In this document: piece after piece, positions 1 to 64,000 of the stretch
Layout: the number at the start of each line of letters is the position of its first letter
Position numbering within the stretch: position 1 is the stretch's first letter
NCBI GenBank assembly: GCA_038882715.1
Contig: JAVZNR010000004.1
Span: forward strand, 46,809-110,808
Direction of reading: 5' to 3'
Length of the DNA stretch: 64,000 nucleotides
DNA from: Candidatus Bathyarchaeia archaeon
Lineage (GTDB): Archaea; Thermoproteota; Bathyarchaeia; Bathyarchaeales; DTEX01
The notes under the pieces: model-generated
What the model was told of the DNA's origin: nothing
Seen by the model: the letters and a program-made list of their open reading frames with translations, nothing else
Database searches by the model: none
Translations under genes and position numbers: made by a program

Positions 1-1
1 A

Positions 2-2116
2 GAGCACTGCTCATGGGCTCATCCGAGCCATCCTAAAGAGGCCACCGAGAAGGCTAAAGAATTAGTTAAAATGGCTGTTGCAAAGGCTAGGCTTCTTCAA
101 CCCTTAGAGCCAATAAAAGTTCCAGTGACTCCAACAGCCTTAGTGATAGGCGGAGGAATAGCTGGCATAAACGCGGCCCTAGATTTAGCGGAAATGGGGT
201 TCAAGGTTTACCTCCTTGAGAAGAAGGAGAGTATAGGCGGACATATGGCCCAGCTGGACAAGACGTTCCCAACGCTTGACTGCTCCATCTGTATTGAAGG
301 GCCAAAGATGGTCGATGTCGCTCGCCACCCGAATATTGAGGTAATTTCTTTTGCTGACCTGGTGAAGGTTGAGGGTTATATCGGCAACTTTAGGGTCATT
401 ATTAGAAAGAATCCACGCTATGTCCTAGAGGATAAATGCACTGGCTGCGGTGAATGCTCAGCGGTATGCCCAATAGAGTATCCTAATGACTGGGATATGA
501 ACTTAGGCGTCAGAAAAGCCATATCCGTACCATTCCCGCAAGCTGTCCCATTAATTTATAGGATAAACCGAGACTACTGCATCGAATGCTATAAGTGTGT
601 TGATGCATGTGGACCACGCCAAGCAATAAACTTTGATCAGAAGCCTGAAGAAATAGAGCTTAAGGTTGGCACAATAATCGTTGCGACGGGATACGATATT
701 TATTTGCCGGAAGAAGGTAACCTTTATGGTTATGGTAAATACGCTAATGTTATAACCAGCTTAGAGTTTGAGAGACTAATACTCGCCGCTGGGCCTACAG
801 GCGGACACGTTGTGAGGGCGTCTGATGGAAAAAGGCCTAGCGTCGTCGCATTTATTCAATGTGTTGGCTCAAGAGACGTCAATAAGTATCCCTACTGTTC
901 AAACTTCTGTTGCATGTACACACTTAAACACACGATTCAGCTCAAGGAGCATTATGGTGACGACGTAGAGGTTTACGTATTCTATATGGATATGCGTAGC
1001 CACTTTAAAGGATACGAAGAATTCTATCAAAGGGCTAGAGAGATGGGTGTTAACTTTATTAGGGGCAGAGTTTCGAAGATAGTGGAAGACCCGAAGACGA
1101 AGAACCTCATAATACACGCGGAGGATACGTTACTCGGGGAGCCGATAGAGCTGGAAGCTGAAATGGTTGTTCTCGCAACCGCAGCGATACCAAGCGGGGG
1201 GTCAGATGAACTCGCCCGGCTCTTAAATGTATCAAGGGGGGCAGACGGCTTCTTTCTGGAAAGCCATCCAAAACTCAAGCCGCTAGACACCGCTGTTGAT
1301 GGGATATTTCTGGCTGGAGCATGCCAAGGACCGAAAGACATCCCATATAGCGTTGCTCAGGGATGCGGTGCGGCGGCTAGAGCTGCAACAATATTATCTA
1401 AGCCTTCGGTTACAATAGACCCGATAATAGCCGTTATAGACCCTGAGAAATGTAGGAACACTAAGGTTAAGTGTGGCATATGTGCAATGAAGTGCCCCTA
1501 TGGCGCCATAAAAGCTGAGCTAGGACGGCCAGCTGAAGTCACACCGGCCATGTGCCATGGATGTGGAACATGCGTCGCCGAGTGTCCAGCTGACGCAATA
1601 ACTCAGATGCACTTTACGGATGCACAGATACTTGCGCAGATAGATGCTGCCCTAGAAAATAATCCCGAAGACAAGATTCTTGGAATTTGTTGCAACTGGT
1701 GCGCTTATGCTGGTGCAGACCTCGCTGGAACAAGCCGCTTCGAGTATCATCCAAATATCAGAATCGTTAGAGTCATGTGTTCTGGGCGCGTTGACAGAGA
1801 CTTCATACTATATGCCTTTAGAAAAGGCGCTGGAATGGTTCTCATAGGCGCCTGCCACCCCTATGACTGCCATTACATTGATGGAAATTTAAAGATGAGG
1901 GTTAGAATGGATGCTTTGGCTAAAGCTTTAGAAAAACTTGGCTTAACGCCCGATAGGTTCAGGGTTGAATACGTGTCTGCAGCAGAGGGCGTAAAATTTG
2001 CACAGATAGTTCGAGAGATGGCGACCAAGCTTAAAGAGATTGGCCGCGATAGGATAATTCAAGAAAACGAGAAACTGCGTCCACATCTAGAGCGCATGCT
2101 GGGCAGGAAAAGATAG
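2..2116 (+). CDS. hdrA: heterodisulfide reductase subunit A (HdrA) fused to a C-terminal MvhD-like domain; 5' end lies outside the window
   Basis: The frame of ORF 71..2116 stays open back to base 2 (EHCSWAHPSHPKEATEKAKELVKMAVAKARLL, a conserved HdrA N-domain/linker motif). GGGIAG FAD fold, TLDCSICI motif and four CxxCxxCxxxCP ferredoxin motifs are present. The C-terminal CNWCAYAGADLAG...RVMCSGRVD...GACHPYDCHY matches the MvhD signature. Confidence 0.85.
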   Translation, partial: EHCSWAHPSHPKEATEKAKELVKMAVAKARLLQPLEPIKVPVTPTALVIGGGIAGINAALDLAEMGFKVYLLEKKESIGGHMAQLDKTFPTLDCSICIEGPKMVDVARHPNIEVISFADLVKVEGYIGNFRVIIRKNPRYVLEDKCTGCGECSAVCPIEYPNDWDMNLGVRKAISVPFPQAVPLIYRINRDYCIECYKCVDACGPRQAINFDQKPEEIELKVGTIIVATGYDIYLPEEGNLYGYGKYANVITSLEFERLILAAGPTGGHVVRASDGKRPSVVAFIQCVGSRDVNKYPYCSNFCCMYTLKHTIQLKEHYGDDVEVYVFYMDMRSHFKGYEEFYQRAREMGVNFIRGRVSKIVEDPKTKNLIIHAEDTLLGEPIELEAEMVVLATAAIPSGGSDELARLLNVSRGADGFFLESHPKLKPLDTAVDGIFLAGACQGPKDIPYSVAQGCGAAARAATILSKPSVTIDPIIAVIDPEKCRNTKVKCGICAMKCPYGAIKAELGRPAEVTPAMCHGCGTCVAECPADAITQMHFTDAQILAQIDAALENNPEDKILGICCNWCAYAGADLAGTSRFEYHPNIRIVRVMCSGRVDRDFILYAFRKGAGMVLIGACHPYDCHYIDGNLKMRVRMDALAKALEKLGLTPDRFRVEYVSAAEGVKFAQIVREMATKLKEIGRDRIIQENEKLRPHLERMLGRKR

Positions 2117-2160
2117 ATTCGTTGATGCTTTTGTATCCGCCCATCTTCAATTATTTTATT

Positions 2161-3498
2161 CTATTTAATTTTAGGGCAATCTTTATAGAGCAGGAGAACA
2201 GAATCGTTCTCAAAAGCTGGTCTGAGAGTTCGCCATCCGCCCCCTTCTAAAGTGCCATCTAGAATTGAGCTACCTAGGATCGGATGCATCCACTCTACTC
2301 TCAACCTTCCGCACGCTTCCCGCAGATCCACTTTAATTTCAACGTTAAATGGAGAGTAAATAATGTATGCTTTGCCAGGATCTGCTAAACAATACCCTGT
2401 TGACGCTAACTCTGGTAGCGGAAGCATATCTGCTAGATTAAAGCGAGATGCAAGTTTAACAGTGTTTCCCATAGCTCTGCGTATCTCTTCAGCGTACGGT
2501 ATATCTTCTGCCGGTGATAACCCCGCCCATGTTATTGTTTGATGAGACAAGGCAATTATCCTATCCATGAAGAGGACATTATGTCCGCGTGTAAAGCTCC
2601 TCCAAACCCACTGAGGATTACCTCCCTCACCCCACAGATGATCCGTGTCATTAAGGATAACTTTTGATCCGTCGTTCACCGGAGGATTATCTCGATAACC
2701 TCCCTCTGGATTCGGAGAGACCCAATCCGCTGGACTATTAAGGAGGTCGGCATTACTACCGCTATGTTTGTTACCGCCATACTGGAAGGTCATCCCAACC
2801 GGATGCTGCTTCAGCTTCTCTGCTTCATAAGATTTGATGAAATAGATAAGATAGTATTGCCACTCAGTTGAGTATTTACCTGCTTCATTGCAAACCTCGT
2901 AGAGTGCATTGTCAAACTCATTGACCGTGTCTATGACTTTGCGGACGTAGGCTTTCTGCAGTGCAAGCACTTCTTCATTTTTAAGAGTATAATAATCTAA
3001 TCGTCCACCATCTACACCATTTACATTATTCTCTGGGTGGAATGGATGAAATTCCCAGCCTTGAGCGGCAAATTGGGCGCAATGCCCCTCAAACAGCATA
3101 ATTGATACGTAGATCCCTCTCTCAGCAGCCAGCTCCACCCTCCTGCGGAGGCGCTCAAAATATGATTCGTCAAATTTATTCAGGTCGAACTTGGGTTTCT
3201 TGTCCAAAGCAAGTCCAGAACCTACACGTTTCCAAGGATGGGGCTGGCAGAACGAAAATGGTTTATCTAAAGTGTATCGCCATTTCGGCATCTCCCAGCG
3301 CCACAGTCGAATAAAGTTGTGTCCATACTTTTTAAGAAAGTCCAGGTACGCGGAGAAGTCAAATTCTAGCGGTGGATCACTTACACCCATATCCTGCAGA
3401 TTACACCATGTGTGTGAGCCTGCAAAATAAATGGCGCGTTCGCCGTCATCCGTGAAATACCGCGGGTTTCTTGGGTGAGGATAAATGGTGTATTTCAT
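2161..3498 (-). CDS. TIM-barrel glycoside hydrolase, clan GH-A like (GH5 / DUF4038-GH140-like); family not resolved
   Basis: 445-aa ORF with N-terminal RYFTDDGERAIYFAGSHTWCNLQD, a candidate acid/base Asn-Glu pair in YEVCNEAG, and aromatic-rich sequence typical of sugar-binding barrels. Confidence 0.5.
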   Translation of the reverse strand: MKYTIYPHPRNPRYFTDDGERAIYFAGSHTWCNLQDMGVSDPPLEFDFSAYLDFLKKYGHNFIRLWRWEMPKWRYTLDKPFSFCQPHPWKRVGSGLALDKKPKFDLNKFDESYFERLRRRVELAAERGIYVSIMLFEGHCAQFAAQGWEFHPFHPENNVNGVDGGRLDYYTLKNEEVLALQKAYVRKVIDTVNEFDNALYEVCNEAGKYSTEWQYYLIYFIKSYEAEKLKQHPVGMTFQYGGNKHSGSNADLLNSPADWVSPNPEGGYRDNPPVNDGSKVILNDTDHLWGEGGNPQWVWRSFTRGHNVLFMDRIIALSHQTITWAGLSPAEDIPYAEEIRRAMGNTVKLASRFNLADMLPLPELASTGYCLADPGKAYIIYSPFNVEIKVDLREACGRLRVEWMHPILGSSILDGTLEGGGWRTLRPAFENDSVLLLYKDCPKIK

Positions 3499-3537
3499 CT
3501 TAACCTTCCGATCGAAATGTCCTTTAATCTTATGTGT

Positions 3538-3855
3538 TTAGCCTTTCAACTTAAAGATTTTATGCAATTTAAGCGGCTCGCTTGCATAAACGAAAGGGAC
3601 ATATTTTATATCCATTAAGGGCAAAGGGTTGTTGGCGAAAAGGTCATTCGCCAAAGATTTGGACATTTCTTCTATCCAAAACAAAGGCGAGGCAGCATCT
3701 TTCAGCGAAACGCGCCAACCAGCAAGCAGGAGCTCTTCCTGAAATTGGGCTTTCTGCCTAATGGCTCTATTTTTCAGCCAGCTCCCGATGGTAAAAAATC
3801 GTGAGAGCAGATAAAAAGGGAGGAAAATGGAGAGTTTAGGGCCATCTTCTGTCAA
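3538..3855 (-). CDS. hypothetical protein (possibly not real)
   Basis: 105-aa ORF filling the 340-bp space between the DUF2148-like gene and the glycoside hydrolase, overlapping the upstream gene by 20 nt. No motif recognised. Confidence 0.25.
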   Translation of the reverse strand: MTEDGPKLSIFLPFYLLSRFFTIGSWLKNRAIRQKAQFQEELLLAGWRVSLKDAASPLFWIEEMSKSLANDLFANNPLPLMDIKYVPFVYASEPLKLHKIFKLKG

Positions 3856-4435
3856 AGTATATGTTCTTTCCTCTAGATGAGAGCGGTATCCCTATAATGA
3901 TTGTTGCTTCAGGAATTAGTTTCAGCTTCATGGCCGCTGCGCCTATATGATACATTATTCTGTTATCAATATTTAGGATACTGGCAATTTTAGCCGCCGA
4001 ACCGAGAGCTATCCCTAAATCCAATGCCTTAAATACGCATGTCGGGCCCATGAAATCCTGCCCCACTTTCTTCTGCTTCTCCTCAAACTCCCTGCAGTCT
4101 TTACTGCCGCATGCGCCGCAATTTAATCCAGGGCTTCTATCCCCTCTGACACCTATCAGAACGACGGCTTCAGAATTCTCTACGCTTATTGCATCGCGTT
4201 CAAATAGGCTGGCGCTTCTTTCCTTCGCCATTTCTCTCATTTTTTCAGCTATAGCATTTTTCTCAGCACCATAAACAATTAATGTTAGAACATCATCGAC
4301 CCCTCTAGTTTTAGGCGCCGTTCTCGCAGCAACCTGCATAAGTCTTGCAACATCGATTATTGCCTCTTTTTCTCCTTCTTTGCTCTTAATTATCGGGCTC
4401 ATTCCGGCAACACCAAACCCTAGTCTAAAAGACAT
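3836..4435 (-). CDS. DUF2148-type ferredoxin-domain protein
   Basis: AARTAPKTRG, cysteine cluster GLNCGACGSKDC, and GPTCVFKALDLGIALGSA. It lies 32 nt downstream of the radical-SAM gene on the same strand. Confidence 0.6.
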   Translation of the reverse strand: MSFRLGFGVAGMSPIIKSKEGEKEAIIDVARLMQVAARTAPKTRGVDDVLTLIVYGAEKNAIAEKMREMAKERSASLFERDAISVENSEAVVLIGVRGDRSPGLNCGACGSKDCREFEEKQKKVGQDFMGPTCVFKALDLGIALGSAAKIASILNIDNRIMYHIGAAAMKLKLIPEATIIIGIPLSSRGKNIYFDRRWP

Positions 4436-4467
4436 TAAAAATAAATTTTATTTTTATTTCTAAGAGA

Positions 4468-5547
4468 TTAAAGTGTTAAGGCGATCTCTCTCTGTATGGC
4501 TATGATGTCTTTTACGTCGGGGTCTTTCGGATAATTATATATTGGGCCCCTTGGGTCCTCATTATAATAGGGTCTGTTGCAGCCCGGGCATCCGCTGGTC
4601 TTAAATGGCTCACCGGTTAAAATTATCTTCTTTAAATCTTCGTAGGGCACTCCGAAGCTGATCAGCCGTCCATCTTTGAAAACCATGTCCTCGTAACGTT
4701 TTATTCCACGCGTTATAAGGTAATGCGCTATCTGAACCCTGCGGTAGTAGGTTATGGGCGGCCTCGGATAGTTAGCCATCCTCGTACCTTGTACAGGCGT
4801 GAATGCGAAGAGGGCTGGAAAAATCCCCTGATCTACACACCTTTGTATCATGGAGATAAACTCTTCTTCGCTCTCGCCTAAACCAGCTATGAGATGCGTT
4901 GTAACTCTTCCTCTTCCAAAAACCTTAATGGCATCTTTAAGTGCGCTGAGATGATGGTTCCATCTGTATGGGCCACCAGCTAACTCGCCCTTAACTCTGG
5001 AAAAAATTTCTTCCGTTACAGCGTCCAACGATATACTAATTCTTTCGACGCCAACCCTAGACAACCTGATCATATCTTCAACTGTAAGCGGCTGGCATGA
5101 AATGGATATCGGAACTTTACAGGAAGACCTTATTTTAGAGACTAACTGCTCTAGGTCGCGCTGAACGCCATAATAATTAAGCGCCTGGATGCAAACTCTC
5201 TTTATCTTCTCATTTTCCACAGATTTTTTAATACCGTTTATAACATCATCAACCTTAAAATCCGGCCATATAACCCTCGACAACATGTCCGCTCTTGACG
5301 TGCTGTCTTTGGCTTGCGGACAGAAGGCGCAGTTAGCTGAGCAGCGCCCCTCCCTATACGTAAGCAGGTATACCGTTGTAGGCTCAGCGCTAACAACGCC
5401 CTTCACTAAGCCTAAAACTATTGCTGAGCCCACCGAGACCCTAACCCTCTCCACCCCTTTCAACGCAGCCATCCCGCCATAATATTTTAGTTTAATCATG
5501 TCTCTCCTTTTATACCCTTTTTTGTCCAGAAGAATCCTAGTGCGCAT
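4468..5547 (-). CDS. radical SAM protein, BioB-like fold
   Basis: CSANCAFC (CxxxCxxC) SAM-cluster motif, GLGESEEE, FTPVQGTRM and a C-terminal CPGC pair. It is a paralogue of ORF 8250..9233. Confidence 0.8.
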   Translation of the reverse strand: MRTRILLDKKGYKRRDMIKLKYYGGMAALKGVERVRVSVGSAIVLGLVKGVVSAEPTTVYLLTYREGRCSANCAFCPQAKDSTSRADMLSRVIWPDFKVDDVINGIKKSVENEKIKRVCIQALNYYGVQRDLEQLVSKIRSSCKVPISISCQPLTVEDMIRLSRVGVERISISLDAVTEEIFSRVKGELAGGPYRWNHHLSALKDAIKVFGRGRVTTHLIAGLGESEEEFISMIQRCVDQGIFPALFAFTPVQGTRMANYPRPPITYYRRVQIAHYLITRGIKRYEDMVFKDGRLISFGVPYEDLKKIILTGEPFKTSGCPGCNRPYYNEDPRGPIYNYPKDPDVKDIIAIQREIALTL

Positions 5548-5700
5548 ATACGATCGATTCGCTGAGGATTCAGGGCAGATTCTTATAGGTGCTCTTACGC
5601 ATTTTTGTTTTAACCCTATTATGCCCGGATGAAGTCATCTTGATATTGGGGAAGCATTTAAATTCTCTGTTTGCTCTGCAAATAGTGAAAAACCAAAAAT

Positions 5701-6591
5701 GTGGAGGCATGTGGTTTGCATATAGTTTTTTCAGAAAAGTGTTTGGAGTATTTTGAGCCTGGTCACCCAGAGTCCCCGGACAGAATTTTTAACACGTATG
5801 TCCTGCTCAAGAAAGAAGGATTTAAATTTATTGAAGCTGAGCCATGTCGCGAGGACGATCTCTTAATGGTTCATAGTAGGGAGCATGTCGAAAGAATTAA
5901 AAGCGGACGCTTCTACGATCCGGACACCCCGAATCTTCCGGGAATATATGATTATGCGAGGCTCGCCGTCGGAGCAGCTATAAAAAGCATGGAGATTTCC
6001 TTAGAAGGGGGAAAAGCATTCTCTTTGATGAGGCCTCCGGGCCACCATGCTGGTGTTAATGGCAGAGCTCTTGGGGCTCCAACTTTAGGATTTTGCTATT
6101 TTAATAATATTGCGGTTACATGCAGAAAAGCCTTAAAGATGGAAAGGGTTAATAAGATTGCGATACTGGATATAGATTGCCATCATGGCAACGGGACTCA
6201 AGAGATATTTTTCAGGGATCCGCATGTATTATTTGTCTCCCTCCATAGGTATGGTGGGGTTTATCCTGGAACCGGAGAAAGATCCATAGAGAACTGCCTC
6301 AACTACCCGTTTCTCCACGCTATTAACGATGAAGAATATATTAACGTCTTAAGCGTCGCTTTAGGCGAAATCAAAAAATTTGATCCGGATCTGATAGCCG
6401 TCTCAGCGGGGTTCGATACGCATAAGCACGACCCTATTTGCGGTCTAGGATTAAGCACTCAATCATACATTATGATAGGGCGCATGATTGCGAAATTAAA
6501 TAGAAGAGTTTTCGCGGTTCTTGAAGGCGGCTATGGGAGAGAATTCCCACAATGCGTACTCAACTTCCTCAGAGGTCTCGAAGAAGGATGA
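5701..6591 (+). CDS. histone deacetylase / acetoin-utilisation (AcuC) / acetylpolyamine amidohydrolase family deacetylase
   Basis: RPPGHHA, DIDCHHGNGTQEIF, SAGFDTH and LEGGY motifs, which are the Zn ligands and catalytic His pair of the arginase/deacetylase fold. GTG start. Confidence 0.85.
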   Translation: MEACGLHIVFSEKCLEYFEPGHPESPDRIFNTYVLLKKEGFKFIEAEPCREDDLLMVHSREHVERIKSGRFYDPDTPNLPGIYDYARLAVGAAIKSMEISLEGGKAFSLMRPPGHHAGVNGRALGAPTLGFCYFNNIAVTCRKALKMERVNKIAILDIDCHHGNGTQEIFFRDPHVLFVSLHRYGGVYPGTGERSIENCLNYPFLHAINDEEYINVLSVALGEIKKFDPDLIAVSAGFDTHKHDPICGLGLSTQSYIMIGRMIAKLNRRVFAVLEGGYGREFPQCVLNFLRGLEEG

Positions 6592-6655
6592 TTTTCTCCC
6601 CCGTTTATATTTTTGTCTCGCAATTTAAATTGCTATTGTCTGGAGGAAAAACGCT

Positions 6656-7606
6656 ATGATTGATGGGCTCGAGGTCATTAAGGATTATACGCTTCATGAA
6701 GACATGAGCGTTAGTGAACTTGTTGAGCAGATGAAGGGCGCTTGGGGATTTACCGCAGAGAAGATCGTTAGAGGCGTGGAAATAATGAAGAGAATGATCG
6801 CTGATAAGAGATGCGTAAAGTTTCTCTCTTTTCCAGCGTGCATTGTAGCTACTGGGACTAGAGGGGTTATAAAAGAAATGGTTAAGCGCCGCCTAATAGA
6901 TGTAATTGTGACGACATGCGGGACCCTAGATCACGACTTGGCTAGATGCTGGAAAAATTATTATCGTGGATCATTTGATCTAGACGACAGGAAACTTCAT
7001 AGAAAAGGCGTAAACCGGCTCGGAAATATATTAATTCCAAATGAAAGCTACGGCTTAATCATCGAGGAAAAAATGCGCATACTCTTATCGACTCTCTGGA
7101 ACGAGGGTGTGAGAGAGATTTCAACCCGTGAGCTGAATAGGGAGATAGGCTTAAGACTTTGTAATGAGGATTCGCTGCTCTACTGGGCCGCAAAAAATAA
7201 TATACCCGTTTATGTTCCAGGCATAACTGACGGGGCTATTGGCTATCAAGTATGGTTATTCTCGCAGGACCACAAGTTTAAGATAGATGTTCTCAGAGAT
7301 GAGCAAGAGATAAACGACCTTGTGTTTAGCGCTGAACGCACCGGGGCTCTGATAATCGGCGGCGGCATCTCAAAACACCATGTTATATGGTGGAACCAGT
7401 TTAAGGGCGGCTTAGACTATGCGGTTTACATAACGACGGCTGTTGAGTGGGATGGTAGTCTCTCAGGAGCAAGAGTCCGCGAAGCAATTTCATGGGGGAA
7501 AGTTAAGGAAACGGCGAAACATGTAACTATTGAAGGAGACGCGACAGTAGTGCTTCCGCTTATGATAACAGCGTTAATATCCGAGTTTTCAAAAAGAAAG
7601 GGATAA
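6656..7606 (+). CDS. dys: deoxyhypusine synthase
   Basis: 316 aa with TCGTLDHD, ITDGAIG, IIGGGISKHH and SWGK motifs characteristic of DHS. Confidence 0.9.
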   Translation: MIDGLEVIKDYTLHEDMSVSELVEQMKGAWGFTAEKIVRGVEIMKRMIADKRCVKFLSFPACIVATGTRGVIKEMVKRRLIDVIVTTCGTLDHDLARCWKNYYRGSFDLDDRKLHRKGVNRLGNILIPNESYGLIIEEKMRILLSTLWNEGVREISTRELNREIGLRLCNEDSLLYWAAKNNIPVYVPGITDGAIGYQVWLFSQDHKFKIDVLRDEQEINDLVFSAERTGALIIGGGISKHHVIWWNQFKGGLDYAVYITTAVEWDGSLSGARVREAISWGKVKETAKHVTIEGDATVVLPLMITALISEFSKRKG

Positions 7607-7614
7607 GTCATTAG

Positions 7615-8136
7615 CTAGGATATTCCCAGCCGTCTCTTTACACCCTCATCCGACAATAATATTTCAACAACCCACTTAGCCACCTTGCCAGAAACATCTG
7701 TACACTTATCCCTATGACCGCCCATTTCCTCAAACTTCTTATAGTCTTCTGGATCCCAGAGGTTAAACGATCTTCCAAAGATCTTAGTTTGAACATCTTT
7801 ACAAATACAGCTGCCAAACTCGTTCACAAACCTATCGTACAGCTCCTTCGCCTTAACATGAGACTTCAGAAACCTGCCCTTACCCATGTCTTCCAAACCT
7901 CTTCCAAAGAAGAAGCAGAGCGCCATAACACCTCCAGAGAGAGCGCCGCAGGTTCCATTTCCGCTTAGCCCCAGGCCTCCGGCTAAAGCGTGTGCTGATT
8001 TAATCACTATTTCCATCCCCTCAACGTTAAAGGCCTCGTATATCGCTCTTAAGACTGCTTGAGGGCAGCTTCCATACTCAGCTTCATATCTAAATGCTAG
8101 TTTGTAGGCTTTCTCAGAATATCTCTCAGCCATCAT
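7615..8136 (-). CDS. C_GCAxxG_C_C family putative redox protein
   Basis: SCPQAV, GTCGALSGG, GSCICKD and DKCTD, the spaced Cys pattern of that family. Confidence 0.7.
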   Translation of the reverse strand: MMAERYSEKAYKLAFRYEAEYGSCPQAVLRAIYEAFNVEGMEIVIKSAHALAGGLGLSGNGTCGALSGGVMALCFFFGRGLEDMGKGRFLKSHVKAKELYDRFVNEFGSCICKDVQTKIFGRSFNLWDPEDYKKFEEMGGHRDKCTDVSGKVAKWVVEILLSDEGVKRRLGIS

Positions 8137-8249
8137 TTCAACCTCAACTTAAAATTTTAGATATCCTATAAAATAAATAAAATTTTAAGAATAAGCCATA
8201 GCTCGATGTCTCAGAGATAATCTTTGATATGAGGGAGCTGGAATAATCT

Positions 8250-9233
8250 TTGAGGAAATCGTCGATTAAGGAAAAAGTTGACGATCTCTGGAAGGGTATC
8301 CATGAAGCGAGGGAAATTAGCTGGCAAATATTTGGGAGAAAAATGTACTTTTATGTGCCGGGCTTCACGTATTATAGGTATTTTAAGTCTTCTCCGACGG
8401 CTTTTCCATCGATATCGATTACAGGCTCCTTCTGCTCTCTAAATTGTGATCATTGCGGCGGAAAAATTCTCAGAACTATGATATCGGCCACGACACCAAG
8501 CAGGTTGATAGAGGTCTGCTCTAGTCTGAAAAGGAACGGCGCGATAGGTTGCTTGATTAGCGGGGGCTGTTTGCCTAATGGCTCTGTCCCCATAGAAAGA
8601 TTTATCGACGCTATATCTGAAGTTAAGAGGAAACTAGGATTAACTATCGTGATGCATACCGGTCTGATAGACTTTGAAACCGCTAGAAGACTTAAGGAAG
8701 CTGGCGTAGATGCAGTATCAGTTGACATAATTGGCTCAGAGGAGACCGTTAGGGAAATATATCATCTCAATGCTTCGCTCGATAAGTACGCTGAAACTCT
8801 TAAAGCCTTAAAGCAGTCTGGAATACCGTTCACCCCGCATGTTCTTGTCGGGCTACATTACGGTGAAATACGGGGAGAGATCAAAGCCGTAGAAATGATT
8901 TCAAAGTATGAGCCATCAGCCTTAATCATAATAGTGTTCTTCCCGATCAGAGGAACGAGAATGGAGTCCGTTAGCCCACCATCGCCAGAAACAGTAGCAG
9001 AGATTATTTTGAGAGCCCGTTTCCTAATGCCTAACGTGCCAATCGCGCTTGGGTGTGCGAGACCTAAGGGGGCTCATAGATCCGTAACCGACGTATTAGC
9101 CATCGAATCCGGCGTTAACGCCATAGCTTTCCCAAGCATCGAAGCTATAGAGAGAGCGAAACTCTTAGGTCTAGAGACAAAGTTTTCTCAAACCTGCTGC
9201 TCCCAAATACACAGAGACGCTAGAGCGCCCTAA
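8250..9233 (+). CDS. radical SAM protein, BioB-like fold (paralogue of 4468..5547)
   Basis: ITGSFCSLNCDHC (CxxxCxxC), ISGGC, and FFPIRGTRM, which parallels FTPVQGTRM in the other gene. TTG start from the ORF track; start uncertain. Confidence 0.75.
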   Translation: MRKSSIKEKVDDLWKGIHEAREISWQIFGRKMYFYVPGFTYYRYFKSSPTAFPSISITGSFCSLNCDHCGGKILRTMISATTPSRLIEVCSSLKRNGAIGCLISGGCLPNGSVPIERFIDAISEVKRKLGLTIVMHTGLIDFETARRLKEAGVDAVSVDIIGSEETVREIYHLNASLDKYAETLKALKQSGIPFTPHVLVGLHYGEIRGEIKAVEMISKYEPSALIIIVFFPIRGTRMESVSPPSPETVAEIILRARFLMPNVPIALGCARPKGAHRSVTDVLAIESGVNAIAFPSIEAIERAKLLGLETKFSQTCCSQIHRDARAP

Positions 9234-9264
9234 ATTTTATGCTGTTATGCTGCTGGCAGCCGAG

Positions 9265-10533
9265 CTACTCTCTTATGTGCCCGCGTCCAAGAATGAAGTA
9301 TTTAATCGTTGTTAGATGCTGTACGCTCATGGGTCCGCGGGCATGCAGTTTTTGGGTGCTTATGCCTATTTCAGCTCCAAGTCCATACTGGTTTCCATCC
9401 GTGAAGCGCGTTGAAGCGTTCCAGTAAACGGCCGCTGAATCCACATTCTTAATGAAGCGCAGCGCTTTGCTGAAGTCTGAAGTTATTATGGCGTCCGAAT
9501 GCTTAGTCCCATACTTGTTTATGTGCGCTATGGCTTCATCTATTCCGCTGACAACCTTTACGCCGATTATTAAATCTAAGTACTCTGTATACCAGTCCTC
9601 TTCAGTAGCTGGCTTAACATCAGGTACGATTTTCCTCGTCTCCTCGCATCCCCTAACCTCGACACCGTGAGCCCTTAAGGCGCTTACAATCTTTGGAAGA
9701 AATTCTAGCGCGATGTCCCTATGAACCAGTAACTTCTCAACCGCATTGCATGTTCCAGGCCTCTGACACTTAGCATTTATCACTATTTTTATAGCCATGT
9801 CCTGATCCGCGTCACTTTCAACATATATGTGACAGTTGCCCGTTCCAGTTTCAATGACTGGAACCTTAGCGTTCTCTATTACCGCTTTGATAAGTTCGGC
9901 TCCACCCCTTGGTATAAGGGCGTCAACGTAATCTCTCATCTTCATGAGCTCTAGGGCGGCTCTTCTATCCGTTATTGGGACAACCTGTATCGCGCCTTCA
10001 GGTATTCCTGATTTCATGGCAGCTTCGCTTAAAACCCCTCCAATGACAATGTTAGAGTTTATGGCGTCAGATCCACCCCTCAATATGACGGCGTTGCCGG
10101 ATTTTAAGCATATGCCAGCTGCGTCTGAAGTGACGTCTGGCCGCGACTCGTAGATCACAGCGATCACGCCTAGCGGGACCCTTATTTGACCGATTATTAG
10201 CCCATTTGGTCTAATCCATGTTTTAATTATTTCTCCAACCGGATCCGGGAGATCGGCAACCTCCCTTAGGCACTGCGCCATCTTCGAAATCCTCGATTTA
10301 TTTAAAATTAACCTGTCGAGCAACGATTCTTTAACACCTTTCGCCCTAGATGCCTCAACATCAATCCTGTTAGCTTCAAGAATCTCATCAGCATGCTCCT
10401 CTAAGGCATCAGCCATGTTGTTTAATGCATTATTCTTGGTCTCAGTTGATAGGTTGGCGAGAATATATGAGGCTTCCCTCGCCCTTCTACATATGTCCAG
10501 AATTAAACTCCTTATGCTTTCATCATCCATCAT
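9265..10533 (-). CDS. proA: gamma-glutamyl phosphate reductase
   Basis: 422 aa with VPLGVIAVIYESRPDVT, LKSGNAVILRGG, the ProA-type catalytic-Cys context TGTGNCHIYV, and STRFTDG. Confidence 0.9.
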   Translation of the reverse strand: MMDDESIRSLILDICRRAREASYILANLSTETKNNALNNMADALEEHADEILEANRIDVEASRAKGVKESLLDRLILNKSRISKMAQCLREVADLPDPVGEIIKTWIRPNGLIIGQIRVPLGVIAVIYESRPDVTSDAAGICLKSGNAVILRGGSDAINSNIVIGGVLSEAAMKSGIPEGAIQVVPITDRRAALELMKMRDYVDALIPRGGAELIKAVIENAKVPVIETGTGNCHIYVESDADQDMAIKIVINAKCQRPGTCNAVEKLLVHRDIALEFLPKIVSALRAHGVEVRGCEETRKIVPDVKPATEEDWYTEYLDLIIGVKVVSGIDEAIAHINKYGTKHSDAIITSDFSKALRFIKNVDSAAVYWNASTRFTDGNQYGLGAEIGISTQKLHARGPMSVQHLTTIKYFILGRGHIRE

Positions 10534-10537
10534 TTAA

Positions 10538-11677
10538 TTAATCCGCCTCACTAAACACGTACATAAGCTTCCTAACAATAATCTCTTTACGTCTAATGTA
10601 GCCTAAAACTCTTTTTATTTGTGATGTCTTTAAGCCTTTAATCAGGTTTATTTCGTCACTAGAGTAATTGGTTATGCCGCGCGCAAACTCTTTTTCATCT
10701 GGGCCAACTATGCTAACAACGTCTCCTATCTTGAATTGACCTGAAACATCCTCTATTCCGACAGCCAGTAAACTCGCGCCTCTAAGAATCGCTTGTTTAG
10801 CACCCTCATTAACTTTGATCTGCCCCTTTGCCCCCGCACCGTAGGCTATCCAACTCTTTATACCCGGCATTCTACCGCCTAGCGGCTTAAAATGCGTTCC
10901 CACATCTTTTCCATCCAATATATCTATTAATACATTTTTTCTGCGGCTATTCGCTACTACGAGCGGTATGCCACTCTGCATAGCTATTTCAGCAGCCTCA
11001 AGCTTTGTCTTCATACCACCTCTACCAAGGGCGCTTTTGCCTTCCGCAGCCATTTTTAATTCAGGCGTTATTCTCTCAACTAAAGGAATTACCCGCGCAT
11101 CTTTCTTCTTACTCGGATTGGCGTCGTAAAGACCATCAACGTCAGATAAAATCACAATTAGATCGGCTTGAACAGCGTTACCTATTAAAACGGACAATAT
11201 ATCGTTATCGCTAAAATTGACTTTGTAGCCCTTCATAACAGGCATTATTTCGTCTACTGAAGTAACATCGTTCTCGTTTATTATGGGCACAACCCCTAGG
11301 CTGAGCAGTCTATCGAGAACATTACATATGTGTATATATGAAACCCTATTCGCTAAATCTTCCTTTGTTAAGAGAACCTGTGCAACCCTCAAGTTATGGC
11401 GTTTAAATAATTGGCGATAATGCTCCATGAGAATTGCTTGGCCAACAGCAGCGCATGACTGCTTGAAAACTATATCGTTTGGTTTAGGCTTCACACCTAG
11501 CTCGGCGATCCCGGATGCAATAGCCCCAGAAGTTACAAGAATTATTTGAAATCCCCTTTTAACAGCCGTAGCTATTTGGTCAGCAAGTTCACGTAGGGCG
11601 TCAAGGTCTAAACTTCCGTCTTTTTTAGTGACGCTGCTTGTGCCAACCTTGACAACAATAAGTTTTTTCATATACAT
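10538..11677 (-). CDS. proB: glutamate 5-kinase with C-terminal PUA domain
   Basis: VVKVGTSS, LVTSGAIASG and FSDNDILS motifs, plus a PUA-like C-terminus (IKVNEGAKQAILRGASLLAVGI). It ends 4 nt upstream of proA. Confidence 0.9.
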   Translation of the reverse strand: MYMKKLIVVKVGTSSVTKKDGSLDLDALRELADQIATAVKRGFQIILVTSGAIASGIAELGVKPKPNDIVFKQSCAAVGQAILMEHYRQLFKRHNLRVAQVLLTKEDLANRVSYIHICNVLDRLLSLGVVPIINENDVTSVDEIMPVMKGYKVNFSDNDILSVLIGNAVQADLIVILSDVDGLYDANPSKKKDARVIPLVERITPELKMAAEGKSALGRGGMKTKLEAAEIAMQSGIPLVVANSRRKNVLIDILDGKDVGTHFKPLGGRMPGIKSWIAYGAGAKGQIKVNEGAKQAILRGASLLAVGIEDVSGQFKIGDVVSIVGPDEKEFARGITNYSSDEINLIKGLKTSQIKRVLGYIRRKEIIVRKLMYVFSEAD

Positions 11678-11746
11678 TCAACGCCCATTTGTATATTTAA
11701 CTAAACTTTTATTTTTTTCTGAAAATCGGTGAAAGATAAAAAACAA

Positions 11747-12169
11747 TTATTCTATTATCACAGGGATTTCATGAAAGTTTTTTCCATTAAACTCATAAGC
11801 TGCGATTCTATAGTCTGTGGAGGATACTATCAGCCATATGCTTTCGGGCCACAGCGTCATATATTTCAGATCTCTCACCGAGGGCTTTATATCTCCAGAA
11901 TGAGAGTGAAAGAAACCTATATGTTGAAGACCTTCCTCCTCTGAATCAAGAAACGCTTTCAGGAATTCTTCAGGATCTATTTGAAACATGATCTCTGATC
12001 TAAGAATATTTTTTAAGATAACTACTTTAACCACGCGGGCTTCATTCTCACGGATTAATCCAAATAGTGCACCGCATATCTCTATGGGGTGTTCTTCCCG
12101 CGCTCTATTCGCCAGTAATTTGACGTGCTTCTTGTTTAACCTGAGAATCATTCCGCTTCCTCTAAACAT
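11747..12169 (-). CDS. JAMM/MPN+ metalloprotease (SAMP/Urm1 deconjugase-like)
   Basis: E30 (PIEICG) and H88-S-H90-x6-S97-x2-D100 (HSHSGDIKPSVRD), a JAMM motif with a 6-residue spacer. It starts 10 nt downstream of the E1-like gene. Confidence 0.8.
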   Translation of the reverse strand: MFRGSGMILRLNKKHVKLLANRAREEHPIEICGALFGLIRENEARVVKVVILKNILRSEIMFQIDPEEFLKAFLDSEEEGLQHIGFFHSHSGDIKPSVRDLKYMTLWPESIWLIVSSTDYRIAAYEFNGKNFHEIPVIIE

Positions 12170-12179
12170 ATCTTCACAT

Positions 12180-13331
12180 TCATATTATTCTTTGAACTGA
12201 TATCCCCAATTCACCAACCATTAAATCTAAGAATGATTTGTAGGCTTCCTCACCATTTTTTGCCCCCTCAATTATGGTTACCCCACTCTTTAAAACACTC
12301 GTTATGCCCCCAAACTCATTAAAGAAGGTTATTCCGAGCTCAGCCTTCACCTTGACCTTAAGGCCGCGCTCGCTAACTATCGTCGCAAGCCTATCTAAGT
12401 CGAGGTTAAGATTATCCCTAGGAGTTATTCTGAAGACCCTTCGTCCCTGTCTAGGATGCCCTTCAGATATCAATTTTCTCTCTAGAGGCATTGGTGAACC
12501 CGATGGGTTTAAACCGCATACCGGGCAGCTATCAACTCTACGTATCTCTATTTCTTCAAAGGATAAATCCCCAATATCACAGTAAAGCAGTTTGCCGGCT
12601 AAACGGGGCTTTTTGCCAAGAATTATTCTGATAGCTTCGGAAACCTCTATGCCTGATATCACGCTTAACAAGGATGTGTGAACACCCACGGTAGCGCACA
12701 TAGGTAACGTCTCGTCTCTGATGTTACCTTGAAAGCACTCAAGACACGGGGTTTCGCCGGGTATGATCGTTGTGACGTTGCCAAAAGTCATTATGGCAGC
12801 CGCGAATACATAGGGTATGCCAAGCCTCTGGCAAGCCCTATTTATCGCGTATCGCGGGGCCATTCTGTCAAGTCCATCAACAACGACATCTACGCCCCTA
12901 ATATTTTCTTCCGCATTCTCAGCGCTAATCGATGCGGGTATTGGTTCAACTTCTACATTAGGGTTTAATTCCTTTAATCTCTTGGCGGCGATCTCAACCT
13001 TAGGATACCCGATATTTTTTGCGCCATAAAGCAGTTGCCTATGTAGATTTGAGAGCTCCACAACATCCTGATCAATTAGACGTATATGCCCAACGCCTAT
13101 TGCAGCTAATTGTAGGGCGGTTGGAGAACCTAGGCCGCCCAATCCGGCGACGCAGACGCTTGACCCTTTAAGCTTAAGCTGCCCTTCGTAGCCTATCTCT
13201 GATAAGGCAATCTGCCGTGAGTAGAGCTCAAGCTCTTCATCTGAAAGGGTCTCGCTTTCAGCCCTATAATTCATAACTTGTCCTCCCATAAAAATTGCAT
13301 TGGCGCGTTCATTTAGATTTATCTTAAGCAA
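12180..13331 (-). CDS. ThiF/MoeB/UbaA-type E1-like ubiquitin-like-protein activating enzyme with an extra ~108-aa C-terminal domain
   Basis: YSRQ, the nucleotide loop GLGGLGS, SNLHRQ, two CxxC pairs (C196/C199, C269/C272) and candidate catalytic C212 (PMCATVGV). Residues ~275-383 are Cys-free, so this is not a catalytic rhodanese. Confidence 0.85.
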   Translation of the reverse strand: MLKINLNERANAIFMGGQVMNYRAESETLSDEELELYSRQIALSEIGYEGQLKLKGSSVCVAGLGGLGSPTALQLAAIGVGHIRLIDQDVVELSNLHRQLLYGAKNIGYPKVEIAAKRLKELNPNVEVEPIPASISAENAEENIRGVDVVVDGLDRMAPRYAINRACQRLGIPYVFAAAIMTFGNVTTIIPGETPCLECFQGNIRDETLPMCATVGVHTSLLSVISGIEVSEAIRIILGKKPRLAGKLLYCDIGDLSFEEIEIRRVDSCPVCGLNPSGSPMPLERKLISEGHPRQGRRVFRITPRDNLNLDLDRLATIVSERGLKVKVKAELGITFFNEFGGITSVLKSGVTIIEGAKNGEEAYKSFLDLMVGELGISVQRII

Positions 13332-13389
13332 TAAATATTTAGCCTTAAATATGATAGGCTATAATCGGCGGGTCTCTGTGTGATAGAAA

Positions 13390-14970
13390 ATGGCTGATAT
13401 ATGTCTTATCTTCGAGGTTCATCAACCTTTAAGGTTAAATCGCAGCTTTAACATGGAACTTCTCTCCAGAGGGAACGTTAGCATAAGCGATCTTTACAAA
13501 ATATACTTTGATGAAAAAACCAACAAAGAAATTTTTCTAAGGATCTGCGAGAGATGCTATCTTCCAGCGAGTAAGATAATATTGGAGCAGATAAATAAAT
13601 TTAGAGGGGGGCGAAACGAATTTAAAGTCTCATTTAGCTTCTCCGGGGTTTTTCTTGAGCAATGTGAAATGTGGAGCCCTGGCCCTGGTCTTCTCGATAT
13701 ATTTAAGCGGATGGTTGAGACAGGGTGCGTTGAACTGCTTTGCCAAACATATTATCACTCTCTTTCTAGCCTAAACACTGTCGATCGCTCAGAGTTCCCA
13801 GAACAAGTTGAGATGCACCGTGAGACTATAAAGAAGTTGTTTAACTATACACCGGAGACTTTTGAGAATACCGAGTGCATATATAACAATGAGATCGCGG
13901 AAAAAGTCGAGAAGCTTGGGTTTAAGGCGATAGTGACTGAAGGCGCCGATAGGATACTCGGCTGGAGGGCGCCGAACTTCGTCTATAAGGCTAAGGGCTC
14001 CTCCATCAAAGTCTTATTACGTAACTATAGGCTTTCCGATGATATAGGTTTTCGCTTCGCCTCAACCAAGTGGGATCAATGGCCCCTTACGGCAGATAAA
14101 TATGCGTCTTGGCTGGCACATACGCCTGGTCAAGTCATAGTCCTATTTTTAGATTATGAAACCTTCGGCGAGCATTATTGGGCCGAGAGCGGTATACTTG
14201 AATTTTTAAGATGGCTGCCTACTGAGGTTTGCAGGTGGGGAAATCTGCGTTGGGTAACGCCCTCTGAAGCTATTGAAAAACATGCTCCATGTGACATGAT
14301 AGATGTTCCGCCGGAGAAGACGATTTCATGGGCTGATGCTGAACGTGACACCAGCGCTTGGCTAAGTAACCCGCAACAGCAGATATCATTCAGCCTGCTT
14401 AATGAAATCGGCTTATTAGTTAAAGGGTTGAATGATAGCGACTTACTAAGGATCTGGCGCTACTTACAGATAAGCGATCACTTCTATTACATGTACACTA
14501 AAGGCGGCGAATCCGGCATAGTCCATGACTCGTTTAACCCTTACGGAAACCCTATTGAGGCCTTCATAACATATATGGGCGTGCTACTCGACTTTGAAGC
14601 CAGATGCAAAGCTGAGGTCAGTAAACCGGAATTTAAACATGTGCAGTTATTGAGACGTGTACCAGCTGGCAGAGAATTTAGGTTCTTCTATATGTTTGCT
14701 TCTCCCACGGACATAATTGCTGGCAGCCTTCAAGAGTTTTATGATGCCCTTAAAAAAGTGAGCGCTGAATCAATAGATTTTCATATGAGGCGAGGAGATT
14801 TTGAAAAGTGGATCGCCAACGTGATAGGTGATGCGGAGTTAGCTGCAAAGATAGAGAAACTGCCAAGAATTTGGGAAGATAAGGAAGATCTTCGGCGCGC
14901 ATTAGTAACCCTCCTTGAAGAAAGAATAAAGGAGTTGAAAGGAAAACATGCGAAGACAGTTGCTAAGTAA
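13390..14970 (+). CDS. glycoside hydrolase family 57 protein (alpha-amylase / alpha-glucan-active type) with an extra C-terminal module
   Basis: GH57 regions are present: FEVHQP, GCVELL..TYYH, ENTECIYNNE (candidate nucleophile Glu) and FLDYETFGEHYW (candidate acid/base Asp). C-terminal residues ~424-516 are homologous to ORF 21338..21901. Confidence 0.8.
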   Translation: MADICLIFEVHQPLRLNRSFNMELLSRGNVSISDLYKIYFDEKTNKEIFLRICERCYLPASKIILEQINKFRGGRNEFKVSFSFSGVFLEQCEMWSPGPGLLDIFKRMVETGCVELLCQTYYHSLSSLNTVDRSEFPEQVEMHRETIKKLFNYTPETFENTECIYNNEIAEKVEKLGFKAIVTEGADRILGWRAPNFVYKAKGSSIKVLLRNYRLSDDIGFRFASTKWDQWPLTADKYASWLAHTPGQVIVLFLDYETFGEHYWAESGILEFLRWLPTEVCRWGNLRWVTPSEAIEKHAPCDMIDVPPEKTISWADAERDTSAWLSNPQQQISFSLLNEIGLLVKGLNDSDLLRIWRYLQISDHFYYMYTKGGESGIVHDSFNPYGNPIEAFITYMGVLLDFEARCKAEVSKPEFKHVQLLRRVPAGREFRFFYMFASPTDIIAGSLQEFYDALKKVSAESIDFHMRRGDFEKWIANVIGDAELAAKIEKLPRIWEDKEDLRRALVTLLEERIKELKGKHAKTVAK

Positions 14971-14973
14971 TTT

Positions 14974-15321
14974 CTATCCTCTTATTGCCTTTTCTTTCTC
15001 CTCAAGTCTCCTAATTTCAAGAAAAATTTCGTCTCTTAATGTTTTTTCGTCAAACCATCTTTTACATTCAACACAGTAATGTGCATCATTAGCGTGCAAA
15101 GCGGGATCATCAAGGAATTTATGACCGACAGGACATCTTAGCAGAAATAGATTCAGTTTATTATTAAGATCTTTAAGCTCGCTAGAAGAAATTTTTAAGA
15201 CTTCTGTTATTTCAAAAATAGGATATTTTTCGAGATAAAGGATCTTAACAATTTCCTCTCTAGACAAACCATTTAATTGCATCTCCCTTACACGGTCTCT
15301 GATGGGTTTTCTGCTCAACAC
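14974..15321 (-). CDS. hypothetical small protein, putative HTH plus Cys/His zinc-ribbon-like motif
   Basis: N-terminal helix-rich segment (GLSREEIVKILYLEKYPIFEITEVL), then CPVGH...CVEC. No family recognised. Confidence 0.35.
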   Translation of the reverse strand: MLSRKPIRDRVREMQLNGLSREEIVKILYLEKYPIFEITEVLKISSSELKDLNNKLNLFLLRCPVGHKFLDDPALHANDAHYCVECKRWFDEKTLRDEIFLEIRRLEEKEKAIRG

Positions 15322-15325
15322 CCTA

Positions 15326-15562
15326 TCACCTAGGGTAGCTTGCTAGAACAATTCTCGTATCTGTGCCTTGAACCCCGTTAATCCCCCTAATCCTAAATAT
15401 TATTTTACTTAAATCATCTATGTTGCGTGCCGAAACTTTCGCTATTATGTCGATATCCCCCGCAACTTCATGTGCTTCTTCAACGCCCTCAATCTTCATT
15501 ATCTGAGAAGCGACCTTAGAGACTTGATCAACCTCGACCTTAATAAATACGAAAGCTATCAA
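15326..15562 (-). CDS. stand-alone Lrp/AsnC ligand-binding (RAM) domain protein
   Basis: 78 aa with the beta-alpha-beta-beta-alpha-beta RAM pattern: AFVFIKVE...V...I..I.GVEEAHEVAGDIDIIAKV...D...II..IR.I.GV..T.T. Confidence 0.65.
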   Translation of the reverse strand: MIAFVFIKVEVDQVSKVASQIMKIEGVEEAHEVAGDIDIIAKVSARNIDDLSKIIFRIRGINGVQGTDTRIVLASYPR

Positions 15563-15680
15563 TCAGCAAATTCCCCCTCAAATATTTTAAAGAAAGAATA
15601 AGCCATAAGTTTTTCTGTGCGACTTGAAGAAAATGTTAAATCTTATAGAAACTTTCTTTCTGTAATTAGGAGAACTCAAA

Positions 15681-16928
15681 ATGGAGATAGCCTTCTTCGT
15701 ATACGAGTTTCCGCCCTACATCGTTGGCGGGCTTGGGACGTACGCTGAATACTTAACGAGAGAGCTTGTTAAAATGGGGCATGACGTGACTGTTTTCGCA
15801 ATGCATACTAGGGATGCTCCGACAAGAGACATATATGGCGGTGTTGAAGTACATCGCCCGATAGTTGAAAACATGAATATCAGCCTGCTGTTACCCATGT
15901 TTATACCTGAAGAAATACAGCGTTGGACGGAGAGCGGCAAAAAATTCTTTGGGGACATCTTCCTCTACAACATACTTTCAGCGAGCAAGCTAGTGAACGA
16001 TTTAGTCAGAATGGAGAGAAGAAAAGTTGATTTAATTGTTTCACATGACTGGTTGGGTTCAATAGGTGGAATATTAGCCAGCAGGGGACTAGGTAAACCA
16101 TTTGTTTTCCATGTACATAGCACAGAGCAAGGGCGAACTGGCGATGGTTCGGATACTATTAAGCGTTTAGAGCGCCTAGCAGCCGATTTTGCTGAGAGAA
16201 TTATAACCGTAAGCTATGCTATGAGAGATCATCTTGTGAGCTTAGGTTACGACGAGAAGAAGATTCGGGTAGTCTACAATGGAATAGACGCTGAAAAATA
16301 TGCGCCTGAAAACGTTTCTCCAGAAGAAAGGCTATCCCTGCGGAAGAGTCTAGGCATAGCTGAAGATGAATTCATGATACTTTTTATAGGTAGGCTAACC
16401 TGGGTTAAAGGCGCGGACACTTTAATACTCGCCATGCCGGAGATTTTGAGCAGAGTGCCTAAGGCAAAGCTAGTTATAGTTGGTGTTGGGGAGCAAGAGG
16501 AGCTGCTGAAGGAGGAAGTTGCTAGACTTAACTTATATGATAAAGTAATCCTGAAATACGAGTTTCTGCCCGAGGATATGAGGATAAAGTTTTATGCTGC
16601 GGCTGACGTATGCGTCTTTCCATCCAAATATGAGCCGTTCGGCATAGTATGCACTGAAGCTATGAGTATGGGTAAACCTGTAGTTGTCGGCGCTAGAGGT
16701 GTAAGCGGCTTAAGGGAGCAGGTTGTCCCCTCTGGTCCGAATCAATGCGGTTTCCACATTAACCCCTATGATCCAAGCGACATAGCTAAATTTGTGTCGA
16801 TTCTCTTAGAGAGCGACGAGTTAAGGAAGAAGTGCGGCATCAATGCTAGGAAAAGAGTTTTAGAGATGTTTACATGGAAAACTGTCGCGGAAAACACCAT
16901 CAGAATATACAAGGAGGTTGCTCAGTGA
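15681..16928 (+). CDS. GT4 (group 1) glycosyltransferase
   Basis: N-terminal YEFPPYIVGGLGTY, and the C-terminal GT-B retaining signature FPSKYEPFGIVCTEAM (E-x7-E). Confidence 0.85.
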   Translation: MEIAFFVYEFPPYIVGGLGTYAEYLTRELVKMGHDVTVFAMHTRDAPTRDIYGGVEVHRPIVENMNISLLLPMFIPEEIQRWTESGKKFFGDIFLYNILSASKLVNDLVRMERRKVDLIVSHDWLGSIGGILASRGLGKPFVFHVHSTEQGRTGDGSDTIKRLERLAADFAERIITVSYAMRDHLVSLGYDEKKIRVVYNGIDAEKYAPENVSPEERLSLRKSLGIAEDEFMILFIGRLTWVKGADTLILAMPEILSRVPKAKLVIVGVGEQEELLKEEVARLNLYDKVILKYEFLPEDMRIKFYAAADVCVFPSKYEPFGIVCTEAMSMGKPVVVGARGVSGLREQVVPSGPNQCGFHINPYDPSDIAKFVSILLESDELRKKCGINARKRVLEMFTWKTVAENTIRIYKEVAQ

Positions 16929-17267
16929 AGGGAAACGTATAATAGGTCGATGACGACTTTTCTTCTCCAAAGAGCTGGTTAACAGAATGGAGGGCTCATT
17001 CAATTTTTGGCATATTATCGAAGAGTTTAGGCAAGTCCACCAAATCTACCCTGAAACCTTTAAGCGGATAACGTCTAATCCGTACCATCATGTTAAAGAA
17101 GGATTCTCCTTTAAGTCGATCCCCATCTCTTATGTTGCTTGGGCATCATATAGATCAATTCCAAACAATGCTTTTATCCAAACTAAACTAAATCTCGCTG
17201 GGGCAGAAAAATTGATAATCATGAAGTCATCTAGATATCACTAGCTTAACATACTGGCTGATAAACC

Positions 17268-18434
17268 ATGAATATATGTATGCTCAGCTGGGAATATCCC
17301 CCTAGAATAGTTGGCGGAATATCTAGACACTGCCATGGTTTAGCAAGAGCTCTTACAAAAATGGGGCATTCAGTACACTTGATCACATTAGATTTTCCCG
17401 GAGCACCATATTACGAAGAGGAAGAGGGCGTGAAGATACATAGAACTGCCATAGAATTAGGGCATCCAAACTTTATTGTCTGGGTCTTCCTCTTTAACCA
17501 TTTTATGGAGAAAAAAGTTGCTGCGATAAGAAAACATGAAAAGTTTGAAATAGTCCACGCTCACGATTGGCTTGTGGCTCCCGCCAGCATATCATCAAAA
17601 CATTATTTGAACGTGCCGCTTATCTCAACCATACACAGCACTGAGGTCGGCAGGTCGCGTGGTCTTCACAACCCGGATTCCTACCTGATTGATGGAATAG
17701 AATGGTGGCTGACCTACGAGTCAAAGAGAATTATTGTCGTGAGCAACTCTATGAAGTATGAGGTTAAAGAGCATTTCCGCCTCCCGGATGAAAAAATTGA
17801 TGTTATTCCCAACGCTATTGACTCGTCAAAGTACAGTGTTACGGTTAACCGTGATGAGGTGAAAAGGCGTTTCGGTATAGATCCATCTGAGAGAATAGTT
17901 CTTTTTATTGGAAGGCTTGTTCCGCAGAAGGGTGTAGAATACTTAATTATGGCTGCACCAAAAATAATTGGCCAGCATCCTGAGGCCAGAATAGTTATAG
18001 TTGGAGATGGTTGGTCGAAGGAGTATCTGCTGAATTTAGCGTCTTCAACTGGATGCCAGCATAAAATAACATTCCTAGGATTCTTATCAGACCAGGAATT
18101 AATTGAGTTAACTCTAAGTTCAGACGTTCTTGTTGTTCCGTCTGTTTATGAGCCGTTCGGCATAGTCGCCCTAGAGGGAATGGCGGCCGGAGTGCCAGTT
18201 GTAGCGAGCAATACTGGTGGTCTGTCTGAGATAATTGAGCATGATAAAACTGGTTTCTTAGCCTTTAGGGAGAACCCGGATTCGATAGCTTGGGGGGTCA
18301 ACAAGATACTCTCTGATCCAGGTTATGCGTCGTGGCTTACGCAAAATGCTAAAAGGAAGATCAATGAAGTATATAGCTGGGATGCAGTGGCGAGGAGAAC
18401 TGTTGAAACATATGAGAAGGCTCTTAAGGAGTGA
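17268..18434 (+). CDS. GT4 (group 1) glycosyltransferase (paralogue of 15681..16928)
   Basis: WEYPPRIVGGISRH, VPSVYEPFGIVALEGMAAG and GGLSEII. Confidence 0.85.
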   Translation: MNICMLSWEYPPRIVGGISRHCHGLARALTKMGHSVHLITLDFPGAPYYEEEEGVKIHRTAIELGHPNFIVWVFLFNHFMEKKVAAIRKHEKFEIVHAHDWLVAPASISSKHYLNVPLISTIHSTEVGRSRGLHNPDSYLIDGIEWWLTYESKRIIVVSNSMKYEVKEHFRLPDEKIDVIPNAIDSSKYSVTVNRDEVKRRFGIDPSERIVLFIGRLVPQKGVEYLIMAAPKIIGQHPEARIVIVGDGWSKEYLLNLASSTGCQHKITFLGFLSDQELIELTLSSDVLVVPSVYEPFGIVALEGMAAGVPVVASNTGGLSEIIEHDKTGFLAFRENPDSIAWGVNKILSDPGYASWLTQNAKRKINEVYSWDAVARRTVETYEKALKE

Positions 18435-18440
18435 GCTCTA

Positions 18441-18698
18441 ATGTCAAGTAAATTCACATCAATTCCGGACGAGATCTACCTACTTTGCATATTGCATAAT
18501 ATCGGCGCAACAGAACCGAATAAAGCATTAACACTTGAGGAGATATCGTACTGGACAGCTATGGATCCCTCTAAAGCCGAACAAAATCTCAATAAGCTCA
18601 TAGAGAATAGGTACGTTGAGGTCATGGAGACTATGGGCGCCAAAAGATACTTTGTGTCAGTCGGCGGAATAAGAAAGGTTCTAAGCATGTATAGCTAG
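18441..18698 (+). CDS. small hypothetical protein, possible winged-helix
   Basis: 85-aa ORF starting 6 nt after the GT4 stop. The pattern LTLEEISYWTAMDPSKAEQNLNKLIENRYVE resembles an HTH recognition helix plus wing. Weak. Confidence 0.35.
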   Translation: MSSKFTSIPDEIYLLCILHNIGATEPNKALTLEEISYWTAMDPSKAEQNLNKLIENRYVEVMETMGAKRYFVSVGGIRKVLSMYS

Positions 18699-18710
18699 CC
18701 CAAAGGCTCC

Positions 18711-20156
18711 TTAATGCTCCTTTCTCCCCTTAAACCTATTTATCTTTAGTGTGTAAGCATGCTCACAAGGTTTTCTTTCAGGCATTTTTACTCTCAGCCC
18801 ATCCTCGTTGCGGGTCCACTGCAACGGTTCTTCTACGCCTAGCATTTCGACGCTTCCAATTTCATAAGGATATAGCGTTAACATGGTGCTAAGCGACTTA
18901 ATTTCCGCTTCGCCGCCCGGCCAGTTTAGAAGTATTGCGAAGAGCGTATCGCCCTGTGATGTGAAGCGTATATCTTTGCCAGTAAACCGCTCACTGGCTT
19001 CCTCTTTAAACTCTCCTCCAATAACCTTTGTGGGTCCTTCCCCATAGACTGTCCATGGTCTTGAGCCGTAAATTGCTCCACCATTAATTTTAAGCCATTC
19101 CCCAACATCTAGGAGAATTTTCCGCTGCTCTTCAGGTATTGTTCCGTCTGGTTTTGGTGCTACGTTAAGTAGTAGGCAACCGTTCTTGCTAACTATATCG
19201 ACTAGATCGCTTATTATCAAACCCGCTGGCTTGTAATCGTGGTCTTTAATTTAGCCCCATGATTTCCTACATATCGACGTATCGGTCTGCCAAAAACTCT
19301 GTCTCATAACATCGGATTTTCCACGCTCAATGTCAAGTACAGCAGTACCCTCTGGGAAAGCATTATGCTTGTAGTTTATAACTACGCCAGTGCCCCACTC
19401 ATACGCACGATTATAGTAATAGGCTGCAAAAAACCTAAGATATGGTTCAAAAACCGGCTGCTCAATCCACCAATCGAACCAGAATATCTGAGGCTTATAT
19501 TTGTCCACCAGCTCGCAGGCTCGCCTAAGCCAATCGCTTAAGAACTCGTCATCTGGCTGCGTGCTAGACGGCTTTGCAGGACCATAAAAATCATAGTACT
19601 TCGGGTCTCTAACATCCGAGTTAAAATGCATCCCGCCCTCAAAGAACCACCAGTGCTCAGCCCTGTGATATGAAACCCCAAAGGCTAATCCCTCTCCGCG
19701 GACGGCTTCCGCCAACTCGCCAACTATATCGCGTTTAGGACCCATCCTCACCGAATTCCACCTAGTGTAGCTACAATCGTAGAGAGCGAAGCCATCGTGA
19801 TGCTCGGCAACTAAAACGACGTATCTGGCACCAGCCTCCCGAAATAGCTTAGCCCAATCTACCGGATCCCAATTCTCGGCTGTGAACATGGGTATAAAAT
19901 CCTTGTACCCAAACTTGTCATGAGGCCCATATGTCTCCAAATGATGGTAATAGGCTGGATGACCCCTAATATACATGTTTCTTGGATACCATTCGTTCTG
20001 GAAAGCTGGCACAGAGTAAACTCCCCAATGGATGAATATGCCGAATTTCGCATCCATATACCATCTTGGAAACCTATACTTCTTTAAGGAATCCCATGTT
20101 GGCTTAAATGGTCCTTTAGGTAGATTTGGAAGCCTTAGATTTGCGCTAAACAACAT
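18711..20156 (-). pseudogene. GH29 alpha-L-fucosidase interrupted by a single in-frame TAA (19251..19253); pseudogene, sequencing error or recoded gene
   Basis: ORFs 19251..20156 and 18711..19220 are in the same frame (both end coordinates are 2 mod 3). Read through, the joined translation is ...[43 protein letters not shown].... GH29 motifs are present: FGIFIHWGVYSVPA, AEHHDGF and [13 protein letters not shown]. Confidence 0.8.
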
Positions 20157-20187
20157 GCTTCACCCCAAACATCGCAAAAATATCAGC

Positions 20188-21234
20188 TTACATCTTTAGG
20201 GATTCCTCTTCCCTCTTAAAGGTTTCCCTTAAGTTTCTGGCAGCCTCCTCCGGCGGCATAGTGTTGATATACATTCCGGTGCTCTTTTCAAATCCAGCCC
20301 AAATGGCTAATTTAGGATAAACTTCAATATGCCAGTGATAATGTTTTTCCGGGATCATATGAAAACCAAGGTTGTAGGGAGGATCATTTAATAGGCTTCT
20401 TAAACCTCCAAAGCTAATTCTAAGCGCCTCAGCAAGATACCTAGTTTCTTCTCCCGTGAGCTCCAAAATCGATGACTGATGCCTTTTCGGAAATATCCAA
20501 AACTCAAATGGATTTATCGGGGCCCATGGTGCGAAAACTAGGAAATCAGCGTTCTCCCATATAAAACGCTCACTTTTAGCTTCCACTTCTATTATCTTGC
20601 AGAAAACACAATGTCCCTTCTCCGCATAATGTCTTTCGCTTGCAGATCTCTCCTCCTCTAATATCTTTGGGAGAATCGGTGTCGCTATTATTTGGCTGTG
20701 GGCATGCGACAGCGATGCGCCCGCGCTTACGCCATGATTTCTGAAAATCGACACGTACTTCACGTATTCCTTCGACATGAAGAATGAAACTCTGTCTTTT
20801 AGCGCATTTAATACATGGGTTAACTGCGTTATTCTAGCTACGCCTAGGTGCTCGTCATGATTCGGCGACTCAATTAAAACTTCGTGGTAGCCAAAGGCTC
20901 CCCTAGAGACATGGATATAATCGCCTTGAAAGCTTGAAGAACTCTCTGAGTTTTGTGGTGAAAACGCCGGATAAAGGTTAGGTATGCATCTAATGATCCA
21001 GTCCTTTCGGCGATCCCCATTTTTATCGTGGTCTTTCTTTAGCCCATCATCTTCCATGAAATATATCAGTGATGCTGGCGGGGTCAGATGCTCATTACCC
21101 GGACAGAATGGGCATATCGCTGCTCTTTTCTCCTCTCTCTGGTTTTCTATAAAGTCTGTGGGCCTCTTTCTCCTCTGTGAGGCGATGACAACCCACCTAT
21201 CTAAGATATAGTCTTTTCTCAGATCATTCACCAT
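20188..21234 (-). CDS. galT: galactose-1-phosphate uridylyltransferase-type HIT-superfamily nucleotidyltransferase
   Basis: Zn-site CPFCPGNEH and active-site HAHSQ (HxHxQ, compare HPHGQ of GalT). Two-half HIT architecture, 348 aa. Confidence 0.75.
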   Translation of the reverse strand: MVNDLRKDYILDRWVVIASQRRKRPTDFIENQREEKRAAICPFCPGNEHLTPPASLIYFMEDDGLKKDHDKNGDRRKDWIIRCIPNLYPAFSPQNSESSSSFQGDYIHVSRGAFGYHEVLIESPNHDEHLGVARITQLTHVLNALKDRVSFFMSKEYVKYVSIFRNHGVSAGASLSHAHSQIIATPILPKILEEERSASERHYAEKGHCVFCKIIEVEAKSERFIWENADFLVFAPWAPINPFEFWIFPKRHQSSILELTGEETRYLAEALRISFGGLRSLLNDPPYNLGFHMIPEKHYHWHIEVYPKLAIWAGFEKSTGMYINTMPPEEAARNLRETFKREEESLKM

Positions 21235-21337
21235 AGCGTTAACCCCATAACCCTTATAAAACCCGGAGTCTTAAGATTTACGCCGTCGAGACAACTAGAG
21301 GGTTAAATGACAGTTAAATAGGGTTAGAGAGGGAAAC

Positions 21338-21901
21338 ATGGGGGAAATGAGCGAGGTTAAAATAGAGATCTTGAAATTCTTGTGGCAGTTTAATAGACCC
21401 GCCCGCTTAAAAGAAATATCTGAAGGAGTTGGTTTAGAAAAACGCTCGGTTAACATGCATCTCCTTAATCTTAAGAGGAAAGGTTATGTGAAGGCGCTCG
21501 GCGATGGTCTCTACGCTTTAACGGATTTGGGCAAAGAATTTTTGGGTTTTCCCAAAATTGATGAAAGCTTAGCTAGAAAAATTTTAAGCAAAGTTCCCTT
21601 TGAATTCGCTTTTCACTTCTATATTAGGGAGAACGAACCGCTGAACATTTCCTCGGATAGCTTAATTGAATTACGTGATAGAATTAGGGAAATAGACGCA
21701 AGATCCTTGGAGTTTCATTTCTTTCGAGGAGATTTCGAGAACTGGATTTCATTTCTAGGCGACTTAGAGCTCGCTAGTAGACTGGAGCTCATAAGAAAAT
21801 CTGACATCTCTAGCGAGGATCTTAGAGGGAAAATTTACGAATGCATAAAAGCAAGGTGCGACGAGCTCTTAAACCTCTGCGGAATTAAAAATGGCACTTA
21901 A
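21338..21901 (+). CDS. winged-helix DNA-binding protein fused to a ~95-aa module shared with the GH57 C-terminus (I believe this corresponds to Pfam DUF5752; unverified)
   Basis: N-terminal wHTH (ILKFLWQFNRPARLKEISEGVGLEKRSVNMHLLNLKRKGYV). Residues 86-178 align with GH57 residues 424-516, for example SLEFHFFRGDFENWISFLGDLELASRLE versus SIDFHMRRGDFEKWIANVIGDAELAAKIE. Confidence 0.6.
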   Translation: MGEMSEVKIEILKFLWQFNRPARLKEISEGVGLEKRSVNMHLLNLKRKGYVKALGDGLYALTDLGKEFLGFPKIDESLARKILSKVPFEFAFHFYIRENEPLNISSDSLIELRDRIREIDARSLEFHFFRGDFENWISFLGDLELASRLELIRKSDISSEDLRGKIYECIKARCDELLNLCGIKNGT

Positions 21902-22868
21902 AAGACGATAAAAAACTTTGGAAAAATCTTTCCTCATCCTCCTCACTCAATTTTCTCCTAAGGAAAAATGGTCTGCTAACATACGATGTGTATGTTATTG
22001 AGTATATGCGGTTCGACTTCGAGCAATACCACGTTAAATTTTTACATAGCATGGTTTTTCTCGTGAATAAGCCGGATTTACTTACACCATACCTATATAT
22101 GGCGTTGTGCCGCATGATCTTTTTACCCTCACTAGATTGGAAAGCGATATTTTTGTGGCTTTTTCTCAGGTCTTTCCAATAATTCTTCTGAAACCACGCA
22201 TCCACATCTTTATACGTGTCTTCAAAAATCACGTTTGCCATAGAAAAATACTCTATCGATAGACTTCTACCGATCTCAGCGAATGCAGAAAATTTTTGAT
22301 CCCTAAATGTCAAATATGTTCTTCCAACGGCGATTTTTCTTTCAGAAAGCAAAAAGCTGGAAGGAACGTTAAAACGAGTGTTTAACGCTGACCATGTCAC
22401 TGAATCTTCCTCTGTGTGGCACTTAAATGAGCCAAGTATACGTTCAACTATTTTTTCGCCTTCTTCAATAAGTGGCGATAAAGCAAAATGAGCTATGATT
22501 ATTCGACCACTCTTTTCACAAACCCAAATGTAGGTTGGCTCTTTTAGACCAGATCCGGTTTCGAGAAGCATGGAACGTGCGTTATGAGAAGAAATAAAGA
22601 TGTTTTCCATAACTTTAGCTTTCACGTCGACTTTCTTTTTTGCGGTCTTCTCAATAGTCTTTCTCGCACTATCAATAAATGATGCGGATATTTCTGCCAA
22701 AGATTTGGGCTTTTTCAGGTTAGCTTGCTCCCATTTAACTTCTAAAAACAGGTTTTCCATCTCAAGCCTAAAGTACCCTGAATTTATGTTTCCTCCCTCT
22801 GTTGCAAGGCGCATCTCTTCAGGAACTTGAAGCAGGAAACCATTCCAACCTAATTCTTTAAACTTCAA
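21885..22868 (-). CDS. hypothetical protein built from two tandem homologous ~160-aa halves
   Basis: Both halves show W..(x)..VP near their start and end with W.C.KS.RI...(E)E.E....L.SFKCH (IWVCEKSGRII...ILGSFKCH and TWYCSKSNRIY...FLSSFKCHF). No known family recognised. Confidence 0.5.
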   Translation of the reverse strand: MKFKELGWNGFLLQVPEEMRLATEGGNINSGYFRLEMENLFLEVKWEQANLKKPKSLAEISASFIDSARKTIEKTAKKKVDVKAKVMENIFISSHNARSMLLETGSGLKEPTYIWVCEKSGRIIIAHFALSPLIEEGEKIVERILGSFKCHTEEDSVTWSALNTRFNVPSSFLLSERKIAVGRTYLTFRDQKFSAFAEIGRSLSIEYFSMANVIFEDTYKDVDAWFQKNYWKDLRKSHKNIAFQSSEGKKIMRHNAIYRYGVSKSGLFTRKTMLCKNLTWYCSKSNRIYSITYTSYVSRPFFLRRKLSEEDEERFFQSFLSSFKCHF

Positions 22869-23001
22869 GCGTCTTTATCACCATTGTTGAGATTAATGTA
22901 GATAGCATCATGGAATCTGTAAATAGTTATATTACTCAGAAATATTTTTGATCTCCTTTAAATCTTTTTGTTACATATAAGGTTATGCCGAGGGGAAAAC
23001 T

Positions 23002-24210
23002 TTGACTTTTAATTTTCCAGTCGCTTTTATTAGCGAGGGCGCGGCTAATATTGTTGTTCCTAACCTTAATGCCTTTAGGAAGGGGCCTTGGGATTACGCT
23101 CCTTCTAAGGCACCTGTCTTCTATAACCCTCTCATGAAGCCTTGCAGAGATATCGCTGTTTTGGTTCTTCAATCATATCAAGAATTGGTGAATAGGGAGC
23201 TAAGTGTTTCTGAACCGCTGGCTGGTTGTGGTGTTAGAGGGATAAGGTTCGCGAAGGAGGTTAAAGGAATAAACTCGGTTTTTCTTAATGATATAAATGA
23301 AATGGCTTATAAAATGGCTAAATATAATGTTCAATTAAATAATCTTGAAGAGAAGGTTTTTGTTTCAAATGAAGATGCAAATTTATTTTTATCGAGATAC
23401 GCGGCTCCAGCTAAAAGGTTTGACTTCATAGATATAGATCCATTTGGTTCTCCGGTTCCATATATCGACTCAGCCATTAGGGCGCTAAGGGATGGGGGGA
23501 TGCTGGCTTTAACGGCAACAGATTTAGCTCCACTCTGCGGCGTTTACCCAAAAGTAGCCCTTAGAAAATATGGCGGTTTATCTTTAAAAACCGAATATTC
23601 CCATGAGATTGCTATAAGGCTCTTAGCTGGCTGCCTGACAAGTATGGCCGCTAAACATGATGTTGGCATAAAAATATTGTTCAGCCATGCTGCAAGACAT
23701 TGCATAAGACTATACGCGTTAATCGAGTATGGCGCTAAAAAAGCAGATGGATCTCTAGAAAACATGGGTTACATCTTCCATTGCTTTAAGTGCCTTTATA
23801 GAGAACCTACGAAAGGCATGCTTCCCTTAAACCATAGCTCAAGATGCCCCACGTGTAATTCGCCTCTAAAGGCCGCTGGACCCCTATGGCTTGGGGAGAT
23901 ATCTAATAGAGATTTCTGTAAATCCATTGAAGAAAACATGAAGATTATTAAGCATGAAAATGATAAGATTGCGAGGTTAATTTCTCTAATTAAGGAAGAG
24001 GCTGAAGCCCCTATCACGTATTATGTTGTCGACAATATCTGTGAGAAAATTAGGGCCCCAACTCCTCCGCTAAAAGAAGTTATCAATAATATTGAAGAGG
24101 CAGGTTTCAGAGCTTTCCGCACGCATCTCCATGATAGAGGAATAAAGACTGATGCGCCAGCATCCTTAGTAATTGAAGCCGTTAAGAGAGCTGTGAAAAA
24201 CAGAGTTTAA
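23002..24210 (+). CDS. trm1: tRNA (guanine26-N2)-dimethyltransferase
   Basis: FYNPLMKPCRD, the SAM-binding segment LAGCGVRGIRFA, IDIDPFGSP, and a C-terminal Cys cluster (CFKC...CPTC). TTG start from the ORF track. Confidence 0.9.
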   Translation: MTFNFPVAFISEGAANIVVPNLNAFRKGPWDYAPSKAPVFYNPLMKPCRDIAVLVLQSYQELVNRELSVSEPLAGCGVRGIRFAKEVKGINSVFLNDINEMAYKMAKYNVQLNNLEEKVFVSNEDANLFLSRYAAPAKRFDFIDIDPFGSPVPYIDSAIRALRDGGMLALTATDLAPLCGVYPKVALRKYGGLSLKTEYSHEIAIRLLAGCLTSMAAKHDVGIKILFSHAARHCIRLYALIEYGAKKADGSLENMGYIFHCFKCLYREPTKGMLPLNHSSRCPTCNSPLKAAGPLWLGEISNRDFCKSIEENMKIIKHENDKIARLISLIKEEAEAPITYYVVDNICEKIRAPTPPLKEVINNIEEAGFRAFRTHLHDRGIKTDAPASLVIEAVKRAVKNRV

Positions 24211-24221
24211 AACTAAAACTG

Positions 24222-25085
24222 CTATCTAATGACTTCTATTACGTCTAAACTGGCGTCAATGGATTTAACTGAATGCGTGATTGTTCCAACTGAAATTATG
24301 TCAGGCTCAAGCTTAGCGTATTCCAGTATGTTCTCTCCATTTATCCCACCCGATATTTCAATCAGGACCTTATCGCGGAGACCAATTTCTCTTAAAGACC
24401 CAATAACCCTGCGCGCCTCGTCAACCGACATGTTATCCAGCATTATTATCTCCGCCCCAAGTTTAGCCGCCAGCACAGCCTGCTCCGCATCCTTTGCCTC
24501 AACCTCAATCTTCTTTGAGAAACTTCCAAATAAACGTGCCCTCTTTAAGGCTTCTTCTAAGCTACCCGCGATGATTATATGGTTATCTTTGATTAAAATT
24601 TGATCATCAAGCTTTAATCTATGCGGGTCTCCGCCGCCAACAACTATGGCCCGTTTATCGAAGTATCGTAGTCCGGGGGCGGTTTTCCTTGTTGCAGCTA
24701 CGCGCACATTAAGTCCAGCTTCCCTTATCTTCTTAACTAGTTTTCTTGTTTCTGTAGCGATTCCACTCATACGGGAAAAAATATTTAATGCCGTTCTCTC
24801 AACGGATAGCAGCGCCCTCCCATCCCCCTCGACTATGGCGATAACCGTGTTTGGTGAAACTTCGTCGCCTTCATTCACCAGAAACTCGACTTTCGCATCA
24901 ACCATGTCAAAAATTGTTTTCAGCTCGCGTAACCCGGCTATGACAGCCGCTTCTTTCACGACTATCTGCGCCCGCACTTTGGTTTCCGGCGGCACTATAA
25001 GCTCGGTGGTTATGTCACCTAACCCTATATCTTCCTCAAGGAAAGTCTTAATCTTCTCCTTTAACAGGTCTGTGGGCATGCTCAA
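24222..25085 (-). CDS. nadC: nicotinate-nucleotide pyrophosphorylase (quinolinate phosphoribosyltransferase)
   Basis: LEEDIGLGDITT, TRKTAPGLR, GGGDPHRLKLDD, IMLDNMS and ISGGIN. Confidence 0.9.
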   Translation of the reverse strand: MSMPTDLLKEKIKTFLEEDIGLGDITTELIVPPETKVRAQIVVKEAAVIAGLRELKTIFDMVDAKVEFLVNEGDEVSPNTVIAIVEGDGRALLSVERTALNIFSRMSGIATETRKLVKKIREAGLNVRVAATRKTAPGLRYFDKRAIVVGGGDPHRLKLDDQILIKDNHIIIAGSLEEALKRARLFGSFSKKIEVEAKDAEQAVLAAKLGAEIIMLDNMSVDEARRVIGSLREIGLRDKVLIEISGGINGENILEYAKLEPDIISVGTITHSVKSIDASLDVIEVIR

Positions 25086-25150
25086 TAGGGTTCACCATTT
25101 TAGCAAACTTATTTTGTTAATAAAGGTTAGTCCCCATTATTAAGTATTAT

Positions 25151-26182
25151 TTAAAGATTACTGATGGGATTAGTCCAAGCACATCTGCCTTCTCCATCGA
25201 TTATTTCCACCCTAAAATAGGGATAATCAAAGTTCCTTTTAACTTCGAATTTAACTATTCCTTCATCGTTATATTCAATCGTAAATCTCTCATTATTCGT
25301 GGTCTCTATAGAGAGTATTTGCCGTGAGTTCTCACCCACATGATCGATGCCTGTAATGGTTTTCTCGCATATTTTTCTTTTCTCCGGATCTCTCCAGCAG
25401 TTTAATGTTTCTAGCATTGTATCAAGCGACATAGAAAATCCTTTGCCGTTGGGTGCTATCAAGTTGAGCCTAACAGCTGGTGTTGACTCCACTTGGAGTA
25501 GATTCTGCGCATAATGGAAGTAGGTTATTCTTGGAGCCATACTTGCATAAAATCTGCCCACGCCTATAGATTTTAAGGTTTCTTCCAAACGCGTATCACT
25601 CACGTTGATCCATATGTATCCGCCGTCAGCGTCTATAGGCGGCCTAACGTATCTATGCGAATCATCAACCGCTAAACCTTTAACATTTCTGTTTGATGAA
25701 AGGAGGTTATCCCAGTATACTAGGCCGTATCCCTTAGCCACCTCAACATCGCATCCAGTATTGTAGATTTCTATACCCGTGTAGCCGTTTAACCGAATTA
25801 AATCTTCGTACACTAGGTTCGACCAGTACGGATGTGCTATAAATGATAGCCCGCCAGATTCATTAACATAATCTATCAGATCTTGGGGATCACCTATATC
25901 CAGCACCTTTGGGTCATTTACCCCTAAAACCACTATGTGGTATGGTTCGCCGAGCCTGCCTCTCCCCCTAGAAACTTCGACGCCAAAACTATAAATGCCT
26001 TTAAAAGATTTCACGCTAGTCAATTTCTCGTGATCCGTTATAGACAGAAACATGTAGCCCCTTTTCTCATAAAACTTGGCAATATCTTCCGGGCTGAGCA
26101 AGCCGTCTGAAAGGTTACTATGGCAATGCAAAGACCCCTTAAGCCACAACCCTTCACGCATTGAGAACCTAATCATTTCCAT
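25151..26182 (-). CDS. PHP-domain metal-dependent phosphoesterase with an uncharacterised C-terminal beta-rich region
   Basis: GSLHCHSNLSDG, ITDHE, FIAHPYW and VDDSH, the PHP His/Asp ligand pattern. Confidence 0.65.
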   Translation of the reverse strand: MEMIRFSMREGLWLKGSLHCHSNLSDGLLSPEDIAKFYEKRGYMFLSITDHEKLTSVKSFKGIYSFGVEVSRGRGRLGEPYHIVVLGVNDPKVLDIGDPQDLIDYVNESGGLSFIAHPYWSNLVYEDLIRLNGYTGIEIYNTGCDVEVAKGYGLVYWDNLLSSNRNVKGLAVDDSHRYVRPPIDADGGYIWINVSDTRLEETLKSIGVGRFYASMAPRITYFHYAQNLLQVESTPAVRLNLIAPNGKGFSMSLDTMLETLNCWRDPEKRKICEKTITGIDHVGENSRQILSIETTNNERFTIEYNDEGIVKFEVKRNFDYPYFRVEIIDGEGRCAWTNPISNL

Positions 26183-26292
26183 AATCCTCTTCTAACGATA
26201 TTTCCAATAAATAATAGAGAAAGATTTATAACTTATTTCTCTTATTTTGATGAGAAGACTAAGGGCAGTAGGGAATATAGGAGAATAGAGCC

Positions 26293-27300
26293 GTGGGACA
26301 TAGGAAAATTAGCGCTCCAAGAAGAGGCTCATTGGCCTACTTACCTAAGGCTAGAGCATCCCATATAGTTGGGAGAATAAGATATTGGCCCGAAGTTAAA
26401 GAAGGTCCGGTTTTATTGGGGTTTGCTGGCTACAAATCCGGCATGACTTACACAGTGGTCATTAATGATGAGCCCGGCTCACCGAACTTCGGTAAAGAGG
26501 TTGTTCAGCCAGTCACTATTATTGACGCGCCTCCAATGTACGTAGCCGCAATACGTGCATATGTGAAGGATGAAAATCGCCTTAAGGCGTTAACTGAGGT
26601 TTGGGCTGACTCGTTGCCCAAAGATATTAGCAGAGTAATAACTCCGCCAAAAGTTAACACTAAAGAAAATCTAGAAAAAATAGAGAAATCACTTGATAAG
26701 ATCGTAGAATTTAGAGCCTTAGTTGCCACGCAGCCGAAATTAGCAAACATTCCTAAAAAGAAGCCAGATTTGATGGAGATAAAGATAGGCGGAGGAACAA
26801 TAAAGGAACAATTCGATTACGTGAAGAAAATTTTAGGTAAGACAATATCAGTAGAGGAGGTTTTTAAGGAAGGCCAGTATGTAGACGTCATAGCAGTAAC
26901 TAAGGGCAAAGGCTTCCAGGGACCGGTAAAAAGGTGGGGTGTAAGAACACTTCAGCATAAAAGCCGTAAGACGGAGCGAGGCGTTGGAACATTAGGTCCG
27001 TGGGGTATGAAAAGAGTTATATATACTGTTCCGAGAGCTGGTCAGATGGGTTTCCATCAAAGAACCGAGTATAATAAGCGTATAATGAAAATTGGTAAAG
27101 ATGGGAAAGAGGTTACGCCTAAGGGGGGCTTCCTACACTATGGACCCGTTAAAGGCCCATATATAATGCTGAGTGGAAGCGTTCCCGGGCCAGCTAAAAG
27201 GTTAATAAGGCTTAGATATCCTGCGCGCCCGCCAAAGAAGGCAGTTGAGACGCCGCCACAGATCCTCTTTACTTCACTTGAATCTCAGCAGGGAGTTTAG
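26293..27300 (+). CDS. rpl3: 50S ribosomal protein uL3
   Basis: GTG start. MGHRKISAPRRGSLAY... and VTKGKGFQGPVKRWGV, archaeal-length 335 aa. Confidence 0.95.
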   Translation: MGHRKISAPRRGSLAYLPKARASHIVGRIRYWPEVKEGPVLLGFAGYKSGMTYTVVINDEPGSPNFGKEVVQPVTIIDAPPMYVAAIRAYVKDENRLKALTEVWADSLPKDISRVITPPKVNTKENLEKIEKSLDKIVEFRALVATQPKLANIPKKKPDLMEIKIGGGTIKEQFDYVKKILGKTISVEEVFKEGQYVDVIAVTKGKGFQGPVKRWGVRTLQHKSRKTERGVGTLGPWGMKRVIYTVPRAGQMGFHQRTEYNKRIMKIGKDGKEVTPKGGFLHYGPVKGPYIMLSGSVPGPAKRLIRLRYPARPPKKAVETPPQILFTSLESQQGV

Positions 27301-27314
27301 GGTGGGTATGTGAC

Positions 27315-28100
27315 ATGGCGAGGCTCTTTGCTCGAGTTTTTGATCTAGAGGGGAAAGAGGCTGGTAGAATCCGATTACCAGATGTTTTTAGAACCCCTTT
27401 TAGACCAGATGTTATAAAACGCGCTGTCATCGCCCTTCAATCCCATAGGCTTCAGCCTAAGGGCAGAGATCCGTACGCTGGAAAAAGGACGACGGCTGAA
27501 TCATGGGGTGTTGGCCATGGGCTCTCAAGAGTCCCACGTTTAGACACTGGAAGGGCGGCGTTTGCCCCTGGAATCGTTGGAGGAAGGCTTGCTCACCCGC
27601 CAGTAGTTGAAAAGAAAATTTATAAGAAGATTCCTAAAAAGGAGAAAAAGCTAGCGCTGCTTTCAGCTATAGCTGCGTCGGCGCAGAGAGACATAGTTAA
27701 AGCTAGAGGCCATATAGTTGACAATGTTCCGGAAATACCCTTAGTCGTCGTGGACGACCTCGAAAGCATAAAGAAGGCGAAGGATTTAAGAAGCGCGCTA
27801 ATAAACCTTGGCGTTTGGTCAGATGTTGAAAGGGTTATTGAGAGCGTGAAGGTTCGAAGCGGTAAGGGTAAAATGCGTGGTAGGAGAAAAAAGATGGCTG
27901 TTGGACCGCTAATAGTTGTGTCTAAAGATGATGGCATATTTAGGGCTGCCAGAAATATTCCAGGAGTAAATGTTGTTTATATTAAGGATTTAAATCCTGA
28001 GTTATTGGCTCCCGGCGCCCATCCAGGGAGACTAACGATTTGGACTAGATCTAGTATTGAGGAACTTAGAAAAACTATTTTAGTTAAAGAGGTGGATTGA
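27315..28100 (+). CDS. rpl4: 50S ribosomal protein uL4
   Basis: RPDVIKRAV...[27 protein letters not shown], 261 aa, follows rpl3. Confidence 0.95.
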
Positions 28101-28363
28101 GAATGGATCCTCATGAAATCATCATCTACCCGCTTGTAACTGAGGTTACAAGCCGCTTAATCGAGAAAGAAAATAAGATAGTTTTCATTGTAAGTCGAAA
28201 GGCAACTAAAGGCGACATAAAAAGGGCCGTTGAAGAGCTATATCAGGTCAGAGTTAGTAGCGTTAATACGTCGATAACTAGGGAAGGAACTAAGAAAGCT
28301 TATGTGAAGCTGACTGAAGAGTATAGTGCGACGGATTTAGCGGTTAAGCTAGGTATATTCTAG
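28097..28363 (+). CDS. rpl23: 50S ribosomal protein uL23
   Basis: IIIYPLVTE...NKIVFIV...[19 protein letters not shown]. It overlaps the rpl4 stop; the true start may be the ATG at 28103. Confidence 0.9.
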
Positions 28364-28377
28364 TAGGTGAGAGTGAA

Positions 28378-29109
28378 ATGGGGAAAAGAATACTGGTTCA
28401 AAGGAGAGGAAGAGGCTCCTCAACGTTTAGGGCCTCAACGCATAAACGCGTTGCCCCAGCGAAATATCCAAATCTGTCAAAAATCAATATATTTAATACT
28501 GTTCTGAAGGGACAGATATTAGAGTTAATTCATGACCCTGGCAGAGGCGCTCCATTAGCCCATATAGAGCTCGAAAGCGGGGAAAGATATTATACCGTGG
28601 CTCCGGAAGGGATTCATGAAGGGCAAATAATAGAGGTTGGCGGAAAGGCATCAATAAATGTTGGCAACATTCTTCCAGTTGGAGTAATCCCCGAAGGCAC
28701 GACAATATGCAACATAGAGACGTTACCCGGTGATGGAGGAAGACTTGTACGTGCTTCTGGAGCGTACGCCACGGTGATATCGCATACTCCTGAAGGGACG
28801 CTTATATCTCTTCCATCAGGTAAAACCCGCTACATTAACGATTCATGTTTAGCAACGATAGGTGTCGTAGCGGCATCTGGCCGAGTAGAAAAGCCTTTTG
28901 TAAAAGCTGGCAAAAAATTCCACTTGATGAGAGCAAAGGGGCATAAGTATCCAAGGGTGCGTGGCAGAGCGATGATAGCCGCTTTGCATCCTTTTGGAAG
29001 CGGTAGAAGAGGGGCTAGAAAACCTACAACAGTTTCTCGTAATGCACCTCCTGGAAGAAAAGTTGGTCTAATAGCTGCTAAGAGGGCTGGCAGGAGAAAG
29101 AGAAAGTAG
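28378..29109 (+). CDS. rpl2: 50S ribosomal protein uL2
   Basis: MGKRILVQRRGRGS.FRA, IHDPGRGAPLA, GDGG...RASG and HPFGSGR. Confidence 0.95.
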   Translation: MGKRILVQRRGRGSSTFRASTHKRVAPAKYPNLSKINIFNTVLKGQILELIHDPGRGAPLAHIELESGERYYTVAPEGIHEGQIIEVGGKASINVGNILPVGVIPEGTTICNIETLPGDGGRLVRASGAYATVISHTPEGTLISLPSGKTRYINDSCLATIGVVAASGRVEKPFVKAGKKFHLMRAKGHKYPRVRGRAMIAALHPFGSGRRGARKPTTVSRNAPPGRKVGLIAAKRAGRRKRK

Positions 29110-29152
29110 CCCTTATACTCCTTCTTTTAGAGCTGAGCGCAACTCTTATTAA

Positions 29153-30229
29153 TTGTCGGAAAAGAAAAATAAGAGAATAGGTGATAGCATGGTTAAAATG
29201 CGGTTCGCTGTGATTCTCCCCTTCGGCGATATCTATGACACAAAGAACCTGATTCTCATGAGACAATTGGGCTGTACAGATGTTATAGGTCACGGGCCTC
29301 CAACGCCAAAAGGCTCGGAAGTCTGGGAGTACGGAGACATAGTCCAAATTAAGAGACATGTTGAAAGCTATGGTTTAAAGCTGGAGGTGCTTGAAGACGG
29401 CCCTCCGATAGAGAAGATAATATATAATCTGCCAGGAAAAGAGCAGCAGCTCGAAAACTTCTGTAAATCGTTAGAGAACTTGGGTAAGGCAGGTATAAAG
29501 GTTATAAAGCCGCAACATATGCCTCCGGTTCCAAACATGATTTGGAGGACTGAGATTGATAAGCCGACTAGAGGAGGGGCAACTTCAACAGCCTTCGATT
29601 ACAGCCTTGTTAAGGATATCCCGCCAACCGTTAGATTCGGCTCATATAGGGAAGAGGACATTTGGAAGAACCTTGAGTACTTCCTGAAGAATGTTGTTCC
29701 AACGGCCGAGGAAGCTGGCGTTGTAATAACGTTTCATCCGGATGACCCTCCAATATCTCCTATTCAAGGTTTTCCGCGAATACTTAGAAGCGTAGAAGCT
29801 TTCGATAAGCTACTCAATATTGTTCCTAGCGATAACGTTGGCGTATGTTTCTGCCAGGGATGTTTCGCGGAAATGGGAGTTGATGTTCCAGCAGCAATAA
29901 GGCATTTTGGTAGAAAAAAGAAAATTTTCTTTGCCCACTTTAGAAACGTTGTAGGTTCAGTACATGAGCCCGGCGGCTTTCAAGAAATCTTCCACGATGA
30001 TCCGGCTGGTAGAGTCGATATGTTTGAAGCCATGAAAGCCTACTATGAGGTTGGGTTTGAGGGGCCTATGAGACCTGACCATGCGCCAAAAACCATAGCT
30101 GACCTGCTCTTCGAATGTCTCCTTGGAGGGCACCCCGGATACTACATGATAGGAAAGGTTCTTGCCCTCGGATATATGAAGGGGCTTGCTGAAGCTATCG
30201 AGAAAACATTCTTTAAAGAAAAATATTAG
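29153..30229 (+). CDS. uxuA: D-mannonate dehydratase (UxuA family)
   Basis: Colinear with my recollection of E. coli UxuA: AEEAGV.I.FHPDDPP, GFPRI, FCQGC, IFFAHFRNV, MRPDHAP and HPGY...GK. The true start is probably the ATG at 29189 (MVKMRF...). Confidence 0.8.
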   Translation: MSEKKNKRIGDSMVKMRFAVILPFGDIYDTKNLILMRQLGCTDVIGHGPPTPKGSEVWEYGDIVQIKRHVESYGLKLEVLEDGPPIEKIIYNLPGKEQQLENFCKSLENLGKAGIKVIKPQHMPPVPNMIWRTEIDKPTRGGATSTAFDYSLVKDIPPTVRFGSYREEDIWKNLEYFLKNVVPTAEEAGVVITFHPDDPPISPIQGFPRILRSVEAFDKLLNIVPSDNVGVCFCQGCFAEMGVDVPAAIRHFGRKKKIFFAHFRNVVGSVHEPGGFQEIFHDDPAGRVDMFEAMKAYYEVGFEGPMRPDHAPKTIADLLFECLLGGHPGYYMIGKVLALGYMKGLAEAIEKTFFKEKY

Positions 30230-30263
30230 AAATCCTATTATTTTCTTTTTCTCCCTTTTCTTC

Positions 30264-30959
30264 CTAGGAACGTTTTTCAAGGAATTTTTCCAATAGATCT
30301 GGTCTAGGTGGATAGGCCTCTCTTAAAGGTATTCCTGAAGCTATCATTCTTCTGATAGCGTCCTCTTTAATCTCAACCTCGCTAGCCTTCACAGCTATTT
30401 CTTTAGCCTTCTCCCTCGGTACGGCTATAACCCCGTCCGCATCGCCCATTATTATGTCCCCCGGCCTTATGTGAACCCCCGCACATACAATGTCGCCGTT
30501 AACTTTGTACGGTACAATTACACCTCCTATATGTTCAGGCGTTGTGTTCCTTGCAAACACGGGGAAATTAAGCTTCATTATATATGGGCTGTCCCTTATA
30601 CCTCCATCCGTAACTATGCCCGCGGCGCCTTTAACCTTAAAGCCGAATGTTATGCAGTCGCCGAATACCCCTACGTCGCTTCTGCCAAGTGCTGCCGCAA
30701 CTATTACTTCTCCGCCTCTAATTGAGTCATATGCCTCGTGAACAGCGTTTCCTTTAAATCCCTCTTTGCTTGCCTCTTCGTATGTTATATATTGTATCGT
30801 TAAAGCGGGACCTACAACCTTCATGTCGGGCAGCAAAGGTTTTACTCCAGAAAGCAGGTACCTGGCCCTTGATTCTCCTAAAAGACTGTAAGCTGTTGCG
30901 ACGGAAGCTCTGCTTAGCAACCTTAAAATTTCACTTAAATTAAGTTCTCCCTCAATCAC
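30264..30959 (-). CDS. RraA / HMG-CHA aldolase family protein (putative class II aldolase/decarboxylase)
   Basis: GEVIVAAALGRSDVGVFGDCITFGFKVKGAAGIVTDGGIRDS and GDADGVIAVP, typical of the RraA-like fold. Confidence 0.75.
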   Translation of the reverse strand: MIEGELNLSEILRLLSRASVATAYSLLGESRARYLLSGVKPLLPDMKVVGPALTIQYITYEEASKEGFKGNAVHEAYDSIRGGEVIVAAALGRSDVGVFGDCITFGFKVKGAAGIVTDGGIRDSPYIMKLNFPVFARNTTPEHIGGVIVPYKVNGDIVCAGVHIRPGDIIMGDADGVIAVPREKAKEIAVKASEVEIKEDAIRRMIASGIPLREAYPPRPDLLEKFLEKRS

Positions 30960-31150
30960 TTTTAAATCCTCCCCATGCTAATTGGAAGTTTAGAGACATT
31001 TATAAGGTAGAGGGATATCGCTTTAAGCGTTTTGTCCAATATTTTCCGGCAGGTCTAAGTGGATACAAAAGCATCAACGTTTCTCATCATCTGTTTGACA
31101 ATAATTTTATTACCTAGTCCTCTAATCTTTTTAGGCTAGGTCGATTAGGT

Positions 31151-32410
31151 ATGGGGAAAACGCTCTCAGAAAAGATATTTAGCTTTGCGTCCGGGAAGGA
31201 TGTTTATGCTGGCGACATCGTGATAGCAAAGGTTGACGCAGCTATGGCTCATGATGGAACCGCGCTTCTAGCAATCGAAGCCTTTAAAGAAATGGGTGGT
31301 AAAAATCTTTGGGATCCGTCAAAGGTTGTTTTAGCCATAGACCATGTTGCCCCCAGCTCTAATGAAAATTTCTCAAGAGTACACAAGGTTATGCGTGAAT
31401 TTGCACGTATGTATGGAGCCGTTCTCTACGAGGCTGGATCTGGAATATGCCACCAAATCATGGTTGAATCCGGGCTTGTCTATCCAGGGTCGCTTATTGT
31501 TGGCGCGGACTCGCATACATGCACGTATGGCGCTTTAGGAGCCTTCGCAACAGGTATAGGTTCAACAGAGATGGCGGCGGTGTTCATGTCTGGACGGTTA
31601 TGGTTTAAGGTTCCGGAAACCTTAAAGATTGAAGTGGATGGCTCTTTATCACCGATGGTTTTGCCCAAAGACGTCATATTAAAAATAATTGGGATTGTTG
31701 GAGCTGATGGTGCAACATATAAAGCCATAGAATATCGCGGGGCGGCGGTTAGGGAAATGAGCGTTGATGGGCGCTTAACATTATGTAACATGGCTGTTGA
31801 AATGGGCGCTAAAACCGGCATGGTGGAGCCCGATAACAAAACACTGGAATTTATACGCGGTTTAGGAAATAAGGAATATAGAGCGTTGAAGAGCGATGAG
31901 GATGCTGAGTATGCTGAGAAAATTAACCTTAACGTTTCAGACCTTGAGCCCATGATCAGCTGTCCACACGCGGTTGATAATGTGAAACCTGTTAAGGATG
32001 TCGAAGGAAAGGAGGTTGATCAAGTGTTTCTCGGCTCATGTACGAATGGGCGCCTAGAGGATTTAAGAATAGCGGCTGAAATACTTAAGGGGAGAAAGAT
32101 TAAGGAGAGCGTTCGCATGATAGTGGCTCCCGCATCCAAAAGCATATATCTGCAAGCTCTAAAGGAGGGGTTAATAGAAATCTTTGTGAGGGCGGGCTGC
32201 ATAGTTTGCAACCCGGGATGCGGGCCATGCGCGGGTGCGCATCAAGGGATACTTGCCCCGGGAGAGGTATGCTTATCAACTTCTAACAGAAACTTTAAGG
32301 GTAGAATGGGCAGTACCGATGCGGAAATATATTTGGCTTCTCCGGCAACAGCGGCGGTGACTGCCCTAGAAGGAAAAATAACCGACCCGAGAATATTATT
32401 GAGGCGTTAG
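31151..32410 (+). CDS. leuC: aconitase-family dehydratase large subunit (3-isopropylmalate / homoaconitate type)
   Basis: [47 protein letters not shown] and SNRNFKGR. LeuC versus HacA cannot be separated by eye. Confidence 0.8.
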
Positions 32411-32417
32411 GAGGCGA

Positions 32418-32930
32418 GTGCCGTTGGATGCCAGCATTAAGGGTCGTGTTTGGAAGTTTGGCGACAACATAAATACGGATCTAATTATTGCTGGAAAATA
32501 TAAGCTGAGCATAACCAATATAGATGAGCTGTCAAAACATGCTATGGAGGCTTTAATACCTGGTTTCGCCGAGAAGGTGAAAGAAGGCGATATTATCGCG
32601 GCCGGGAAAAATTTTGGATGTGGCTCAAGCCGCGAGCAGGCTCCGTTAGTTTTAAAGCGTATAGGCATAGGCGCGGTTATAGCTGAGTCATTTGCCCGAA
32701 TATTTTATAGGAATGCGATAAACATAGGGCTGCCAGCCCTTGAGTGCAAGGAAGCGTACAGGATAGCGGATGGGGACATCTTATACGTGGATCTCGCCAA
32801 GGGATATATAAGGAACTTAACTCGTAACGAAACCTATGGAGTTAAACCCATGCCACCAGCCTTGTTAGAGATCTTGGTTAACGGTGGTCTAGTAAACTAT
32901 GTTAAAAAATATGGTAGATTACCATGGTAG
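32418..32930 (+). CDS. leuD: aconitase-family dehydratase small subunit (LeuD/HacB type)
   Basis: [30 protein letters not shown] and [15 protein letters not shown]. It starts 7 nt after the large subunit. Confidence 0.8.
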
Positions 32931-32947
32931 TTAAAGAGATAAAACTC

Positions 32948-34036
32948 CTATTTTTCCGGCACATATATTTCTTCGTCAGGCCTAGGCAGCCTATTCTTAA
33001 CCGGTGGTAATGGAGGGCCTCCTCTTTTCGGCTCTGATAGGTAGTAGTAGGCTGTGCTCGAAATATCTAGGGTTAGGGTGTTTGCGTGGCCATGTTCAAT
33101 TGTCGCCTTTATGCTCTTATAAAATCTAATCGGATCTTCAATATAGTAGCGGTAAACGGTCTGCTTTCTCTTCCAAGGCCATCCTTTTGTTCCGCTATAC
33201 AGGATTACGCCATGATATGGGGCATTATATTCTTGTTGCGGGCCATAGGCGCAGTTAAACCAGTCCTCTGTTCCAGTTCCGTGGATTGATGGGGGCCACT
33301 CTTCGCCATCGATGAAAACCATGTCATCGCCTTCACCGTACCAATCATCTGGGTTCCGGACGAAGCAATCTATATCTAAATGTGCACCGCAGTATATGCC
33401 GTTCCCCTCAGCTTCAAGAATCACGTAGTTATGTTTGCCATCCCTATTATACCATCTGGGATCCCTCGTCATTGTCTGTGGGCTAAGCCTTTCTCTATAA
33501 GCCCATCCATCAGTATCCGCCTCTCGCCTCCATTGAACGTGAAAGTACGCTAAATCTTCGACATCTTTAATAGAGCTATAAATCTCATAGTCAATGTAGA
33601 AGTAATGCCAATATTCTTTTTCGCCTTGGTTTTCAACCTCTATAATAGCCCTATTTTTGAATGGCATAGGCCACCATGAATTAAATCCCTTTCCATCCTG
33701 AGGGCTCATTTGAAGCGGTAAAGAAACGAAGTTCTTCCGCATCCCATGGCCCATACCAAAGAAGTCTCCTATAGGGCACTCAATGCTCGGCTCAGGGCAA
33801 TTGTCCCAGTAGAACCTTAAAACTATCCTGCGTAGATAGTCTTCCTGCGGGATTCCAAGCGTCATCCAGATATGCTTAATGCACGCTGGCCCCTCAATGT
33901 CGGCTATAGTCTTTTTCTCACCTTCCCTAATCAACCAAGCATCCATGTTCCCTCCGGTCTTATCATAGCTTGAAATTCTGCGGCTTCTATAATTCCTTAA
34001 GCGGGGGAGAGAAGCTAGGCTTGAAAAACCTATCAT
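32948..34036 (-). CDS. DUF2961 / GH172-like glycoside hydrolase
   Basis: RSRRISSYDKTGGNMDAW...IADIEGPACIKHIWMT, GDFFG and EDWF, as I recall for the DUF2961 family. Confidence 0.7.
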   Translation of the reverse strand: MIGFSSLASLPRLRNYRSRRISSYDKTGGNMDAWLIREGEKKTIADIEGPACIKHIWMTLGIPQEDYLRRIVLRFYWDNCPEPSIECPIGDFFGMGHGMRKNFVSLPLQMSPQDGKGFNSWWPMPFKNRAIIEVENQGEKEYWHYFYIDYEIYSSIKDVEDLAYFHVQWRREADTDGWAYRERLSPQTMTRDPRWYNRDGKHNYVILEAEGNGIYCGAHLDIDCFVRNPDDWYGEGDDMVFIDGEEWPPSIHGTGTEDWFNCAYGPQQEYNAPYHGVILYSGTKGWPWKRKQTVYRYYIEDPIRFYKSIKATIEHGHANTLTLDISSTAYYYLSEPKRGGPPLPPVKNRLPRPDEEIYVPEK

Positions 34037-34135
34037 TTTTACACCTCGGTTAAAAAGATATATTTGGCGTTAAATTTAAGCTTAATTCTTCTCTCCTTTG
34101 ATAGAAGAGCTGAGGTGATTCATGTAAAGTTTGCC

Positions 34136-34420
34136 CTAACCGCCATGCACGACGGGGATAAGGACTATTTCGTCTCCATCTTTAATCCGCGTTTCTAAAC
34201 AATCTATCAGATTTATATCCTTACCGTTGACAAGTATTATCGTGTTAGGGCGCGGATCCTTCAACTCTGGATCTAGCAAGACATCTCCTAGCGTGTTTAT
34301 CTCCTCTAAAATTCTTTTAATGATCTCCTTAATCTTTAATTCTCCATCTAAATTAAGAGATACCTCATCCCTTCCAGAGACTTTTTTCAGCACCCCTAAC
34401 ATTCGAATTTTAATTCCCAT
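34136..34420 (-). CDS. MoaD/ThiS-fold small ubiquitin-like protein (SAMP/Urm1-like) ending in Gly-Gly
   Basis: 94 aa with beta-grasp-like pattern and C-terminus ...DGDEIVLIPVVHGG followed directly by the stop. Confidence 0.75.
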   Translation of the reverse strand: MGIKIRMLGVLKKVSGRDEVSLNLDGELKIKEIIKRILEEINTLGDVLLDPELKDPRPNTIILVNGKDINLIDCLETRIKDGDEIVLIPVVHGG

Positions 34421-34458
34421 GCTTGCGTTCTTCCCCCTTCACAATACTTAGCGCAGCC

Positions 34459-34797
34459 CTATAATTTTAAGGTTGTTAACCCCATTCTTCTTAAAAATTC
34501 GCTGAGGCCTTCACAATCGTCTATTTCAAATAGGTGGCTCAGGCAACCACAATCCGATGAGCCAAAACTTTTCACTGGCTTATATAGTTCGCCCATGGCC
34601 CTCGCCAATAAGCATTCCTCAGTTTTTGGAGCCGCCTTAAAAAATACGCCTAGAATCTTTACATGCTCATTATTAAGCAGGTAATCTATATGCCAAAATA
34701 TCCGTTTCTCTTTGCTGAAATGTCTAGCCACCCTTTTCTCTAAGCTGCTTTGAGCTGAACCTACGTAAGCGTAGAGCCCGCTACCGAAGGTTAGCAC
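34459..34797 (-). CDS. DUF123 / GIY-YIG-superfamily protein; annotated GTG start is probably not the native N-terminus
   Basis: GLYAYVGSA...RHF, WHIDYL and a Cys pair (CGC). The same frame stays open upstream to 34878 and encodes GIYVLVISVEKEINIRVGSLG, but the only ATG (34871..34869) is one frame off. Confidence 0.65.
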   Translation of the reverse strand: MLTFGSGLYAYVGSAQSSLEKRVARHFSKEKRIFWHIDYLLNNEHVKILGVFFKAAPKTEECLLARAMGELYKPVKSFGSSDCGCLSHLFEIDDCEGLSEFLRRMGLTTLKL

Positions 34798-34840
34798 GCC
34801 GAGAGAACCGACCCTTATATTTATTTCCTTTTCAACTGAT

Positions 34841-35386
34841 ATGACTAATACGTATATACCTCTCGTTTCATCGCCCCCTCAAAATCTAAGTGCGCTTATA
34901 TTTATGGTCAACATATATTATAGTGTGCTCAGTCATCTAGTAATAAGGAAAGCTGAGAAATCAGACTTAAAAAGATTATATGAGATAGAGGTTAGATGCT
35001 TCCGCGAAGACGCTTTTCCATATTCTTTTATAGAGCGGTTTGTTGAGGATCCTGAGTTTATAACGTTAGCTGCCATATTGGAGAATAAAATTGTCGGGTT
35101 TATAGTGGCTTCTATAGAGATTTTTAAGAGTGAACGTGTTGGACACATATATTCCATAAATGTTGAGCCTGAATATAGGCGAAGAGGCATAGGGTCGCGC
35201 CTGTTAGAATCAATGGAGGAAAGTTTAAGGAAGCGTGGAGCTAAAGCATGTTATCTAGAAGCGCGTAAGGATAATATTGCCGCCATAAACCTATACCTTA
35301 AGCACAAATATTCTGTCGTCGGGATTTTAAGAAATTATTACGGTGCTGGAAGCGACGGGATAAAATTTATGAAAGTTTTAGAGTAA
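34841..35386 (+). CDS. rimI: GNAT N-acetyltransferase, RimI / archaeal Ard1-like
   Basis: IRKAEKSDLKRLYEIE and the acetyl-CoA motif RRRGIGSRLL. A more likely start is the in-frame ATG at 34904, which would also remove the overlap with the DUF123 gene. Confidence 0.75.
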   Translation: MTNTYIPLVSSPPQNLSALIFMVNIYYSVLSHLVIRKAEKSDLKRLYEIEVRCFREDAFPYSFIERFVEDPEFITLAAILENKIVGFIVASIEIFKSERVGHIYSINVEPEYRRRGIGSRLLESMEESLRKRGAKACYLEARKDNIAAINLYLKHKYSVVGILRNYYGAGSDGIKFMKVLE

Positions 35387-35437
35387 AAGGTGATATAAGG
35401 GCGTATTGTACATTTAGAAATGGTTGAGTGATCTAAA

Positions 35438-35755
35438 ATGGTTTATTGCATAAGGTGTGGTAAAGAAATATCTGGGGATGCAAATTACTGCCCATATTGC
35501 GGGGCACCGCAAAAAGAAGTAAAAAGAACAGTTTACGAGGTTTCGTCGGACGATCTAATAAACAGAATAAAGGAGATAATTCACAAAGGAAACGTCACCA
35601 AGATAATAGTTAAGAATGAAAAGGATGAAACTCTCCTTGAGATGCCGGTAACGGTCGGCCTAGTAGGTGCCTTGTTAGCCCCTTGGGTGGCAGCTTTAGG
35701 CGTCATAGCGGCTTTGGTAGCGAAATGTAAAATAGTTGTTGAGGAAAAAGAGTAG
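35438..35755 (+). CDS. zinc-ribbon protein with DUF4342-like C-terminal domain
   Basis: CIRCGKEISGDANYCPYCG zinc ribbon, then IIVKNEKDETLLEMPVTVG and a hydrophobic segment. Confidence 0.55.
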   Translation: MVYCIRCGKEISGDANYCPYCGAPQKEVKRTVYEVSSDDLINRIKEIIHKGNVTKIIVKNEKDETLLEMPVTVGLVGALLAPWVAALGVIAALVAKCKIVVEEKE

Positions 35756-35774
35756 GTAGAAGGGTGATTAAGGT

Positions 35775-36452
35775 ATGCTAGAGCTGAAGATTGGTCATCG
35801 AGGCGCTAAAGCATATGAGCCTGAAAACACTATACGCAGTTTTAAAAGAGCCTTAGAGTTAGGCGTGAACGCTATTGAACTTGACGTGAGAAGAACCAAA
35901 GACGGTGAGTTAGTGGTTATCCATGACGCGGAAGTTGACAGAACAACGAGCGGTAAAGGATTAGTTAGCGAATTAACGCTCAGGGAGATCAAGGAGCTGT
36001 CTACTGAGAAAGGCGAAAAGATACCAACCTTAGAAGAAGCCCTTGATTTTCTCGACAGAAAAGTGAGAATACTTATAGAATTAAAGGAGATCGGAACAGA
36101 GGATAAAGTCCTAGAGATCGTTAGGAAGAGGGATTTAGAGGACAACGTGATAATAATCTCATTCCATGAGGAAGCCCTTAGAAGAATTAGAGAATTGAGT
36201 GATAGCGTCAAAACCGGTTTAATCTACGTGAAGCACAAAGATCCAATAAAAACTGCTCTATCGCTTAAGGCACAGTATCTGTTTCCAATGTATAGATTCG
36301 TCCACTCATCCTTCGTTAAAAAGGCCCATGAGAACGGCCTAAAAGTTGTTGTATGGACAATAAATACTCCGGAAGAAGCTCGGGAGTATGCCGAAAAAGG
36401 TGTTGATGGAATAGCTAGCGATAGGCCCGACATACTGAAAGACATAAAATAA
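35775..36452 (+). CDS. glycerophosphodiester phosphodiesterase
   Basis: IGHRGA...PENT, ELDVRRTKDGELVVIHD and VWTIN, the GDPD catalytic His/Glu/Asp pattern. Confidence 0.85.
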   Translation: MLELKIGHRGAKAYEPENTIRSFKRALELGVNAIELDVRRTKDGELVVIHDAEVDRTTSGKGLVSELTLREIKELSTEKGEKIPTLEEALDFLDRKVRILIELKEIGTEDKVLEIVRKRDLEDNVIIISFHEEALRRIRELSDSVKTGLIYVKHKDPIKTALSLKAQYLFPMYRFVHSSFVKKAHENGLKVVVWTINTPEEAREYAEKGVDGIASDRPDILKDIK

Positions 36453-36493
36453 GGGCATTAGGGGCAAGATAAGTTACTGCTTCAGCGTTGTTC

Positions 36494-39400
36494 TCAAGAG
36501 GGTTTAATTAGCAAAGTCTTTATTTCAAATGGATTGATCTGTAGCCTAATTTTATTATCGAGAGTTTCGAGAGGTCTTATTGGCTCCTCCATTAAATCCG
36601 CTTCATAAGCCTCCTTTACACTAAAACTAAATTGTATTTCCATCAGGCCTCCTTCGCCAGAAGCATCGTAAACCCTAACCACCAAGCTGTTTCCTTCCTC
36701 AGCCTCCTTAAAGCATGAAACGACTATGTTGCTTGGCTTAACGTTGATGAAGCTCATCTCCTCATCTGCGCTGCCATGCTCTCTCCGATCTGGAACCGCG
36801 TATGCTATTAGTGGATGGTTTAGCTCCCACCCTCTTCTAAATGTCAGCGCCCTCTTCCAATCGTTTTTATGCGGGTATAACGCGTAAGTTATTTCATGAA
36901 TTCCCTGATCAGGCTTAGGATCGGGACTATAGCTGGTTCTGACAAGCGTCATTCTCACAGTATTACCTTTCACATCGAACCCGTGCTTGCAGGTACTTAT
37001 TATGCTTAGACCATACTCGTCATCGGATAGATCAACCCATCTCAGCGCGGGATACTCGGTTCCATCCGGAACCCTTTCAATGTATCCAAAAGGTATCTCA
37101 AACGTGGCTTTAGACATGTTAAGCATGGGTGTATAGGAGACCTTAAGCATGGGAGCGTCAGTTTCATCATCCGCTAACTCCTGCCAATTAATTAGCATCC
37201 GGAGATCTATTCGAGGCAAACCGTTATAGAGACTTATATATTGGGTAATTTCAGAGTTGCTATGCTTCCAAGAGACCTTGATCGTAGCTCTTACTGGACC
37301 TTTCTCTATGACCTCTGTTTTAGCCCCCCTTATAAGATTCTCTACACGAGATATTGGCCCGATTATCCATGCCGACATTGGATGAGGCGTCTCATATAAA
37401 ATTTGCATTAAATTGCTGAATACGGGTTTAGTGTAGGGGTACCGCTCCTCCTTGAATACAAACCTTCCGTTCACCTTATCATACAGCGTTTTTATTGTGC
37501 CTGAACCCTCATTTATCTCGATCTTAAAGTGGTCGTTCTCAAGCAGATTATGTTGGACTAGTAAGCTTGAACTGTTTTCTTCAGTGGAAGGTTCTTCAAC
37601 TATATAATATACTTTGTAACCTAGTGGTGGAACGCTGGCTAAAAATAATAATTCATCTTCGTGGATCTGAATCGGTCGCCTTTCCTTACCATCATAAGAT
37701 ATTGCGACAGCATTCTTTGGAAGAAGATTCTTAGGAACCTTTACTCTCACTATATCTGTTCTATCCCAAGAAAGAGTGTTGAAGACGATTATGGGTATGC
37801 CAGCTCTCGAATACTTTATCTTTTTAGAGAAGTTCGTCACCTTAAGATCTATTAAGTTTTTGGCAGCTTCAAACGTTTCCTGATAGAGATTTATTGGGTA
37901 TATATATGCTTCAGGGCTTCCACTCCCATCAAGAATATCATGGAATTGGTTAAAGAGCATTTTTAACCATAAGCCCTTCAAATCACTCTTATCGCCGGAT
38001 CCGGTTATAGCGCATATTTTCTCAGCGTCAATGAGTAGAGATTCACACAGCCTATTATATTTTTTGACGTCGCCATGAGTAGTGTAGCATCCATCAAAAG
38101 TGAACTGTAGTTCATCATTAATGACTGGTATTAGTAAACCTCGATCTTCGATCTCTTTTCTAACTTCATTAAAGAATCTATGTGTTGAACTAAAAACTAA
38201 GTCTGGTAAGGTGGGTTTTTTCCGCATCTCATACGTGTTCTCGATATCTTCCACCATAGCTCCTCCACCGTGGTCGCCTGCGCCATAGACAAACATGCTG
38301 GTTTTAAGGCCGTAGCGCTCGTAGAGATCTAAAACTAGATCTATTATGTTTCTCGGAGCCACAAAATTATTATAAATGCTTGTGAAAGCTAAAACCCTTG
38401 ATCCGTCGGGCCCCTCCCACCAGAAAATAGGATGACCTTTACCACAGCGCATAAAATAGTAGTATTTTATACTGAATTTTCTTAAAATCTGTGGCAGGGT
38501 CCATATGTGGCCAAATGTATCCGGCTCCCAACAGACCTCAGTTTTCACATTAAATTTCTCGTAAACATAATGTTTTGCGTATAAGAATTGTCTCAGTAGT
38601 GCTTCAGTGCCAGCCATGTTTAAGTCCGCTTCAACCCACATAGATGCAGTTACATCCCAGTTACCCCTCGTAACATATTGCCTTATCCTCTCAAATAAAT
38701 CTGGGAAACTCTCTTCAACGGTCTTATAAGTTACCGCCTGGCTCTGCGAGAAGTGAAAATCGCCATATTTGTCCATTAGATTAACCATCGTGGAAAAAGT
38801 ATTTTTAATGGTGTTGAGCGTATCTTCCCAAGGCCAAAGCCAGTTCATATCTATGTGAGCATGAGCCACCAAATGAACCCTAAATTTTTTTGCCTCAGCA
38901 GAGAGAGGCGAAATCTCCCTTCGAACCTTATCAATCTCATTCAGCAGATGCTGAAAACTTCCTTCAATGGCGCTAAGATCGAATTTTTCCAATATTTTAT
39001 CTGTAAAATCTTTGTTTAAAACCCTTGCGAATCTAATTTCTTCTATGAAAGACTCTATTTCAAACGCTATCTTTTCAATGTTGCTATAGGTCACGTAGAA
39101 TTGCGGTACATGGATTGGTTCATGCTTCGGAAATAAATGTATCGCTACAACATAGGTTTTTCCAGACTCTGTTCTCTCGTCTAAAATTACTCTTGGTCTG
39201 AGCTCCAGCCAATAGTCTGCACTTAAAACACGTCGCCCGTCAACGAACACCTCGCTTTTACCGAGTATTGCTGATGAATGAAGTTTTACAACAGATCCCG
39301 GAACCTCTATTCCATCAATTTTTTCTGGGACAGTTATTTTACATCTAAGCCACCCTTCACCTTTCCGAGCATCAAATACCATAGGTAACTTAGCTTGCTG

Positions 39401-39592
39401 CCATCGTGAATCATCAAAGTTGGGATCATAGGCTTCTAGGGCTTCACCTTGATAAAATTTCCAGGAAAGCTGGCTTCTGTACCCAGTTAAACTCTCGTAT
39501 CTTCTCCTTAAACCATCAACGATTTTTTCAAACGTTCCCTTGCTGTTATTCAGCGATGACCCTTCCTTCACGTGTTTTAGGGGGCAATTCAT
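36494..39592 (-). CDS. GH38 alpha-mannosidase
   Basis: 1032 aa with VAHAHIDMNWLW, PDTFGH and the QFHDILDGS context, all typical of GH38. Its ATG overlaps the upstream gene's TGA (ATGA at 39589..39592). Confidence 0.9.
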   Translation of the reverse strand: MNCPLKHVKEGSSLNNSKGTFEKIVDGLRRRYESLTGYRSQLSWKFYQGEALEAYDPNFDDSRWQQAKLPMVFDARKGEGWLRCKITVPEKIDGIEVPGSVVKLHSSAILGKSEVFVDGRRVLSADYWLELRPRVILDERTESGKTYVVAIHLFPKHEPIHVPQFYVTYSNIEKIAFEIESFIEEIRFARVLNKDFTDKILEKFDLSAIEGSFQHLLNEIDKVRREISPLSAEAKKFRVHLVAHAHIDMNWLWPWEDTLNTIKNTFSTMVNLMDKYGDFHFSQSQAVTYKTVEESFPDLFERIRQYVTRGNWDVTASMWVEADLNMAGTEALLRQFLYAKHYVYEKFNVKTEVCWEPDTFGHIWTLPQILRKFSIKYYYFMRCGKGHPIFWWEGPDGSRVLAFTSIYNNFVAPRNIIDLVLDLYERYGLKTSMFVYGAGDHGGGAMVEDIENTYEMRKKPTLPDLVFSSTHRFFNEVRKEIEDRGLLIPVINDELQFTFDGCYTTHGDVKKYNRLCESLLIDAEKICAITGSGDKSDLKGLWLKMLFNQFHDILDGSGSPEAYIYPINLYQETFEAAKNLIDLKVTNFSKKIKYSRAGIPIIVFNTLSWDRTDIVRVKVPKNLLPKNAVAISYDGKERRPIQIHEDELLFLASVPPLGYKVYYIVEEPSTEENSSSLLVQHNLLENDHFKIEINEGSGTIKTLYDKVNGRFVFKEERYPYTKPVFSNLMQILYETPHPMSAWIIGPISRVENLIRGAKTEVIEKGPVRATIKVSWKHSNSEITQYISLYNGLPRIDLRMLINWQELADDETDAPMLKVSYTPMLNMSKATFEIPFGYIERVPDGTEYPALRWVDLSDDEYGLSIISTCKHGFDVKGNTVRMTLVRTSYSPDPKPDQGIHEITYALYPHKNDWKRALTFRRGWELNHPLIAYAVPDRREHGSADEEMSFINVKPSNIVVSCFKEAEEGNSLVVRVYDASGEGGLMEIQFSFSVKEAYEADLMEEPIRPLETLDNKIRLQINPFEIKTLLIKPS

Positions 39593-40791
39593 TCAGGGAC
39601 ATTTATCCATCTGCCTTTCTCTGCGGAATCTAGTATTGCCTCCATAACCTCTTGGCACTTTAATCCATCATAGAAGGTTGCGCCTAAAGGTGCAATCGGC
39701 TTATCGTTAACTACGCAATCTATGAAGTGATGGATCTCATGGACAAATGTGTGCTCCCATCCAATTATGTGGCCGTGAGGCCACCAGTATTCGATATATG
39801 GATGAACGGTCTCCGTGACCAAGATATTTCTGAAACCCATTCTATCTGCAGGGTCTTTTCTCGAATATACTTCTAGCTCGTTTAGTCTCTCAAGGTTAAA
39901 GCATATTGTGCCCTCTGTGCCATGAATTTCTATTCTCTGGTAGTTTTTCCTTCCAGCGCAGAACCTTGAAGCCTCTAAGCTGCCTATCGCCCCATTCTTA
40001 AATCTGACAAGTGAGATGAAGGCGTCATCGACATCAACCTGCCCTTTCTTTGATGGGTCTTCTGGCAATGGACGTTCTTTAATAAATGTCTCCGTCATAC
40101 CGCAGACAGAGGAAATTTCCCCGATAAGGAACCTGGCCAAATCTATTATGTGTGAGCCTAAGTCCCCTAGGGCTCCTGCCCCCGCTACATCCTTACGAAG
40201 TCTCCAAACAAGTGGGAAATTGGGATCCATAATCCACTCCTGAAGGTAAACAGCTCTAAACTGTAGAATCTTTCCAATGTAACCCTCATCGATAAGTCTT
40301 TTAGATAATCTTATTGCCGGAACAAATCGGTAGTTGAAAGCCGTCATGTGTTTGACCCCGGCCTTCTCAGCCGCCCTATACATTTCTTCAGCTTCTTTCA
40401 CGGTGGTTGCCAGAGGTTTTTCGCAAAGAACATGCTTCCCACTTTCAGCAGCTTCGATAATTGGAGGGGCATGCATATTGTTCGGCAATCCGTTGTCCAC
40501 TATCTCAACGTTTTCGTCTTTAATCAGCGCCCTCCAGTCAGTATAATATTTCTCGAACCCATATCTTTTAGCGGCCTCAGCAACAGCTTTCTCAGTCCTT
40601 CCAAATATTGCTACTAATCTTGGCTTCGCAGGGGGAGGATAGAAGAATATTGGCATCTTTATATACGCGTTTGCGTGAGCTTTACCCATAAATGCGTAGC
40701 CAAGTAAGCCTACGCCTATCTCCTTAATCTCCTTCACTTCGCCTGCAACCTTACCCATCCTTACGAAACCTACTTCCTTCTCCTCAGGCAT
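39589..40791 (-). CDS. Gfo/Idh/MocA family NAD(P)-dependent oxidoreductase
   Basis: Rossmann-type N-terminus IGVGLLGYAFMGKAH, the GFO family motif LCEKPLA, and a C-terminal alpha/beta dimerisation domain. Confidence 0.85.
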   Translation of the reverse strand: MPEEKEVGFVRMGKVAGEVKEIKEIGVGLLGYAFMGKAHANAYIKMPIFFYPPPAKPRLVAIFGRTEKAVAEAAKRYGFEKYYTDWRALIKDENVEIVDNGLPNNMHAPPIIEAAESGKHVLCEKPLATTVKEAEEMYRAAEKAGVKHMTAFNYRFVPAIRLSKRLIDEGYIGKILQFRAVYLQEWIMDPNFPLVWRLRKDVAGAGALGDLGSHIIDLARFLIGEISSVCGMTETFIKERPLPEDPSKKGQVDVDDAFISLVRFKNGAIGSLEASRFCAGRKNYQRIEIHGTEGTICFNLERLNELEVYSRKDPADRMGFRNILVTETVHPYIEYWWPHGHIIGWEHTFVHEIHHFIDCVVNDKPIAPLGATFYDGLKCQEVMEAILDSAEKGRWINVPE

Positions 40792-40798
40792 CGCTATC

Positions 40799-41761
40799 TC
40801 ACCACCAAACCTTCTCTAATGGAGCTTTGATGATTAAAGGCTTTAAGAAAGCTATACATTTCTCGCAGCCATCTTCCCTGCTCATAACCGGATCTTCATG
40901 CTCATAGCTTAATACATAATCGTATCCAACCTCAACAAAAGCCGTCAATATCCTTTTCCAGTTCACGTCGCCCCAGCCGACGACACGAAATCTAAAACCT
41001 CTATCCGGTCTACGCCATGAGCCGGTAGGTATGCAACCAGATATTGGAAGATTCTCTTTAACAAGCTCAGCGTCTTTTGCGTGCGCATGGTAAATCCTGT
41101 CACCGAATTTTTTGATGAACACTACTGGATCAATGCCCTGCCAGACAAGATGGCTCGGGTCAAAATTAAAGCCGAACTCTTTCTTACCGTTTATGGCTTT
41201 AATCGCTCGTTCGGCTGTCTCAATATTATAAGCCTGCTCCTGCGGGTGAACTTCATGCGCGAACTTTACGCCGTGAGCCGCAAAATGATCTAGGATTTCT
41301 CCCCAGCGCTCAGCGAAAACCTCAAATCCCCTCTCAAAAATCTTCTCGTATGCTGGCGGAAAGATATACCATGCGCCCCAGTTTGGAGCCCCAATAAAAC
41401 CGTTTACTACAGGGACATCTAGAGCTGCGGCGGCTTCGGCCGTCTTCTTCATGCGCTCCACACCGTACTTAACTTTTTCCTCAGGGGTCCCCTTAAACCA
41501 TTCATCGGTCGACTCGTCGTGAGGGCCTAAAACAAGTTGTCCCTCGAGATGGTTGCTCAATGCTGAAATCATTAGACCATATTTCTCCACGGTCCTCTTG
41601 TATTCGGATGCGCCTCCACTAAGAATCTTCTCTATATTTATGTGATTGCTTCCTTTCCAAGCGGCTATCTCTACAGCCTCATAGCCAAGCTTTGAGACGT
41701 ATTCTAAGACTTTCTCGAGACTTAGCTCGTTGAACAGTATTGTGAATATACCTATCTTCAA
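40799..41761 (-). CDS. xylose-isomerase-like TIM barrel ('sugar phosphate isomerase/epimerase' family)
   Basis: GYEAVEI, HEVHP, NFDPSHL, YHAHAKD and SYEHED, the metal-ligand pattern of the AP-endonuclease-2/xylose-isomerase fold. It ends 7 nt upstream of the GFO gene. Confidence 0.85.
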   Translation of the reverse strand: MKIGIFTILFNELSLEKVLEYVSKLGYEAVEIAAWKGSNHINIEKILSGGASEYKRTVEKYGLMISALSNHLEGQLVLGPHDESTDEWFKGTPEEKVKYGVERMKKTAEAAAALDVPVVNGFIGAPNWGAWYIFPPAYEKIFERGFEVFAERWGEILDHFAAHGVKFAHEVHPQEQAYNIETAERAIKAINGKKEFGFNFDPSHLVWQGIDPVVFIKKFGDRIYHAHAKDAELVKENLPISGCIPTGSWRRPDRGFRFRVVGWGDVNWKRILTAFVEVGYDYVLSYEHEDPVMSREDGCEKCIAFLKPLIIKAPLEKVWW

Positions 41762-41821
41762 ATTAAACCCCCCATTCTGACAAAAATATTTATGCTGAAT
41801 GCTAATAAATATCTTTGGGAA

Positions 41822-42052
41822 CTAAAGATCGTCAACATCGGTAGCTTCTTCCTCTTCCTGTTTTTCATAGTTTTTCTCTAAGTAGTATCTTCTCGTTCTT
41901 ATATCGCAGCCGATTTTACCTTCCTCAAAGAGTTTACGCAGAGACCTAAAGACGGCTTTAGGCGCCTTATTTAATTTCTCAGCTATCTCCATTAGAGTTA
42001 AAGGTTCAGACTCCTTTAGAAGGCTTAAGATTTCATCTTCCAGTTTACCCAT
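41822..42052 (-). CDS. small winged-helix protein with acidic tail; candidate local regulator
   Basis: 76 aa, ILSLLKESEPLTLMEIAEKLNKAPKAVFRSLRKLFEEGKI. It sits at the head of the TIM-GFO-GH38 gene string and is divergent from the GFO gene at 42174. Confidence 0.5.
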   Translation of the reverse strand: MGKLEDEILSLLKESEPLTLMEIAEKLNKAPKAVFRSLRKLFEEGKIGCDIRTRRYYLEKNYEKQEEEEATDVDDL

Positions 42053-42173
42053 AAAGTAAACCTCCTTTTATCAGAGGATTATTATTGAAAATTTAAATCT
42101 TTAGCTTAGCCGACATTAGTTCAAACCCGTCTATCCATAATCCTTAAATTGGCATAAGGTTAATCTTAAACCC

Positions 42174-43319
42174 ATGGAAAAAATAAATATTGCATTAATA
42201 GGATGCGGTGGAATATCTAATGCGCACATTGGAGGGCTCCGCGCCCTAAGCACATCGGGACTAAAGATCTTTAACGTAAAAGCGGTATGTGACGTTGCTG
42301 AGAAAAACGCTGAAGAGAAGGCTAATTTAATCCATTATTTCCAGGATTCTAAACCGAGAGTCTACACAGATATCGATAGAATGCTTAGGGAAGAGAGCCT
42401 CGACGCTGTAGACATATGTTTACCGCACAACATACATCATACGGTAGCTTCTCAATGTTTAGAGAGAGGGCTACATGTAATTATCGAGAAGCCACTAGCG
42501 ATAACCATGAGGGCTGCAAAACGTATCATTGATGAAGCATCGAAACATAATAAGGTGCTGGCTGTCGCAGAGAATTATAGAAGAGCGCAAAAAGAGAGAG
42601 CTTTCTGGTGGGCTATAAGAGAAGGGCTGATCGGCGAGCCACGTATCGTCCTATGGTCTGCCATGAGCTGGGGTCCTAAGCCATGGGGCTGGAGAGAAGA
42701 TAAGTTTTCCGCTGGTGGAAGCTGGGTTTTTGATGGAGGTGTACATTGGGCGGATCTAGATAGATATCAGCTTGGTAGGGAGGCGATAGAAGTTTTCGCC
42801 ATGTGCCATACTTTTGACCCGGTTAAGGAGAATGTGAAAGTGACGGTTGACGACATGACCATAGCGATAATAAGATATGAAGGAAATGTTTTTTCTCAGT
42901 GGATCTGGACACGGGCAACGCCAGCTAAAAGGATCTACATGCACACCATATGTGGCTCAAAGGGAAACCTTTCAGATGATGGTATTCACCTGGAAACAGA
43001 ATATGGAAAAATTGAAACTAAATCTATAGATACGCTTGTAGAAGAGATGCGGAGAAACCTTCCTAAAGAAACCTTGGAGAAACTTTTCCCAAGAGGGATA
43101 ACTGATACATTTGCCATCGAGTTATACGATTTCTACGACTCGGTGGTCAGCAAAGGAAAACCTGAAGTTGACGCGATTGAAGCGTATAAAGACATGGCGA
43201 TACCTTTAGGCTTTTACGAGTCGGCCAAGCTAAACAAACCTGTCAGAGTTAAAGATGTTGAGGATTTACTCGTTGAAGAGTATCAGAAGGAGATAAATGA
43301 GAAACTCTCAATAACGTAA
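42174..43319 (+). CDS. Gfo/Idh/MocA family oxidoreductase
   Basis: INIALIGCGGISNAH and IIEKPLA, with a C-terminal GFO domain. Confidence 0.85.
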   Translation: MEKINIALIGCGGISNAHIGGLRALSTSGLKIFNVKAVCDVAEKNAEEKANLIHYFQDSKPRVYTDIDRMLREESLDAVDICLPHNIHHTVASQCLERGLHVIIEKPLAITMRAAKRIIDEASKHNKVLAVAENYRRAQKERAFWWAIREGLIGEPRIVLWSAMSWGPKPWGWREDKFSAGGSWVFDGGVHWADLDRYQLGREAIEVFAMCHTFDPVKENVKVTVDDMTIAIIRYEGNVFSQWIWTRATPAKRIYMHTICGSKGNLSDDGIHLETEYGKIETKSIDTLVEEMRRNLPKETLEKLFPRGITDTFAIELYDFYDSVVSKGKPEVDAIEAYKDMAIPLGFYESAKLNKPVRVKDVEDLLVEEYQKEINEKLSIT

Positions 43320-43372
43320 CCCCCTTATTTCTTTATAATCGAATATGGGGAAATTTTCGTCGCAAAAATAGG

Positions 43373-44578
43373 TTGCTCTCATTATTTTATCGTTGTTCTC
43401 AACTTTTTATACTTGAGGGAAAGTTAAGATACAAGCGTCCTAGAATTATATTTTTGGTGAAAATATTGGGAAAATGCTCAGTATGCGGCATTAGCTCGCC
43501 TCTAGTTTCCAGTAATCTAGGCGTATGCTCAAAATGCATAAAGGAGAAGCCAGAGGAAGCCCTAAAGGTGGTTAGCAGGGTACGCGAGGTTTCACGCAGA
43601 TCATTTAATCTACCATCAAGTGTACCAAAAAGCCCGGAAGGCGTAAAGTGTGGAATGTGCAGAAATGAATGCGCCATTCCTTCTGGAGAAAAAGGATTCT
43701 GCGGTCTCTCATATAATGTTGAAGGCTCCCTCACACGTCTAGGTGGAACGCCGGAGAAAGGTATTTTAGAATGGTACTATGACCCTTTGCCGACGAACTG
43801 CGTAGCATGGTGGTTTTGTCCTGGCTGCACAGGCGCTGGCTATCCGAAGTACGCTTATAAGCCAACTGCCGAGACTGGCTATATGAATCTCGCCGTCTTC
43901 TATGGTGCATGTAGCCTAGATTGCCTCTTCTGCCAAAACTGGCATTACAGAACTCTCTCTCAGAGACTAAGTCCCTATTTAAGCTGTGAGGAGTTAGCTG
44001 ACAAAGTTAATAGCAGGGTCTCATGCATATGCTTCTTTGGCGGAGACCCATCGGTTCAAATGCCCCATGCGTTAAAAACCAGCGAGATAGCGCTAAAAAA
44101 GGCTGAGGATGGAAAACGTATATTGAGGATATGTTGGGAAACAAATGGAAACATGAGTAAAAGTTTTGCTATTAAAGCAGCTGAATTATCGTTCAGGAGC
44201 GGCGGCATCGTAAAGTATGATCTAAAAGCATGGGACGAAAACATTTACAAAGCTCTATGCGGAGCCTCAAACAAGCCTTCCTTTGAAAATTTCAGAACTA
44301 TAGGCGAAAAGTACTTTAGGGAAAGACCGGAAGTCCCTGTTTTAACAGCAAGTACCCTTCTTATCCCAGGCTACATAGATCCCTCGGATGTTGAGGAGAT
44401 AGCTAAGTTTATTGCGAGCGTAGACCCAGATATCCCGTATACTCTGCTCGCGTTCTATCCGCAATACGTTATGAGCGACCTGCCAACTACAAGTAGAAAA
44501 CAAGCTTATGACTGCTATAACGCGGCGAAAAGATATCTTAGAAAAGTGAATATAGGAAATATTCATCTGCTCTCTTAG
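43373..44578 (+). CDS. radical SAM enzyme of the PflA / AmmeMemoRadiSam-like (COG1180-type) class with N-terminal Cys-rich region
   Basis: CSLDCLFCQNWHY (CxxxCxxC followed by QNW), upstream CGMCRNEC...FCG and a CSVCG...CSKC ribbon. There is no Cys-rich SPASM-type C-terminus. The start is uncertain (TTG in the ORF track). Confidence 0.75.
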   Translation: MLSLFYRCSQLFILEGKLRYKRPRIIFLVKILGKCSVCGISSPLVSSNLGVCSKCIKEKPEEALKVVSRVREVSRRSFNLPSSVPKSPEGVKCGMCRNECAIPSGEKGFCGLSYNVEGSLTRLGGTPEKGILEWYYDPLPTNCVAWWFCPGCTGAGYPKYAYKPTAETGYMNLAVFYGACSLDCLFCQNWHYRTLSQRLSPYLSCEELADKVNSRVSCICFFGGDPSVQMPHALKTSEIALKKAEDGKRILRICWETNGNMSKSFAIKAAELSFRSGGIVKYDLKAWDENIYKALCGASNKPSFENFRTIGEKYFRERPEVPVLTASTLLIPGYIDPSDVEEIAKFIASVDPDIPYTLLAFYPQYVMSDLPTTSRKQAYDCYNAAKRYLRKVNIGNIHLLS

Positions 44579-44589
44579 CCTGATTTTAT

Positions 44590-44611
44590 CTATGGATCAT
44601 TTTTCTATCCA
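44590..44611. promoter_or_regulatory. copy 1 of a 22-nt element containing the inverted repeat ATGGAT-N9-ATCCAT
   Basis: CTATGGATCATTTTTCTATCCA. It is 19/22 identical to 44767..44788. Confidence 0.4.
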
Positions 44612-44766
44612 TGAACGAAGCGTAAATCGACTCCTCCCCGATCGAGCGAAGCATTTTTGGACATAAAAAATGTCTATTAACGCGAAATCAAGCGGCACTT
44701 TCGTCTTAAGCGAACGACCTCCATGCGAAATGAATTCGAGCCTTCCTTAAAAGTGCTCTTTCTAAA

Positions 44767-44788
44767 CTATGGATTCTTCTTCTATCCA
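44767..44788. promoter_or_regulatory. copy 2 of the 22-nt element (TGGAT-N9-ATCCA), just upstream of a TATA-like box
   Basis: CTATGGATTCTTCTTCTATCCA. It ends 22 nt upstream of TTATATTA (44811..44818). Confidence 0.4.
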
Positions 44789-44810
44789 AACGGAGAAAAA
44801 TCTTAGTTAA

Positions 44811-44818
44811 TTATATTA
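44811..44818 (+). promoter_or_regulatory. TATA-like box for the TIM-barrel gene pair
   Basis: TTATATTA, 39 nt upstream of the ATG at 44857. This would place a start site near 44840 if archaeal -26 spacing applies. Confidence 0.3.
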
Positions 44819-44841
44819 GTTGAGTGTAAGAATAAAATGGT

Positions 44842-45708
44842 TTGAGGCATCTAAAAATGGTTAGGGTGTCCTGTAGTTTATGGGGTTATAGGGACTGGCC
44901 GCGAGAAAAAGCCCTAGAGGATATTGGAAAAATCGGATACAAAGGTGTTGAAATAGTTATGCATCATTTAGGGACTCCAATTGGCTACCATTTGAATCAG
45001 AATGCTCTTCCACTTAATAGCGAGGAGATGGATAAATTGAAGAGAGAGCTCAGCGAGAACAATCTTCGCATCGTCTGCCTATCTCCCTCAAGCGATTTCC
45101 TTGTACCTCCCAGCGTAAGACAGTTTGTGCCACACCTCCCTTCACCTGATGATGCTACAGTGTTAAGGAAAGTTATAGATCTTGCTGTTGAACTAGGGAA
45201 ACCCTTAGTTCGCCCATTTCCTTGCGCCGATAAACCTACCTATATGAGCATGGAAGAGGCTTTAAACGTTGTGATCCGTGGATTAAAAGATATAACGGCA
45301 TATGCAGCGTCCCTTGATGTTAAAATTGCGCTAGATGTTACACATAGCCGGGTAACCAACACCGTAAATAATGCCGTAAAAATACTTGAGAAGGTGGACT
45401 CAGATTATTTTGGATTTAACATTCACACCGTTGGCAAATTAGCGATTCTGCTGGCGGAAGCTCTCATCGCTAATGGTTGGGGCGATAAAATATTCCATAC
45501 GCACCTTCTTGATGCAAAAAGAATGCCAGGCAAACCATTTGGAGAACCAGTTCCACTCGGCGAAGGTGACAACTATATAGAGGAGTTTCTTATACTCCTT
45601 AAAGACGCAAAATATTCCGGCTGGTACAATTTTGAGGGAAAAAGAGAGGACGCAAAAGCTGCCCATGATTACTTAATTGGGAAAATTAAAGAATTAAATC
45701 TCCCATAA
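44842..45708 (+). CDS. xylose-isomerase-like TIM barrel protein
   Basis: GYKGVEI, LDVTH and FHTHLLD, the fold-typical metal-ligand spacing. The likely true start is the ATG at 44857 (MVRVSCSLWGY). Confidence 0.7.
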   Translation: MRHLKMVRVSCSLWGYRDWPREKALEDIGKIGYKGVEIVMHHLGTPIGYHLNQNALPLNSEEMDKLKRELSENNLRIVCLSPSSDFLVPPSVRQFVPHLPSPDDATVLRKVIDLAVELGKPLVRPFPCADKPTYMSMEEALNVVIRGLKDITAYAASLDVKIALDVTHSRVTNTVNNAVKILEKVDSDYFGFNIHTVGKLAILLAEALIANGWGDKIFHTHLLDAKRMPGKPFGEPVPLGEGDNYIEEFLILLKDAKYSGWYNFEGKREDAKAAHDYLIGKIKELNLP

Positions 45709-45745
45709 AAGTTTATCATGTGGCGCCTTAAAGGAGGACCCGCTT

Positions 45746-46684
45746 ATGATTAAACTTGCTCTATTTACGGTAACTTATTGCGGCTTATGGTATAGAGGGC
45801 GGGCTCTTTCACTTAGAGAACAGATAATTAAAGCCAAAGGCCTCGGGTTTGAAGGCATATCTATAGAGACGAAAAGACCCGTAGCGCTTCCATGCGACCT
45901 AAATAAAAAGGATAGAAAGGAAATAAAGGAGGTTGCGGACTCATATGGTGTTAAAATCTGCGCTATTGAAACAATGTCAAATTTCGCAAGGCCGCTCATA
46001 GAGGACAGAGAAAATAACCTTTGTATGGTTAAGGAAGCCATAGAGTTAGCAGCGGACTTAGAGGTTGATGTGGTTAAGGTTTTTGCCGCTTGGCCTGGAA
46101 CCAGCAGATATGATGGTCTTGGCACTTATGACTTTGGTCGAAGGATATTTGATTATGAAGGCAACTTTATAACTGATGTTGAGAGGTGGCGGCTGTGCGT
46201 TGAGGGAATTAGAGATGCAGCTAGGTGGGCAAAAGACTATGGTGTAAACATTGCGTTACAGAATCATCCACCAGTTATACGCTATGGATATGAAGACGCT
46301 CTTCAAATGGTTAAAGAAGTCAACGTGGAAAACGTAAAATTATGTTTGGACGTCCCATTGTTTTCTAATCAGAGTGATGAGTATATACATGAAGCGATTG
46401 AGGCTTGTAAAGATGTCGGCATAATTCTCTCACATTACGGCTCCCTAGACTTCGATGAGCTATCAAGCGGCGAAATCTTGATGCGTAGATACATAAATTA
46501 TCCAGCTTTCATAAGAGAGCTAAAAAGAATAGGTTATAATGGTTTTCTCGCATCTGAAGAATGTGCCCCAGTTCTAGAGAATCATGAGCACCAAGGTGTT
46601 GAAGTTGTAGATAGGCACGTAAAAGCGGCATTAAAATATATGAGGAAGCTACTATTAACCGGTGAAGAGCCCCCGGGTGATTAA
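45746..46684 (+). CDS. xylose-isomerase-like TIM barrel protein
   Basis: GFEGISIE, ALQNHP, LDVP and a C-terminal SEE motif; 312 aa. Confidence 0.75.
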   Translation: MIKLALFTVTYCGLWYRGRALSLREQIIKAKGLGFEGISIETKRPVALPCDLNKKDRKEIKEVADSYGVKICAIETMSNFARPLIEDRENNLCMVKEAIELAADLEVDVVKVFAAWPGTSRYDGLGTYDFGRRIFDYEGNFITDVERWRLCVEGIRDAARWAKDYGVNIALQNHPPVIRYGYEDALQMVKEVNVENVKLCLDVPLFSNQSDEYIHEAIEACKDVGIILSHYGSLDFDELSSGEILMRRYINYPAFIRELKRIGYNGFLASEECAPVLENHEHQGVEVVDRHVKAALKYMRKLLLTGEEPPGD

Positions 46685-46740
46685 CCCAAACACCCGAAAT
46701 AAATTGAATTAAAGACACTTAACTTAAAAAATGAGCCAAG

Positions 46741-47796
46741 TTAAAAATTGCTTTTCATGCTCTCTACAAGCTCTTTTTCTCCTCTTTCCTCAAAGAATCT
46801 CATCGCAGTGTCGACGTTTACTTTTCTTGGTTGTTTCCCCCAAAGTCTCTTAAAGTTCTCTGAATATATTTTCCTTAAAGTGTTCACTGGCAGTTTTAAA
46901 CCTATAAACGGTTCTTTATACCTTGTCAGTAATTCGTCCGCTGTTTCCGGAGTAAAGAACTCTTCATCCGACTCTAGGAATTTCCTAACTATCCATATTC
47001 TAGCGACCGCTTCGACCTCCGTCTGCCACGTTGCAATATCTGTTCCAAAAAATATTCTGTCCTGATATTTTATGAAGAAGTCTCTCCAATCATCCCTCCT
47101 ACGCGAAATATTATATATGAGCTCTATTCCCGGAGTTAAATCAAGGTTAGCATTCTTATGGCGGTTAAGAAAGTCGGCTGCCTCTTCAAGATTCGCTGAC
47201 ATAAAGTAGAAGTGACATAGAACTATCTTCAAGCGTGGATGCCTATCTAGGATATCTTCCATCTCCCTATAGAGCTCCTCCTTCAACGGGTAGTCTCCGC
47301 CATAGTAAACCCAACCCCTTTTCTTAGCCCATTCTGGAGCTAGATTTTCATCCCAGAACTCTTCTGGGTCGGCAACATGGCATAAGACTGGAAAACCGTA
47401 GGATTCGCAAGCACCCCAAAAACCCTCATAGTACCCGCTGTTCAGCGGCACATGTATCCTTTTTGGAACCGGCTTCGAACCCATTTCTCCGACGCCGTCA
47501 AAACCTGCTTCGATTAAAGAGCGAATGTAGTTGTCCCAGTTGACATTAGGCATGCTACCTGTGCCGCCTGACCAAGGCACAAACCCACCAGCATAAAATA
47601 AGCCAGGGTACTTTAACTTCAAATATATTCCAGCATCACCTCCAGTTACATAAATCTTGTTGAGTCTGCCTTCTTCAGCCACTTTAACCATAAACTCAGC
47701 CATTCTCTTCAGGTTCGCGTTATTGCGCCAGTCATCAAAATGGACGTGGCAGTCGATAACAGGTAGATCGGCAAACTCGGATAAATATGGATGCAA
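46741..47796 (-). CDS. amidohydrolase-superfamily TIM-barrel metal hydrolase (Amidohydro_2-like; lactonase/decarboxylase/isomerase type)
   Basis: VIDCHVHF (HxH), VLCHV, VLCHFY and FFGTD, the ligand order of the amidohydrolase fold. Confidence 0.7.
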   Translation of the reverse strand: MHPYLSEFADLPVIDCHVHFDDWRNNANLKRMAEFMVKVAEEGRLNKIYVTGGDAGIYLKLKYPGLFYAGGFVPWSGGTGSMPNVNWDNYIRSLIEAGFDGVGEMGSKPVPKRIHVPLNSGYYEGFWGACESYGFPVLCHVADPEEFWDENLAPEWAKKRGWVYYGGDYPLKEELYREMEDILDRHPRLKIVLCHFYFMSANLEEAADFLNRHKNANLDLTPGIELIYNISRRRDDWRDFFIKYQDRIFFGTDIATWQTEVEAVARIWIVRKFLESDEEFFTPETADELLTRYKEPFIGLKLPVNTLRKIYSENFKRLWGKQPRKVNVDTAMRFFEERGEKELVESMKSNF

Positions 47797-47905
47797 GACT
47801 TTTTCGCCTCCATTAAACTAAAACACCCCTTAATCTTAAAGGGGCGCTCCGAATATAAAATGCTTAATACTCATAATTAATTATTTTAGAATCAGAGTCA
47901 ATTTA

Positions 47906-48832
47906 ATGTTGCTTACGGTTGTGGTGATGTATTTGATGAGAATCGGAATAATTGGTTTTGATACTTCTCACGCTGTAGAATTTACGAAGCGCATAAACCA
48001 CATAGGTATATCTGAGGACCATTGGGTCTACGGCGCGAAAGTAACAGTAGGTTGCCCCTGCGGACCCTCAAGTTTTGCCAGCGAAGATATAATTGCGCAG
48101 AGAACGCAAGCTCTCAGGGAATTTGGCGTTGAAATAGTAGATTCTCCCGAAGAAGTTATTGGTAAAGTTGATGCAATTATGATAGAGCTACAGGAGGGTG
48201 ATTTACATTTGAAGATCGTTGAGCCCTTCCTAGAGGCAGGCATACCCTCATTCATAGATAAGCCGCTCGCATGCAGCGTAGCTGATGCAAAAAAGATTTT
48301 TGAATTAGCCCATCTTTATAATACTCCAGTCTTCTCATCATCGTCGCTTCGCTATGCTCCTGAGGTTCAGGAACTAAAGTCTAGGGAAGACTTAGGTAAG
48401 GTTTTAGGAGCCGAGACATATTCGCCCGCAATCCTAAATCCAAAGAACCCTGGGCTCTTCAATTACGGCATTCATGGTATAGAGATGCTATACACTATTA
48501 TGGGAAATGGCTGTAAGTCAGTTAGATGCGTCCATAAAGAGGGGTGGGATGTCGTCATCGGCACATGGCATGACGACCGAATAGGAATTTTCAGAGGGAT
48601 ACGAAAAGGTCCGCATGTCTACGGCTTCACAGCTTTTTGCGAGAGAGATGTGGTCTCCTCCAGCATAAACACACAATACATTTATAGGGAACTGTTAAAG
48701 AGGGTTATTGAAATGTTTAAAACGCGTAAAATGCCAGTAACTCCGGAGGAGACCATTGAAATTATCGCTTTTATTGAAGCAGCATTAAAGTCTGCTGAAA
48801 GAAAGTCCAGAGAAATAGCGTTGCGTTTTTAA
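47906..48832 (+). CDS. GFO-like oxidoreductase (divergent)
   Basis: MRIGIIGFDTSHAVEF and FIDKPLA. The probable true start is the ATG at 47936. Confidence 0.6.
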   Translation: MLLTVVVMYLMRIGIIGFDTSHAVEFTKRINHIGISEDHWVYGAKVTVGCPCGPSSFASEDIIAQRTQALREFGVEIVDSPEEVIGKVDAIMIELQEGDLHLKIVEPFLEAGIPSFIDKPLACSVADAKKIFELAHLYNTPVFSSSSLRYAPEVQELKSREDLGKVLGAETYSPAILNPKNPGLFNYGIHGIEMLYTIMGNGCKSVRCVHKEGWDVVIGTWHDDRIGIFRGIRKGPHVYGFTAFCERDVVSSSINTQYIYRELLKRVIEMFKTRKMPVTPEETIEIIAFIEAALKSAERKSREIALRF

Positions 48833-48895
48833 AACCCTTAATAATTTGATTTGAGCTCTATAAACATATTTACTTAGCCTTAGATAGTAACAGAT

Positions 48896-50263
48896 ATGGA
48901 GTCAAACGTAAATATTAGGGAGATATCTCTGAGCTACGTATCCTATAATTTTAGAACCCCGCTGAAATTCGGCTCAGTTATCGTTAATGAATCGGTTTCT
49001 CTGATCGCTAAAGTTCTAGTTAAGAGGAAGGGGGGTGGTGAAGCTGAAGGCATCGGGTCTATGCCCCTCATGTGCGAATGGGCTTTTCCAGATCCAAAAG
49101 TAGAGCACGAAGATAAGCTTGAAGCAATGAAACTCGTAGCTGAAAAGTACGCTGAGACTATAGAGGAAGAGTCCGGCAGCGGCATTTATCTACATCCTAT
49201 AGATTGGTTCATGAGGTTTGAGGATGAAATATTAAGGATAACTCATTATGTTTCTGAAAGTTTTAAGCTAAAGGCTCCTTTGCCAGTCTTAGCGTCTCTA
49301 GTGGCGGTATCACCTATAGATGCTGCTATTCACGATGGTTTTGGTAAAGTCAACAATATATGTAGCTATGATGGTTACGGACCCAAGTATATGGAGAGAG
49401 ATTTAAGCTATTATCTCGGATCAAAATTTAGGGGCAAATATATTTCTGATTATATAAAGCCAAGATACGAGGAAAAGATACCGGTTTTCCATCTCGTTGG
49501 AGGGCTAGATAAGCTCACTAAAGATGAGATAAGTCCCGAGGATCCTAAGGATGGTTTCCCTGTCAGCCTAGAAGAATGGATCGAGAGGGATGGCGTCTTC
49601 TGCTTTAAAATAAAGCTAAATGGCGTAGATATAGATTGGGATGTGGAGAGAACTAAGACTGTAGCTAGAATCGCCGAAGAAAAACTTGAGGAGAAGTTCG
49701 GCAGAAATGAATACTTTCTTTCGGTTGACTCAAATGAAATGCATAAATCACCTGATGATGTTCTTGAGTATCTTAGAAGAATTAAGAGGGAAGCCCCGGA
49801 CGTTTTTGAGAGGATACTTTACATAGAGCAGCCGGTCAACAGAGATCTAGAGAAATATAGGTTTAATATGATGTTGGTGTCAGCGATTAAGCCGGTGTTG
49901 GCTGATGAGGGAGTCATCAATATAGGCAGCTTCGACTTGGCCTTAAGCCTAGGATGGTCTGGCGTGGCTCTAAAAACTTGTAAATGTCATAGCTCAGCCC
50001 TGCTACTAATGGCTAAAGCCGAAGAGGCTGGAGTCCCCTACAGCGTTCAAGATTTAACGTGTTCAGGCTTAGCCTTAGTGCATTCGGCTGGTTTTGCTTC
50101 TAGGATAAACCCCATAAAAGGATTTGAATATAATGCTAGGCAGTATCTTCCACTAGCTTTCCCAGAGGTTCAGGGAAAATATGAGGAGTTGTTTAATGTT
50201 AGAAATGGTTTTATAAGGACGGGTATACTTAATGGGTCTCTTGGTTTAGGTTTATCACTTTAG
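48896..50263 (+). CDS. enolase-superfamily protein, MLE-subgroup-like residue set
   Basis: K238-x-K240 (FKIKLNG), D278 (SVDSNE), E311 (YIEQP), D337 (LADEG) and K360/K363 (ALKTCKC), with spacing as in MLE/dipeptide-epimerase type enzymes. The N-terminal capping region is long (~230 aa). Confidence 0.65.
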   Translation: MESNVNIREISLSYVSYNFRTPLKFGSVIVNESVSLIAKVLVKRKGGGEAEGIGSMPLMCEWAFPDPKVEHEDKLEAMKLVAEKYAETIEEESGSGIYLHPIDWFMRFEDEILRITHYVSESFKLKAPLPVLASLVAVSPIDAAIHDGFGKVNNICSYDGYGPKYMERDLSYYLGSKFRGKYISDYIKPRYEEKIPVFHLVGGLDKLTKDEISPEDPKDGFPVSLEEWIERDGVFCFKIKLNGVDIDWDVERTKTVARIAEEKLEEKFGRNEYFLSVDSNEMHKSPDDVLEYLRRIKREAPDVFERILYIEQPVNRDLEKYRFNMMLVSAIKPVLADEGVINIGSFDLALSLGWSGVALKTCKCHSSALLLMAKAEEAGVPYSVQDLTCSGLALVHSAGFASRINPIKGFEYNARQYLPLAFPEVQGKYEELFNVRNGFIRTGILNGSLGLGLSL

Positions 50264-50275
50264 AGGTGTTCATCT

Positions 50276-51301
50276 GTGAGCGATAAAATTAAGATAGGAA
50301 TTATAGGCGCGGGATCGCATGCAGTTAAAGTACACTATCCCTCGCTTGCAAGCTTCACCGATGTGGAGCTGAAGGCTGCTTGTGATCTAAACGAGGATAG
50401 ACTCAAATTAGTTAGCGGGAAATATTGTATAGAAAGCGTATTTAGAGACTATAAGGAAATGCTCAGCAAAGTACCTTTAGATGCTGTTTACGTTATCATG
50501 GCACCTATACCGACCAGCTTCTATGCGGGCGCTGAACCCATGTTTTCAATAGTTCTTGAATGCCTTAAACGCGGGCTCCATGTTTTTGTGGAGAAACCTC
50601 CTGGAATCACGTCTTCTGAGACTGAAAAGATGGCTGAAGCCGCGAAGAAGAATGAGTGTAGAAGCATGGTTGGATTCAATAGGCGGTTTATACCAGTATT
50701 CAAGAGAGCTAAAGCCATAGTTGAAGAGTATGGTCAGATAACTCATTGCTCTGCAGTCTTTCACAAAAATGCTTTGAATGAGAGCCAGCCATGGGGATCG
50801 GTAAGCCACCTTGTAGCTGACGTAATACATGCCGTCGATGCTTTAAGGTTTATGGGTGGAGAGCCGGAAAAGGTTGCGAGCTATTTTTCGAGCTTTTACA
50901 CGGATTATCCAAACAGCTTTAACGCTCTGCTTATTTTTAGTAATGGCTGCGTAGGTCATTTATGCTCAAACTATTCTTCTGGCGGACGGGTACACTATTT
51001 TGAGATGCATTCGAGAGGAATATACGCCATGGTAGATTTGCCTCTGGAGCCGCCTGAAAAACAGCTAGCCTATATACTTAGGGAGAATAAGCCTTATGGG
51101 GAAATGGAGATAATAAAAAATCTTGACCTCGTAGATGGGGTCAGAGACTTTCACGTAACTTACGGGTTCCTCCAGGAAAATAGGCATTTCATAGACTGTA
51201 TTAAAAGCGACATAGAACCTGAAACCAACTTCGAAGACGCCGTTAAAACCATGAAACTCGTAGAGCTCATAAGTGCGTCAACAATAGAAAAAGTATTTTA
51301 A
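50276..51301 (+). CDS. Gfo/Idh/MocA family oxidoreductase
   Basis: GTG start. IKIGIIGAGSHA and FVEKPPG, with a GFO C-terminal domain. Confidence 0.8.
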   Translation: MSDKIKIGIIGAGSHAVKVHYPSLASFTDVELKAACDLNEDRLKLVSGKYCIESVFRDYKEMLSKVPLDAVYVIMAPIPTSFYAGAEPMFSIVLECLKRGLHVFVEKPPGITSSETEKMAEAAKKNECRSMVGFNRRFIPVFKRAKAIVEEYGQITHCSAVFHKNALNESQPWGSVSHLVADVIHAVDALRFMGGEPEKVASYFSSFYTDYPNSFNALLIFSNGCVGHLCSNYSSGGRVHYFEMHSRGIYAMVDLPLEPPEKQLAYILRENKPYGEMEIIKNLDLVDGVRDFHVTYGFLQENRHFIDCIKSDIEPETNFEDAVKTMKLVELISASTIEKVF

Positions 51302-51330
51302 TGGCATTTTTAGGGAGGTGATCTACAGTA

Positions 51331-52134
51331 ATGATGCTCGTATTATTTTCTAAAATGTTTCAGTCAATGCCCATGGAAAGGTTCGCGGATCTCGCAGCCA
51401 ATATGGGTTTCGAGGGAATCGATTTAACAGTTAGGCCAGAAGGGTATATAGAGCCTAGAGATGTGCCGGAAAAACTTCCTGAAGCCATAAGAATATTTGA
51501 AGGAAAGGGGTTAAGCGTGCCCATGATAACGACATCTATAACATCGGCGGATGAACCATATGCTGAAGAAACTTTCTCTACCGCGTCAAACATGGGAATA
51601 AAATATATTAAGCTCGGATACTGGAGGTATAGGGGTTTCGGTAACATTAGAAAGCAGATTGAGGAAGTTCGTGGAAAACTTAAAGGAATCGAAAAACTCT
51701 GCGAAAACTACGGGGTGACTGCCGGATTACATATACACTCAGGCATGTTTGCAACAGCTGAGCCAGCAATAGTATATCTTATGCTTAATGGATTCGAGCC
51801 AAAGTATATTGGCGCATATATAGACCCCGGTCATATGGCTGTTGAAGGCGGACTTGCGGGGTGGCTGATGGGCATGGATATCCTCTCTGATAGAATAGTC
51901 ATGGTCGCTGTGAAGGATTTCGGCTGGTTTAAGACTAGTCAGGGATGGGTTGCAAATACTGTTCCTCTTGGTGAAGGGTTAGTTCCTTGGAAAGAAGTTT
52001 TTAAAATACTTAAAGACATAAAATTTCATGGTCCAATATCGCTTCACAGCGAGTACCATGAAAGTCTTGAGAGGATAATAGAGATCACTAGAAGAGACTT
52101 AGCATATGTGAAGCACATTCTCAACAAATTATGA
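51331..52134 (+). CDS. xylose-isomerase-like TIM barrel protein
   Basis: GFEGIDL, GLHIHSG, IDPGH and LHSEY. Confidence 0.75.
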   Translation: MMLVLFSKMFQSMPMERFADLAANMGFEGIDLTVRPEGYIEPRDVPEKLPEAIRIFEGKGLSVPMITTSITSADEPYAEETFSTASNMGIKYIKLGYWRYRGFGNIRKQIEEVRGKLKGIEKLCENYGVTAGLHIHSGMFATAEPAIVYLMLNGFEPKYIGAYIDPGHMAVEGGLAGWLMGMDILSDRIVMVAVKDFGWFKTSQGWVANTVPLGEGLVPWKEVFKILKDIKFHGPISLHSEYHESLERIIEITRRDLAYVKHILNKL

Positions 52135-52153
52135 GCTCGGGGAGATGGATTGA

Positions 52154-53170
52154 GTGGGCAGGAAAATCAGAGTTTTAATAACGATTCCCAGAGAGCTGTA
52201 TGCGCAACTCTCAAGGATGGAGGATGAAGACAAGCTTCGGGAGTTTGCTGATGTTGAATTTAATCCGTATAGTAGGAATTTAAGTGAGGACGAGCTTGCA
52301 GACTTTATAAAAGGCGTTGATGGCTGCATAACTAGCTGGGGTTCTCCGAGGTTCACTAAGAAAGTTTTAGACAAAGCCGATAAACTTAAGATCATAGGTC
52401 ATGCTGCGGGAAGCGTGAAGCCATACGTTACAGATGAAGTTTTCAAGAGAGGCATAGTGGTTGTTAATGCTGCATCAGCTATAGCCATCGGAGTCGCCGA
52501 GTTCACTTTAGCCATGATTTTAAACTGTTTAAGGGCTATACCGCAGCATATAAGCGCCATGCGGAGAAGAGACTGGAGATATAAGGAAGCGAGATCCGGG
52601 GAAACCTTCGACCTCAGAAATAAGGTTATAGGTTTGATTGGATTTGGCGCGGTTGCTCGTGAGCTCGTTAACCTTCTTAAACCATTTAATGTCAGAATTC
52701 TAGTTTTTGATCCATATGTATCAGTTGAGGAGTTAAGGAAGTACAGTGTAGAGAAATCCGATTTAGACCACTTGCTGTCAAATTCCGATATAGTTAGCTT
52801 GCATGCGGCTCTAACACCTGAAACATATCATATGATAGGTGAAAGGGAGCTTAAAATCATGAAGCCGACATCTTTCCTCATAAATACTGCGAGAGGCGCA
52901 TTAGTAGACGAGAGATCTTTATGCAAAGCCCTAAGAGAAAGATGGATAGCGGGGGCGGCATTAGATGTTTTTGAAGAGGAGCCTTTGCCACCGGAAAGCC
53001 CGCTCTATGATTTAGATGAGAACGTTTTTCTCACGCCACACGTAGCAGGTCTATCCGATGAGAGAAGAAGCATGTTATTCGGCGTTATTGTGGAAGATTT
53101 TAGAAGGTTCTTTTCTGGCGAGAAGCCACTAAATACCATAGACTATACGAGACTTAGTTTCCTAGCATAG
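52154..53170 (+). CDS. D-isomer-specific 2-hydroxyacid dehydrogenase family (glyoxylate/hydroxypyruvate reductase or PGDH-like)
   Basis: GLIGFGAVAREL (NAD loop), INTARG, ALDVFEEEP and TPHVAG (catalytic His context). Confidence 0.85.
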   Translation: MGRKIRVLITIPRELYAQLSRMEDEDKLREFADVEFNPYSRNLSEDELADFIKGVDGCITSWGSPRFTKKVLDKADKLKIIGHAAGSVKPYVTDEVFKRGIVVVNAASAIAIGVAEFTLAMILNCLRAIPQHISAMRRRDWRYKEARSGETFDLRNKVIGLIGFGAVARELVNLLKPFNVRILVFDPYVSVEELRKYSVEKSDLDHLLSNSDIVSLHAALTPETYHMIGERELKIMKPTSFLINTARGALVDERSLCKALRERWIAGAALDVFEEEPLPPESPLYDLDENVFLTPHVAGLSDERRSMLFGVIVEDFRRFFSGEKPLNTIDYTRLSFLA

Positions 53171-53307
53171 ATGCTCTAGAGGAGACAACAGCGATTTCAC
53201 AGCGCTTGCTATAAATTTGATCATAATCTTTTTCTCGACAAGAAAAGATTATGCCAAGTGATTCTTCTCTCTCGGTTCATCTTGACAAACGCATGTGTGG
53301 TGAGAGA

Positions 53308-53751
53308 TCAGTATATCAGTAGGCTTTCATTCCACATCCTTAATAATCTATCACATTCATTCTTAACTTCCAGCTTTCGACTCTTCTCCCCCAATTTCTT
53401 AAGGAACTCTATGCGTTTTTCAAATGATTTAAGCTCCAGTAGACCAGCGTGATACGACTCTATGCGCTCTTCCTCAAGCTGCATCTGTACGTAGTAAGCC
53501 TCTTGAATAAATCTGCCAGCTGCGTCAACCGGGTTTTCAACAGCGTACTTATTTGCCCAGATTGTCGCTTCAGAGACTCTCAGCTGCGTTAAACCATTAA
53601 TCTCCCTTATACAATAAATATAGGTTCTTAAGAAGTCATAGTAGCCGGCGGTCTTAATGAGTTTAAGGGCTTTACGCACCATCGCCTTGAAGTCAGAGCT
53701 CCCCTCAATTCTCAAGCGGTGGACTTCGCCAATTTTTACTGTCTTCCCCAA
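53308..53751 (-). CDS. hypothetical protein
   Basis: 147-aa ORF with no competing gene. No motif recognised. Confidence 0.4.
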   Translation of the reverse strand: MGKTVKIGEVHRLRIEGSSDFKAMVRKALKLIKTAGYYDFLRTYIYCIREINGLTQLRVSEATIWANKYAVENPVDAAGRFIQEAYYVQMQLEEERIESYHAGLLELKSFEKRIEFLKKLGEKSRKLEVKNECDRLLRMWNESLLIY

Positions 53752-53920
53752 GTCTCAATCATCTCTCAGTGATTCTCTTTAAAATCCATAATTTATCTTT
53801 TTATTAGATGAAAGTTGCTAATAAAATGAGGGGATTAAAGGAGGTTAACCGCCTACTACGCCTACCTGGGAGGTAGAAAAATTTAGAGGCAGAAAGGACG
53901 ATTATGGTTGTTTATCTAAT

Positions 53921-54892
53921 TTACACACAGTGGCAGGCAATCCACCTGTTACCGATCAGCCGGAGCTCTGGTTTTATTTTCTCGCAATCTTCGGTGGCAT
54001 ATGGGCATCTTGTGTGAAATTTGCAGCCCGAGATTGGTTTTAATAGGCTTGGCACATCAATGCTTTTCAACGGAATGCTTTTTCTCTCTCTAGCGATCTT
54101 TGGATCTGGCACCGGGATAGCTGCGAGTAACGCTTTAGTGTATGGATGCATTGGATTGCGTATCGTCTCCTCAGTTTCCCCTGCTTCAACAATGTCTCCC
54201 AGATACATTATGGCAATTTTTCCGTTTTTAGCGAAGTATCTTGCCACCCCTAAATCATGAGTTATAAGCAGGAATGTTGTTTTTAATTCCTCTCCGATTT
54301 TATGCAGCATGTCAAGTATCTCTACCCTGAGAGATGCGTCAAGCATAGATACTGCCTCATCAGCAACTATGAATTGAGGTTTAACCGATATTGCTCTGGC
54401 TATGACAACCCTTTGCATTTGGCCTCCGCTTAACCTGCTCGGATACCTCTCTATAAAATCTTCTGGAGGGGATAAGCCAACCATCTCTAAAAGATCCAGC
54501 GCCATTTTTCTCGCCTCGTCTCTTCCCCTCGCCATCTTATGGCGTAAGATCTGCGGTATCAGTGCGGCCGACAACTTCTTCGCGGGATTAAGCGCATCGT
54601 AAGGATTCTGGGGTATTATCTGAGCGTTCCTGCGGAATTCTTCGAATTCCTTTCTGGAGAGGCGCCATATGTCTCTTCCTCTATACAATACTTGGCCAGA
54701 GCTTGGTTTTATAAGACCGAGCAAAAGCCTTCCGAGGGTGCTTTTACCGCAGCCTGATTCTCCTACTAGCGCTATTTGTTCACCTTCCTTTATGCCAAAT
54801 GACACCTCATCTACAGCTCTAATTTTTACCCTAGACTTAAACATCCCTACGCTTACTTCAAATTCTTTTGTTAGTTTTCTGGCCTCCATCAC
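53921..54892 (-). CDS. Opp/Dpp-class ABC transporter ATP-binding protein (F-type)
   Basis: Walker A GESGCGKST, signature LSGGQMQR, Walker B IVADEAVSMLD, and the C-terminal HPYT...C.F..RC extension. Confidence 0.9.
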   Translation of the reverse strand: MMEARKLTKEFEVSVGMFKSRVKIRAVDEVSFGIKEGEQIALVGESGCGKSTLGRLLLGLIKPSSGQVLYRGRDIWRLSRKEFEEFRRNAQIIPQNPYDALNPAKKLSAALIPQILRHKMARGRDEARKMALDLLEMVGLSPPEDFIERYPSRLSGGQMQRVVIARAISVKPQFIVADEAVSMLDASLRVEILDMLHKIGEELKTTFLLITHDLGVARYFAKNGKIAIMYLGDIVEAGETEETIRNPMHPYTKALLAAIPVPDPKIARERKSIPLKSIDVPSLLKPISGCKFHTRCPYATEDCEKIKPELRLIGNRWIACHCV

Positions 54893-55017
54893 GTATTCGG
54901 AGATGATTTCACCTCCGATGTTTCATCTCTCCATTCCATATTCGCCTTGAAAAATAACTTGAATTGTGCTTATTGCGGCGAGAAATCATGTTTGGCTTCA
55001 CCATTCATTCGTAATTT

Positions 55018-55953
55018 TTAGCCTGAGCGTAGACGTGGATTGAACACTTCCTCTAAAGATCCAGACAGAAAGACTAGCCCAATCTGTAATAGTATAATGC
55101 ATATTGCAGGGGCCAGAAGGGAAGCTTGCCTTATTGAGAATACGGCTCCCGCATAATTTACAGCTAGGTTTAGCATTACGCCCCAGTTTTGGCTTTTATA
55201 AGGCGCTAATCCGAGCATGAAAAGGCCTACTTGAGCGTAAATTGCTCCCGTGAAAGCGAATATGCCATTTATAATTATGTAGGGCATTATATTTGGCAGT
55301 ATTTCGCTGAGTATAATGTGGATTGATGGCATACCGAGACATTTTGCCATTTCTATGAACCCTCTCTCCCTTAAAGAAAGGGTTTGAGCTCGAATTGCCC
55401 TTGAAAGGGGTGCCCACGCGGTTATGCTCAGTATCGCAGCCAGCAGCACTGGGTTCGAAGTCCTTAAAACGGAGGCTATGACAATTAGTAGCGGGAAGCT
55501 TGGGATTGTGAGAACTATATCCGTAACAGCCACTAATGCGGAGTCCATTTTACCTCCCATATACCCTGAAAGGATGCCCATAAAAGTAGCTACTGATGTA
55601 GTTATTAAGGCAGCTACGAAACCGACAAATAAAACGTCTTGAGAGCCAACTATGAGCATTGCTAATATATCTCTGCCAAACCAGTCTGTGCCAAGAGGAT
55701 GTTTAAGGGAGGGGGGCTGTAATGCCTCACTTAAGCTCACAGTTGATGGATCATACTTCACTATCAATGGGCCGACTGTGGCCACTAACACAAAGAATGA
55801 GACTATTATGAGTCCCACGGTTCCTCTTTTACTCTTCAATATTATTTTTAGTGGATCGTATACGAGTTTTTTCAGAGTTTTTATCAATATTTCTTTAATC
55901 TGAGCCATATTTTCCACCTTACCTTTCAATTCTAACCCTTGGGTCAAGGACAC
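55018..55953 (-). CDS. Opp/Dpp-class ABC transporter permease (C-type)
   Basis: Multi-pass membrane protein with the N-terminal GTDWFGRDI motif and an EAA-like loop (ERGFIEMAKCLG). Confidence 0.85.
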   Translation of the reverse strand: MSLTQGLELKGKVENMAQIKEILIKTLKKLVYDPLKIILKSKRGTVGLIIVSFFVLVATVGPLIVKYDPSTVSLSEALQPPSLKHPLGTDWFGRDILAMLIVGSQDVLFVGFVAALITTSVATFMGILSGYMGGKMDSALVAVTDIVLTIPSFPLLIVIASVLRTSNPVLLAAILSITAWAPLSRAIRAQTLSLRERGFIEMAKCLGMPSIHIILSEILPNIMPYIIINGIFAFTGAIYAQVGLFMLGLAPYKSQNWGVMLNLAVNYAGAVFSIRQASLLAPAICIILLQIGLVFLSGSLEEVFNPRLRSG

Positions 55954-56908
55954 CGTAGAGAAGATCGGCTATGAAATTAGATAATATGATTGCAAGCGTT
56001 GTTATAAGGAAGCAACCCTGCATTAAAGGATAATCTCTCGCTGTAACGCTATAAGTTAAGTAATAGCCTATTCCGGCGTAAGTGAAAATGTTCTCTATTA
56101 ACACTGACCCCGAAAACATGTAGCCTATAGCTATAGCTAGCCTAGTGAATAGTGGTATTATCGCGTTTCTTCCAACATAAGAAAACATTATTCTTCTTCC
56201 CTTTAGTCCTCGCGCCTCCGCCACCTTTATATAATCTTCTCCTAAAACGCTTATAGTTGCACCTCTCATCTGCAGAATCCAGCTGCCTACTGTTGTAATA
56301 AGGAAAGAAAGTATTGGTAATGTCGCATGATAAAATATGTTAGATATAAATTCTAAAGTGAAGCCCGGAGGAATTCTAGGGTCACGGGTTCCCCTCATGG
56401 GGAAAATCTTCCATACGCAAGCGAAGAAAAATAGAAAGATAAGCGCTAAAACGTAGTTTGGTATAGCATTAGTTATCGTTGAAAGCAACGTGATCGTATG
56501 ATCAGCCTTCGTATTTCTTCTATATGCCGCGAACATTCCGAGGATTATGCCTAGCATAAAGCTTAAAGTTATGCTGATGGACAATAGGAAGACGGTCCAT
56601 GGAAGAGCATAAGAAATAATTCTTATTACTGGCACCCCAGTATAGATATAGGAGACTCCTAAATTACCCTTAAAAATCAGCTGCAAATATTCAATGTATT
56701 GTTCCCACGCTGGTTTCGAAAAATCTATTTGGTAAAGTGAGGAGACCATCATTCTAGCCTGCTCCATAGACATTCCCTGCTGCATGTATTGGTTGATCAT
56801 AACATCGATAGGGTTCCCGGGCATTAAACGTATTAAAAAGAAGGTTAAGGTAATAGCTATATAGAAGGTTGTTAAAAGCGTAATTGTTCTTTTAACGATC
56901 CACCTCAA
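55919..56908 (-). CDS. Opp/Dpp-class ABC transporter permease (B-type)
   Basis: Starts RWIVKRTITLL, contains LMPGNP and an EAA loop (DYIKVAEARGLK). It overlaps the next permease gene by 35 nt. Confidence 0.85.
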   Translation of the reverse strand: MRWIVKRTITLLTTFYIAITLTFFLIRLMPGNPIDVMINQYMQQGMSMEQARMMVSSLYQIDFSKPAWEQYIEYLQLIFKGNLGVSYIYTGVPVIRIISYALPWTVFLLSISITLSFMLGIILGMFAAYRRNTKADHTITLLSTITNAIPNYVLALIFLFFFACVWKIFPMRGTRDPRIPPGFTLEFISNIFYHATLPILSFLITTVGSWILQMRGATISVLGEDYIKVAEARGLKGRRIMFSYVGRNAIIPLFTRLAIAIGYMFSGSVLIENIFTYAGIGYYLTYSVTARDYPLMQGCFLITTLAIILSNFIADLLYGVLDPRVRIER

Positions 56909-56963
56909 GGTCTAACCACCACCAAAAATAAAAAAAGGGAAGATTTAAAAATTTTTTCTATTT

Positions 56964-58898
56964 TCACCTCCGCCTTAGCGCCACTACCACGGCAGCTATC
57001 ACCGCTATAACCGCCACACCGATAACGCCGTAGACCCATGTTGGTATAATTTCAACTGGCTTTTCTACCTCAACTGGCTTTTCAACTACGACTTCAACTG
57101 GTTTTTCAACTTCTACCGGTTTTTCGACCACGACTTGCTCGGGCGGTACCGGTTTCAATGTTCCAGACGCTATTATCCAGCCAAGAGCATAATATTCATC
57201 CTTTGAGTGCCAAAGGTAGAAGAGATCTCCTTTAGGAGGCCACTGCCACCTGCCAAGATAGTATACGTAAGTGCATGGCTTCTCTCTAAGGGTTATCCAA
57301 GGCAGATAATAGTTTGTTACCCAAGCGAGCGTCTTTAGCACCTCTTTCTGCTTCGCCATATCTACGGCTGATCCAAGCGCCACGGTTAAGTCCTTAACGC
57401 TTACCACCGTCCCATTCGGAAGTGTGGCGTACTCAAAGCCCTCGCCAACTTGCTCAGGTAGCTCAGGTATCCTTCCAAACTGCACAAAATGCCTATTCCA
57501 AGTCTCCCATGGATGTATCTGGAAGAAGAAGAACTCCAGTCCCATCACGAACTCTCCCCTTCTGAAGACTTCGCCGAACTTTGCCTCATCAATAGTTATC
57601 GGGTTCACTATAATGCCCACTCTCGCAAGCTGAGCTTTAAGGTTTTCAGCGCAGAGCACCCAGTCAGCCCAGGGCGGATTATAGAGGTCAAACTCAAATC
57701 TTGTTTTTCCATCAGGAGCTATCCATACGCCGTCTGAACCCTTAGTGCAACCAATCTTTTTGAGCAGCTCTTCTGTCTTCTTTGGATTGTAATCGTAGTT
57801 GTTTAGGTTATTTTTAGCCCAGTCTTCACCTAGGAATAGGGAAATGTGATCTGCAGTCATTCCACATGGATACTTAGCTGGGAATGACAGATTGGGGTGC
57901 GGAGACGCAGCTATAGCTAGCTCTGTGCGGTTAATGGCGTAAGCTATAGCCTGCCTGACCTCAGTAATATTGAGAGGATAAACCCTACAGTTGAACAGTA
58001 ATATGTTTCCGTGAGTCCACCTAAGTATTGGAACGTATAACATTGGCTTCATTAAAACCTCTTGGTAAACCGCTGCGGGCAGATCTGGCGAGTTGAAGTC
58101 GAAAGCATATGTGAGCATTGGCGCTAATTGCGCTGTTCCTCCAATGTTAACCTGCATAAACTCATCGACATAAACGTTCTCGATGCCTCTCCAATATTGG
58201 GATCGCTTAACAAGCCATATATCGGCCTCTGTATACTCCTTTATTTCGAATGCTCCTGTTCCAATAGCTTTCGGCGGCCTGTAGTTTCTTAGCGCTTCCC
58301 TCAGTGGAGCCATCTCTTCTTCTGGAGCTCCCTTCTTAATGAGCTCGATCGCCTTATCGCTGAAGTTGCCGAAGACCGAATCTGACCATATGGCTGTCCT
58401 CATTATGTAGAACTCGGTTAGTATAAATGGCTTCTTTAAGTGGAAGACCACTTTGTAATCACCTTGGGCTTCAACGCTTTCGATGTAGTCCCAGAGCCAC
58501 GACTTAACGAGATACCAGCAGTAAAATGTACATACAACATCTTTACTCGTGAAGTCTGTGCCATCACTAAACTTAATGCCCCTTCTAAGATTAACGGTTA
58601 AGGTTAGGCCGTCCTCGCTTAAAGACCAGCTCTCAGCCAACCAAGGTATCCAAGTCCAGTTAGCTAAATTTATGAAGGCTAATGGTTCAACGACAAGGCC
58701 TTCGGGACCAAAGTAGGAGCCTGTGGTGAACGGGTTCCAGTGGACAGGCGGTTTTATTGCAGGTTGACCGTAAGTGAATACTCTCGCTTTCTGCTCCTGT
58801 CCTCCTATTCTCGCAATGGAGAAGCTGCCGAAGAGTAAAGTCCCTAAAAGTATTATGACAAGAGCCAACCCGCGTATTTCGCCAATTTTTCTCTCCAA
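56964..58898 (-). CDS. family-5 (Opp/Dpp-type) extracellular solute-binding protein with repeat linker and C-terminal membrane anchor
   Basis: N-terminal signal/anchor helix, then a family-5 SBP motif (RGIKFSDGTDFTSKDVV). The C-terminus carries the (V)EKPVEV repeat, a hydrophobic helix and RRR. Confidence 0.85.
   Translation of the reverse strand: MERKIGEIRGLALVIILLGTLLFGSFSIARIGGQEQKARVFTYGQPAIKPPVHWNPFTTGSYFGPEGLVVEPLAFINLANWTWIPWLAESWSLSEDGLTLTVNLRRGIKFSDGTDFTSKDVVCTFYCWYLVKSWLWDYIESVEAQGDYKVVFHLKKPFILTEFYIMRTAIWSDSVFGNFSDKAIELIKKGAPEEEMAPLREALRNYRPPKAIGTGAFEIKEYTEADIWLVKRSQYWRGIENVYVDEFMQVNIGGTAQLAPMLTYAFDFNSPDLPAAVYQEVLMKPMLYVPILRWTHGNILLFNCRVYPLNITEVRQAIAYAINRTELAIAASPHPNLSFPAKYPCGMTADHISLFLGEDWAKNNLNNYDYNPKKTEELLKKIGCTKGSDGVWIAPDGKTRFEFDLYNPPWADWVLCAENLKAQLARVGIIVNPITIDEAKFGEVFRRGEFVMGLEFFFFQIHPWETWNRHFVQFGRIPELPEQVGEGFEYATLPNGTVVSVKDLTVALGSAVDMAKQKEVLKTLAWVTNYYLPWITLREKPCTYVYYLGRWQWPPKGDLFYLWHSKDEYYALGWIIASGTLKPVPPEQVVVEKPVEVEKPVEVVVEKPVEVEKPVEIIPTWVYGVIGVAVIAVIAAVVVALRRR
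57051..57134 (-). repeat. in-frame tandem repeat, 2 x 42 nt (each made of 18+24-nt subrepeats), encoding VVVEKPVEVEKPVE twice
   Basis: On the plus strand: ttcaactggcttttctacctcaactggcttttcaactacgac / ttcaactggtttttcaacttctaccggtttttcgaccacgac. Confidence 0.8.
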
Positions 58899-59014
58899 TA
58901 ATATTCCCCCTTCACGTAGAAAATATAGGGCTACTCTTTAAAAGTTTTTCTCAAATTTTAGGCATAAGCAATTTTGGATTAATTTTTTAAAGGTGTTAAG
59001 GAAATACTAGTTGT

Positions 59015-59224
59015 ATGGATCCATCTACCGGTAGAGTTGCCTTTAATATAGGGGTTCTTCTAGTTTTTTTAGCGTTAATTCCTTTACCATTCTTAGATTT
59101 TAATTCAGCGGAGTTTATCGTTGACGTTATAGCGTTAACCGTTTCACTCGCCTTCCTATTATATGTATCTTACGATGTCAGAAAACAAGTAAAGCAGGCA
59201 GGTATATCAAAAGAAGATAAATAA
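59015..59224 (+). CDS. small hypothetical membrane protein (two predicted helices)
   Basis: 69-aa ORF with two hydrophobic stretches, lying between the binding-protein gene and the D-type ATPase gene on the opposite strand. Confidence 0.35.
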   Translation: MDPSTGRVAFNIGVLLVFLALIPLPFLDFNSAEFIVDVIALTVSLAFLLYVSYDVRKQVKQAGISKEDK

Positions 59225-59290
59225 AAATAATAGCCGTATAGCCTTTAAGCGAGAACCAAAATTTTAACGGCAAACTGATGTCTGAAACAA

Positions 59291-60301
59291 TCACTTGCTG
59301 TAGAGGTGGCAGGCAACTAGATGCCCGTTTCCTAAATTCAGGAGCGACGGCACCACTTTCTTACATATATCCATTGCATATTGGCATCGAGTATGGAATT
59401 TGCATCCCGGCGGCGGGTTCATTGGGTCAGGGACGCCCTTAGATAAAGGTCTAAGACCCTCTAGGCTTCCAGTTACTGAGGGTATAGATTTTAAGAGGCC
59501 TTGCGTGTATGGATGCTTAGGTTCATAGAATATCTTCCATACGTCCGCTATTTCAACTATTTTGCCCAAATACATTACTGCGATTCTATCAGCTATTTCA
59601 GCTAAAACCGGTAAATCATGCGTTATAAATAACATCGTCAAGCTAGTCTCCTTATGAAGATCCTTAAGTATGTCAAGAATGTAGGCTTGTGTTAAAACGT
59701 CAAGGGCTGAGGTGGGCTCATCCAGTATTACAAGATCGGGATCAAGTATTAGGCTCAAAGCGATCAGCGACCTCTGCTTCATCCCACCGCTCATCTCATG
59801 CTGAAATAGTCTTAGAACTCGGTTTGGATCCAAAAGAACGTTTTTAAGTAGACCTGAAGCCTTAGAAAGCAATTCTTCTTTGTCCACCCTTTCCTCATGG
59901 TCAAGCACCGTGTCGAGGAAATGCTCCTTTATTCTCATCACAGGGTTAAAGGACGAGATCGCTCCTTGAAAAACAATTGATATGTTCTTCCACCTGAAGT
60001 TACGCAGTTCTTCCTCGGATAAGGACATTATATCTACCATGCTTCCATCTTTTCTCCTGAAAAACACCTTCCCGCTTTTAATATACCCATTTGGATCCAC
60101 TTGCCTTATTATCGCGCGAGAGAAAACCGACTTACCGCATCCACTCTCTCCAGCTAGCCCTAAAACTTCACCACGGTACACGTCAAGACTTACATCGTCT
60201 ACAGCTCTAAGTATTCCTCGTGGAAGCTTAAATTCAACAATTAGATTTCTAACTTCAAGTATAGTTTCGCCTTCATCCTTCCCCTTAAACCTAGGCTCCA
60301 T
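59291..60301 (-). CDS. Opp/Dpp-class ABC transporter ATP-binding protein (D-type)
   Basis: Walker A GESGCGKS, signature MSGGMKQR, Walker B LILDEPTSALD, and C-terminal HPYT...CKFHTRC. Confidence 0.9.
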   Translation of the reverse strand: MEPRFKGKDEGETILEVRNLIVEFKLPRGILRAVDDVSLDVYRGEVLGLAGESGCGKSVFSRAIIRQVDPNGYIKSGKVFFRRKDGSMVDIMSLSEEELRNFRWKNISIVFQGAISSFNPVMRIKEHFLDTVLDHEERVDKEELLSKASGLLKNVLLDPNRVLRLFQHEMSGGMKQRSLIALSLILDPDLVILDEPTSALDVLTQAYILDILKDLHKETSLTMLFITHDLPVLAEIADRIAVMYLGKIVEIADVWKIFYEPKHPYTQGLLKSIPSVTGSLEGLRPLSKGVPDPMNPPPGCKFHTRCQYAMDICKKVVPSLLNLGNGHLVACHLYSK

Positions 60302-60386
60302 AGATATCCACTAGTATATCTATTGTTTAAAAATTTTTTTTGGTTTTCGGTTAATCTTCGCTAGGATGAGTTGCATCCTTCGGGAT

Positions 60387-60860
60387 CTAGATTATTTTCA
60401 TCATCCTCGTCCATTTTCCGAGGGTTATGGTTTCAATAAACCCTTTCTTCTTATAGAATTCTTTTGCAGATATATTTTTCACTCCAACCCATAAGCCCAT
60501 TAAATTTCTATCCTTTTTCCTCGCATAGTTAGTTGCTTCACCAATCAGTATGCTTCCTATTCCCTGCCCCCTGTAATTTGGATGAACAAAGAGCTCATGA
60601 ATTTCACCTAGAATCTCTCCTTCAAAGTGGCTGAACCAATTTGCGTCGCATGCCATAAAGGCGACTGGCTCATTTAATTCAACTACAAGGAAACCTTTGG
60701 GGTCCCTCCTAAATAGCCATCCAAAATAATCTTTTATGTCCTTCTCATCAATATAAGCGTACTCTTCAAGCCCCCTATAGGACTCGACGTATAATTTAAT
60801 AAAAGAATCGACGTCGCCCGTTCTCACATTCCTAACTTTCACAATAACCTTTTTTATCAC
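60387..60860 (-). CDS. GNAT family N-acetyltransferase
   Basis: VHPNYRGQGIGSILI (acetyl-CoA Q/RxxGxG motif) and a C-terminal YKKKGF. Confidence 0.8.
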   Translation of the reverse strand: MIKKVIVKVRNVRTGDVDSFIKLYVESYRGLEEYAYIDEKDIKDYFGWLFRRDPKGFLVVELNEPVAFMACDANWFSHFEGEILGEIHELFVHPNYRGQGIGSILIGEATNYARKKDRNLMGLWVGVKNISAKEFYKKKGFIETITLGKWTRMMKII

Positions 60861-61089
60861 TTATACTTAAAAATCTCTCGATGGGAGCCCTATCCCTCCT
60901 TAAAAGATTAGCCGAGATAGAATCTCCTTCTACTGGGAAAGAAGAAGAGACGGCATCATCTCAAACTGCTTGTAGAATCTAGGCTATAAAGTTCTAACAG
61001 AACTTCAAACGTTCTTGTTTTAATGGATACATTTAGAACAAAGTTAAATCAAGTTACCCCATCTTGCAGCAGCTAGTAATTTAAAGATC

Positions 61090-62166
61090 CTAGGCTTTCG
61101 TTTCAGCGTCACCTTTTGGGTTTAACCCCTTTATATTGGTGAACCCGATGGAGCCTTCTATTGCTTGTATCGGGAAAGGTCTCTTCATAGAGTATACGTA
61201 TGGTATTGCTATATCGACTTTATCGCTTTCCTGTATCGCCTTAATTATTCTTTTTGTTAACTCATACATTATACGCGGTCTTTCCGTCGCATTAGTCATG
61301 AACCTAAGTCTCATAAATACACCATACCAGTCAGATACATCTGCACGAATATATGGCTCCTGCCCAGTTGCCTTTATAATATCCGCCGTGACCTCTTTGG
61401 CCGCGTTTAATAGGATTCTCTCGGCTTCATCCCAGTCAGAGTCAAATGTTATTCTTAGAACGAACTCGTCAAGTATATAAGCCGGGCCAGGCTCGGCTTC
61501 ACCCGTACTAAACCTCTTTCTGAACATTTCGATGAGCTTTTCCTGCTCTTTAGGCGTATAGTTAATGATTAATGTGCCGAAAAGCATCGCGTTTGGTATT
61601 AGGATTGTTCTGTTTACTGGTTCCTCGCTTCCAACAGAGCCGCCCACCTGATTTAGTATTGTGTACAGTGGGGTGACGGCGACAACATCGCCGACTAAGC
61701 CATAGGATGGTAATTGAACTCTATCGCCAACGCTGAAGGGCCTAATGATCGATATCAGTAACCAACCAGCTATACCCGTTATAGGTGCTTGCAGAGACCA
61801 TCCCAGAAACATCCCTCCAAAAGCTGCGAATACCGAGCCTAAAGCTCCAAGCGAAAACCAGTCGCTTAAAATGGATATTATTCCAGCTAGAATTAAGCCT
61901 GCCTTAATGACATTATTAATCATTATTACTTCGCCCTCTTTAGCGCCGACCCTCAACATCGCCGATCTTATCAGCAACGAGATGAGCATGTAGCCTATTG
62001 TGAGCCCTGCAAATAAGATAAGAGCTGAGATGAATCTTACTGCATACTGTTCACTCATGAAGAAAGCGAGCATTTTTGATCCACCAAGCAAGTAGTACCA
62101 TAAAGCGATGGTTAGAGCTAAAGCAGCCATTATCAACGTTAACTTTCTCTGCATAATCACCACCAT
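61090..62166 (-). CDS. MscS-family mechanosensitive channel
   Basis: Several N-terminal TM helices, then the pore-helix/beta-domain junction IIRPFSVGDRVQL...G.V..V....T. Confidence 0.8.
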   Translation of the reverse strand: MVVIMQRKLTLIMAALALTIALWYYLLGGSKMLAFFMSEQYAVRFISALILFAGLTIGYMLISLLIRSAMLRVGAKEGEVIMINNVIKAGLILAGIISILSDWFSLGALGSVFAAFGGMFLGWSLQAPITGIAGWLLISIIRPFSVGDRVQLPSYGLVGDVVAVTPLYTILNQVGGSVGSEEPVNRTILIPNAMLFGTLIINYTPKEQEKLIEMFRKRFSTGEAEPGPAYILDEFVLRITFDSDWDEAERILLNAAKEVTADIIKATGQEPYIRADVSDWYGVFMRLRFMTNATERPRIMYELTKRIIKAIQESDKVDIAIPYVYSMKRPFPIQAIEGSIGFTNIKGLNPKGDAETKA

Positions 62167-62254
62167 GCAAACATACTTACGATAAGACTTAGGAAAACAC
62201 CTTTTTATCCTTTTATATAAAGAATAGCGAGTATAGTTAGTCAGAGGATCAGTG

Positions 62255-62926
62255 TTAAGCGCGGTTCACCGCAAAGTAACCGCTGACAGCTGGCTTATAG
62301 ACGTCATCTCCCTTAAACTTTACGTAAACCTTGATTTGGTCTCCAATCTTAAGGGTCTTTAACCCTTCTACGACAAAAGATCCGGATTTATCGGTGGTTC
62401 CATAAGCAAGCATCTTATCATTTCTAAAGATTCTAGAATCATATATTTCTACTCGGGCTCTCTCTATGCCCTCGCCTGTAATAGCGTCAACAAGTTTACC
62501 GATTACTGTAAAGCCGGGGTTCCGCGAGAACTCGGATATTTTCTCAATAAATATGCGGCTTTCTCTCTTAGAAGCGCGCAGCCTTGGGGGAGAGCCTTTC
62601 GGCTGCATATATACTTCTTCGTCTTCTATGAAAACTTTATAATAATATTCGGCTTCAAACGGTGGTTTAAAAGATACAACTATTTTTTCGCTTGAGAGGG
62701 GAGGCAGGGTTACAATATGTTTAGAGTACTTTATGAGCATGTCAGGGAGAAGTTTATTGCTCTTAAATATCGCCACTTTAACTAGACCTATTGCCGGCTG
62801 CATTCTTAAGGGGTTCTCAACAATAGTCTCTACGAATACTCTATCGTAAACAAGGCAGCATGAGACTGGTTTTCCGGAGGGGTCAATCCACATGGAAGAT
62901 TTGTATTGCGGTAAGGGACCCTTCAA
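62255..62926 (-). CDS. hypothetical protein with C-terminal carboxypeptidase-regulatory-like (beta-sandwich) domain
   Basis: GKLVDAITGEGIERARVEIYDS...GTTDKSGSFVVEGL resembles the CarboxypepD_reg pattern. The N-terminal part is unassigned. Confidence 0.4.
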   Translation of the reverse strand: MKGPLPQYKSSMWIDPSGKPVSCCLVYDRVFVETIVENPLRMQPAIGLVKVAIFKSNKLLPDMLIKYSKHIVTLPPLSSEKIVVSFKPPFEAEYYYKVFIEDEEVYMQPKGSPPRLRASKRESRIFIEKISEFSRNPGFTVIGKLVDAITGEGIERARVEIYDSRIFRNDKMLAYGTTDKSGSFVVEGLKTLKIGDQIKVYVKFKGDDVYKPAVSGYFAVNRA

Positions 62927-62968
62927 TTTAATACCACCATCAACGTGAACATGCTTTCAGGGAGCTCC

Positions 62969-63181
62969 TTAGGGAAGACAAGCGTAGATAAGGCAGCATG
63001 CAACAGCCAAAAACGCTCCAATTAAACCCCAAATAACCCATTCTGACGTGAAAATCTGGGGAAAAAGTTCCGCGATTACTGGAAAGACATGAACATAAAT
63101 TAAATTAGCCATAGCTCCCAAAATAAAGCCCATAAACCCGATTATCGTTATCGCAAGCATCATTTTAAGTTTCTGGCTCAT
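62969..63181 (-). CDS. small hypothetical membrane protein
   Basis: 70 aa with two strongly hydrophobic helices. Confidence 0.4.
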   Translation of the reverse strand: MSQKLKMMLAITIIGFMGFILGAMANLIYVHVFPVIAELFPQIFTSEWVIWGLIGAFLAVACCLIYACLP

Positions 63182-63364
63182 ATCCTGCCCTCCGCATATT
63201 CCTCTTTTTCAGGGCCAAGACCGCTTTAGGCTGACTCTTCTTTAGAATGGGCCGAATATTTTAAACTATACATTATCGGGGCATCTACGTAGATAACATG
63301 TCTATATACTAGATATGAGTAGGAAAGTGTTAGGCAAAAGATCTGCTACGCTCGATATATTTAT

Positions 63365-63805
63365 ATGTTCATGCTTATATATTATCCATTGGGGGCCAAT
63401 ATGCCTGTTCAAAGGTTCAGGATAACTCCTACTTGTAAAAGCGCATTATTTAGAGCTAAGAGATGGTTTTACTCTACATTCTATACTGGGGTTCCAGCCG
63501 AGATAAAGGAGGAAAATAAGAAGGTTTGGGTCGACTTAGCCGCTAAGCTCGTCGAAGAGATAAATAAGCGCAACGCCACGGATAAGCCAGCTAGACTCAT
63601 AATAAATTATGAAACGGGGCCGCGGGGAGAGTTTAAGCCGCTTTCAGCGACAATAGAGATTATGGAGATAAGACCGCTAGAAACCCTTACAATATTCACA
63701 TCAAAAGAGGAAGAGAAAAAGAAATTAAAGGCAGAGCTGGAGGAGCTGGTTAGAAAGGCGAAAGAGCTGGGATTAAGTCTAAAGGATCTAGAAGAGATTT
63801 CATAG
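63365..63805 (+). CDS. hypothetical protein with C-terminal charged coiled-coil-like tail
   Basis: 146-aa ORF; the start is more likely the internal ATG (MPVQRFRITP). No motif recognised. Confidence 0.35.
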   Translation: MFMLIYYPLGANMPVQRFRITPTCKSALFRAKRWFYSTFYTGVPAEIKEENKKVWVDLAAKLVEEINKRNATDKPARLIINYETGPRGEFKPLSATIEIMEIRPLETLTIFTSKEEEKKKLKAELEELVRKAKELGLSLKDLEEIS

Positions 63806-63939
63806 ATCTCCGCATCGCCATCTTAGAACCTCTATTTTTGTCATGAATTGGATGAGTTGCTAGCGTAGATAGGGGTTGTGGCATCGTAAATCATTTAAGG
63901 ATAATAACTCTAAATTTTATTTGTCAGCAGGTGGAAAAT

Positions 63940-64000
63940 ATGTCTGAGCCGGAGTTAAAAGAGGTCGGTAAAGTAACCCACTACTTCACAAAGATAGGTG
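63940..64000 (+). CDS. 5' end of a CDS truncated by the window edge (function not callable)
   Basis: ATG preceded by AGGTGG 8 nt upstream, and the frame is open to the window end (MSEPELKEVGKVTHYFTKIG). Confidence 0.3.
   Translation, partial: MSEPELKEVGKVTHYFTKIG

Follow-up and report, generated by a model that had tools for sequence, protein, structure and literature searches.

In H. volcanii, the E1-like enzyme UbaA, the small ubiquitin-like proteins (Ubls) SAMP1/2/3 and the JAMM/MPN+ protease HvJAMM1 form a system without E2 or E3, and UbaA serves both conjugation and sulfur transfer. Sets of an E1, a JAMM protease and a Ubl also belong to purely biosynthetic thiocarboxylate pathways (CysO/MoeZ/Mec+ and HcyS/HcyF/HcyD); the corresponding gene clusters, CysO-CysM-MoeZ-Mec+ of M. 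tuberculosis and HcyS-HcyF-HcyD-MetY-Sir of Wolinella, were reportedly described by Burns in 2005 and by Krishnamoorthy and Begley in 2011. In Uba4, MOCS3 and MoeZ, a rhodanese domain is tethered by a linker to the C-terminus of a MoeB-like core.

An E1 gene and a JAMM gene on the minus strand of a contig from a Candidatus Bathyarchaeia archaeon share features with each of these systems. The whole stretch analysed, 64,000 nucleotides, is referred to here as the window. Like the H. volcanii system, it encodes an E1 of the same family, a JAMM/MPN+ protease and a GG-ended beta-grasp protein, with no E2 or E3 among the ORFs scanned. However, the window E1 has a C-terminal module that UbaA (model length 270) lacks; the window E1, JAMM and Ubl all score under the UbaA, desampylase and SAMP1 cut-offs, and the JAMM motif is one residue shorter than that of HvJAMM1. 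The module is linked to a MoeB-like core at the same position as the rhodanese of Uba4/MOCS3/MoeZ, but its fold is TBP-like. Relatives of the window E1 that carry a single conserved cysteine in this module, in a sulfur-relay gene context, extend the likeness, with the difference that their cysteine lies in a beta-hairpin and not in a rhodanese loop; the window protein has none. The cysteine-bearing relatives also resemble the CysO and HcyS clusters, combining Ubl, E1, JAMM, sulfite reductase and PALP or homoserine-pathway enzymes, whereas the clade of the window E1 keeps only E1 and JAMM together, next to genes for GH57, proB and proA.

The layout of E1 core and TBP-like domain was described computationally as arCOG01676 by Makarova & Koonin 2010 (PMC2948915, section 3.3) and as the 'ThiF-MoeZ-MoeB group' by Brindefalk et al. 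2013 (PMC3597702), who refer to Burroughs, Iyer & Aravind 2009 on related proteins with a TBP domain that had been found computationally. Members of this group, in archaea and bacteria, consist like the window protein of a MoeB/ThiF core with a single TBP-like domain behind it; the window protein differs in lacking the near-universal hairpin cysteine and the usual sulfur-relay neighbours. This architecture has no Pfam model or solved structure, nor a function experiment in the searchable literature, and the passages of PMC2948915 and PMC3597702 on which we draw mention neither the hairpin cysteine nor its loss. The architecture is thus already known; what appears to be new, at the level of sequence, is the pattern of the hairpin cysteine and its loss in a lineage of Bathyarchaeia.

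The E1 and JAMM genes and a distant Ubl

The E1-like adenylyltransferase gene (MoeB/ThiF/UbaA-type) occupies positions 12180..13274. Its longest open reading frame reaches a TTG at 13331 and comprises 383 aa, on which the residue numbering used here is based. The true start is probably the ATG at 13274 (M20 of this frame), giving a protein of 364 aa, because homologs are about 363 aa long and an SD-like GGGAGGA (13281..13287) lies 7 nt upstream. A putative TATA-like, AT-rich stretch, recognized by eye 5' of the E1 start (13329..13352, minus strand), falls in a divergent intergenic region common to the E1 gene and the GH57 gene.

The core of the enzyme, a Rossmann-type adenylation domain (12519..13223), matches ThiF (Pfam PF00899) over residues 37-271 with E=6.2e-73 (245 bits against a cut-off of 28). 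It contains GLGGLGS at residues 63-69, two CxxC pairs that bind Zn (C196-x2-C199 and C269-x2-C272) and C212, which aligns to Cys184 in the crossover loop of E. coli ThiF. These five cysteines are 100% conserved, within the window clade as well as across the remaining family members, and the ATP-binding R, Q, D, N and R columns do not vary among 63 homologs. The AF2 model of the E1 (pLDDT 91.7, pTM 0.91) superposes on ThiF and MoeB in Foldseek with a TM of 0.95 and an rmsd of 1.5-2.2 A over about 246 columns. In NCBIfam, the protein scores under the equivalog cut-off of each of four models, namely MoeB (NF006444, 228 bits against 449), ThiF (TIGR02356, 216 against 275), the SAMP-activating UbaA (NF047750, 215 against 450) and the MoeB/ThiF subfamily PRK12475 (NF009123, 170 against 510), so that no specific functional name can be assigned.

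The JAMM/MPN+ metalloprotease gene (11747..12169) follows closely, with 10 nt between the E1 stop codon (TGA, 12182..12180) and the JAMM start codon (ATG, 12169). The product has 140 aa; translation may instead begin at M7 (12151), since the resulting 134 aa match the homologs. It matches Prok-JAB (PF14464) at 1.8e-14, with a score of 54 against a gathering score of 25, and JAB at 6.2e-5. The NCBIfam desampylase model of the HvJAMM1 type (NF041370) aligns with it end to end (1-131 of 133 positions) at 8.6e-22, its 77.5 bits lying under the cut-off of 130. The predicted catalytic glutamate is E30 (12080..12082), and the metal-binding motif, HSH-SGDIKP-S-VR-D (11870..11908; H88, H90, S97 and D100), has a spacer of six residues as against seven in the canonical HxH-x7-S-x2-D. 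The six-residue spacing recurs in 16 of the 17 related JAMMs whose motif could be located, so it characterises the family and does not stem from an error.

Nor is the pairing of the two genes due to chance: in 16 related genome loci, six of them outside the window clade, the E1 is immediately followed downstream by a JAMM gene, and within the clade this holds for all genome loci but one (L011). The first-pass annotation, which had read this region as an E1-JAMM pair like those in archaeal SAMP/Urm1 systems, is borne out on this point, and it had correctly described the GLGGLGS, CxxC and C212 features, the 10-nt gap and the slightly atypical HxH-x6-S-x2-D motif. It had also seen no E2 or E3 gene, and we likewise found none among the about 40 of 67 window ORFs that were scanned.

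A candidate substrate, a ThiS/MoaD/Urm1-like beta-grasp protein of 94 aa ending in VHGG, is encoded at 34136..34420, also on the minus strand and 21 kb from the E1. It matches ThiS (8e-10) and Urm1 (8.5e-9) above the Pfam gathering scores; its NCBIfam matches to SAMP1 (4.5e-12, 46 against 60 bits) and moaD_arch (5.9e-12) both remain under the cut-off. It is the only Ubl-family match in a six-frame scan of the window and the only GG-terminated ORF of 55-200 aa, and as the sole Ubl in the window it is the presumed substrate of the E1. The gene belongs to a conserved GNAT-DUF123-Ubl trio, not to a Moco gene context, and its orthologs in other Bathyarchaeia have the same setting.

The C-terminal module of the E1

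After the second CxxC pair, the E1 continues for about 108 residues, of which 275-383 contain no cysteine, as the first-pass annotation had noted. A Pro-rich linker (residues 273-286; 12474..12515) without regular secondary structure in AF2 models, with a lower pLDDT (62-79 in a model of the C-terminal part only), leads into a beta-hairpin (residues 288-302; 12426..12470) with invariant E290, R294 and F300. A single TBP-like, helix-grip domain (12183..12425; H1-S2-S3-S4-S5-H2) completes the chain; all three elements are encoded on the minus strand. In the AF2 model, the module as a whole has the topology beta-hairpin plus S1-H1-S2-S3-S4-S5-H2, with a pLDDT of 90-97.

Both sequence and structure searches point to this fold. 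A profile of the extension, compared with PDB sequences, placed TBPs on top (1mp9 at E=4e-5; about 30 TBP entries), and the same profile retrieved a genuine TBP from a library of 1.84 billion proteins. [quoted passage not shown] The module shares with TBP and single TBP-domain proteins the S1-H1-S2-S3-S4-S5-H2 order and an SG...GA(K)..EE signature, its SG...EGA..EEA motif resembling SGK..TGAKS.EE of TBP; it differs from TBP in having one repeat instead of two, an extra N-terminal strand, and an enzyme to which it is fused. On the basis of these predicted structures and profile matches, we assign the extension as a beta-hairpin followed by one TBP-like domain.

Scanned alone, the extension matches no Pfam or NCBIfam family, including the Pfam TBP family (PF00352) at E<=1, and a word-indexed homolog search with it returned no matches. 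The full-length E1, in contrast, aligns with NF009123 over model positions 3-329 of 338, that is, over the core and most of the extension. The PRK12475 model may therefore take in the TBP-like domain; because the extension alone gives no NCBIfam match, this reading rests on full-length alignments of the window protein and of divergent members.

The first-pass annotation had named a TBP-like fold among the possible outcomes of structure prediction and Foldseek, and that is the outcome obtained; an HMM search with the segment alone was fruitless against Pfam and NCBIfam and yielded TBPs when its profile was compared with PDB sequences. Its exclusion of an active rhodanese holds, there being no rhodanese match in Pfam or NCBIfam, a different fold and no cysteine, and fold and sequence together rule out a rhodanese identity altogether. 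Its description of the domain as uncharacterised stands in that the extension alone matches no family and has no experiment behind it, but not in that the architecture was already described in PMC2948915 and PMC3597702. The extension was to be considered uninteresting should it turn out to be widespread and already annotated in MoeB-like sulfur-transfer enzymes; to a large extent this is the case, given the published architecture and the alignment of NF009123 across most of its length. Small TBP-like proteins have themselves been suggested as GG-ended modifiers in Makarova & Koonin's treatment (PMC2948915). We rejected this role for the TBP-like part of the E1 family, whose C-termini read ...QRII or ...SNIE and not GG.

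The hairpin cysteine and the neighbourhoods of E1 genes

Related loci were collected with a full-length E1 alignment, and 79 of them entered the survey of neighbouring genes. Position 292 in the hairpin, a histidine in the window protein (codon 12456..12458), is occupied by cysteine almost throughout the family: in 87 of 89 representative library clusters, in all 67 genome loci outside the window clade and, as judged by eye, in divergent members and in Ubl-E1-TBP fusions. Fusions of this kind were recovered in the analysis (P0164, P0216 and P0221). Within the window clade (n=12), the position is His in nine members, Thr in one, Tyr in one and Cys in one, L008 being the only member that still has it. 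In a midpoint-rooted neighbour-joining tree without bootstrap, the clade branches inside the family as a monophyletic group, and three MAGs encode both types of E1: JAGTQL01 (L012 and L038), CALKGV01 (L013 and L037) and CAYPJR01 (L014 and L032). In two to three of these, the cysteine-bearing copy lies in a sulfur cluster. The window-clade gene is a derived paralog within this family.

Conservation of the module remains strong in the window clade, with clade-specific motifs and a fixed NEFGGxT loop. Its charge has shifted, the net charge of the hairpin being +6.3 in the clade and +1.8 in the rest of the family, and the pI of the module about 8.9 in the clade (9.5 in the window protein) against a near-neutral 7.6 elsewhere; the E1 core, with a pI of about 5.3, is acidic.

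The neighbours of the cysteine-bearing E1 genes are rich in sulfur-relay and sulfur-assimilation functions. They include ThiS-type Ubls (24 loci), TusA (16), sulfite reductase (12, in 11 of them directly downstream), DsrE (10), cysteine desulfurase (9), a PALP enzyme (8), homoserine dehydrogenase (6) and ThiI (4). None of these families occurs within four genes of the E1 in window-clade loci, and the 64-kb window has none except the Ubl at a distance; ORF scans of the window (about 40 of 67 ORFs) found no MoaE, ThiI, TusA, DsrE or sulfite reductase. The window pair has instead the housekeeping neighbours GH57, proB and proA in conserved synteny, and the order E1-JAMM-proB-proA within the clade could be partly inherited. 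Two cysteine-bearing, JAMM-linked loci (L021 and L030) have a nearby Ubl with an extension of about 26 aa after GGG, suggesting that their JAMM acts as a maturase like HcyD and not in deconjugation. The candidate Ubl of the window already ends in GG and thus needs no maturase.

Conjugation, sulfur transfer and the role of the module

From the observed folds, motifs, conservation patterns, neighbourhoods and paralogy, we infer a series of biochemical steps. The E1 and JAMM would be an activation and cleavage pair for a small Ubl, as in archaeal SAMP/Urm1 systems. The E1, presumably a homodimer that contains Zn as MoeB and ThiF do, would by analogy bind ATP and adenylate a ThiS/MoaD/Urm1-type beta-grasp protein, the candidate being the product of 34136..34420, at its C-terminal Gly-Gly, with the conserved crossover-loop Cys212 available for the chemical step after adenylation. 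In the cysteine-bearing relatives, the module might take a persulfide from a sulfur-relay protein and deliver it to the Ubl adenylate, yielding a thiocarboxylate. The window-clade E1 would no longer relay persulfide, its TBP-like module now being a docking platform, and the pair would be specialised for Ubl activation leading to E2/E3-independent conjugation, with a desampylase-like JAMM removing the Ubl from adducts or conjugates. We favour this reading of the window pair, as SAMP/Urm1-type activation and deconjugation with a former persulfide-relay module turned to docking, tentatively and at slightly less than an even chance. A reading that we consider doubtful would make the hairpin and TBP-like domain an unrecognised persulfide-relay device that replaces rhodanese in a widespread class of archaeal and bacterial E1-like enzymes, supplied with sulfur by TusA, DsrE or IscS; the window lineage would be a Cys-less paralog in which conjugation has parted from sulfur transfer, an E1 dedicated to conjugation, with its JAMM as deconjugase, that arose within a sulfur-carrier family.

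Alternatively, the pair may serve a purely biosynthetic sulfur carrier, its thiocarboxylate formed from free sulfide or a separate donor and its sulfur destined for tRNA thiolation, the Mo/W cofactor, or Cys/Met synthesis; there would be no conjugation, and the JAMM, like HcyD and Mec+, would trim a carrier extension or adducts. Loss of the cysteine need not end sulfur transfer, since UbaA of H. volcanii performs both conjugation and sulfur transfer without an extra domain, and free sulfide could be the sulfur donor in sulfidic habitats. The sulfur-assimilation neighbourhoods of the wider family agree with such a role, as do the apparent ancestral layout of Ubl, E1, JAMM, sulfite reductase and TusA (L021), the Ubls with post-GG extensions in JAMM-linked loci, the fact that the best NCBIfam scores of the E1 are to the MoeB and ThiF models, and the report by Makarova & Koonin (PMC2948915) that arCOG01676 is linked to Moco, ThiI and cysteine synthase. 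Against it, the near-universal hairpin cysteine is lost in exactly the window clade, no sulfur-relay or carrier family lies within four genes of the clade E1, the three MAGs with a window-type gene also have a cysteine-bearing paralog, and the window combines a sole, already GG-ended Ubl with the absence, among the ORFs scanned, of the sulfur-handling genes listed above and of MoaE. On balance, we regard a purely biosynthetic role as a serious possibility that nevertheless falls clearly short of even.

It is quite improbable that the module binds nucleic acid and would thereby couple Ubl activation directly to tRNA thiolation. The TBP fold family does include nucleic-acid binders, as Foldseek matches and PMC3597702 indicate; the clade module is basic (hairpin +6) on an acidic core; ThiI-type or PP-loop genes lie near some relatives, and tRNA modification has been proposed as an ancestral Ubl role by Makarova & Koonin (PMC2948915). 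However, TBP-like platforms also mediate protein-protein contacts, the adaptin/COPG appendages being examples given in PMC3597702, no tRNA-thiolation enzyme adjoins the window-clade E1, and outside the clade the module is near neutral.

The first-pass annotation had raised a beta-grasp adaptor, like the ubiquitin-fold domain (UFD) of eukaryotic E1s, that recruits an E2-like partner; apart from the shared position C-terminal to the adenylation domain nothing points that way, the topology and the best structure and sequence matches being those of TBPs, and with no E2 or RING gene in the scanned window ORFs or among recurrent neighbours over the 79 loci, we consider such an adaptor very unlikely and the window E1 distinct from canonical E1s with a UFD. 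That the pair belongs to an anti-phage system, either CBASS with Cap2/Cap3 or Bil, is scarcely credible, and this identity was rejected, since the PADLOC matches are weak and partial (Cap2 E1-E2 <=75.6 bits, over the Rossmann-fold part only; JAB <=27.7 bits) and far under the 228 bits of MoeB/ThiF, and the pair has housekeeping neighbours, with no E2 domain, cyclase or effector nearby.

By itself, the gene pair of the window is unremarkable within a known class. E1-like enzymes, however, stand at the junction of sulfur-carrier chemistry and ubiquitin-type tagging, and more than ten years have passed since a TBP-like domain was recognised on many prokaryotic E1s. A near-universal cysteine with sulfur-relay neighbours, and a paralog that lacks both but has a JAMM, together yield a concrete hypothesis for this domain, namely persulfide relay or partner docking. 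The MAGs that contain both paralogs offer a natural comparison and could show how conjugation and sulfur transfer separate; a Cys-less E1 dedicated to conjugation, if that is what the window clade encodes, would correspond to the evolutionary stage commonly invoked to connect sulfur carriers with ubiquitin-type modifiers.

Fold and partner of the activating enzyme

There is firm support for reading the window pair as a JAMM protease alongside an E1-like enzyme of the already known E1+TBP-like class, which activates ubiquitin-like proteins (Ubls) or sulfur carriers. The E1-like ORF (12180..13331, minus strand; 383 aa from a TTG, whose numbering we use throughout) matches Pfam ThiF over residues 37-271 (E=6.2e-73), with E. 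coli ThiF (1e-44) and MoeB (3e-42) as nearest solved relatives. Its AF2 model (pLDDT 91.7, pTM 0.91) superposes on ThiF/MoeB structures over about 246 columns with a TM of 0.95, and the closest relatives are Bathyarchaeia MAG proteins. All the features from which the first-pass annotation read a MoeB/ThiF/UbaA-type E1 are present: GLGGLGS, paired CxxC motifs at 196/199 and 269/272, and C212, the counterpart of E. coli ThiF Cys184. Because homologs are about 363 aa long and an SD-like GGGAGGA lies upstream of ATG 13274, the true start is probably M20, giving a 364-aa protein.

The JAMM/MPN+ ORF (11747..12169, minus strand; 140 aa; Prok-JAB, 1.8e-14) follows after 10 nt and matches the desampylase model of NCBIfam from end to end, scoring under the cut-off of that model. 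Its atypical H-x-H-x6-S-x2-D motif, already seen in the first-pass annotation, has the canonical spacing minus one residue; of the 17 related JAMMs with a recognisable motif, 16 have the x6 spacing too.

Residues 275-383 of the E1 contain no Cys, as had been observed, and when scanned alone matched no Pfam or NCBIfam model. A profile of 41 homologous extensions searched against all PDB sequences placed about 30 TATA-binding proteins (TBPs) at the top (best 1mp9, E=4e-5), the alignment spanning H1 to H2 with SG..(I/V)EGA..EEA opposite SGK..TGAKS.EE of TBP. AF2 on the same alignment (pLDDT 90) gave a two-strand hairpin, a helix, four strands and a long helix, for which Foldseek against the PDB returned TBPs (near-certain matches; about 83 columns, rmsd about 3 A) and the TBP-like N-terminal domain of RNase H3. 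The extension profile also retrieved one genuine TBP from a 1.84-billion-protein library. On the basis of the profile matches, the predicted order of elements and the Foldseek matches, the extension begins with a Pro-rich linker, continues as a beta-hairpin and ends in a single TBP-like domain. The fold rules out a rhodanese, of which the first-pass annotation had excluded an active form, as well as the partner-recruiting beta-grasp or ubiquitin-fold (UFD) domain proposed there; a UFD-like reading of the extension is unlikely. A structure search of the PDB found no entry spanning the E1 core and TBP-like module together.

A recognised architecture in sulfur-relay neighborhoods

Makarova & Koonin 2010 (PMC2948915, section 3.3) recognised the E1+TBP-like architecture computationally and noted Ubl-E1-TBP fusions in Thaumarchaeota; such fusions were recovered independently here (P0164, P0216, P0221). 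Brindefalk et al. 2013 (PMC3597702) recognise a 'ThiF-MoeZ-MoeB group' that has a TBP domain at the C terminus, describe it as lacking any experimental information, and credit computationally identified TBP-domain proteins to Burroughs, Iyer & Aravind 2009; our literature searches turned up no functional work on E1+TBP-like proteins since then. NCBIfam NF009123 (PRK12475, 338 positions) covers the core and the greater part of the extension in the window E1, and aligned over the full length of divergent E1+TBP members. The TBP-like domain is thus a recognised feature of MoeB-like enzymes, its function predicted only. What had been called an uncharacterised domain is a known TBP-like one, although it matched no model when scanned alone; the first-pass annotation had also allowed that it might be an already annotated domain of such enzymes and, since the architecture is in the literature, this is largely the case.

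Scanning one genome per GTDB species yielded 80 E1 loci, mostly in Bathyarchaeia but also in Brockarchaeota, Nitrososphaeria and Methanomassiliicoccales. Chloroflexota/Anaerolineae MAGs (L028, L029, L039, L040, L044, L054, L057, L059, L072, L083) carry E1+TBP-like genes 55-63% identical to archaeal ones and grouped in the NJ tree, which suggests transfer between archaea and bacteria.

ORFs were called, the neighbors up to four genes away from each E1 were clustered, and recurrent clusters were named with Pfam. Outside the window clade (the JAMM-linked paralogs resembling the window E1), the neighbors are a ThiS-family Ubl (24 loci), TusA (16), sulfite reductase (12, 11 of them directly downstream), DsrE (10), cysteine desulfurase (9), a PALP enzyme (8), homoserine dehydrogenase (6) and ThiI (4). 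One Freyarchaeota contig has PALP, ThiS, TusA, DsrE, E1 and ThiI consecutively. This is the gene set of protein-thiocarboxylate sulfur assimilation, as in CysO/MoeZ/Mec+ and HcyS/HcyF/HcyD/Sir. Brockarchaeota/Thaumarchaeota-type E1+TBP genes in L020 (5935..7158), L024 (4790..6028), L026 (7917..9128) and L031 (757..1968) encode a further tail, roughly 20 aa long and containing four Cys (..ACESICEAEHCQV..TNCPFL), with sulfite reductase directly downstream of the gene; L020, L026 and L031 also have a second ThiF-type gene a few kb downstream.

The hairpin cysteine and its loss in the window clade

The hairpin has the family consensus E-x-C-G-R-x-G-K-R-V-F. Its Cys column is Cys in 67/67 E1s outside the window clade and in 87 of the 89 representative whole-library clusters covering it, one of the two exceptions being a misalignment with Cys three residues on; Cys was also read by eye in four divergent 341-344-aa members and one Ubl-E1-TBP fusion. 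The window E1 instead carries His292. In the NJ tree its clade (L004 and L006-L016, at least 65% identity) forms a monophyletic group nested inside the family, and its 12 full-length members have His (nine), Thr, Tyr or Cys (one each) at this column. The module is elsewhere tightly conserved: E290, R294, F300, P304, G333, S349 and G350 are common to clade and family, an N-E-F-G-G-x-T loop (S3-S4) is fixed in the clade specifically, and hairpin net charge is +6.3 in the clade vs +1.8 elsewhere. Nothing has changed in the E1 core, where C212 and the Zn ligands are all kept. Given this conservation, the clade motifs and the intact core, the sequences indicate that the loss of Cys marks a change of function, not decay.

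The clade's conserved gene order is GH57 (opposite strand), E1, JAMM, proB, proA, with JAMM directly downstream of E1 at every genome locus but L011, and no Ubl or sulfur-relay family within four genes of E1. Both paralogs occur in three MAGs, JAGTQL01 (L012 and L038), CALKGV01 (L013 and L037) and CAYPJR01 (L014 and L032); the Cys-bearing E1 at L037 and L038 is part of a cluster that reads Ubl, homoserine dehydrogenase, E1, sulfite reductase and TusA. JAMM also directly follows E1 at six Cys-bearing loci, and the order at L021 (Ubl, E1, JAMM, sulfite reductase, TusA) looks ancestral. ThiS-type Ubls with a roughly 26-aa tail past GGG lie near JAMM-linked E1s at L021 (1622..1984, minus) and L030 (3936..4310, plus); at JAMM-less loci Ubls end in GG, except for one apparently frameshifted ORF (L027). 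These tailed Ubls, two cases only, are consistent with JAMM maturing the Ubl C terminus in these clusters. The Bathyarchaeia MAG JAWBOR01 has three E1+TBP paralogs (L021, L024, L030), each in a different context: Ubl, E1, JAMM, Sir, TusA; Ubl, E1, Sir; and Ubl, E1, JAMM. The new content of our analysis is modest: the near-universal hairpin Cys, its sulfur-relay neighborhood, and its loss in the JAMM-linked paralog.

Elsewhere in the window, the GH57 glycoside hydrolase (13390..14970, plus) has a C-terminal DUF5752 region, as does a separate winged-helix protein (21338..21901, plus); with two GT4 glycosyltransferases (15681..16928 and 17268..18434, assigned via syntenic L004 genes), these resemble a glucan-metabolism cluster that includes a regulator of its own. 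LipS1 and LipS2, a two-component radical-SAM lipoyl synthase (8250..9233, plus, and 4468..5547, minus), both score above NCBIfam cut-offs, and a DUF2148 ferredoxin-domain protein (3836..4435) and an HdrA2-like protein (71..2116) are also present.

Candidate Ubl and predicted function

Neighbor-cluster HMMs found one E1, one JAMM and one Ubl in the 64-kb window, and no TusA, DsrE, sulfite reductase, IscS, PALP, homoserine dehydrogenase or ThiI; roughly 40 window ORFs scanned included no MoaE, E2 or RING, in line with the earlier remark that no E2/E3 gene is visible. The candidate Ubl (34136..34420, minus), a ThiS/MoaD/Urm1-like protein of 94 aa ending VHGG, lies near DUF123 (34459..34797, minus) and a GNAT acetyltransferase (34841..35386, plus). 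Orthologs in other Bathyarchaeia (L086-L091) share this GNAT, DUF123, Ubl setting and not one of Moco or tRNA-thiolation genes. Around orthologs of 54-58% identity the trio persists, on contigs with differing wider flanks; the locus of a 69%-identity ortholog keeps GNAT and Ubl without DUF123. Ubl ortholog P0295 lies on a 59,123-bp contig, and the longest contig listed for the window-clade E1 homolog P0009 is also 59,123 bp, so the E1-to-Ubl distance may simply reflect general synteny.

In the Cys-bearing majority, by analogy, the linker-tethered module would play the role of the MoeZ/MOCS3/Uba4 rhodanese domain, taking persulfide from TusA, DsrE or IscS and handing it to the Ubl adenylate. 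For the window enzyme, the main rival reading, a real but lesser possibility, is a plain sulfur-carrier E1 still supplied by free sulfide or by a donor from elsewhere, JAMM acting as maturase or adduct hydrolase. That the basic module binds nucleic acid is improbable, and a defense-system role for the E1 and JAMM is unlikely. We tentatively favor, as the most likely reading, an E2/E3-independent SAMP/Urm1-like cycle of conjugation and deconjugation; a SAMP-like framing is a reasonable hypothesis. The window paralog would have abandoned persulfide chemistry and kept its TBP-like module as a docking surface.

Follow-up and report, generated by a model that had tools for sequence, protein, structure and literature searches.

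Does a fucosidase gene that carries a single in-frame stop codon still encode an enzyme in an uncultured hot-spring archaeon? The locus lies within the window (the whole 64-kb stretch of DNA analyzed here), where two open reading frames (ORFs) with homology to glycoside hydrolase family 29 (GH29) are separated only by a TAA. The initial annotation had offered three options for this stop: a fresh nonsense pseudogene, an assembly or sequencing error, or stop-codon readthrough. We integrated profile and structure comparisons of the protein with the codon states of its relatives, and with a comparison of alleles covering ~21 kb around the locus. Very probably, the window carries an ordinary young pseudogene, or loss-of-function polymorphism, that arose by a real and very recent nonsense mutation.

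The interrupted gene and its tyrosine codon

Read on the minus strand, the gene forms one frame of 301 sense codons, a TAA, 179 further codons, and a terminal TAA (Table 1). The premature stop comes after the motif CRKSWG, at the junction TGG GGC TAA ATT AAA, and the frame is unchanged across it. The Pfam profile PF01120 (Alpha_L_fucos) matches on both sides of the stop (E = 5e-79 before it and E = 2e-18 after it), and PF16757 (Fucosidase_C, E = 6e-13) follows beyond PF01120 in the downstream part. Since the first profile spans the stop and the second comes next, the locus is one gene cut in two and not a pair of neighboring genes. The closest solved structures, 7snk and 7ljj (E = 4e-140), align continuously over residues 24–473. 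Translation, both profiles, and the structural alignments thus bear out what had been noted at the outset, namely that the two ORFs share a frame, that a lone TAA separates them, and that homology runs straight through it.

Table 1. Coordinates of the fucosidase gene, its parts, and nearby features in the window
Feature	Position	Strand	Basis or remark
Whole GH29 α-L-fucosidase gene, with one premature stop	18711..20156	-	Translation; 482 codon positions including two stops
N-terminal ORF, 301 codons	19254..20156	-	PF01120 profile positions 12–285
Premature TAA in place of Tyr302	19251..19253	-	Variant base is window position 19251
Downstream part, 179 codons plus normal TAA terminator (18713..18711)	18711..19250	-	PF01120 profile positions 290–344; PF16757
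Codon of presumed catalytic Asp228, in FWFDWW	19475..19473	-	Before the stop
Codon of presumed catalytic Glu277, in DIERG	19328..19326	-	Before the stop
In-frame TTG, 11 codons past the premature stop	19220	-	
Shine-Dalgarno-like GGGGTGA, 3 nt before the fucosidase ATG	20160..20166	-	Sequence only
GalT-like gene (galactose-1-phosphate uridylyltransferase family)	20188..21234	-	Pfam PF01087, PF16268, PF02744
Stop between a GT4 gene and an 85-aa ORF	18432..18434		85-aa ORF without Pfam match

The gene belongs to GH29 by its matches to the catalytic and C-terminal domain profiles and by the presence of both the catalytic nucleophile (Asp) and the acid/base residue (Glu); the frame for the whole barrel and C-terminal domain is interrupted, making it a disrupted member of the family. 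We assign the presumed catalytic roles of Asp228 and Glu277 by homology. Their equivalents, D227 and E276 in the numbering of the intact protein P0001, are invariant in an alignment of 45 sequences (A1), and the variant structure 7lnp has Asn at the column aligned to Asp228.

At the mutated column itself, Tyr is invariant in the same 45-sequence alignment and is found in 7snk and 7ljj. The initial annotation had suggested comparing orthologues, and we made this comparison with GTDB representative genomes, which supplied 77 species-level relatives: 72 have Tyr (TAC in 49, TAT in 23), five have Phe (TTC or TTT), and none has TAA or any other stop. In the archaeal sister-species loci (L012–L021), which share 70–90% amino-acid identity, the gene is uninterrupted in 10 of 10. 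The expectation that the residue after SWG is normally Tyr was therefore correct, as was the statement that the stop lies one nucleotide from a sense codon. Conspecific intact alleles differ from the window codon only at position 19251, where the plus strand reads T in the window (A in the codon) and G in those alleles, giving TAC. The presence of TAC in conspecifics, together with Tyr or Phe in more distant relatives, indicates that TAC (Tyr) is ancestral and that TAA is derived via a single transversion. The premature stop thus replaces an ancestral sense codon and is restricted to one lineage.

Immediately upstream of the fucosidase (31 nt) and on the same strand lies the GalT-like gene, and the pair is kept in four of the sister-species loci (L012–L015); the two genes are probably co-transcribed. 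The GalT-like gene carries three non-synonymous strain differences (20545, 20624, and 21223), and its Asp4 in the window is the derived state as judged by outgroups.

Alleles within the species

With the full-length protein (Tyr at the stop) as query, we found 100% identical proteins in metagenome-assembled genomes (MAGs) of Candidatus Bathyarchaeia. These are P0001, 480 aa long, annotated as "alpha-L-fucosidase" and beginning one codon later than the window gene, and P0122, a 481-aa version with another start call; together they occur on 12 contigs. Eight loci (L002, L003, and L006–L011) are 99.93–99.97% identical in DNA to the window over 8–21 kb, have TAC, and encode the intact 480- or 481-aa protein. 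The TAA is also present in three other assemblies, none of which differs from the window (100% identity) anywhere in the DNA compared: the Logan assembly of SRR27170999 (L001, 12.9 kb), GCA_038873035.1 (L004, JAVZFB, 4.7 kb), and GCA_038871275.1 (L005, JAVZIM, 10.3 kb). The Logan assembly contains both 301-aa and 169-aa protein fragments, and its 47.7-kb contig is uninterrupted and carries the TAA. At NCBI, C-terminal fragments, including ones of 135 and 86 aa, appear under four accessions; two of these were traced, both to MAGs that carry the TAA.

The portion of the PMC11094006 supplementary table covered here assigns five of these MAGs to hot-spring samples and places all five in the class Bathyarchaeia, order B26-1, family B26-1, genus DTEX01. 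Both TAA carriers with an identified sample trace to one spring, DRTY-6, with sampling in March 2018 (JAVZFB, DRTY-6_201803_bins_34) and January 2019 (JAVZIM, DRTY-6_201901_bins_44), ten months apart. The neighboring spring JZ-1 yielded the intact TAC allele on three dates, in three MAGs (JAWBTV, JZ-1_201709_bins_52; JAWBXP, JZ-1_201803_bins_94; and JAWBZF, JZ-1_201901_bins_52). This spring pattern rests on the five MAGs (two TAA, three TAC), with JAWCDR, JAWCHT, JAWCTF, and JAWAXQ left outside it; the same portion of the table lists no further DTEX01 MAG from DRTY-6.

Across the ~21.4 kb common to the loci, seven fixed positions (9068, 10038, 12109, 13016, 14807, 19251, and 21223) set the TAA haplotype apart from all TAC haplotypes. 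No differences separate the TAA copies, and the TAC haplotypes differ among themselves elsewhere. Twelve of the 16 variable sites are non-synonymous (counting the nonsense change), three are synonymous, and one is intergenic, a pattern that fits very young variation that selection has yet to filter. Because six further haplotype-specific differences show linkage to the stop, it behaves as a lineage marker and not as noise, and the sequences indicate that the TAA haplotype is one clonal sublineage, diverged by ~0.03%.

This linkage bears directly on the option of a sequencing or assembly error, under which the true base would be C, the codon TAC, and the gene intact. The difference is indeed a single base, and MAG consensus sequences carry errors now and then. 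However, the stop is perfectly linked to the six other single-nucleotide polymorphisms, and the same base recurs in the samples DRTY-6_201803 and DRTY-6_201901 (identified from the covered part of the supplement), which were assembled separately, as was each sample in the Tengchong hot-spring survey from which the MAGs derive (PMC11770067). It recurs as well in the Logan assembly of SRR27170999, which was built with another assembler. With the same A in separate assemblies, on two dates and from two pipelines, an error is very unlikely, and we take the variant to be real on the strength of the assembled sequences of separate samples and of Logan.

The preferred reading, a recent nonsense mutation, can be described as a sequence of steps. 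In a cytoplasmic GH29 α-L-fucosidase of an uncultured, thermophilic Bathyarchaeia species (order B26-1, genus DTEX01) of the Tengchong hot springs, the coding strand changed from C to A at position 19251, which turned TAC (Tyr302) into TAA. One clonal sublineage carries the mutation, and the same species in JZ-1 and elsewhere retains the intact gene. Conspecific genomes with TAC at 99.93–99.97% identity lend this option, the fresh nonsense pseudogene of the initial annotation, its main support.

The same divergence sets the weight of another early argument, that the lack of further lesions speaks against old decay. Both halves are in fact free of other lesions, but the argument built on this carries no weight: at a lineage divergence of ~0.03%, the 537-nt downstream part would be expected to have gained only ~0.2 further substitutions. 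The gene looks undecayed because there has been no time yet for decay. Genome scans should note that a lesion-free gene says nothing when the allele is only ~0.03% diverged from intact ones.

Translation at and beyond the stop

In the preferred reading, translation would end at the TAA and leave a 301-residue product, and the downstream 179 codons are untranslated unless there is readthrough or reinitiation. An AlphaFold2 (AF2) model of the intact allele (pLDDT 92.1, pTM 0.91) places the stop just after strand 288–293 (model numbering, one below that of the window). By this model, truncation removes helix 310–322, strand 325–331, helix 341–360, and the C-terminal β-sandwich domain (365–473). 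The fragment is thus predicted to keep the catalytic Asp and Glu without the last β-α unit of the (β/α)8 barrel or the C-terminal domain. Because these elements are gone, it would most likely be misfolded and inactive, and the extent of the truncation suggests that enzyme activity has most probably been lost. Such a loss could be neutral, hitch-hiking, or adaptive. Persistence of the allele in DRTY-6 for at least 10 months, as dated from the covered part of the supplement, fits neutral or adaptive loss, and would be compatible with some residual function.

Activity might survive if the N-terminal 301 residues associated non-covalently with a separately initiated C-terminal fragment. An in-frame TTG shortly past the stop (Table 1) could give a 169-aa product with the C-terminal domain and those barrel elements that the N-terminal part lacks, and gene callers do annotate C-terminal fragments of 86–169 aa. 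Yet no Shine-Dalgarno-like motif precedes this TTG, and the genuine start has GGGGTGA. The AF2 model puts the break within the barrel, after strand 7 and before helix 7, instead of between domains. A gene split in this way was found in none of the relatives, neither among the 77 species-level loci nor among L012–L021, and separate products of the two ORFs of the interrupted Sulfolobus GH29 gene were not observed (PMC1616953). An active two-piece enzyme is therefore scarcely credible, and we rejected reinitiation at the internal TTG on the missing Shine-Dalgarno-like motif and the position of the cut within the barrel.

Readthrough would instead preserve the enzyme in one piece. A near-cognate tRNA decoding UAA at a useful rate, whether leaky or programmed, would produce a hypomorphic fucosidase, and decoding by tRNA-Tyr would restore the wild-type sequence. 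The two halves are intact and in frame, the allele was present on two sampling dates in the covered part of the supplement, and yeast inserts Tyr, Gln, and Lys at UAA (PMC4150775), so that Tyr insertion is mechanistically conceivable. Recoding is also documented for one archaeal GH29 gene, Sulfolobus fucA1, whose 5–10% -1 frameshifting offers an analogy (PMC1616953).

Against this stands first the absence of evolutionary maintenance: a stop is found in 0 of 77 relatives and in 0 of 8 near-identical conspecific loci. The flanks are the same as in the TAC alleles, which leaves no room for a stimulatory cis element that evolved along with the stop. The context is ordinary as well. TAA terminates more of the window's 60 long ORFs than any other stop (27/60 with the fucosidase, 26/59 without it), and TAAA is the commonest stop tetranucleotide (12/60), so that a TAA followed by A is the most usual context of genuine termination there. 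A 132-nt fold starting just before the stop was no better than those of shuffled sequences (z = -0.31), which gives no sign of RNA structure 3′ of the stop. The stop is thus not conserved in orthologues, and neither RNA structure nor a leaky context was found, the latter as gauged by stop usage in the window (the rules of Bathyarchaeia may differ). Stop recoding known in archaea involves only UGA (selenocysteine, Sec) and UAG (pyrrolysine, Pyl); a review of archaeal recoding names these two and -1 frameshifting only (PMC8211752), and our literature search found no case of UAA readthrough in archaea. ARAGORN detected no tRNA genes in the 64-kb window. The intact halves, for their part, are uninformative at 0.03% divergence. 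With the stop unconserved, an ordinary TAAA context, no fold, and unchanged flanks, the readthrough option of the initial annotation is unsupported, and we regard functional readthrough as improbable.

A more specific form of this idea, which has a slightly slimmer chance still, is that the TAA allele is alive because near-cognate tRNA-Tyr misreads UAA at hot-spring temperature, regenerating the exact wild-type enzyme. If so, the DRTY-6 lineage would have a strongly down-regulated but functional fucosidase. This would make it the first archaeal case in nature of functional readthrough at UAA, and would offer a snapshot of the possible origin of recoded genes such as Sulfolobus fucA1.

A code in which TAA has become a sense codon throughout the genome can be set aside almost entirely. 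Nothing speaks for it apart from the in-frame stop itself, and TAA closes 26 of the remaining 59 long ORFs at points where homologous proteins end too; conspecific genomes, moreover, use TAC for this Tyr. A six-frame scan of the window for split genes, which could hint at systematic recoding or a decaying genome, returned nine stops flanked on each side by 80 or more open codons. Two other junctions with long ORFs on each side separate unrelated adjacent genes by Pfam, for example an enolase-superfamily gene and a GFO/IDH/MocA oxidoreductase gene, and another stop has the GT4 gene on one side and the 85-aa ORF of Table 1 on the other. Among the junctions checked with Pfam, which are part of the nine, the fucosidase is the only one shown to have homology to a single family across the stop. 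Reassignment was rejected on the standing of TAA as the commonest terminator among the 60 long ORFs, a result for the window. As a side observation from the ORF list, the other five of the nine stops appear on strands or in frames opposite larger ORFs.

Significance and comparison with known systems

A recent nonsense mutation is a kind of event that is already known and ordinary. The case carries little weight for translation biology and does not belong on lists of candidate recoded archaeal genes. Its value is modest and lies elsewhere, as a clean, well-documented inactivation of a gene at strain level in a natural population of uncultured Bathyarchaeia, usable for studying the loss of glycan-degrading capacity and population turnover in hot-spring archaea.

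The nearest precedent for recoding is fucA1 of Sulfolobus solfataricus, with which the present gene shares the GH29 family, an archaeal host, and annotation as two ORFs. In fucA1, ORFs of 81 and 426 aa overlap by 40 nt and are joined by -1 frameshifting at the slippery heptamer A-AAA-AAT, with a putative stem-loop at the site and rare codons beside it, and full-length protein amounts to 5–10% (PMC1616953). The two ORFs lie in different frames at a slippery site there, whereas here they share a frame, with a plain TAA at residue 302 between them. No overlapping ORFs in different frames at an X-XXY-YYZ heptamer were found, and the present gene is without slippery site, RNA structure, or stop conservation. 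In alignment, the frameshift site of fucA1 falls at the FGYK motif of the protein studied here (about residue 80, ~82–85), ~220 codons upstream of Tyr302, and a positional link between the two sites was rejected on this alignment. The precedent invoked in the initial annotation is therefore real, but it concerns another mechanism at a distant site.

Recoding by Sec or Pyl in archaea likewise places an in-frame stop within a conserved enzyme gene. Both rely on UGA or UAG together with dedicated tRNAs and cis elements, and orthologues retain the stop codon (PMC8211752). In contrast, the stop here is UAA, orthologues have Tyr, the window has no tRNA, and no cis element is evident.

As an enzyme, the intact protein resembles the bacterial BpGH29 exo-α-L-galactosidase/α-L-fucosidase (7ljj, 7snk) and Thermotoga maritima TmFuc (1hl8, E = 2e-64 to the present protein). 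In both, the motifs around the catalytic Asp and Glu are the same, and the mutated column holds Tyr. They differ in being bacterial and intact, and the 7ljj and 7snk chains are ~110 residues longer. By family, the archaeal enzyme would be an α-L-fucosidase, with a fucoside or an L-galactoside as candidate substrate.

The closest match of all is the ordinary nonsense pseudogene or loss-of-function polymorphism, from which nothing essential sets the present allele apart. What it adds is the setting of a hot-spring time series in which, in the portion of the supplement covered here, the allele occurs in one spring on two dates.

Strain variation around the GalT-fucosidase pair

Comparison of window positions 8711-30156 with the ten conspecific loci (L002-L011) revealed 16 variable sites, of which 12 were non-synonymous, three synonymous and one intergenic; for variation inside one species, this N/S ratio is very high. 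The distribution of several of the sites (9492, 15293, 19890, 20545, 20624, and 23399) among the haplotypes carrying an intact, TAC-bearing fucosidase gene was mosaic, which suggests recombination. All four differences between the window and L003, and 5 of the 12 separating it from L002 (both TAC loci), fell inside the 2-kb pair formed by the fucosidase and the GalT-like gene. The latter differed among strains by three non-synonymous and no synonymous changes. The pattern is a hint that selection on this two-gene unit is relaxed or diversifying, or that recombination has occurred there.

One apparent lesion was dismissed. In L009, the locus from MAG JZ-1_201709_bins_52, two runs of N (99 nt each, at 13061-13159 and 20446-20544) mark scaffold gaps, and one of them seemingly splits an aldehyde-dehydrogenase gene into products of 198 and 223 aa; the split is an assembly artefact.

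Neighboring and distal carbohydrate genes

Two conserved ORFs adjoin the fucosidase/GalT pair in all conspecific loci, and a Pfam search matched neither the 85-aa nor the 327-aa product. Judging by Pfam labels, the GH57 and GT4 genes (13390-18434) may form a cluster for the synthesis of glycogen or glycans, with no connection to fucose; an AsnC-type regulator, likewise a Pfam label, lies near them. Elsewhere, the region at 36494-53170 is dense in carbohydrate-catabolism genes. From its gene content, the organism looks like a degrader of glycans and sugar acids. The 445-aa ORF at 2161-3498 may encode another uncharacterized glycoside hydrolase.

Features of the window and variants of the GalT-like gene
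Feature	Position	Strand	Remark
445-aa ORF	2161-3498	-	Weak matches to DUF6298 and apiosidase-like catalytic domain
GH57 family protein	13390-14970		Opposite side of fucosidase from GalT-like gene
GT4 glycosyltransferase	15681-16928		Flanks fucosidase, GH57 side; Pfam label
GT4 glycosyltransferase	17268-18434		Flanks fucosidase, GH57 side; Pfam label
85-aa ORF	18441-18698	+	
GalT-like gene	20188-21234	-	Directly upstream of fucosidase
D230E	20545	-	Non-synonymous
A204V	20624	-	Non-synonymous
D4E	21223	-	Non-synonymous
327-aa ORF	21885-22868	-	
GH38 alpha-mannosidase	36494-39592		
GFO/IDH/MocA oxidoreductases	within 36494-53170		n = 4
Xylose-isomerase-like TIM-barrel proteins	within 36494-53170		n = 3
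Enolase-superfamily (MR_MLE_C) protein	within 36494-53170		
Amidohydrolase	within 36494-53170		
2-hydroxyacid dehydrogenase	within 36494-53170		

Comparison with bacterial GH29 loci

In many bacterial loci (L034-L048 and other Chloroflexota), the gene directly downstream of the orthologue is a second GH29 member, a distant paralogue with ~26-29% identity; this tandem arrangement is not seen in the archaeal loci compared. With tblastn, a few bacterial MAG homologues (L037, L076, L078, L079, and L081) gave alignments that contained in-frame stops or were broken across frames, none of these interruptions being at the column of Tyr302, the residue replaced by TAA in the window. These interruptions may represent sporadic pseudogenes or MAG errors.

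Follow-up and report, generated by a model that had tools for sequence, protein, structure and literature searches.

A winged-helix, TIM-barrel, and LgdA-like oxidoreductase gene unit in Bathyarchaeia, and the GH38 alpha-mannosidase that adjoins it in one clade

Known routes of oxidative sugar cleavage and the locus in question

The pairing of a Gfo/Idh/MocA-family oxidoreductase (GFO) with xylose-isomerase-fold TIM barrels is already known from a characterized pathway, in which the levoglucosan dehydrogenase LgdA is encoded beside TIM-barrel enzymes (PMC7676230, PMC10066097, PMC10628242). The bacterial LgdA-LgdB1-LgdB2/LgdB3-LgdC route (Bacillus smithii, Paenarthrobacter; PMC7676230, PMC10066097) follows an oxidize/eliminate/hydrate/reduce logic. 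LgdB2 alone, given Mn2+, converts 3-keto-levoglucosan to 3-keto-glucose (PMC7676230), and LgdA may work in both redox directions (PMC10066097). Kuritani et al. explicitly likened the pathway to the NAD-dependent glycosidases, single polypeptides (GH4, GH109 type) with the same redox-neutral sequence of steps. A second system for comparison is the GlycDH-AtOGE-AtHYD-Gfo operon of Agrobacterium tumefaciens, which cleaves 3-keto-O-glycosides (PDB 8BVK, 8RO4); in it, 2-hydroxy-3-keto-glucal is the substrate of the hydratase AtHYD, and 3-keto-glucose is reduced by the Gfo enzyme (PMC10628242). GFO and PF01261 TIM superfamilies also stand side by side in IolG/IolE (myo-inositol dehydrogenase and inosose dehydratase).

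We compared these systems with a locus in a 64,000-nt stretch of DNA from a Bathyarchaeia archaeon (hereafter, the window). Four minus-strand genes are involved: a small winged-helix regulator (wHTH; 41822..42052; 76 aa; ArsR/MarR/HTH_24-like, with Pfam HTH_5/MarR/HTH_24), a TIM barrel (40799..41761; 320 aa from a TTG start; Pfam AP_endonuc_2), a GFO oxidoreductase (39589..40791; 400 aa), and a GH38 alpha-mannosidase (36494..39592; 1032 aa). The wHTH-TIM gap is 60 nt and the TIM-GFO gap 7 nt, and GFO and GH38 overlap by 4 nt (ATGA, 39589..39592, the GFO stop TGA lying over a candidate GH38 ATG). The ORF listing and the sequence reproduce exactly the order given in the initial annotation, and Pfam agrees with all four of its family assignments. 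That annotation went on to propose a fixed GH38-GFO-TIM unit. In our analysis the functional unit is wHTH, TIM, and GFO instead, and we think it probable that this unit carries out redox-neutral sugar cleavage, with GH38 a mere clade-specific neighbor. It should be kept in mind that the window, with ~58 genes, holds at least four GFO-family and four to five xylose-isomerase-fold genes, so it is not improbable in this genome that a given gene adjoins one of them. A second GFO gene (42174..43319, plus strand) is divergent from wHTH; Pfam places it in the family, and it is distantly related (26–28% identity to LgdA, 26–27% to LgdC-like GFOs); it has a homolog in the nearest relative (locus L012) and is confined to the window and its nearest relatives.

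The oxidoreductase and the TIM barrel

The GFO protein scores 435.6 bits over its full length on the NCBIfam levoglucosan dehydrogenase model (NF052479), finds the crystallized levoglucosan dehydrogenase 6A3F in the PDB at E 4e-112, and is 46–47% identical to three LgdA proteins (6A3F and those of Arthrobacter agilis and Metabacillus). It keeps the catalytic motifs CEKPLA (EKP) and GALGDLGSH (GDLGSH), aligned with those of levoglucosan dehydrogenase (LGDH), in which E103 and H193 are the proposed catalytic Glu and His (PMC10066097). On this basis it is predicted to be an LgdA-like NAD-dependent sugar dehydrogenase. Both thresholds for LgdA orthologs lie above it, namely, the 650-bit NCBIfam cutoff and the >60% identity to characterized LGDH (PMC10066097), and a more distant relative in the PDB search (5YA8, E 5e-57) oxidizes scyllo-inositol and L-glucose. 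Because the score is below the equivalog cutoff, the identity to LgdA is 46%, and 5YA8 has other substrates, we can only infer that oxidation takes place at C3.

Some members of the family act at C1, and the initial annotation mentioned a nonphosphorylative route for released mannose as one option; GFO would then be an aldose 1-dehydrogenase that opens this oxidation. The protein does match the NCBIfam Gfo6 xylose dehydrogenase model (97.7 bits), and genes for a mannonate dehydratase (UxuA) and an RraA-like aldolase are found 6–9 kb away. However, LgdA, which acts at C3, is a much nearer relative of GFO than are the C1 dehydrogenases; the partner that GFO invariably has is a TIM of hydratase type, not a lactonase or dehydratase; and a separate cluster at 46741-53170 (lactonase-like protein, two GFOs, enolase-superfamily dehydratase, 2-hydroxyacid dehydrogenase) seems a better fit for such a route. 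We give this reading hardly any credence.

Among PDB sequences, the TIM barrel is closest to 2ZDS (4e-60, 39% identity), followed by AtHYD (8RO4; 5e-28, 26–28% identity). An AF2 model (pLDDT 87.9) searched with Foldseek gave the same two structures (2ZDS, TM 0.92, 6e-29; AtHYD, TM 0.86, 5e-24); other TIMs trailed by ~10 orders of magnitude in E-value (next best ~1e-14). The fold subgroup is thus that of the long PF01261 hydratases and is distinct from epimerases, isomerases, and IolE. Length (~320–335 aa for the group) and full-length similarity to members in lgd and 3-keto-glycoside loci fit as well: identity is 39% (3e-65) to the long TIM332 of an Arthrobacter lgd locus and 35% (3e-57) to the long TIM322 of a Metabacillus lgd locus, although these reference proteins are called LgdB3- or LgdB2-type by inference from locus position, size, and taxon. 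2ZDS is SCO6571 of Streptomyces coelicolor, a structural genomics target for which we found no function in the literature searched; its 71% identity with the long TIM encoded in the lgd locus of Arthrobacter agilis puts it in the LgdB3-type group. Residues E170, D201, H204, E287, and E289 are conserved in the window protein, and E170, D201, H227 (Asp in 2ZDS), and E287 are candidate metal ligands. We also considered an LgdB1-type eliminase and rejected it: the protein has 320 aa versus ~275 aa, and shows no full-length similarity to LgdB1-type proteins, the match to that of Arthrobacter being marginal (28% over 132 aa, E 2e-10).

Sequence and model together point to a putative metal-dependent 3-keto-glycal hydratase/beta-eliminase. 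The chemistry that the initial annotation expected of a GFO and a xylose-isomerase-fold partner (oxidation, then elimination or hydration) is therefore backed by homology to LgdA and to LgdB2/LgdB3/AtHYD-type hydratases.

The pair in other genomes and the cycle it may catalyze

Of the 62 species loci that could be assessed, 40 have an LgdA-like GFO gene within 600 nt of TIM, 39 of these with both genes on one strand; the median gap is 17.5 nt, and TIM and GFO identities correlate (rho 0.93, n=50). TIM and GFO are thus closely linked and inherited together in both archaea and bacteria. In most loci from Bathyarchaeia, the gene directly before TIM, on its strand, is a wHTH homolog. There wHTH-TIM-GFO recurs while the downstream genes vary (methyltransferase, rpS30e, hypotheticals, Zn-ADH), with a synteny breakpoint exactly after GFO outside the window's own clade.

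The wHTH gene appears, from this gene order, to be the head of a conserved Bathyarchaeia unit. It is preceded by an AGGAGGT Shine–Dalgarno (SD)-like motif and a TTTAAA TATA-like box. The 60-nt wHTH-TIM spacer (41762..41821, minus strand) contains a BRE/TATA-like element (AAAGATATTTATTAG, 41816..41802 on the minus strand) and a G-rich SD-like motif. In an alignment of 10 relatives, an AAA..A.ATTTAT motif recurs ~45 nt upstream of the conserved TIM TTG start, and a GGAGGGT-type SD lies 5–8 nt upstream of it. The spacer element is a candidate promoter from which TIM and GFO would be transcribed, presumably under the control of wHTH. As a separate observation, a Radical SAM protein gene (43373..44578, plus strand; Pfam Radical_SAM) is a divergent neighbor of wHTH, and its homolog is upstream and divergent in many Bathyarchaeia (L001–L003, L008, L009, L012–L014, L016, L017, and others).

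The substrate of the pair would most likely be some small sugar taken up by the cell, either an anhydrosugar or a glycoside, which GFO oxidizes at C3. The C1 substituent would then be lost by beta-elimination, either catalyzed by TIM or spontaneously at high temperature, and the resulting 2-hydroxy-3-keto-glycal would be hydrated by TIM. Re-reduction of the keto-sugar, possibly by the same GFO, would make the net outcome a redox-neutral cleavage, and the pair a variant of the LgdA/B1/B2/C pathway pared down to two enzymes. Neither the window nor any of the 80 TIM loci encodes an LgdB1-type eliminase (at least 35% identity) or an LgdC-type reductase, and because the pair is accompanied by neither enzyme, two steps of the proposed cycle are without a dedicated enzyme. 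The pair thus resembles the bacterial pathway in having an LgdA-type GFO with the catalytic Glu/His directly adjacent to a long (~320 aa) PF01261 TIM, and differs from it in its lack of LgdB1, LgdC, and a dedicated ABC transporter, in having TIM before GFO, in having a small wHTH in place of a ROK/LacI regulator, and in its archaeal, thermophilic host. With the A. tumefaciens operon it shares a TIM in the AtHYD fold subgroup paired with a Gfo oxidoreductase, but it lacks both the FAD-dependent GlycDH and an eliminase of AtOGE type (the 8BVK match is only 3e-4), and the oxidation is presumably the work of the LgdA-like GFO itself. Compared with the GH4/GH109-type glycosidases, the steps would be split over two proteins, and the likeness is one of mechanism only, with no sequence relationship to GH4. 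All in all, TIM-GFO appears to represent known chemistry for oxidative sugar cleavage in a minimal form that is as yet uncharacterized.

Given that the best family match of GFO is levoglucosan dehydrogenase and that the long TIMs encoded in lgd loci are relatives of the window TIM, one could ask if the pair is a bona fide archaeal system for using levoglucosan (1,6-anhydroglucose) itself. This seems very improbable to us, considering the sub-threshold score and identity of GFO and the missing LgdB1 and LgdC (an LgdB1-type gene, ~275 aa, is a neighbor of 253 of 265 LgdA genes). Moreover, all partner GFOs in the 80 TIM loci are equally far from LGDH (46–50% identity).

Bacterial relatives of the pair share their loci with genes for an FGGY kinase (14 loci), Zn-ADH (13), an OYE flavoenzyme (11), and a DeoC/LacD aldolase (9), and also with ribose-type ABC transporters. 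In locus L010, an FGGY kinase, RPE, and Zn-ADH surround the pair. The bacterial neighborhoods may point away from glycoside cleavage and toward a route for free monosaccharides or polyols. TIM-GFO would then be an IolG/IolE-like cyclitol, polyol, or monosaccharide pair that feeds a kinase/aldolase route and cleaves no glycosidic or anhydro bond, a reading with which the weaker matches to IolG (GFO, 141.8 bits), IolE (TIM, 40.8 bits), and the scyllo-inositol dehydrogenase 5YA8 are consistent. However, the Iol scores are far below the NCBIfam equivalog cutoffs (355 and 290, respectively) and far below that on the LgdA model; the neighbors of TIM are AtHYD and the long lgd TIMs, with IolE, a distant structural neighbor, ~10 orders worse in E-value; and genuine lgd loci likewise carry ABC transporters and Zn-ADHs. 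We regard the cyclitol or polyol alternative as unlikely.

The GH38 gene and its junction with the unit

The GH38 protein has the Pfam domains PF01074 (N-terminal, 5e-60), PF09261 (middle), PF07748 (C-terminal), and PF17677 (C2). The first of these starts at residue 239, leaving an N-terminal extension of ~235 aa, and there is no signal peptide at the N-terminus (MNCPLKHVKEG). The best PDB matches are Ams1 (6LZ1, 1e-78), 5JM0, and 7UFS. HAHIDMNW, EPDTFGH, and NQFHDILDGS are present, which we take to be the metal-binding His/Asp, nucleophile Asp, and distal metal-binding His motifs, respectively. Apart from being archaeal, the enzyme resembles the cytosolic Man2C1/Ams1 proteins in domains, extension, motifs, and absence of a signal peptide, and it is predicted to be an ordinary cytosolic alpha-mannosidase of this type. 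Assignment as the mannosylglycerate hydrolase MngB was rejected (NCBIfam NF007331, 119.1 bits vs. a cutoff of 1138).

The linkage of this gene to TIM-GFO was examined from both anchors. Starting from TIM, 2 of the 42 species loci with 5 kb on both sides contain GH38; starting from GH38, 5 of the 53 loci that extend 1.5 kb or more upstream contain TIM-GFO. GH38 identity is 62% or higher in each of these five; the pair occurs in 0 of 46 GH38-anchored loci below that value. GH38 is found downstream from TIM-GFO only in the closest Bathyarchaeia clade (TIM at least 91% identical), and TIM-GFO and GH38 are each widespread without the other. The fixed unit proposed initially is thus not borne out, the triad being confined to one narrow clade, and GH38 is a lineage-specific downstream neighbor in hot-spring Bathyarchaeia. 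Within this clade (~7 distinct lineages), GH38 invariably follows the pair on its strand, and the GH38 gene is intact except in one contig, so there may be some selective retention of the adjacency. GH38 diverges far faster (64–78% identity) than TIM (91–97%) or GFO (85–95%).

The GFO-GH38 junction varies in the clade from overlap, through 11 nt and 59–104-nt AT-rich spacers with T-runs, to a 1.5-kb inserted gene; 6 of 9 relatives have a spacer with a T-run and TATA-like box, or a whole inserted gene. Packing is tight or overlapping in the window, L012/L092, and L095. The ATGA overlap itself is seen in the window and is not conserved in relatives. GH38 has two possible in-frame starts and no others: the ATG within the overlap (39592) and, at codon 8, a GTG (39571..39569, minus strand). 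The latter is 17 nt after the GFO stop and aligns with the forced GTG start of L012/L092; in L012, a TAA closes the GH38 frame just upstream of it. By sequence inspection, wHTH, TIM, and GFO have SD-like motifs, and neither GH38 candidate is preceded by one. The start is therefore ambiguous between ATG and GTG, and GFO and GH38 are tightly packed either way. The earlier suggestion of co-transcription is plausible in the window genome: with only a 4-nt overlap left of the spacer, transcripts from the TIM-GFO promoter probably run on into GH38.

A genuine three-enzyme pathway in the clade would have GH38 and the LgdA-like/hydratase pair share one imported glycan or glycoside, either with hydrolysis of alpha-mannose beside oxidative cleavage of another linkage or with oxidation and processing of the released sugar, and would read the operon fusion in the window as selection for co-expression. 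The common strand, the tight junctions, the persistence of adjacency in ~7 lineages while GH38 diverged to 64%, and a surrounding region rich in carbohydrate genes (GH172, GH29, GH57, UxuA, ABC transporters) all speak for it. Against this, the linkage is absent outside one clade, most junctions there hold a spacer or an inserted gene, synteny in other Bathyarchaeia breaks exactly after GFO, and the closest characterized GFO relative uses a gluco-configured anhydrosugar, not mannose. Nothing indicates a substrate shared by GH38 and TIM-GFO, and the initial proposal that the three enzymes process one substrate class is not supported; such a pathway seems to us decidedly unlikely. Our preferred reading is that GH38 would have become the downstream neighbor of the wHTH-TIM-GFO cassette in one hot-spring clade.

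On the other side of GH38 is a convergent glycerophosphodiester phosphodiesterase gene (GDPD; 35775..36452, plus strand; Pfam GDPD). It is also downstream from GH38 in L093, L096, and L097, of which L096 is without TIM-GFO; GDPD accompanies GH38 further than TIM-GFO does.

Identity of the paired enzymes

The gene order, gaps, and start-stop overlap described in the initial annotation agree with the ORF list and the sequence, and Pfam confirms the gene families. On the minus strand, the gene for the wHTH regulator (41822..42052, 76 aa) is followed after 60 nt by that for the TIM barrel (40799..41761, 320 aa, TTG start), after a further 7 nt by that for the GFO oxidoreductase (39589..40791, 400 aa), and then by the GH38 alpha-mannosidase gene (36494..39592, 1032 aa), the ATG of which overlaps the GFO TGA (ATGA, 39589..39592).

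GFO is a relative of LgdA, the levoglucosan dehydrogenase (LGDH), as judged by the NCBIfam cutoff together with catalytic motifs. It matches the NCBIfam levoglucosan dehydrogenase model over its full length at 435.6 bits (cutoff 650; IolG model, 141.8 bits) and, with an E-value of 4e-112, the crystal structure of LGDH (6A3F), is 46%-47% identical to three LgdA orthologues, and keeps the EKP and GD..H motifs, whose catalytic roles in LgdA have been proposed (PMC10066097). For GFO and TIM we rejected IolG/IolE, Gfo6 xylose dehydrogenase, the BT2158/BT2159 glycoside 3-dehydrogenases, and UDP-GlcNAc 3-dehydrogenase, all with scores far under the cutoffs.

By sequence, TIM matches the PDB entries 2ZDS (SCO6571 of S. 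coelicolor; 4e-60) and 8RO4 (AtHYD, the 2-hydroxy-3-keto-glucal hydratase of A. tumefaciens; 5e-28), and its AlphaFold model (pLDDT 87.9) superposes on the same two structures with TM scores of 0.92 and 0.86; the remaining TIM barrels, including IolE and sugar epimerases, match the model with E-values about ten orders of magnitude weaker. Reference lgd loci were taken from plasmids of Arthrobacter agilis (pAAG24-80: ROK, ABC transporter genes, LgdC-like GFO, 274-aa TIM, LgdA, and 332-aa TIM) and Metabacillus dongyingensis (GFO and 322-aa TIM, with a 273-aa TIM adjoining LgdA), the LgdA proteins of which are, respectively, 87% and 72% identical to 6A3F. The window TIM is 39% identical to the long Arthrobacter TIM (3e-65), itself 71% identical to 2ZDS, and 35% identical to the long Metabacillus TIM (3e-57); its alignment to the short LgdB1-type eliminase is 28% over just 132 residues (2e-10). 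Because the long-TIM matches are strong and the LgdB1-type match is marginal, we place the window TIM in the long LgdB2/LgdB3/AtHYD group and rule out LgdB1 membership, the plasmid TIMs themselves being typed by size, position, and taxon. The literature on 2ZDS/SCO6571, AtHYD structures, LgdB2/LgdB3, and the Bacteroides glycoside 3-dehydrogenase yielded nothing usable beyond PMC7676230, PMC10066097, and PMC10628242.

Conservation of the pair and of its link to GH38

Among homologous loci in other genomes and metagenomes (L001-L138), those with GFO homologues at 74%-81% identity (L001-L007 and L010) all have TIM-GFO, usually with wHTH ahead; GH38 is absent from these neighborhoods, and the genes that follow the pair differ (methyltransferase, rpS30e, hypotheticals, Zn-ADH). 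We also used the TIM alignment to scan species-dereplicated genomes and kept the best 80 of 576 matches as loci (97%-52% identity); their hosts include Bathyarchaeia, Nitrososphaerota, Thermoproteota, Marsarchaeota, and Brockarchaeota among archaea, and Thermotogae, Dictyoglomota, Atribacterota, Spirochaetota, Chloroflexota, Actinomycetota, and Desulfobacterales among bacteria. Where at least 1.5 kb was available on both sides of TIM, an LgdA-like GFO (at least 45% identity, no more than 600 nt away) was found in 40 of 62 loci, on the same strand in 39 of the 40. The median TIM-GFO gap is 17.5 nt, and the identities of TIM and of GFO to their window counterparts are closely correlated (Spearman rho 0.93, n=50).

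An alignment of ten relatives shows that the TTG start of TIM is conserved, with a GGAGGGT-type SD-like motif ahead of it, and that all ten carry a BRE/TATA-like box, AAA..ATTTAT, about 45 nt upstream. The conserved start, motif, and box together point to a promoter that TIM-GFO would have of its own. For promoters and terminators we relied on AT-rich boxes in alignments and on T-runs, a sigma-70 scanner being unsuited to an archaeal host; the window encodes Trm1 and archaeal L3/L4/L2, and its closest homologues come from Bathyarchaeia.

Some thermophilic bacteria (L034, L035, and L038 of Thermotogae; L037 of Dictyoglomota) carry TIM 67%-74% and GFO 62%-65% identical to archaeal pairs, nearer than many archaeal copies, which suggests inter-domain transfer of TIM-GFO among thermophiles. 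Also, many Bathyarchaeia share with the window a radical SAM gene (43373..44578, plus strand), weakly similar to AmmeMemoRadiSam/PFL-activase proteins, that lies upstream of wHTH-TIM-GFO in divergent orientation (L001-L003, L008, L009, L012-L014, L016, L017, L019-L021, L024, and L025); it could be linked to these genes or just be syntenic.

The fixed GH38-GFO-TIM triad of the initial annotation is not supported by scans from both anchors, as GH38 is joined to the pair only in the closest clade. Among the GFO neighborhoods, GH38 follows the pair only in the closest relatives, L008 (GFO ~90% identical) and L009 (85%). In the TIM scan it occurs in 2/42 loci with 5 kb on both sides (L012 and L014) and also in L013, which is truncated; TIM identity is at least 92% in each of these loci. 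In the reciprocal scan of metagenome loci (best 80 of 170 GH38 matches, 78%-35% identity), an LgdA-like GFO lies upstream in 5/53 loci with at least 1.5 kb of upstream sequence; all five sit among the seven loci at 62% GH38 identity or more, and below 62% the count is 0/46. TIM-GFO is absent from L096 and L098 (GH38 68%), although 4-8 kb is available upstream. GDPD, convergent with GH38, stays with it further than GFO does (L093, L096, and L097), and elsewhere the neighbors of GH38 vary (URO-D-like genes, RhaA-like isomerase, SufBD, MFS), with no constant partner.

In the clade with GH38 downstream of the pair, the GFO-GH38 junction is not constrained. In the window it is a 4-nt overlap, or a 17-nt gap if translation starts at a GTG at codon 8 (39571..39569), the only other in-frame start candidate. 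The window sequence has no SD-like motif before either candidate, whereas wHTH, TIM, and GFO each have one. In the nearest genome (L012, hot-spring MAG JAWBZG010000001) a TAA forces the start to a GTG aligned with the codon-8 GTG, and conservation among GH38 homologues sets in only at about residue 18-20. The junction is an 11-nt gap in L012/L092, an overlapping GTG in L095, a 59-nt AT-rich spacer with T-runs in L116, a 104-nt spacer in which TATA-like sequence comes after a T5 run in L008/L094, and about 1.5 kb with an extra 347-aa GFO gene in L009, L013, L014, and L138 (some metagenome loci duplicate genome loci, namely L008/L094 and L012/L092). The extra GFO (10796..11839 in L009), confined to one subclade, is 24%-28% identical to the window GFO, and the junction seems to be an accretion site for sugar-metabolism genes.

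GH38 has also diverged far more rapidly than its neighbors (64%-78% identity to the window vs. TIM 91%-97%, GFO 85%-95%, GDPD 79%-91%, and GH172 85%-92%) and is frameshifted in one contig. Between the window and L012/L092, GH38 is 78% identical vs. 97% for TIM, 95% for GFO, 92% for GH172, and 91% for GDPD; either unusually fast GH38 evolution or replacement by recombination may be responsible.

The protein carries all four GH38 domains behind an N-terminal extension of ~235 aa, is closest to the Ams1/Man2C1-type cytosolic mannosidases, and keeps the HAHID, EPDTFGH, and NQFHD motifs; inspection of its N-terminus revealed no signal peptide, and a MngB identity was rejected (119 vs. 1138 bits). 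We regard it as an ordinary alpha-mannosidase of the cytosol, placed downstream of the pair in one clade, where in this genome it is probably co-transcribed by read-through. A 4-nt overlap and adjacency in one genome are insufficient for a pathway; the comparative context marks where the real unit ends.

Proposed chemistry of the TIM-GFO pair

In the levoglucosan pathway, LgdA oxidizes C3, LgdB1 performs the elimination, LgdB2 the hydration, and LgdC the reduction, and, given Mn2+, LgdB2 can by itself take 3-keto-levoglucosan to 3-keto-glucose (PMC7676230). LgdB1 lies near 253/265 LgdA genes, and LgdA may be active in either redox direction (PMC10066097); AtHYD is partnered with a Gfo reductase (PMC10628242). 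Unlike that pathway, the window pair has no LgdB1 or LgdC counterpart beside it: at 35% identity or more, neither type of gene was found in the window or in the 80 TIM loci (best 80 of 576). With LgdB1 and LgdC missing, and the partner GFOs of these loci uniformly 46%-50% identical to true LGDH, we reject the levoglucosan system itself in favor of a sister module.

The best explanation is that wHTH, TIM, and GFO form the functional unit, a minimal and presumably regulated two-enzyme relative of the levoglucosan/3-keto-glycoside pathway. GFO would oxidize the sugar at C3, the C1 substituent would be lost by beta-elimination (TIM-catalyzed, or spontaneous at high temperature), TIM would hydrate the resulting glycal, and the keto-sugar would be re-reduced. 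Homology to LgdA and AtHYD upholds the class of chemistry anticipated in the initial annotation, sugar-ring oxidation with elimination or hydration; its extension to a fixed triad acting on one substrate class is not supported by the conservation pattern.

We found no evidence of a substrate shared by GH38 and TIM-GFO. A more ambitious reading, which we consider very unlikely, is that the wHTH-TIM-GFO cassette of thermophilic Bathyarchaeia is a minimal, redox-neutral two-protein "split glycosidase" (LgdA-like 3-dehydrogenase and hydratase, with beta-elimination spontaneous or TIM-catalyzed at high temperature), fused in this hot-spring clade into one transcript with GH38, such that hydrolytic and oxidative deglycosylation would join on one imported glycan. 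If true, oxidative glycoside cleavage would have its first archaeal example here, and no earlier case would have been coupled to a glycoside hydrolase of the classical kind.

The two-enzyme sister module has a less likely rival in a free-sugar or polyol route, which fits the neighbors of the pair in bacteria: FGGY kinase (at least 14 loci), Zn-ADH (at least 13), OYE flavoenzyme (at least 11), ribose-type ABC components (at least 10 and at least 7), and DeoC/LacD aldolase (at least 9). These counts are lower bounds, as neighbors were clustered by crude longest-ORF calling that recovered TIM in 64/80 loci. The same neighbors point to a small imported sugar as substrate.

In L070-L087 and other bacterial loci (e.g., L074, L083, L084, and L086) of Chloroflexota, Spirochaetota, and Desulfobacterales, an OYE-type ene-reductase, FGGY kinase, Zn-ADH, and DeoC/LacD aldolase accompany TIM, and an adjacent GFO is present in some and missing in others. 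This set would be consistent with a route whose C3 oxidation and elimination steps yield an enone (glycal); reduction of the enone would give a deoxy-keto sugar for phosphorylation and aldolase cleavage. We found no characterized precedent in the literature.

As a type of system the GFO/TIM pairing is already known; its archaeal two-gene form is an uncharacterized variant. A widespread and very strongly conserved pair of LgdA-like dehydrogenase and AtHYD/LgdB3-type TIM, with TIM identities of 55%-97% across a range that runs from Bathyarchaeia to Actinomycetota and Chloroflexi, is of modest but real interest; once characterized, it would bring oxidative sugar or glycoside cleavage to archaea and a function to the 2ZDS family.

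Other sugar genes in the window

The cluster at 46741..53170 (mostly plus strand) encodes a lactonase-like Amidohydro_2 protein, two GFO proteins, an MR_MLE enolase-superfamily dehydratase, a TIM barrel, and a D-2-hydroxyacid dehydrogenase, and adjoins Opp-type ABC transporter genes (53921..58898, minus strand). Its gene content resembles that of a non-phosphorylative, oxidative route for sugars, and it is a better candidate than the GH38-adjacent GFO for the non-phosphorylative conversion raised in the initial annotation. A UxuA-type D-mannonate dehydratase gene (29153..30229, plus strand) is convergent with an RraA-like aldolase gene (30264..30959, minus strand) 6-9 kb from GH38; the two may act downstream on sugar acids derived from mannose.

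The GH29 alpha-L-fucosidase gene (18711..20156, minus strand) is present as two ORFs (19251..20156 and 18711..19220) split by an in-frame TAA (19253..19251), at a site that in GH29 enzymes is usually the Tyr of an SWGY motif (CRKSWG-stop-IKDHDYKP). The split seems to stem from a nonsense mutation of one base (a pseudogene, or a sequencing or strain variant) and not from a frameshift. Finally, a GH172 (DUF2961) gene (32948..34036, minus strand) keeps its synteny with the GH38-GDPD block in L009, L092, L095, L097, and L116; the GH172 family includes difructose-dianhydride synthase/hydrolases, which are likewise anhydrosugar-related.
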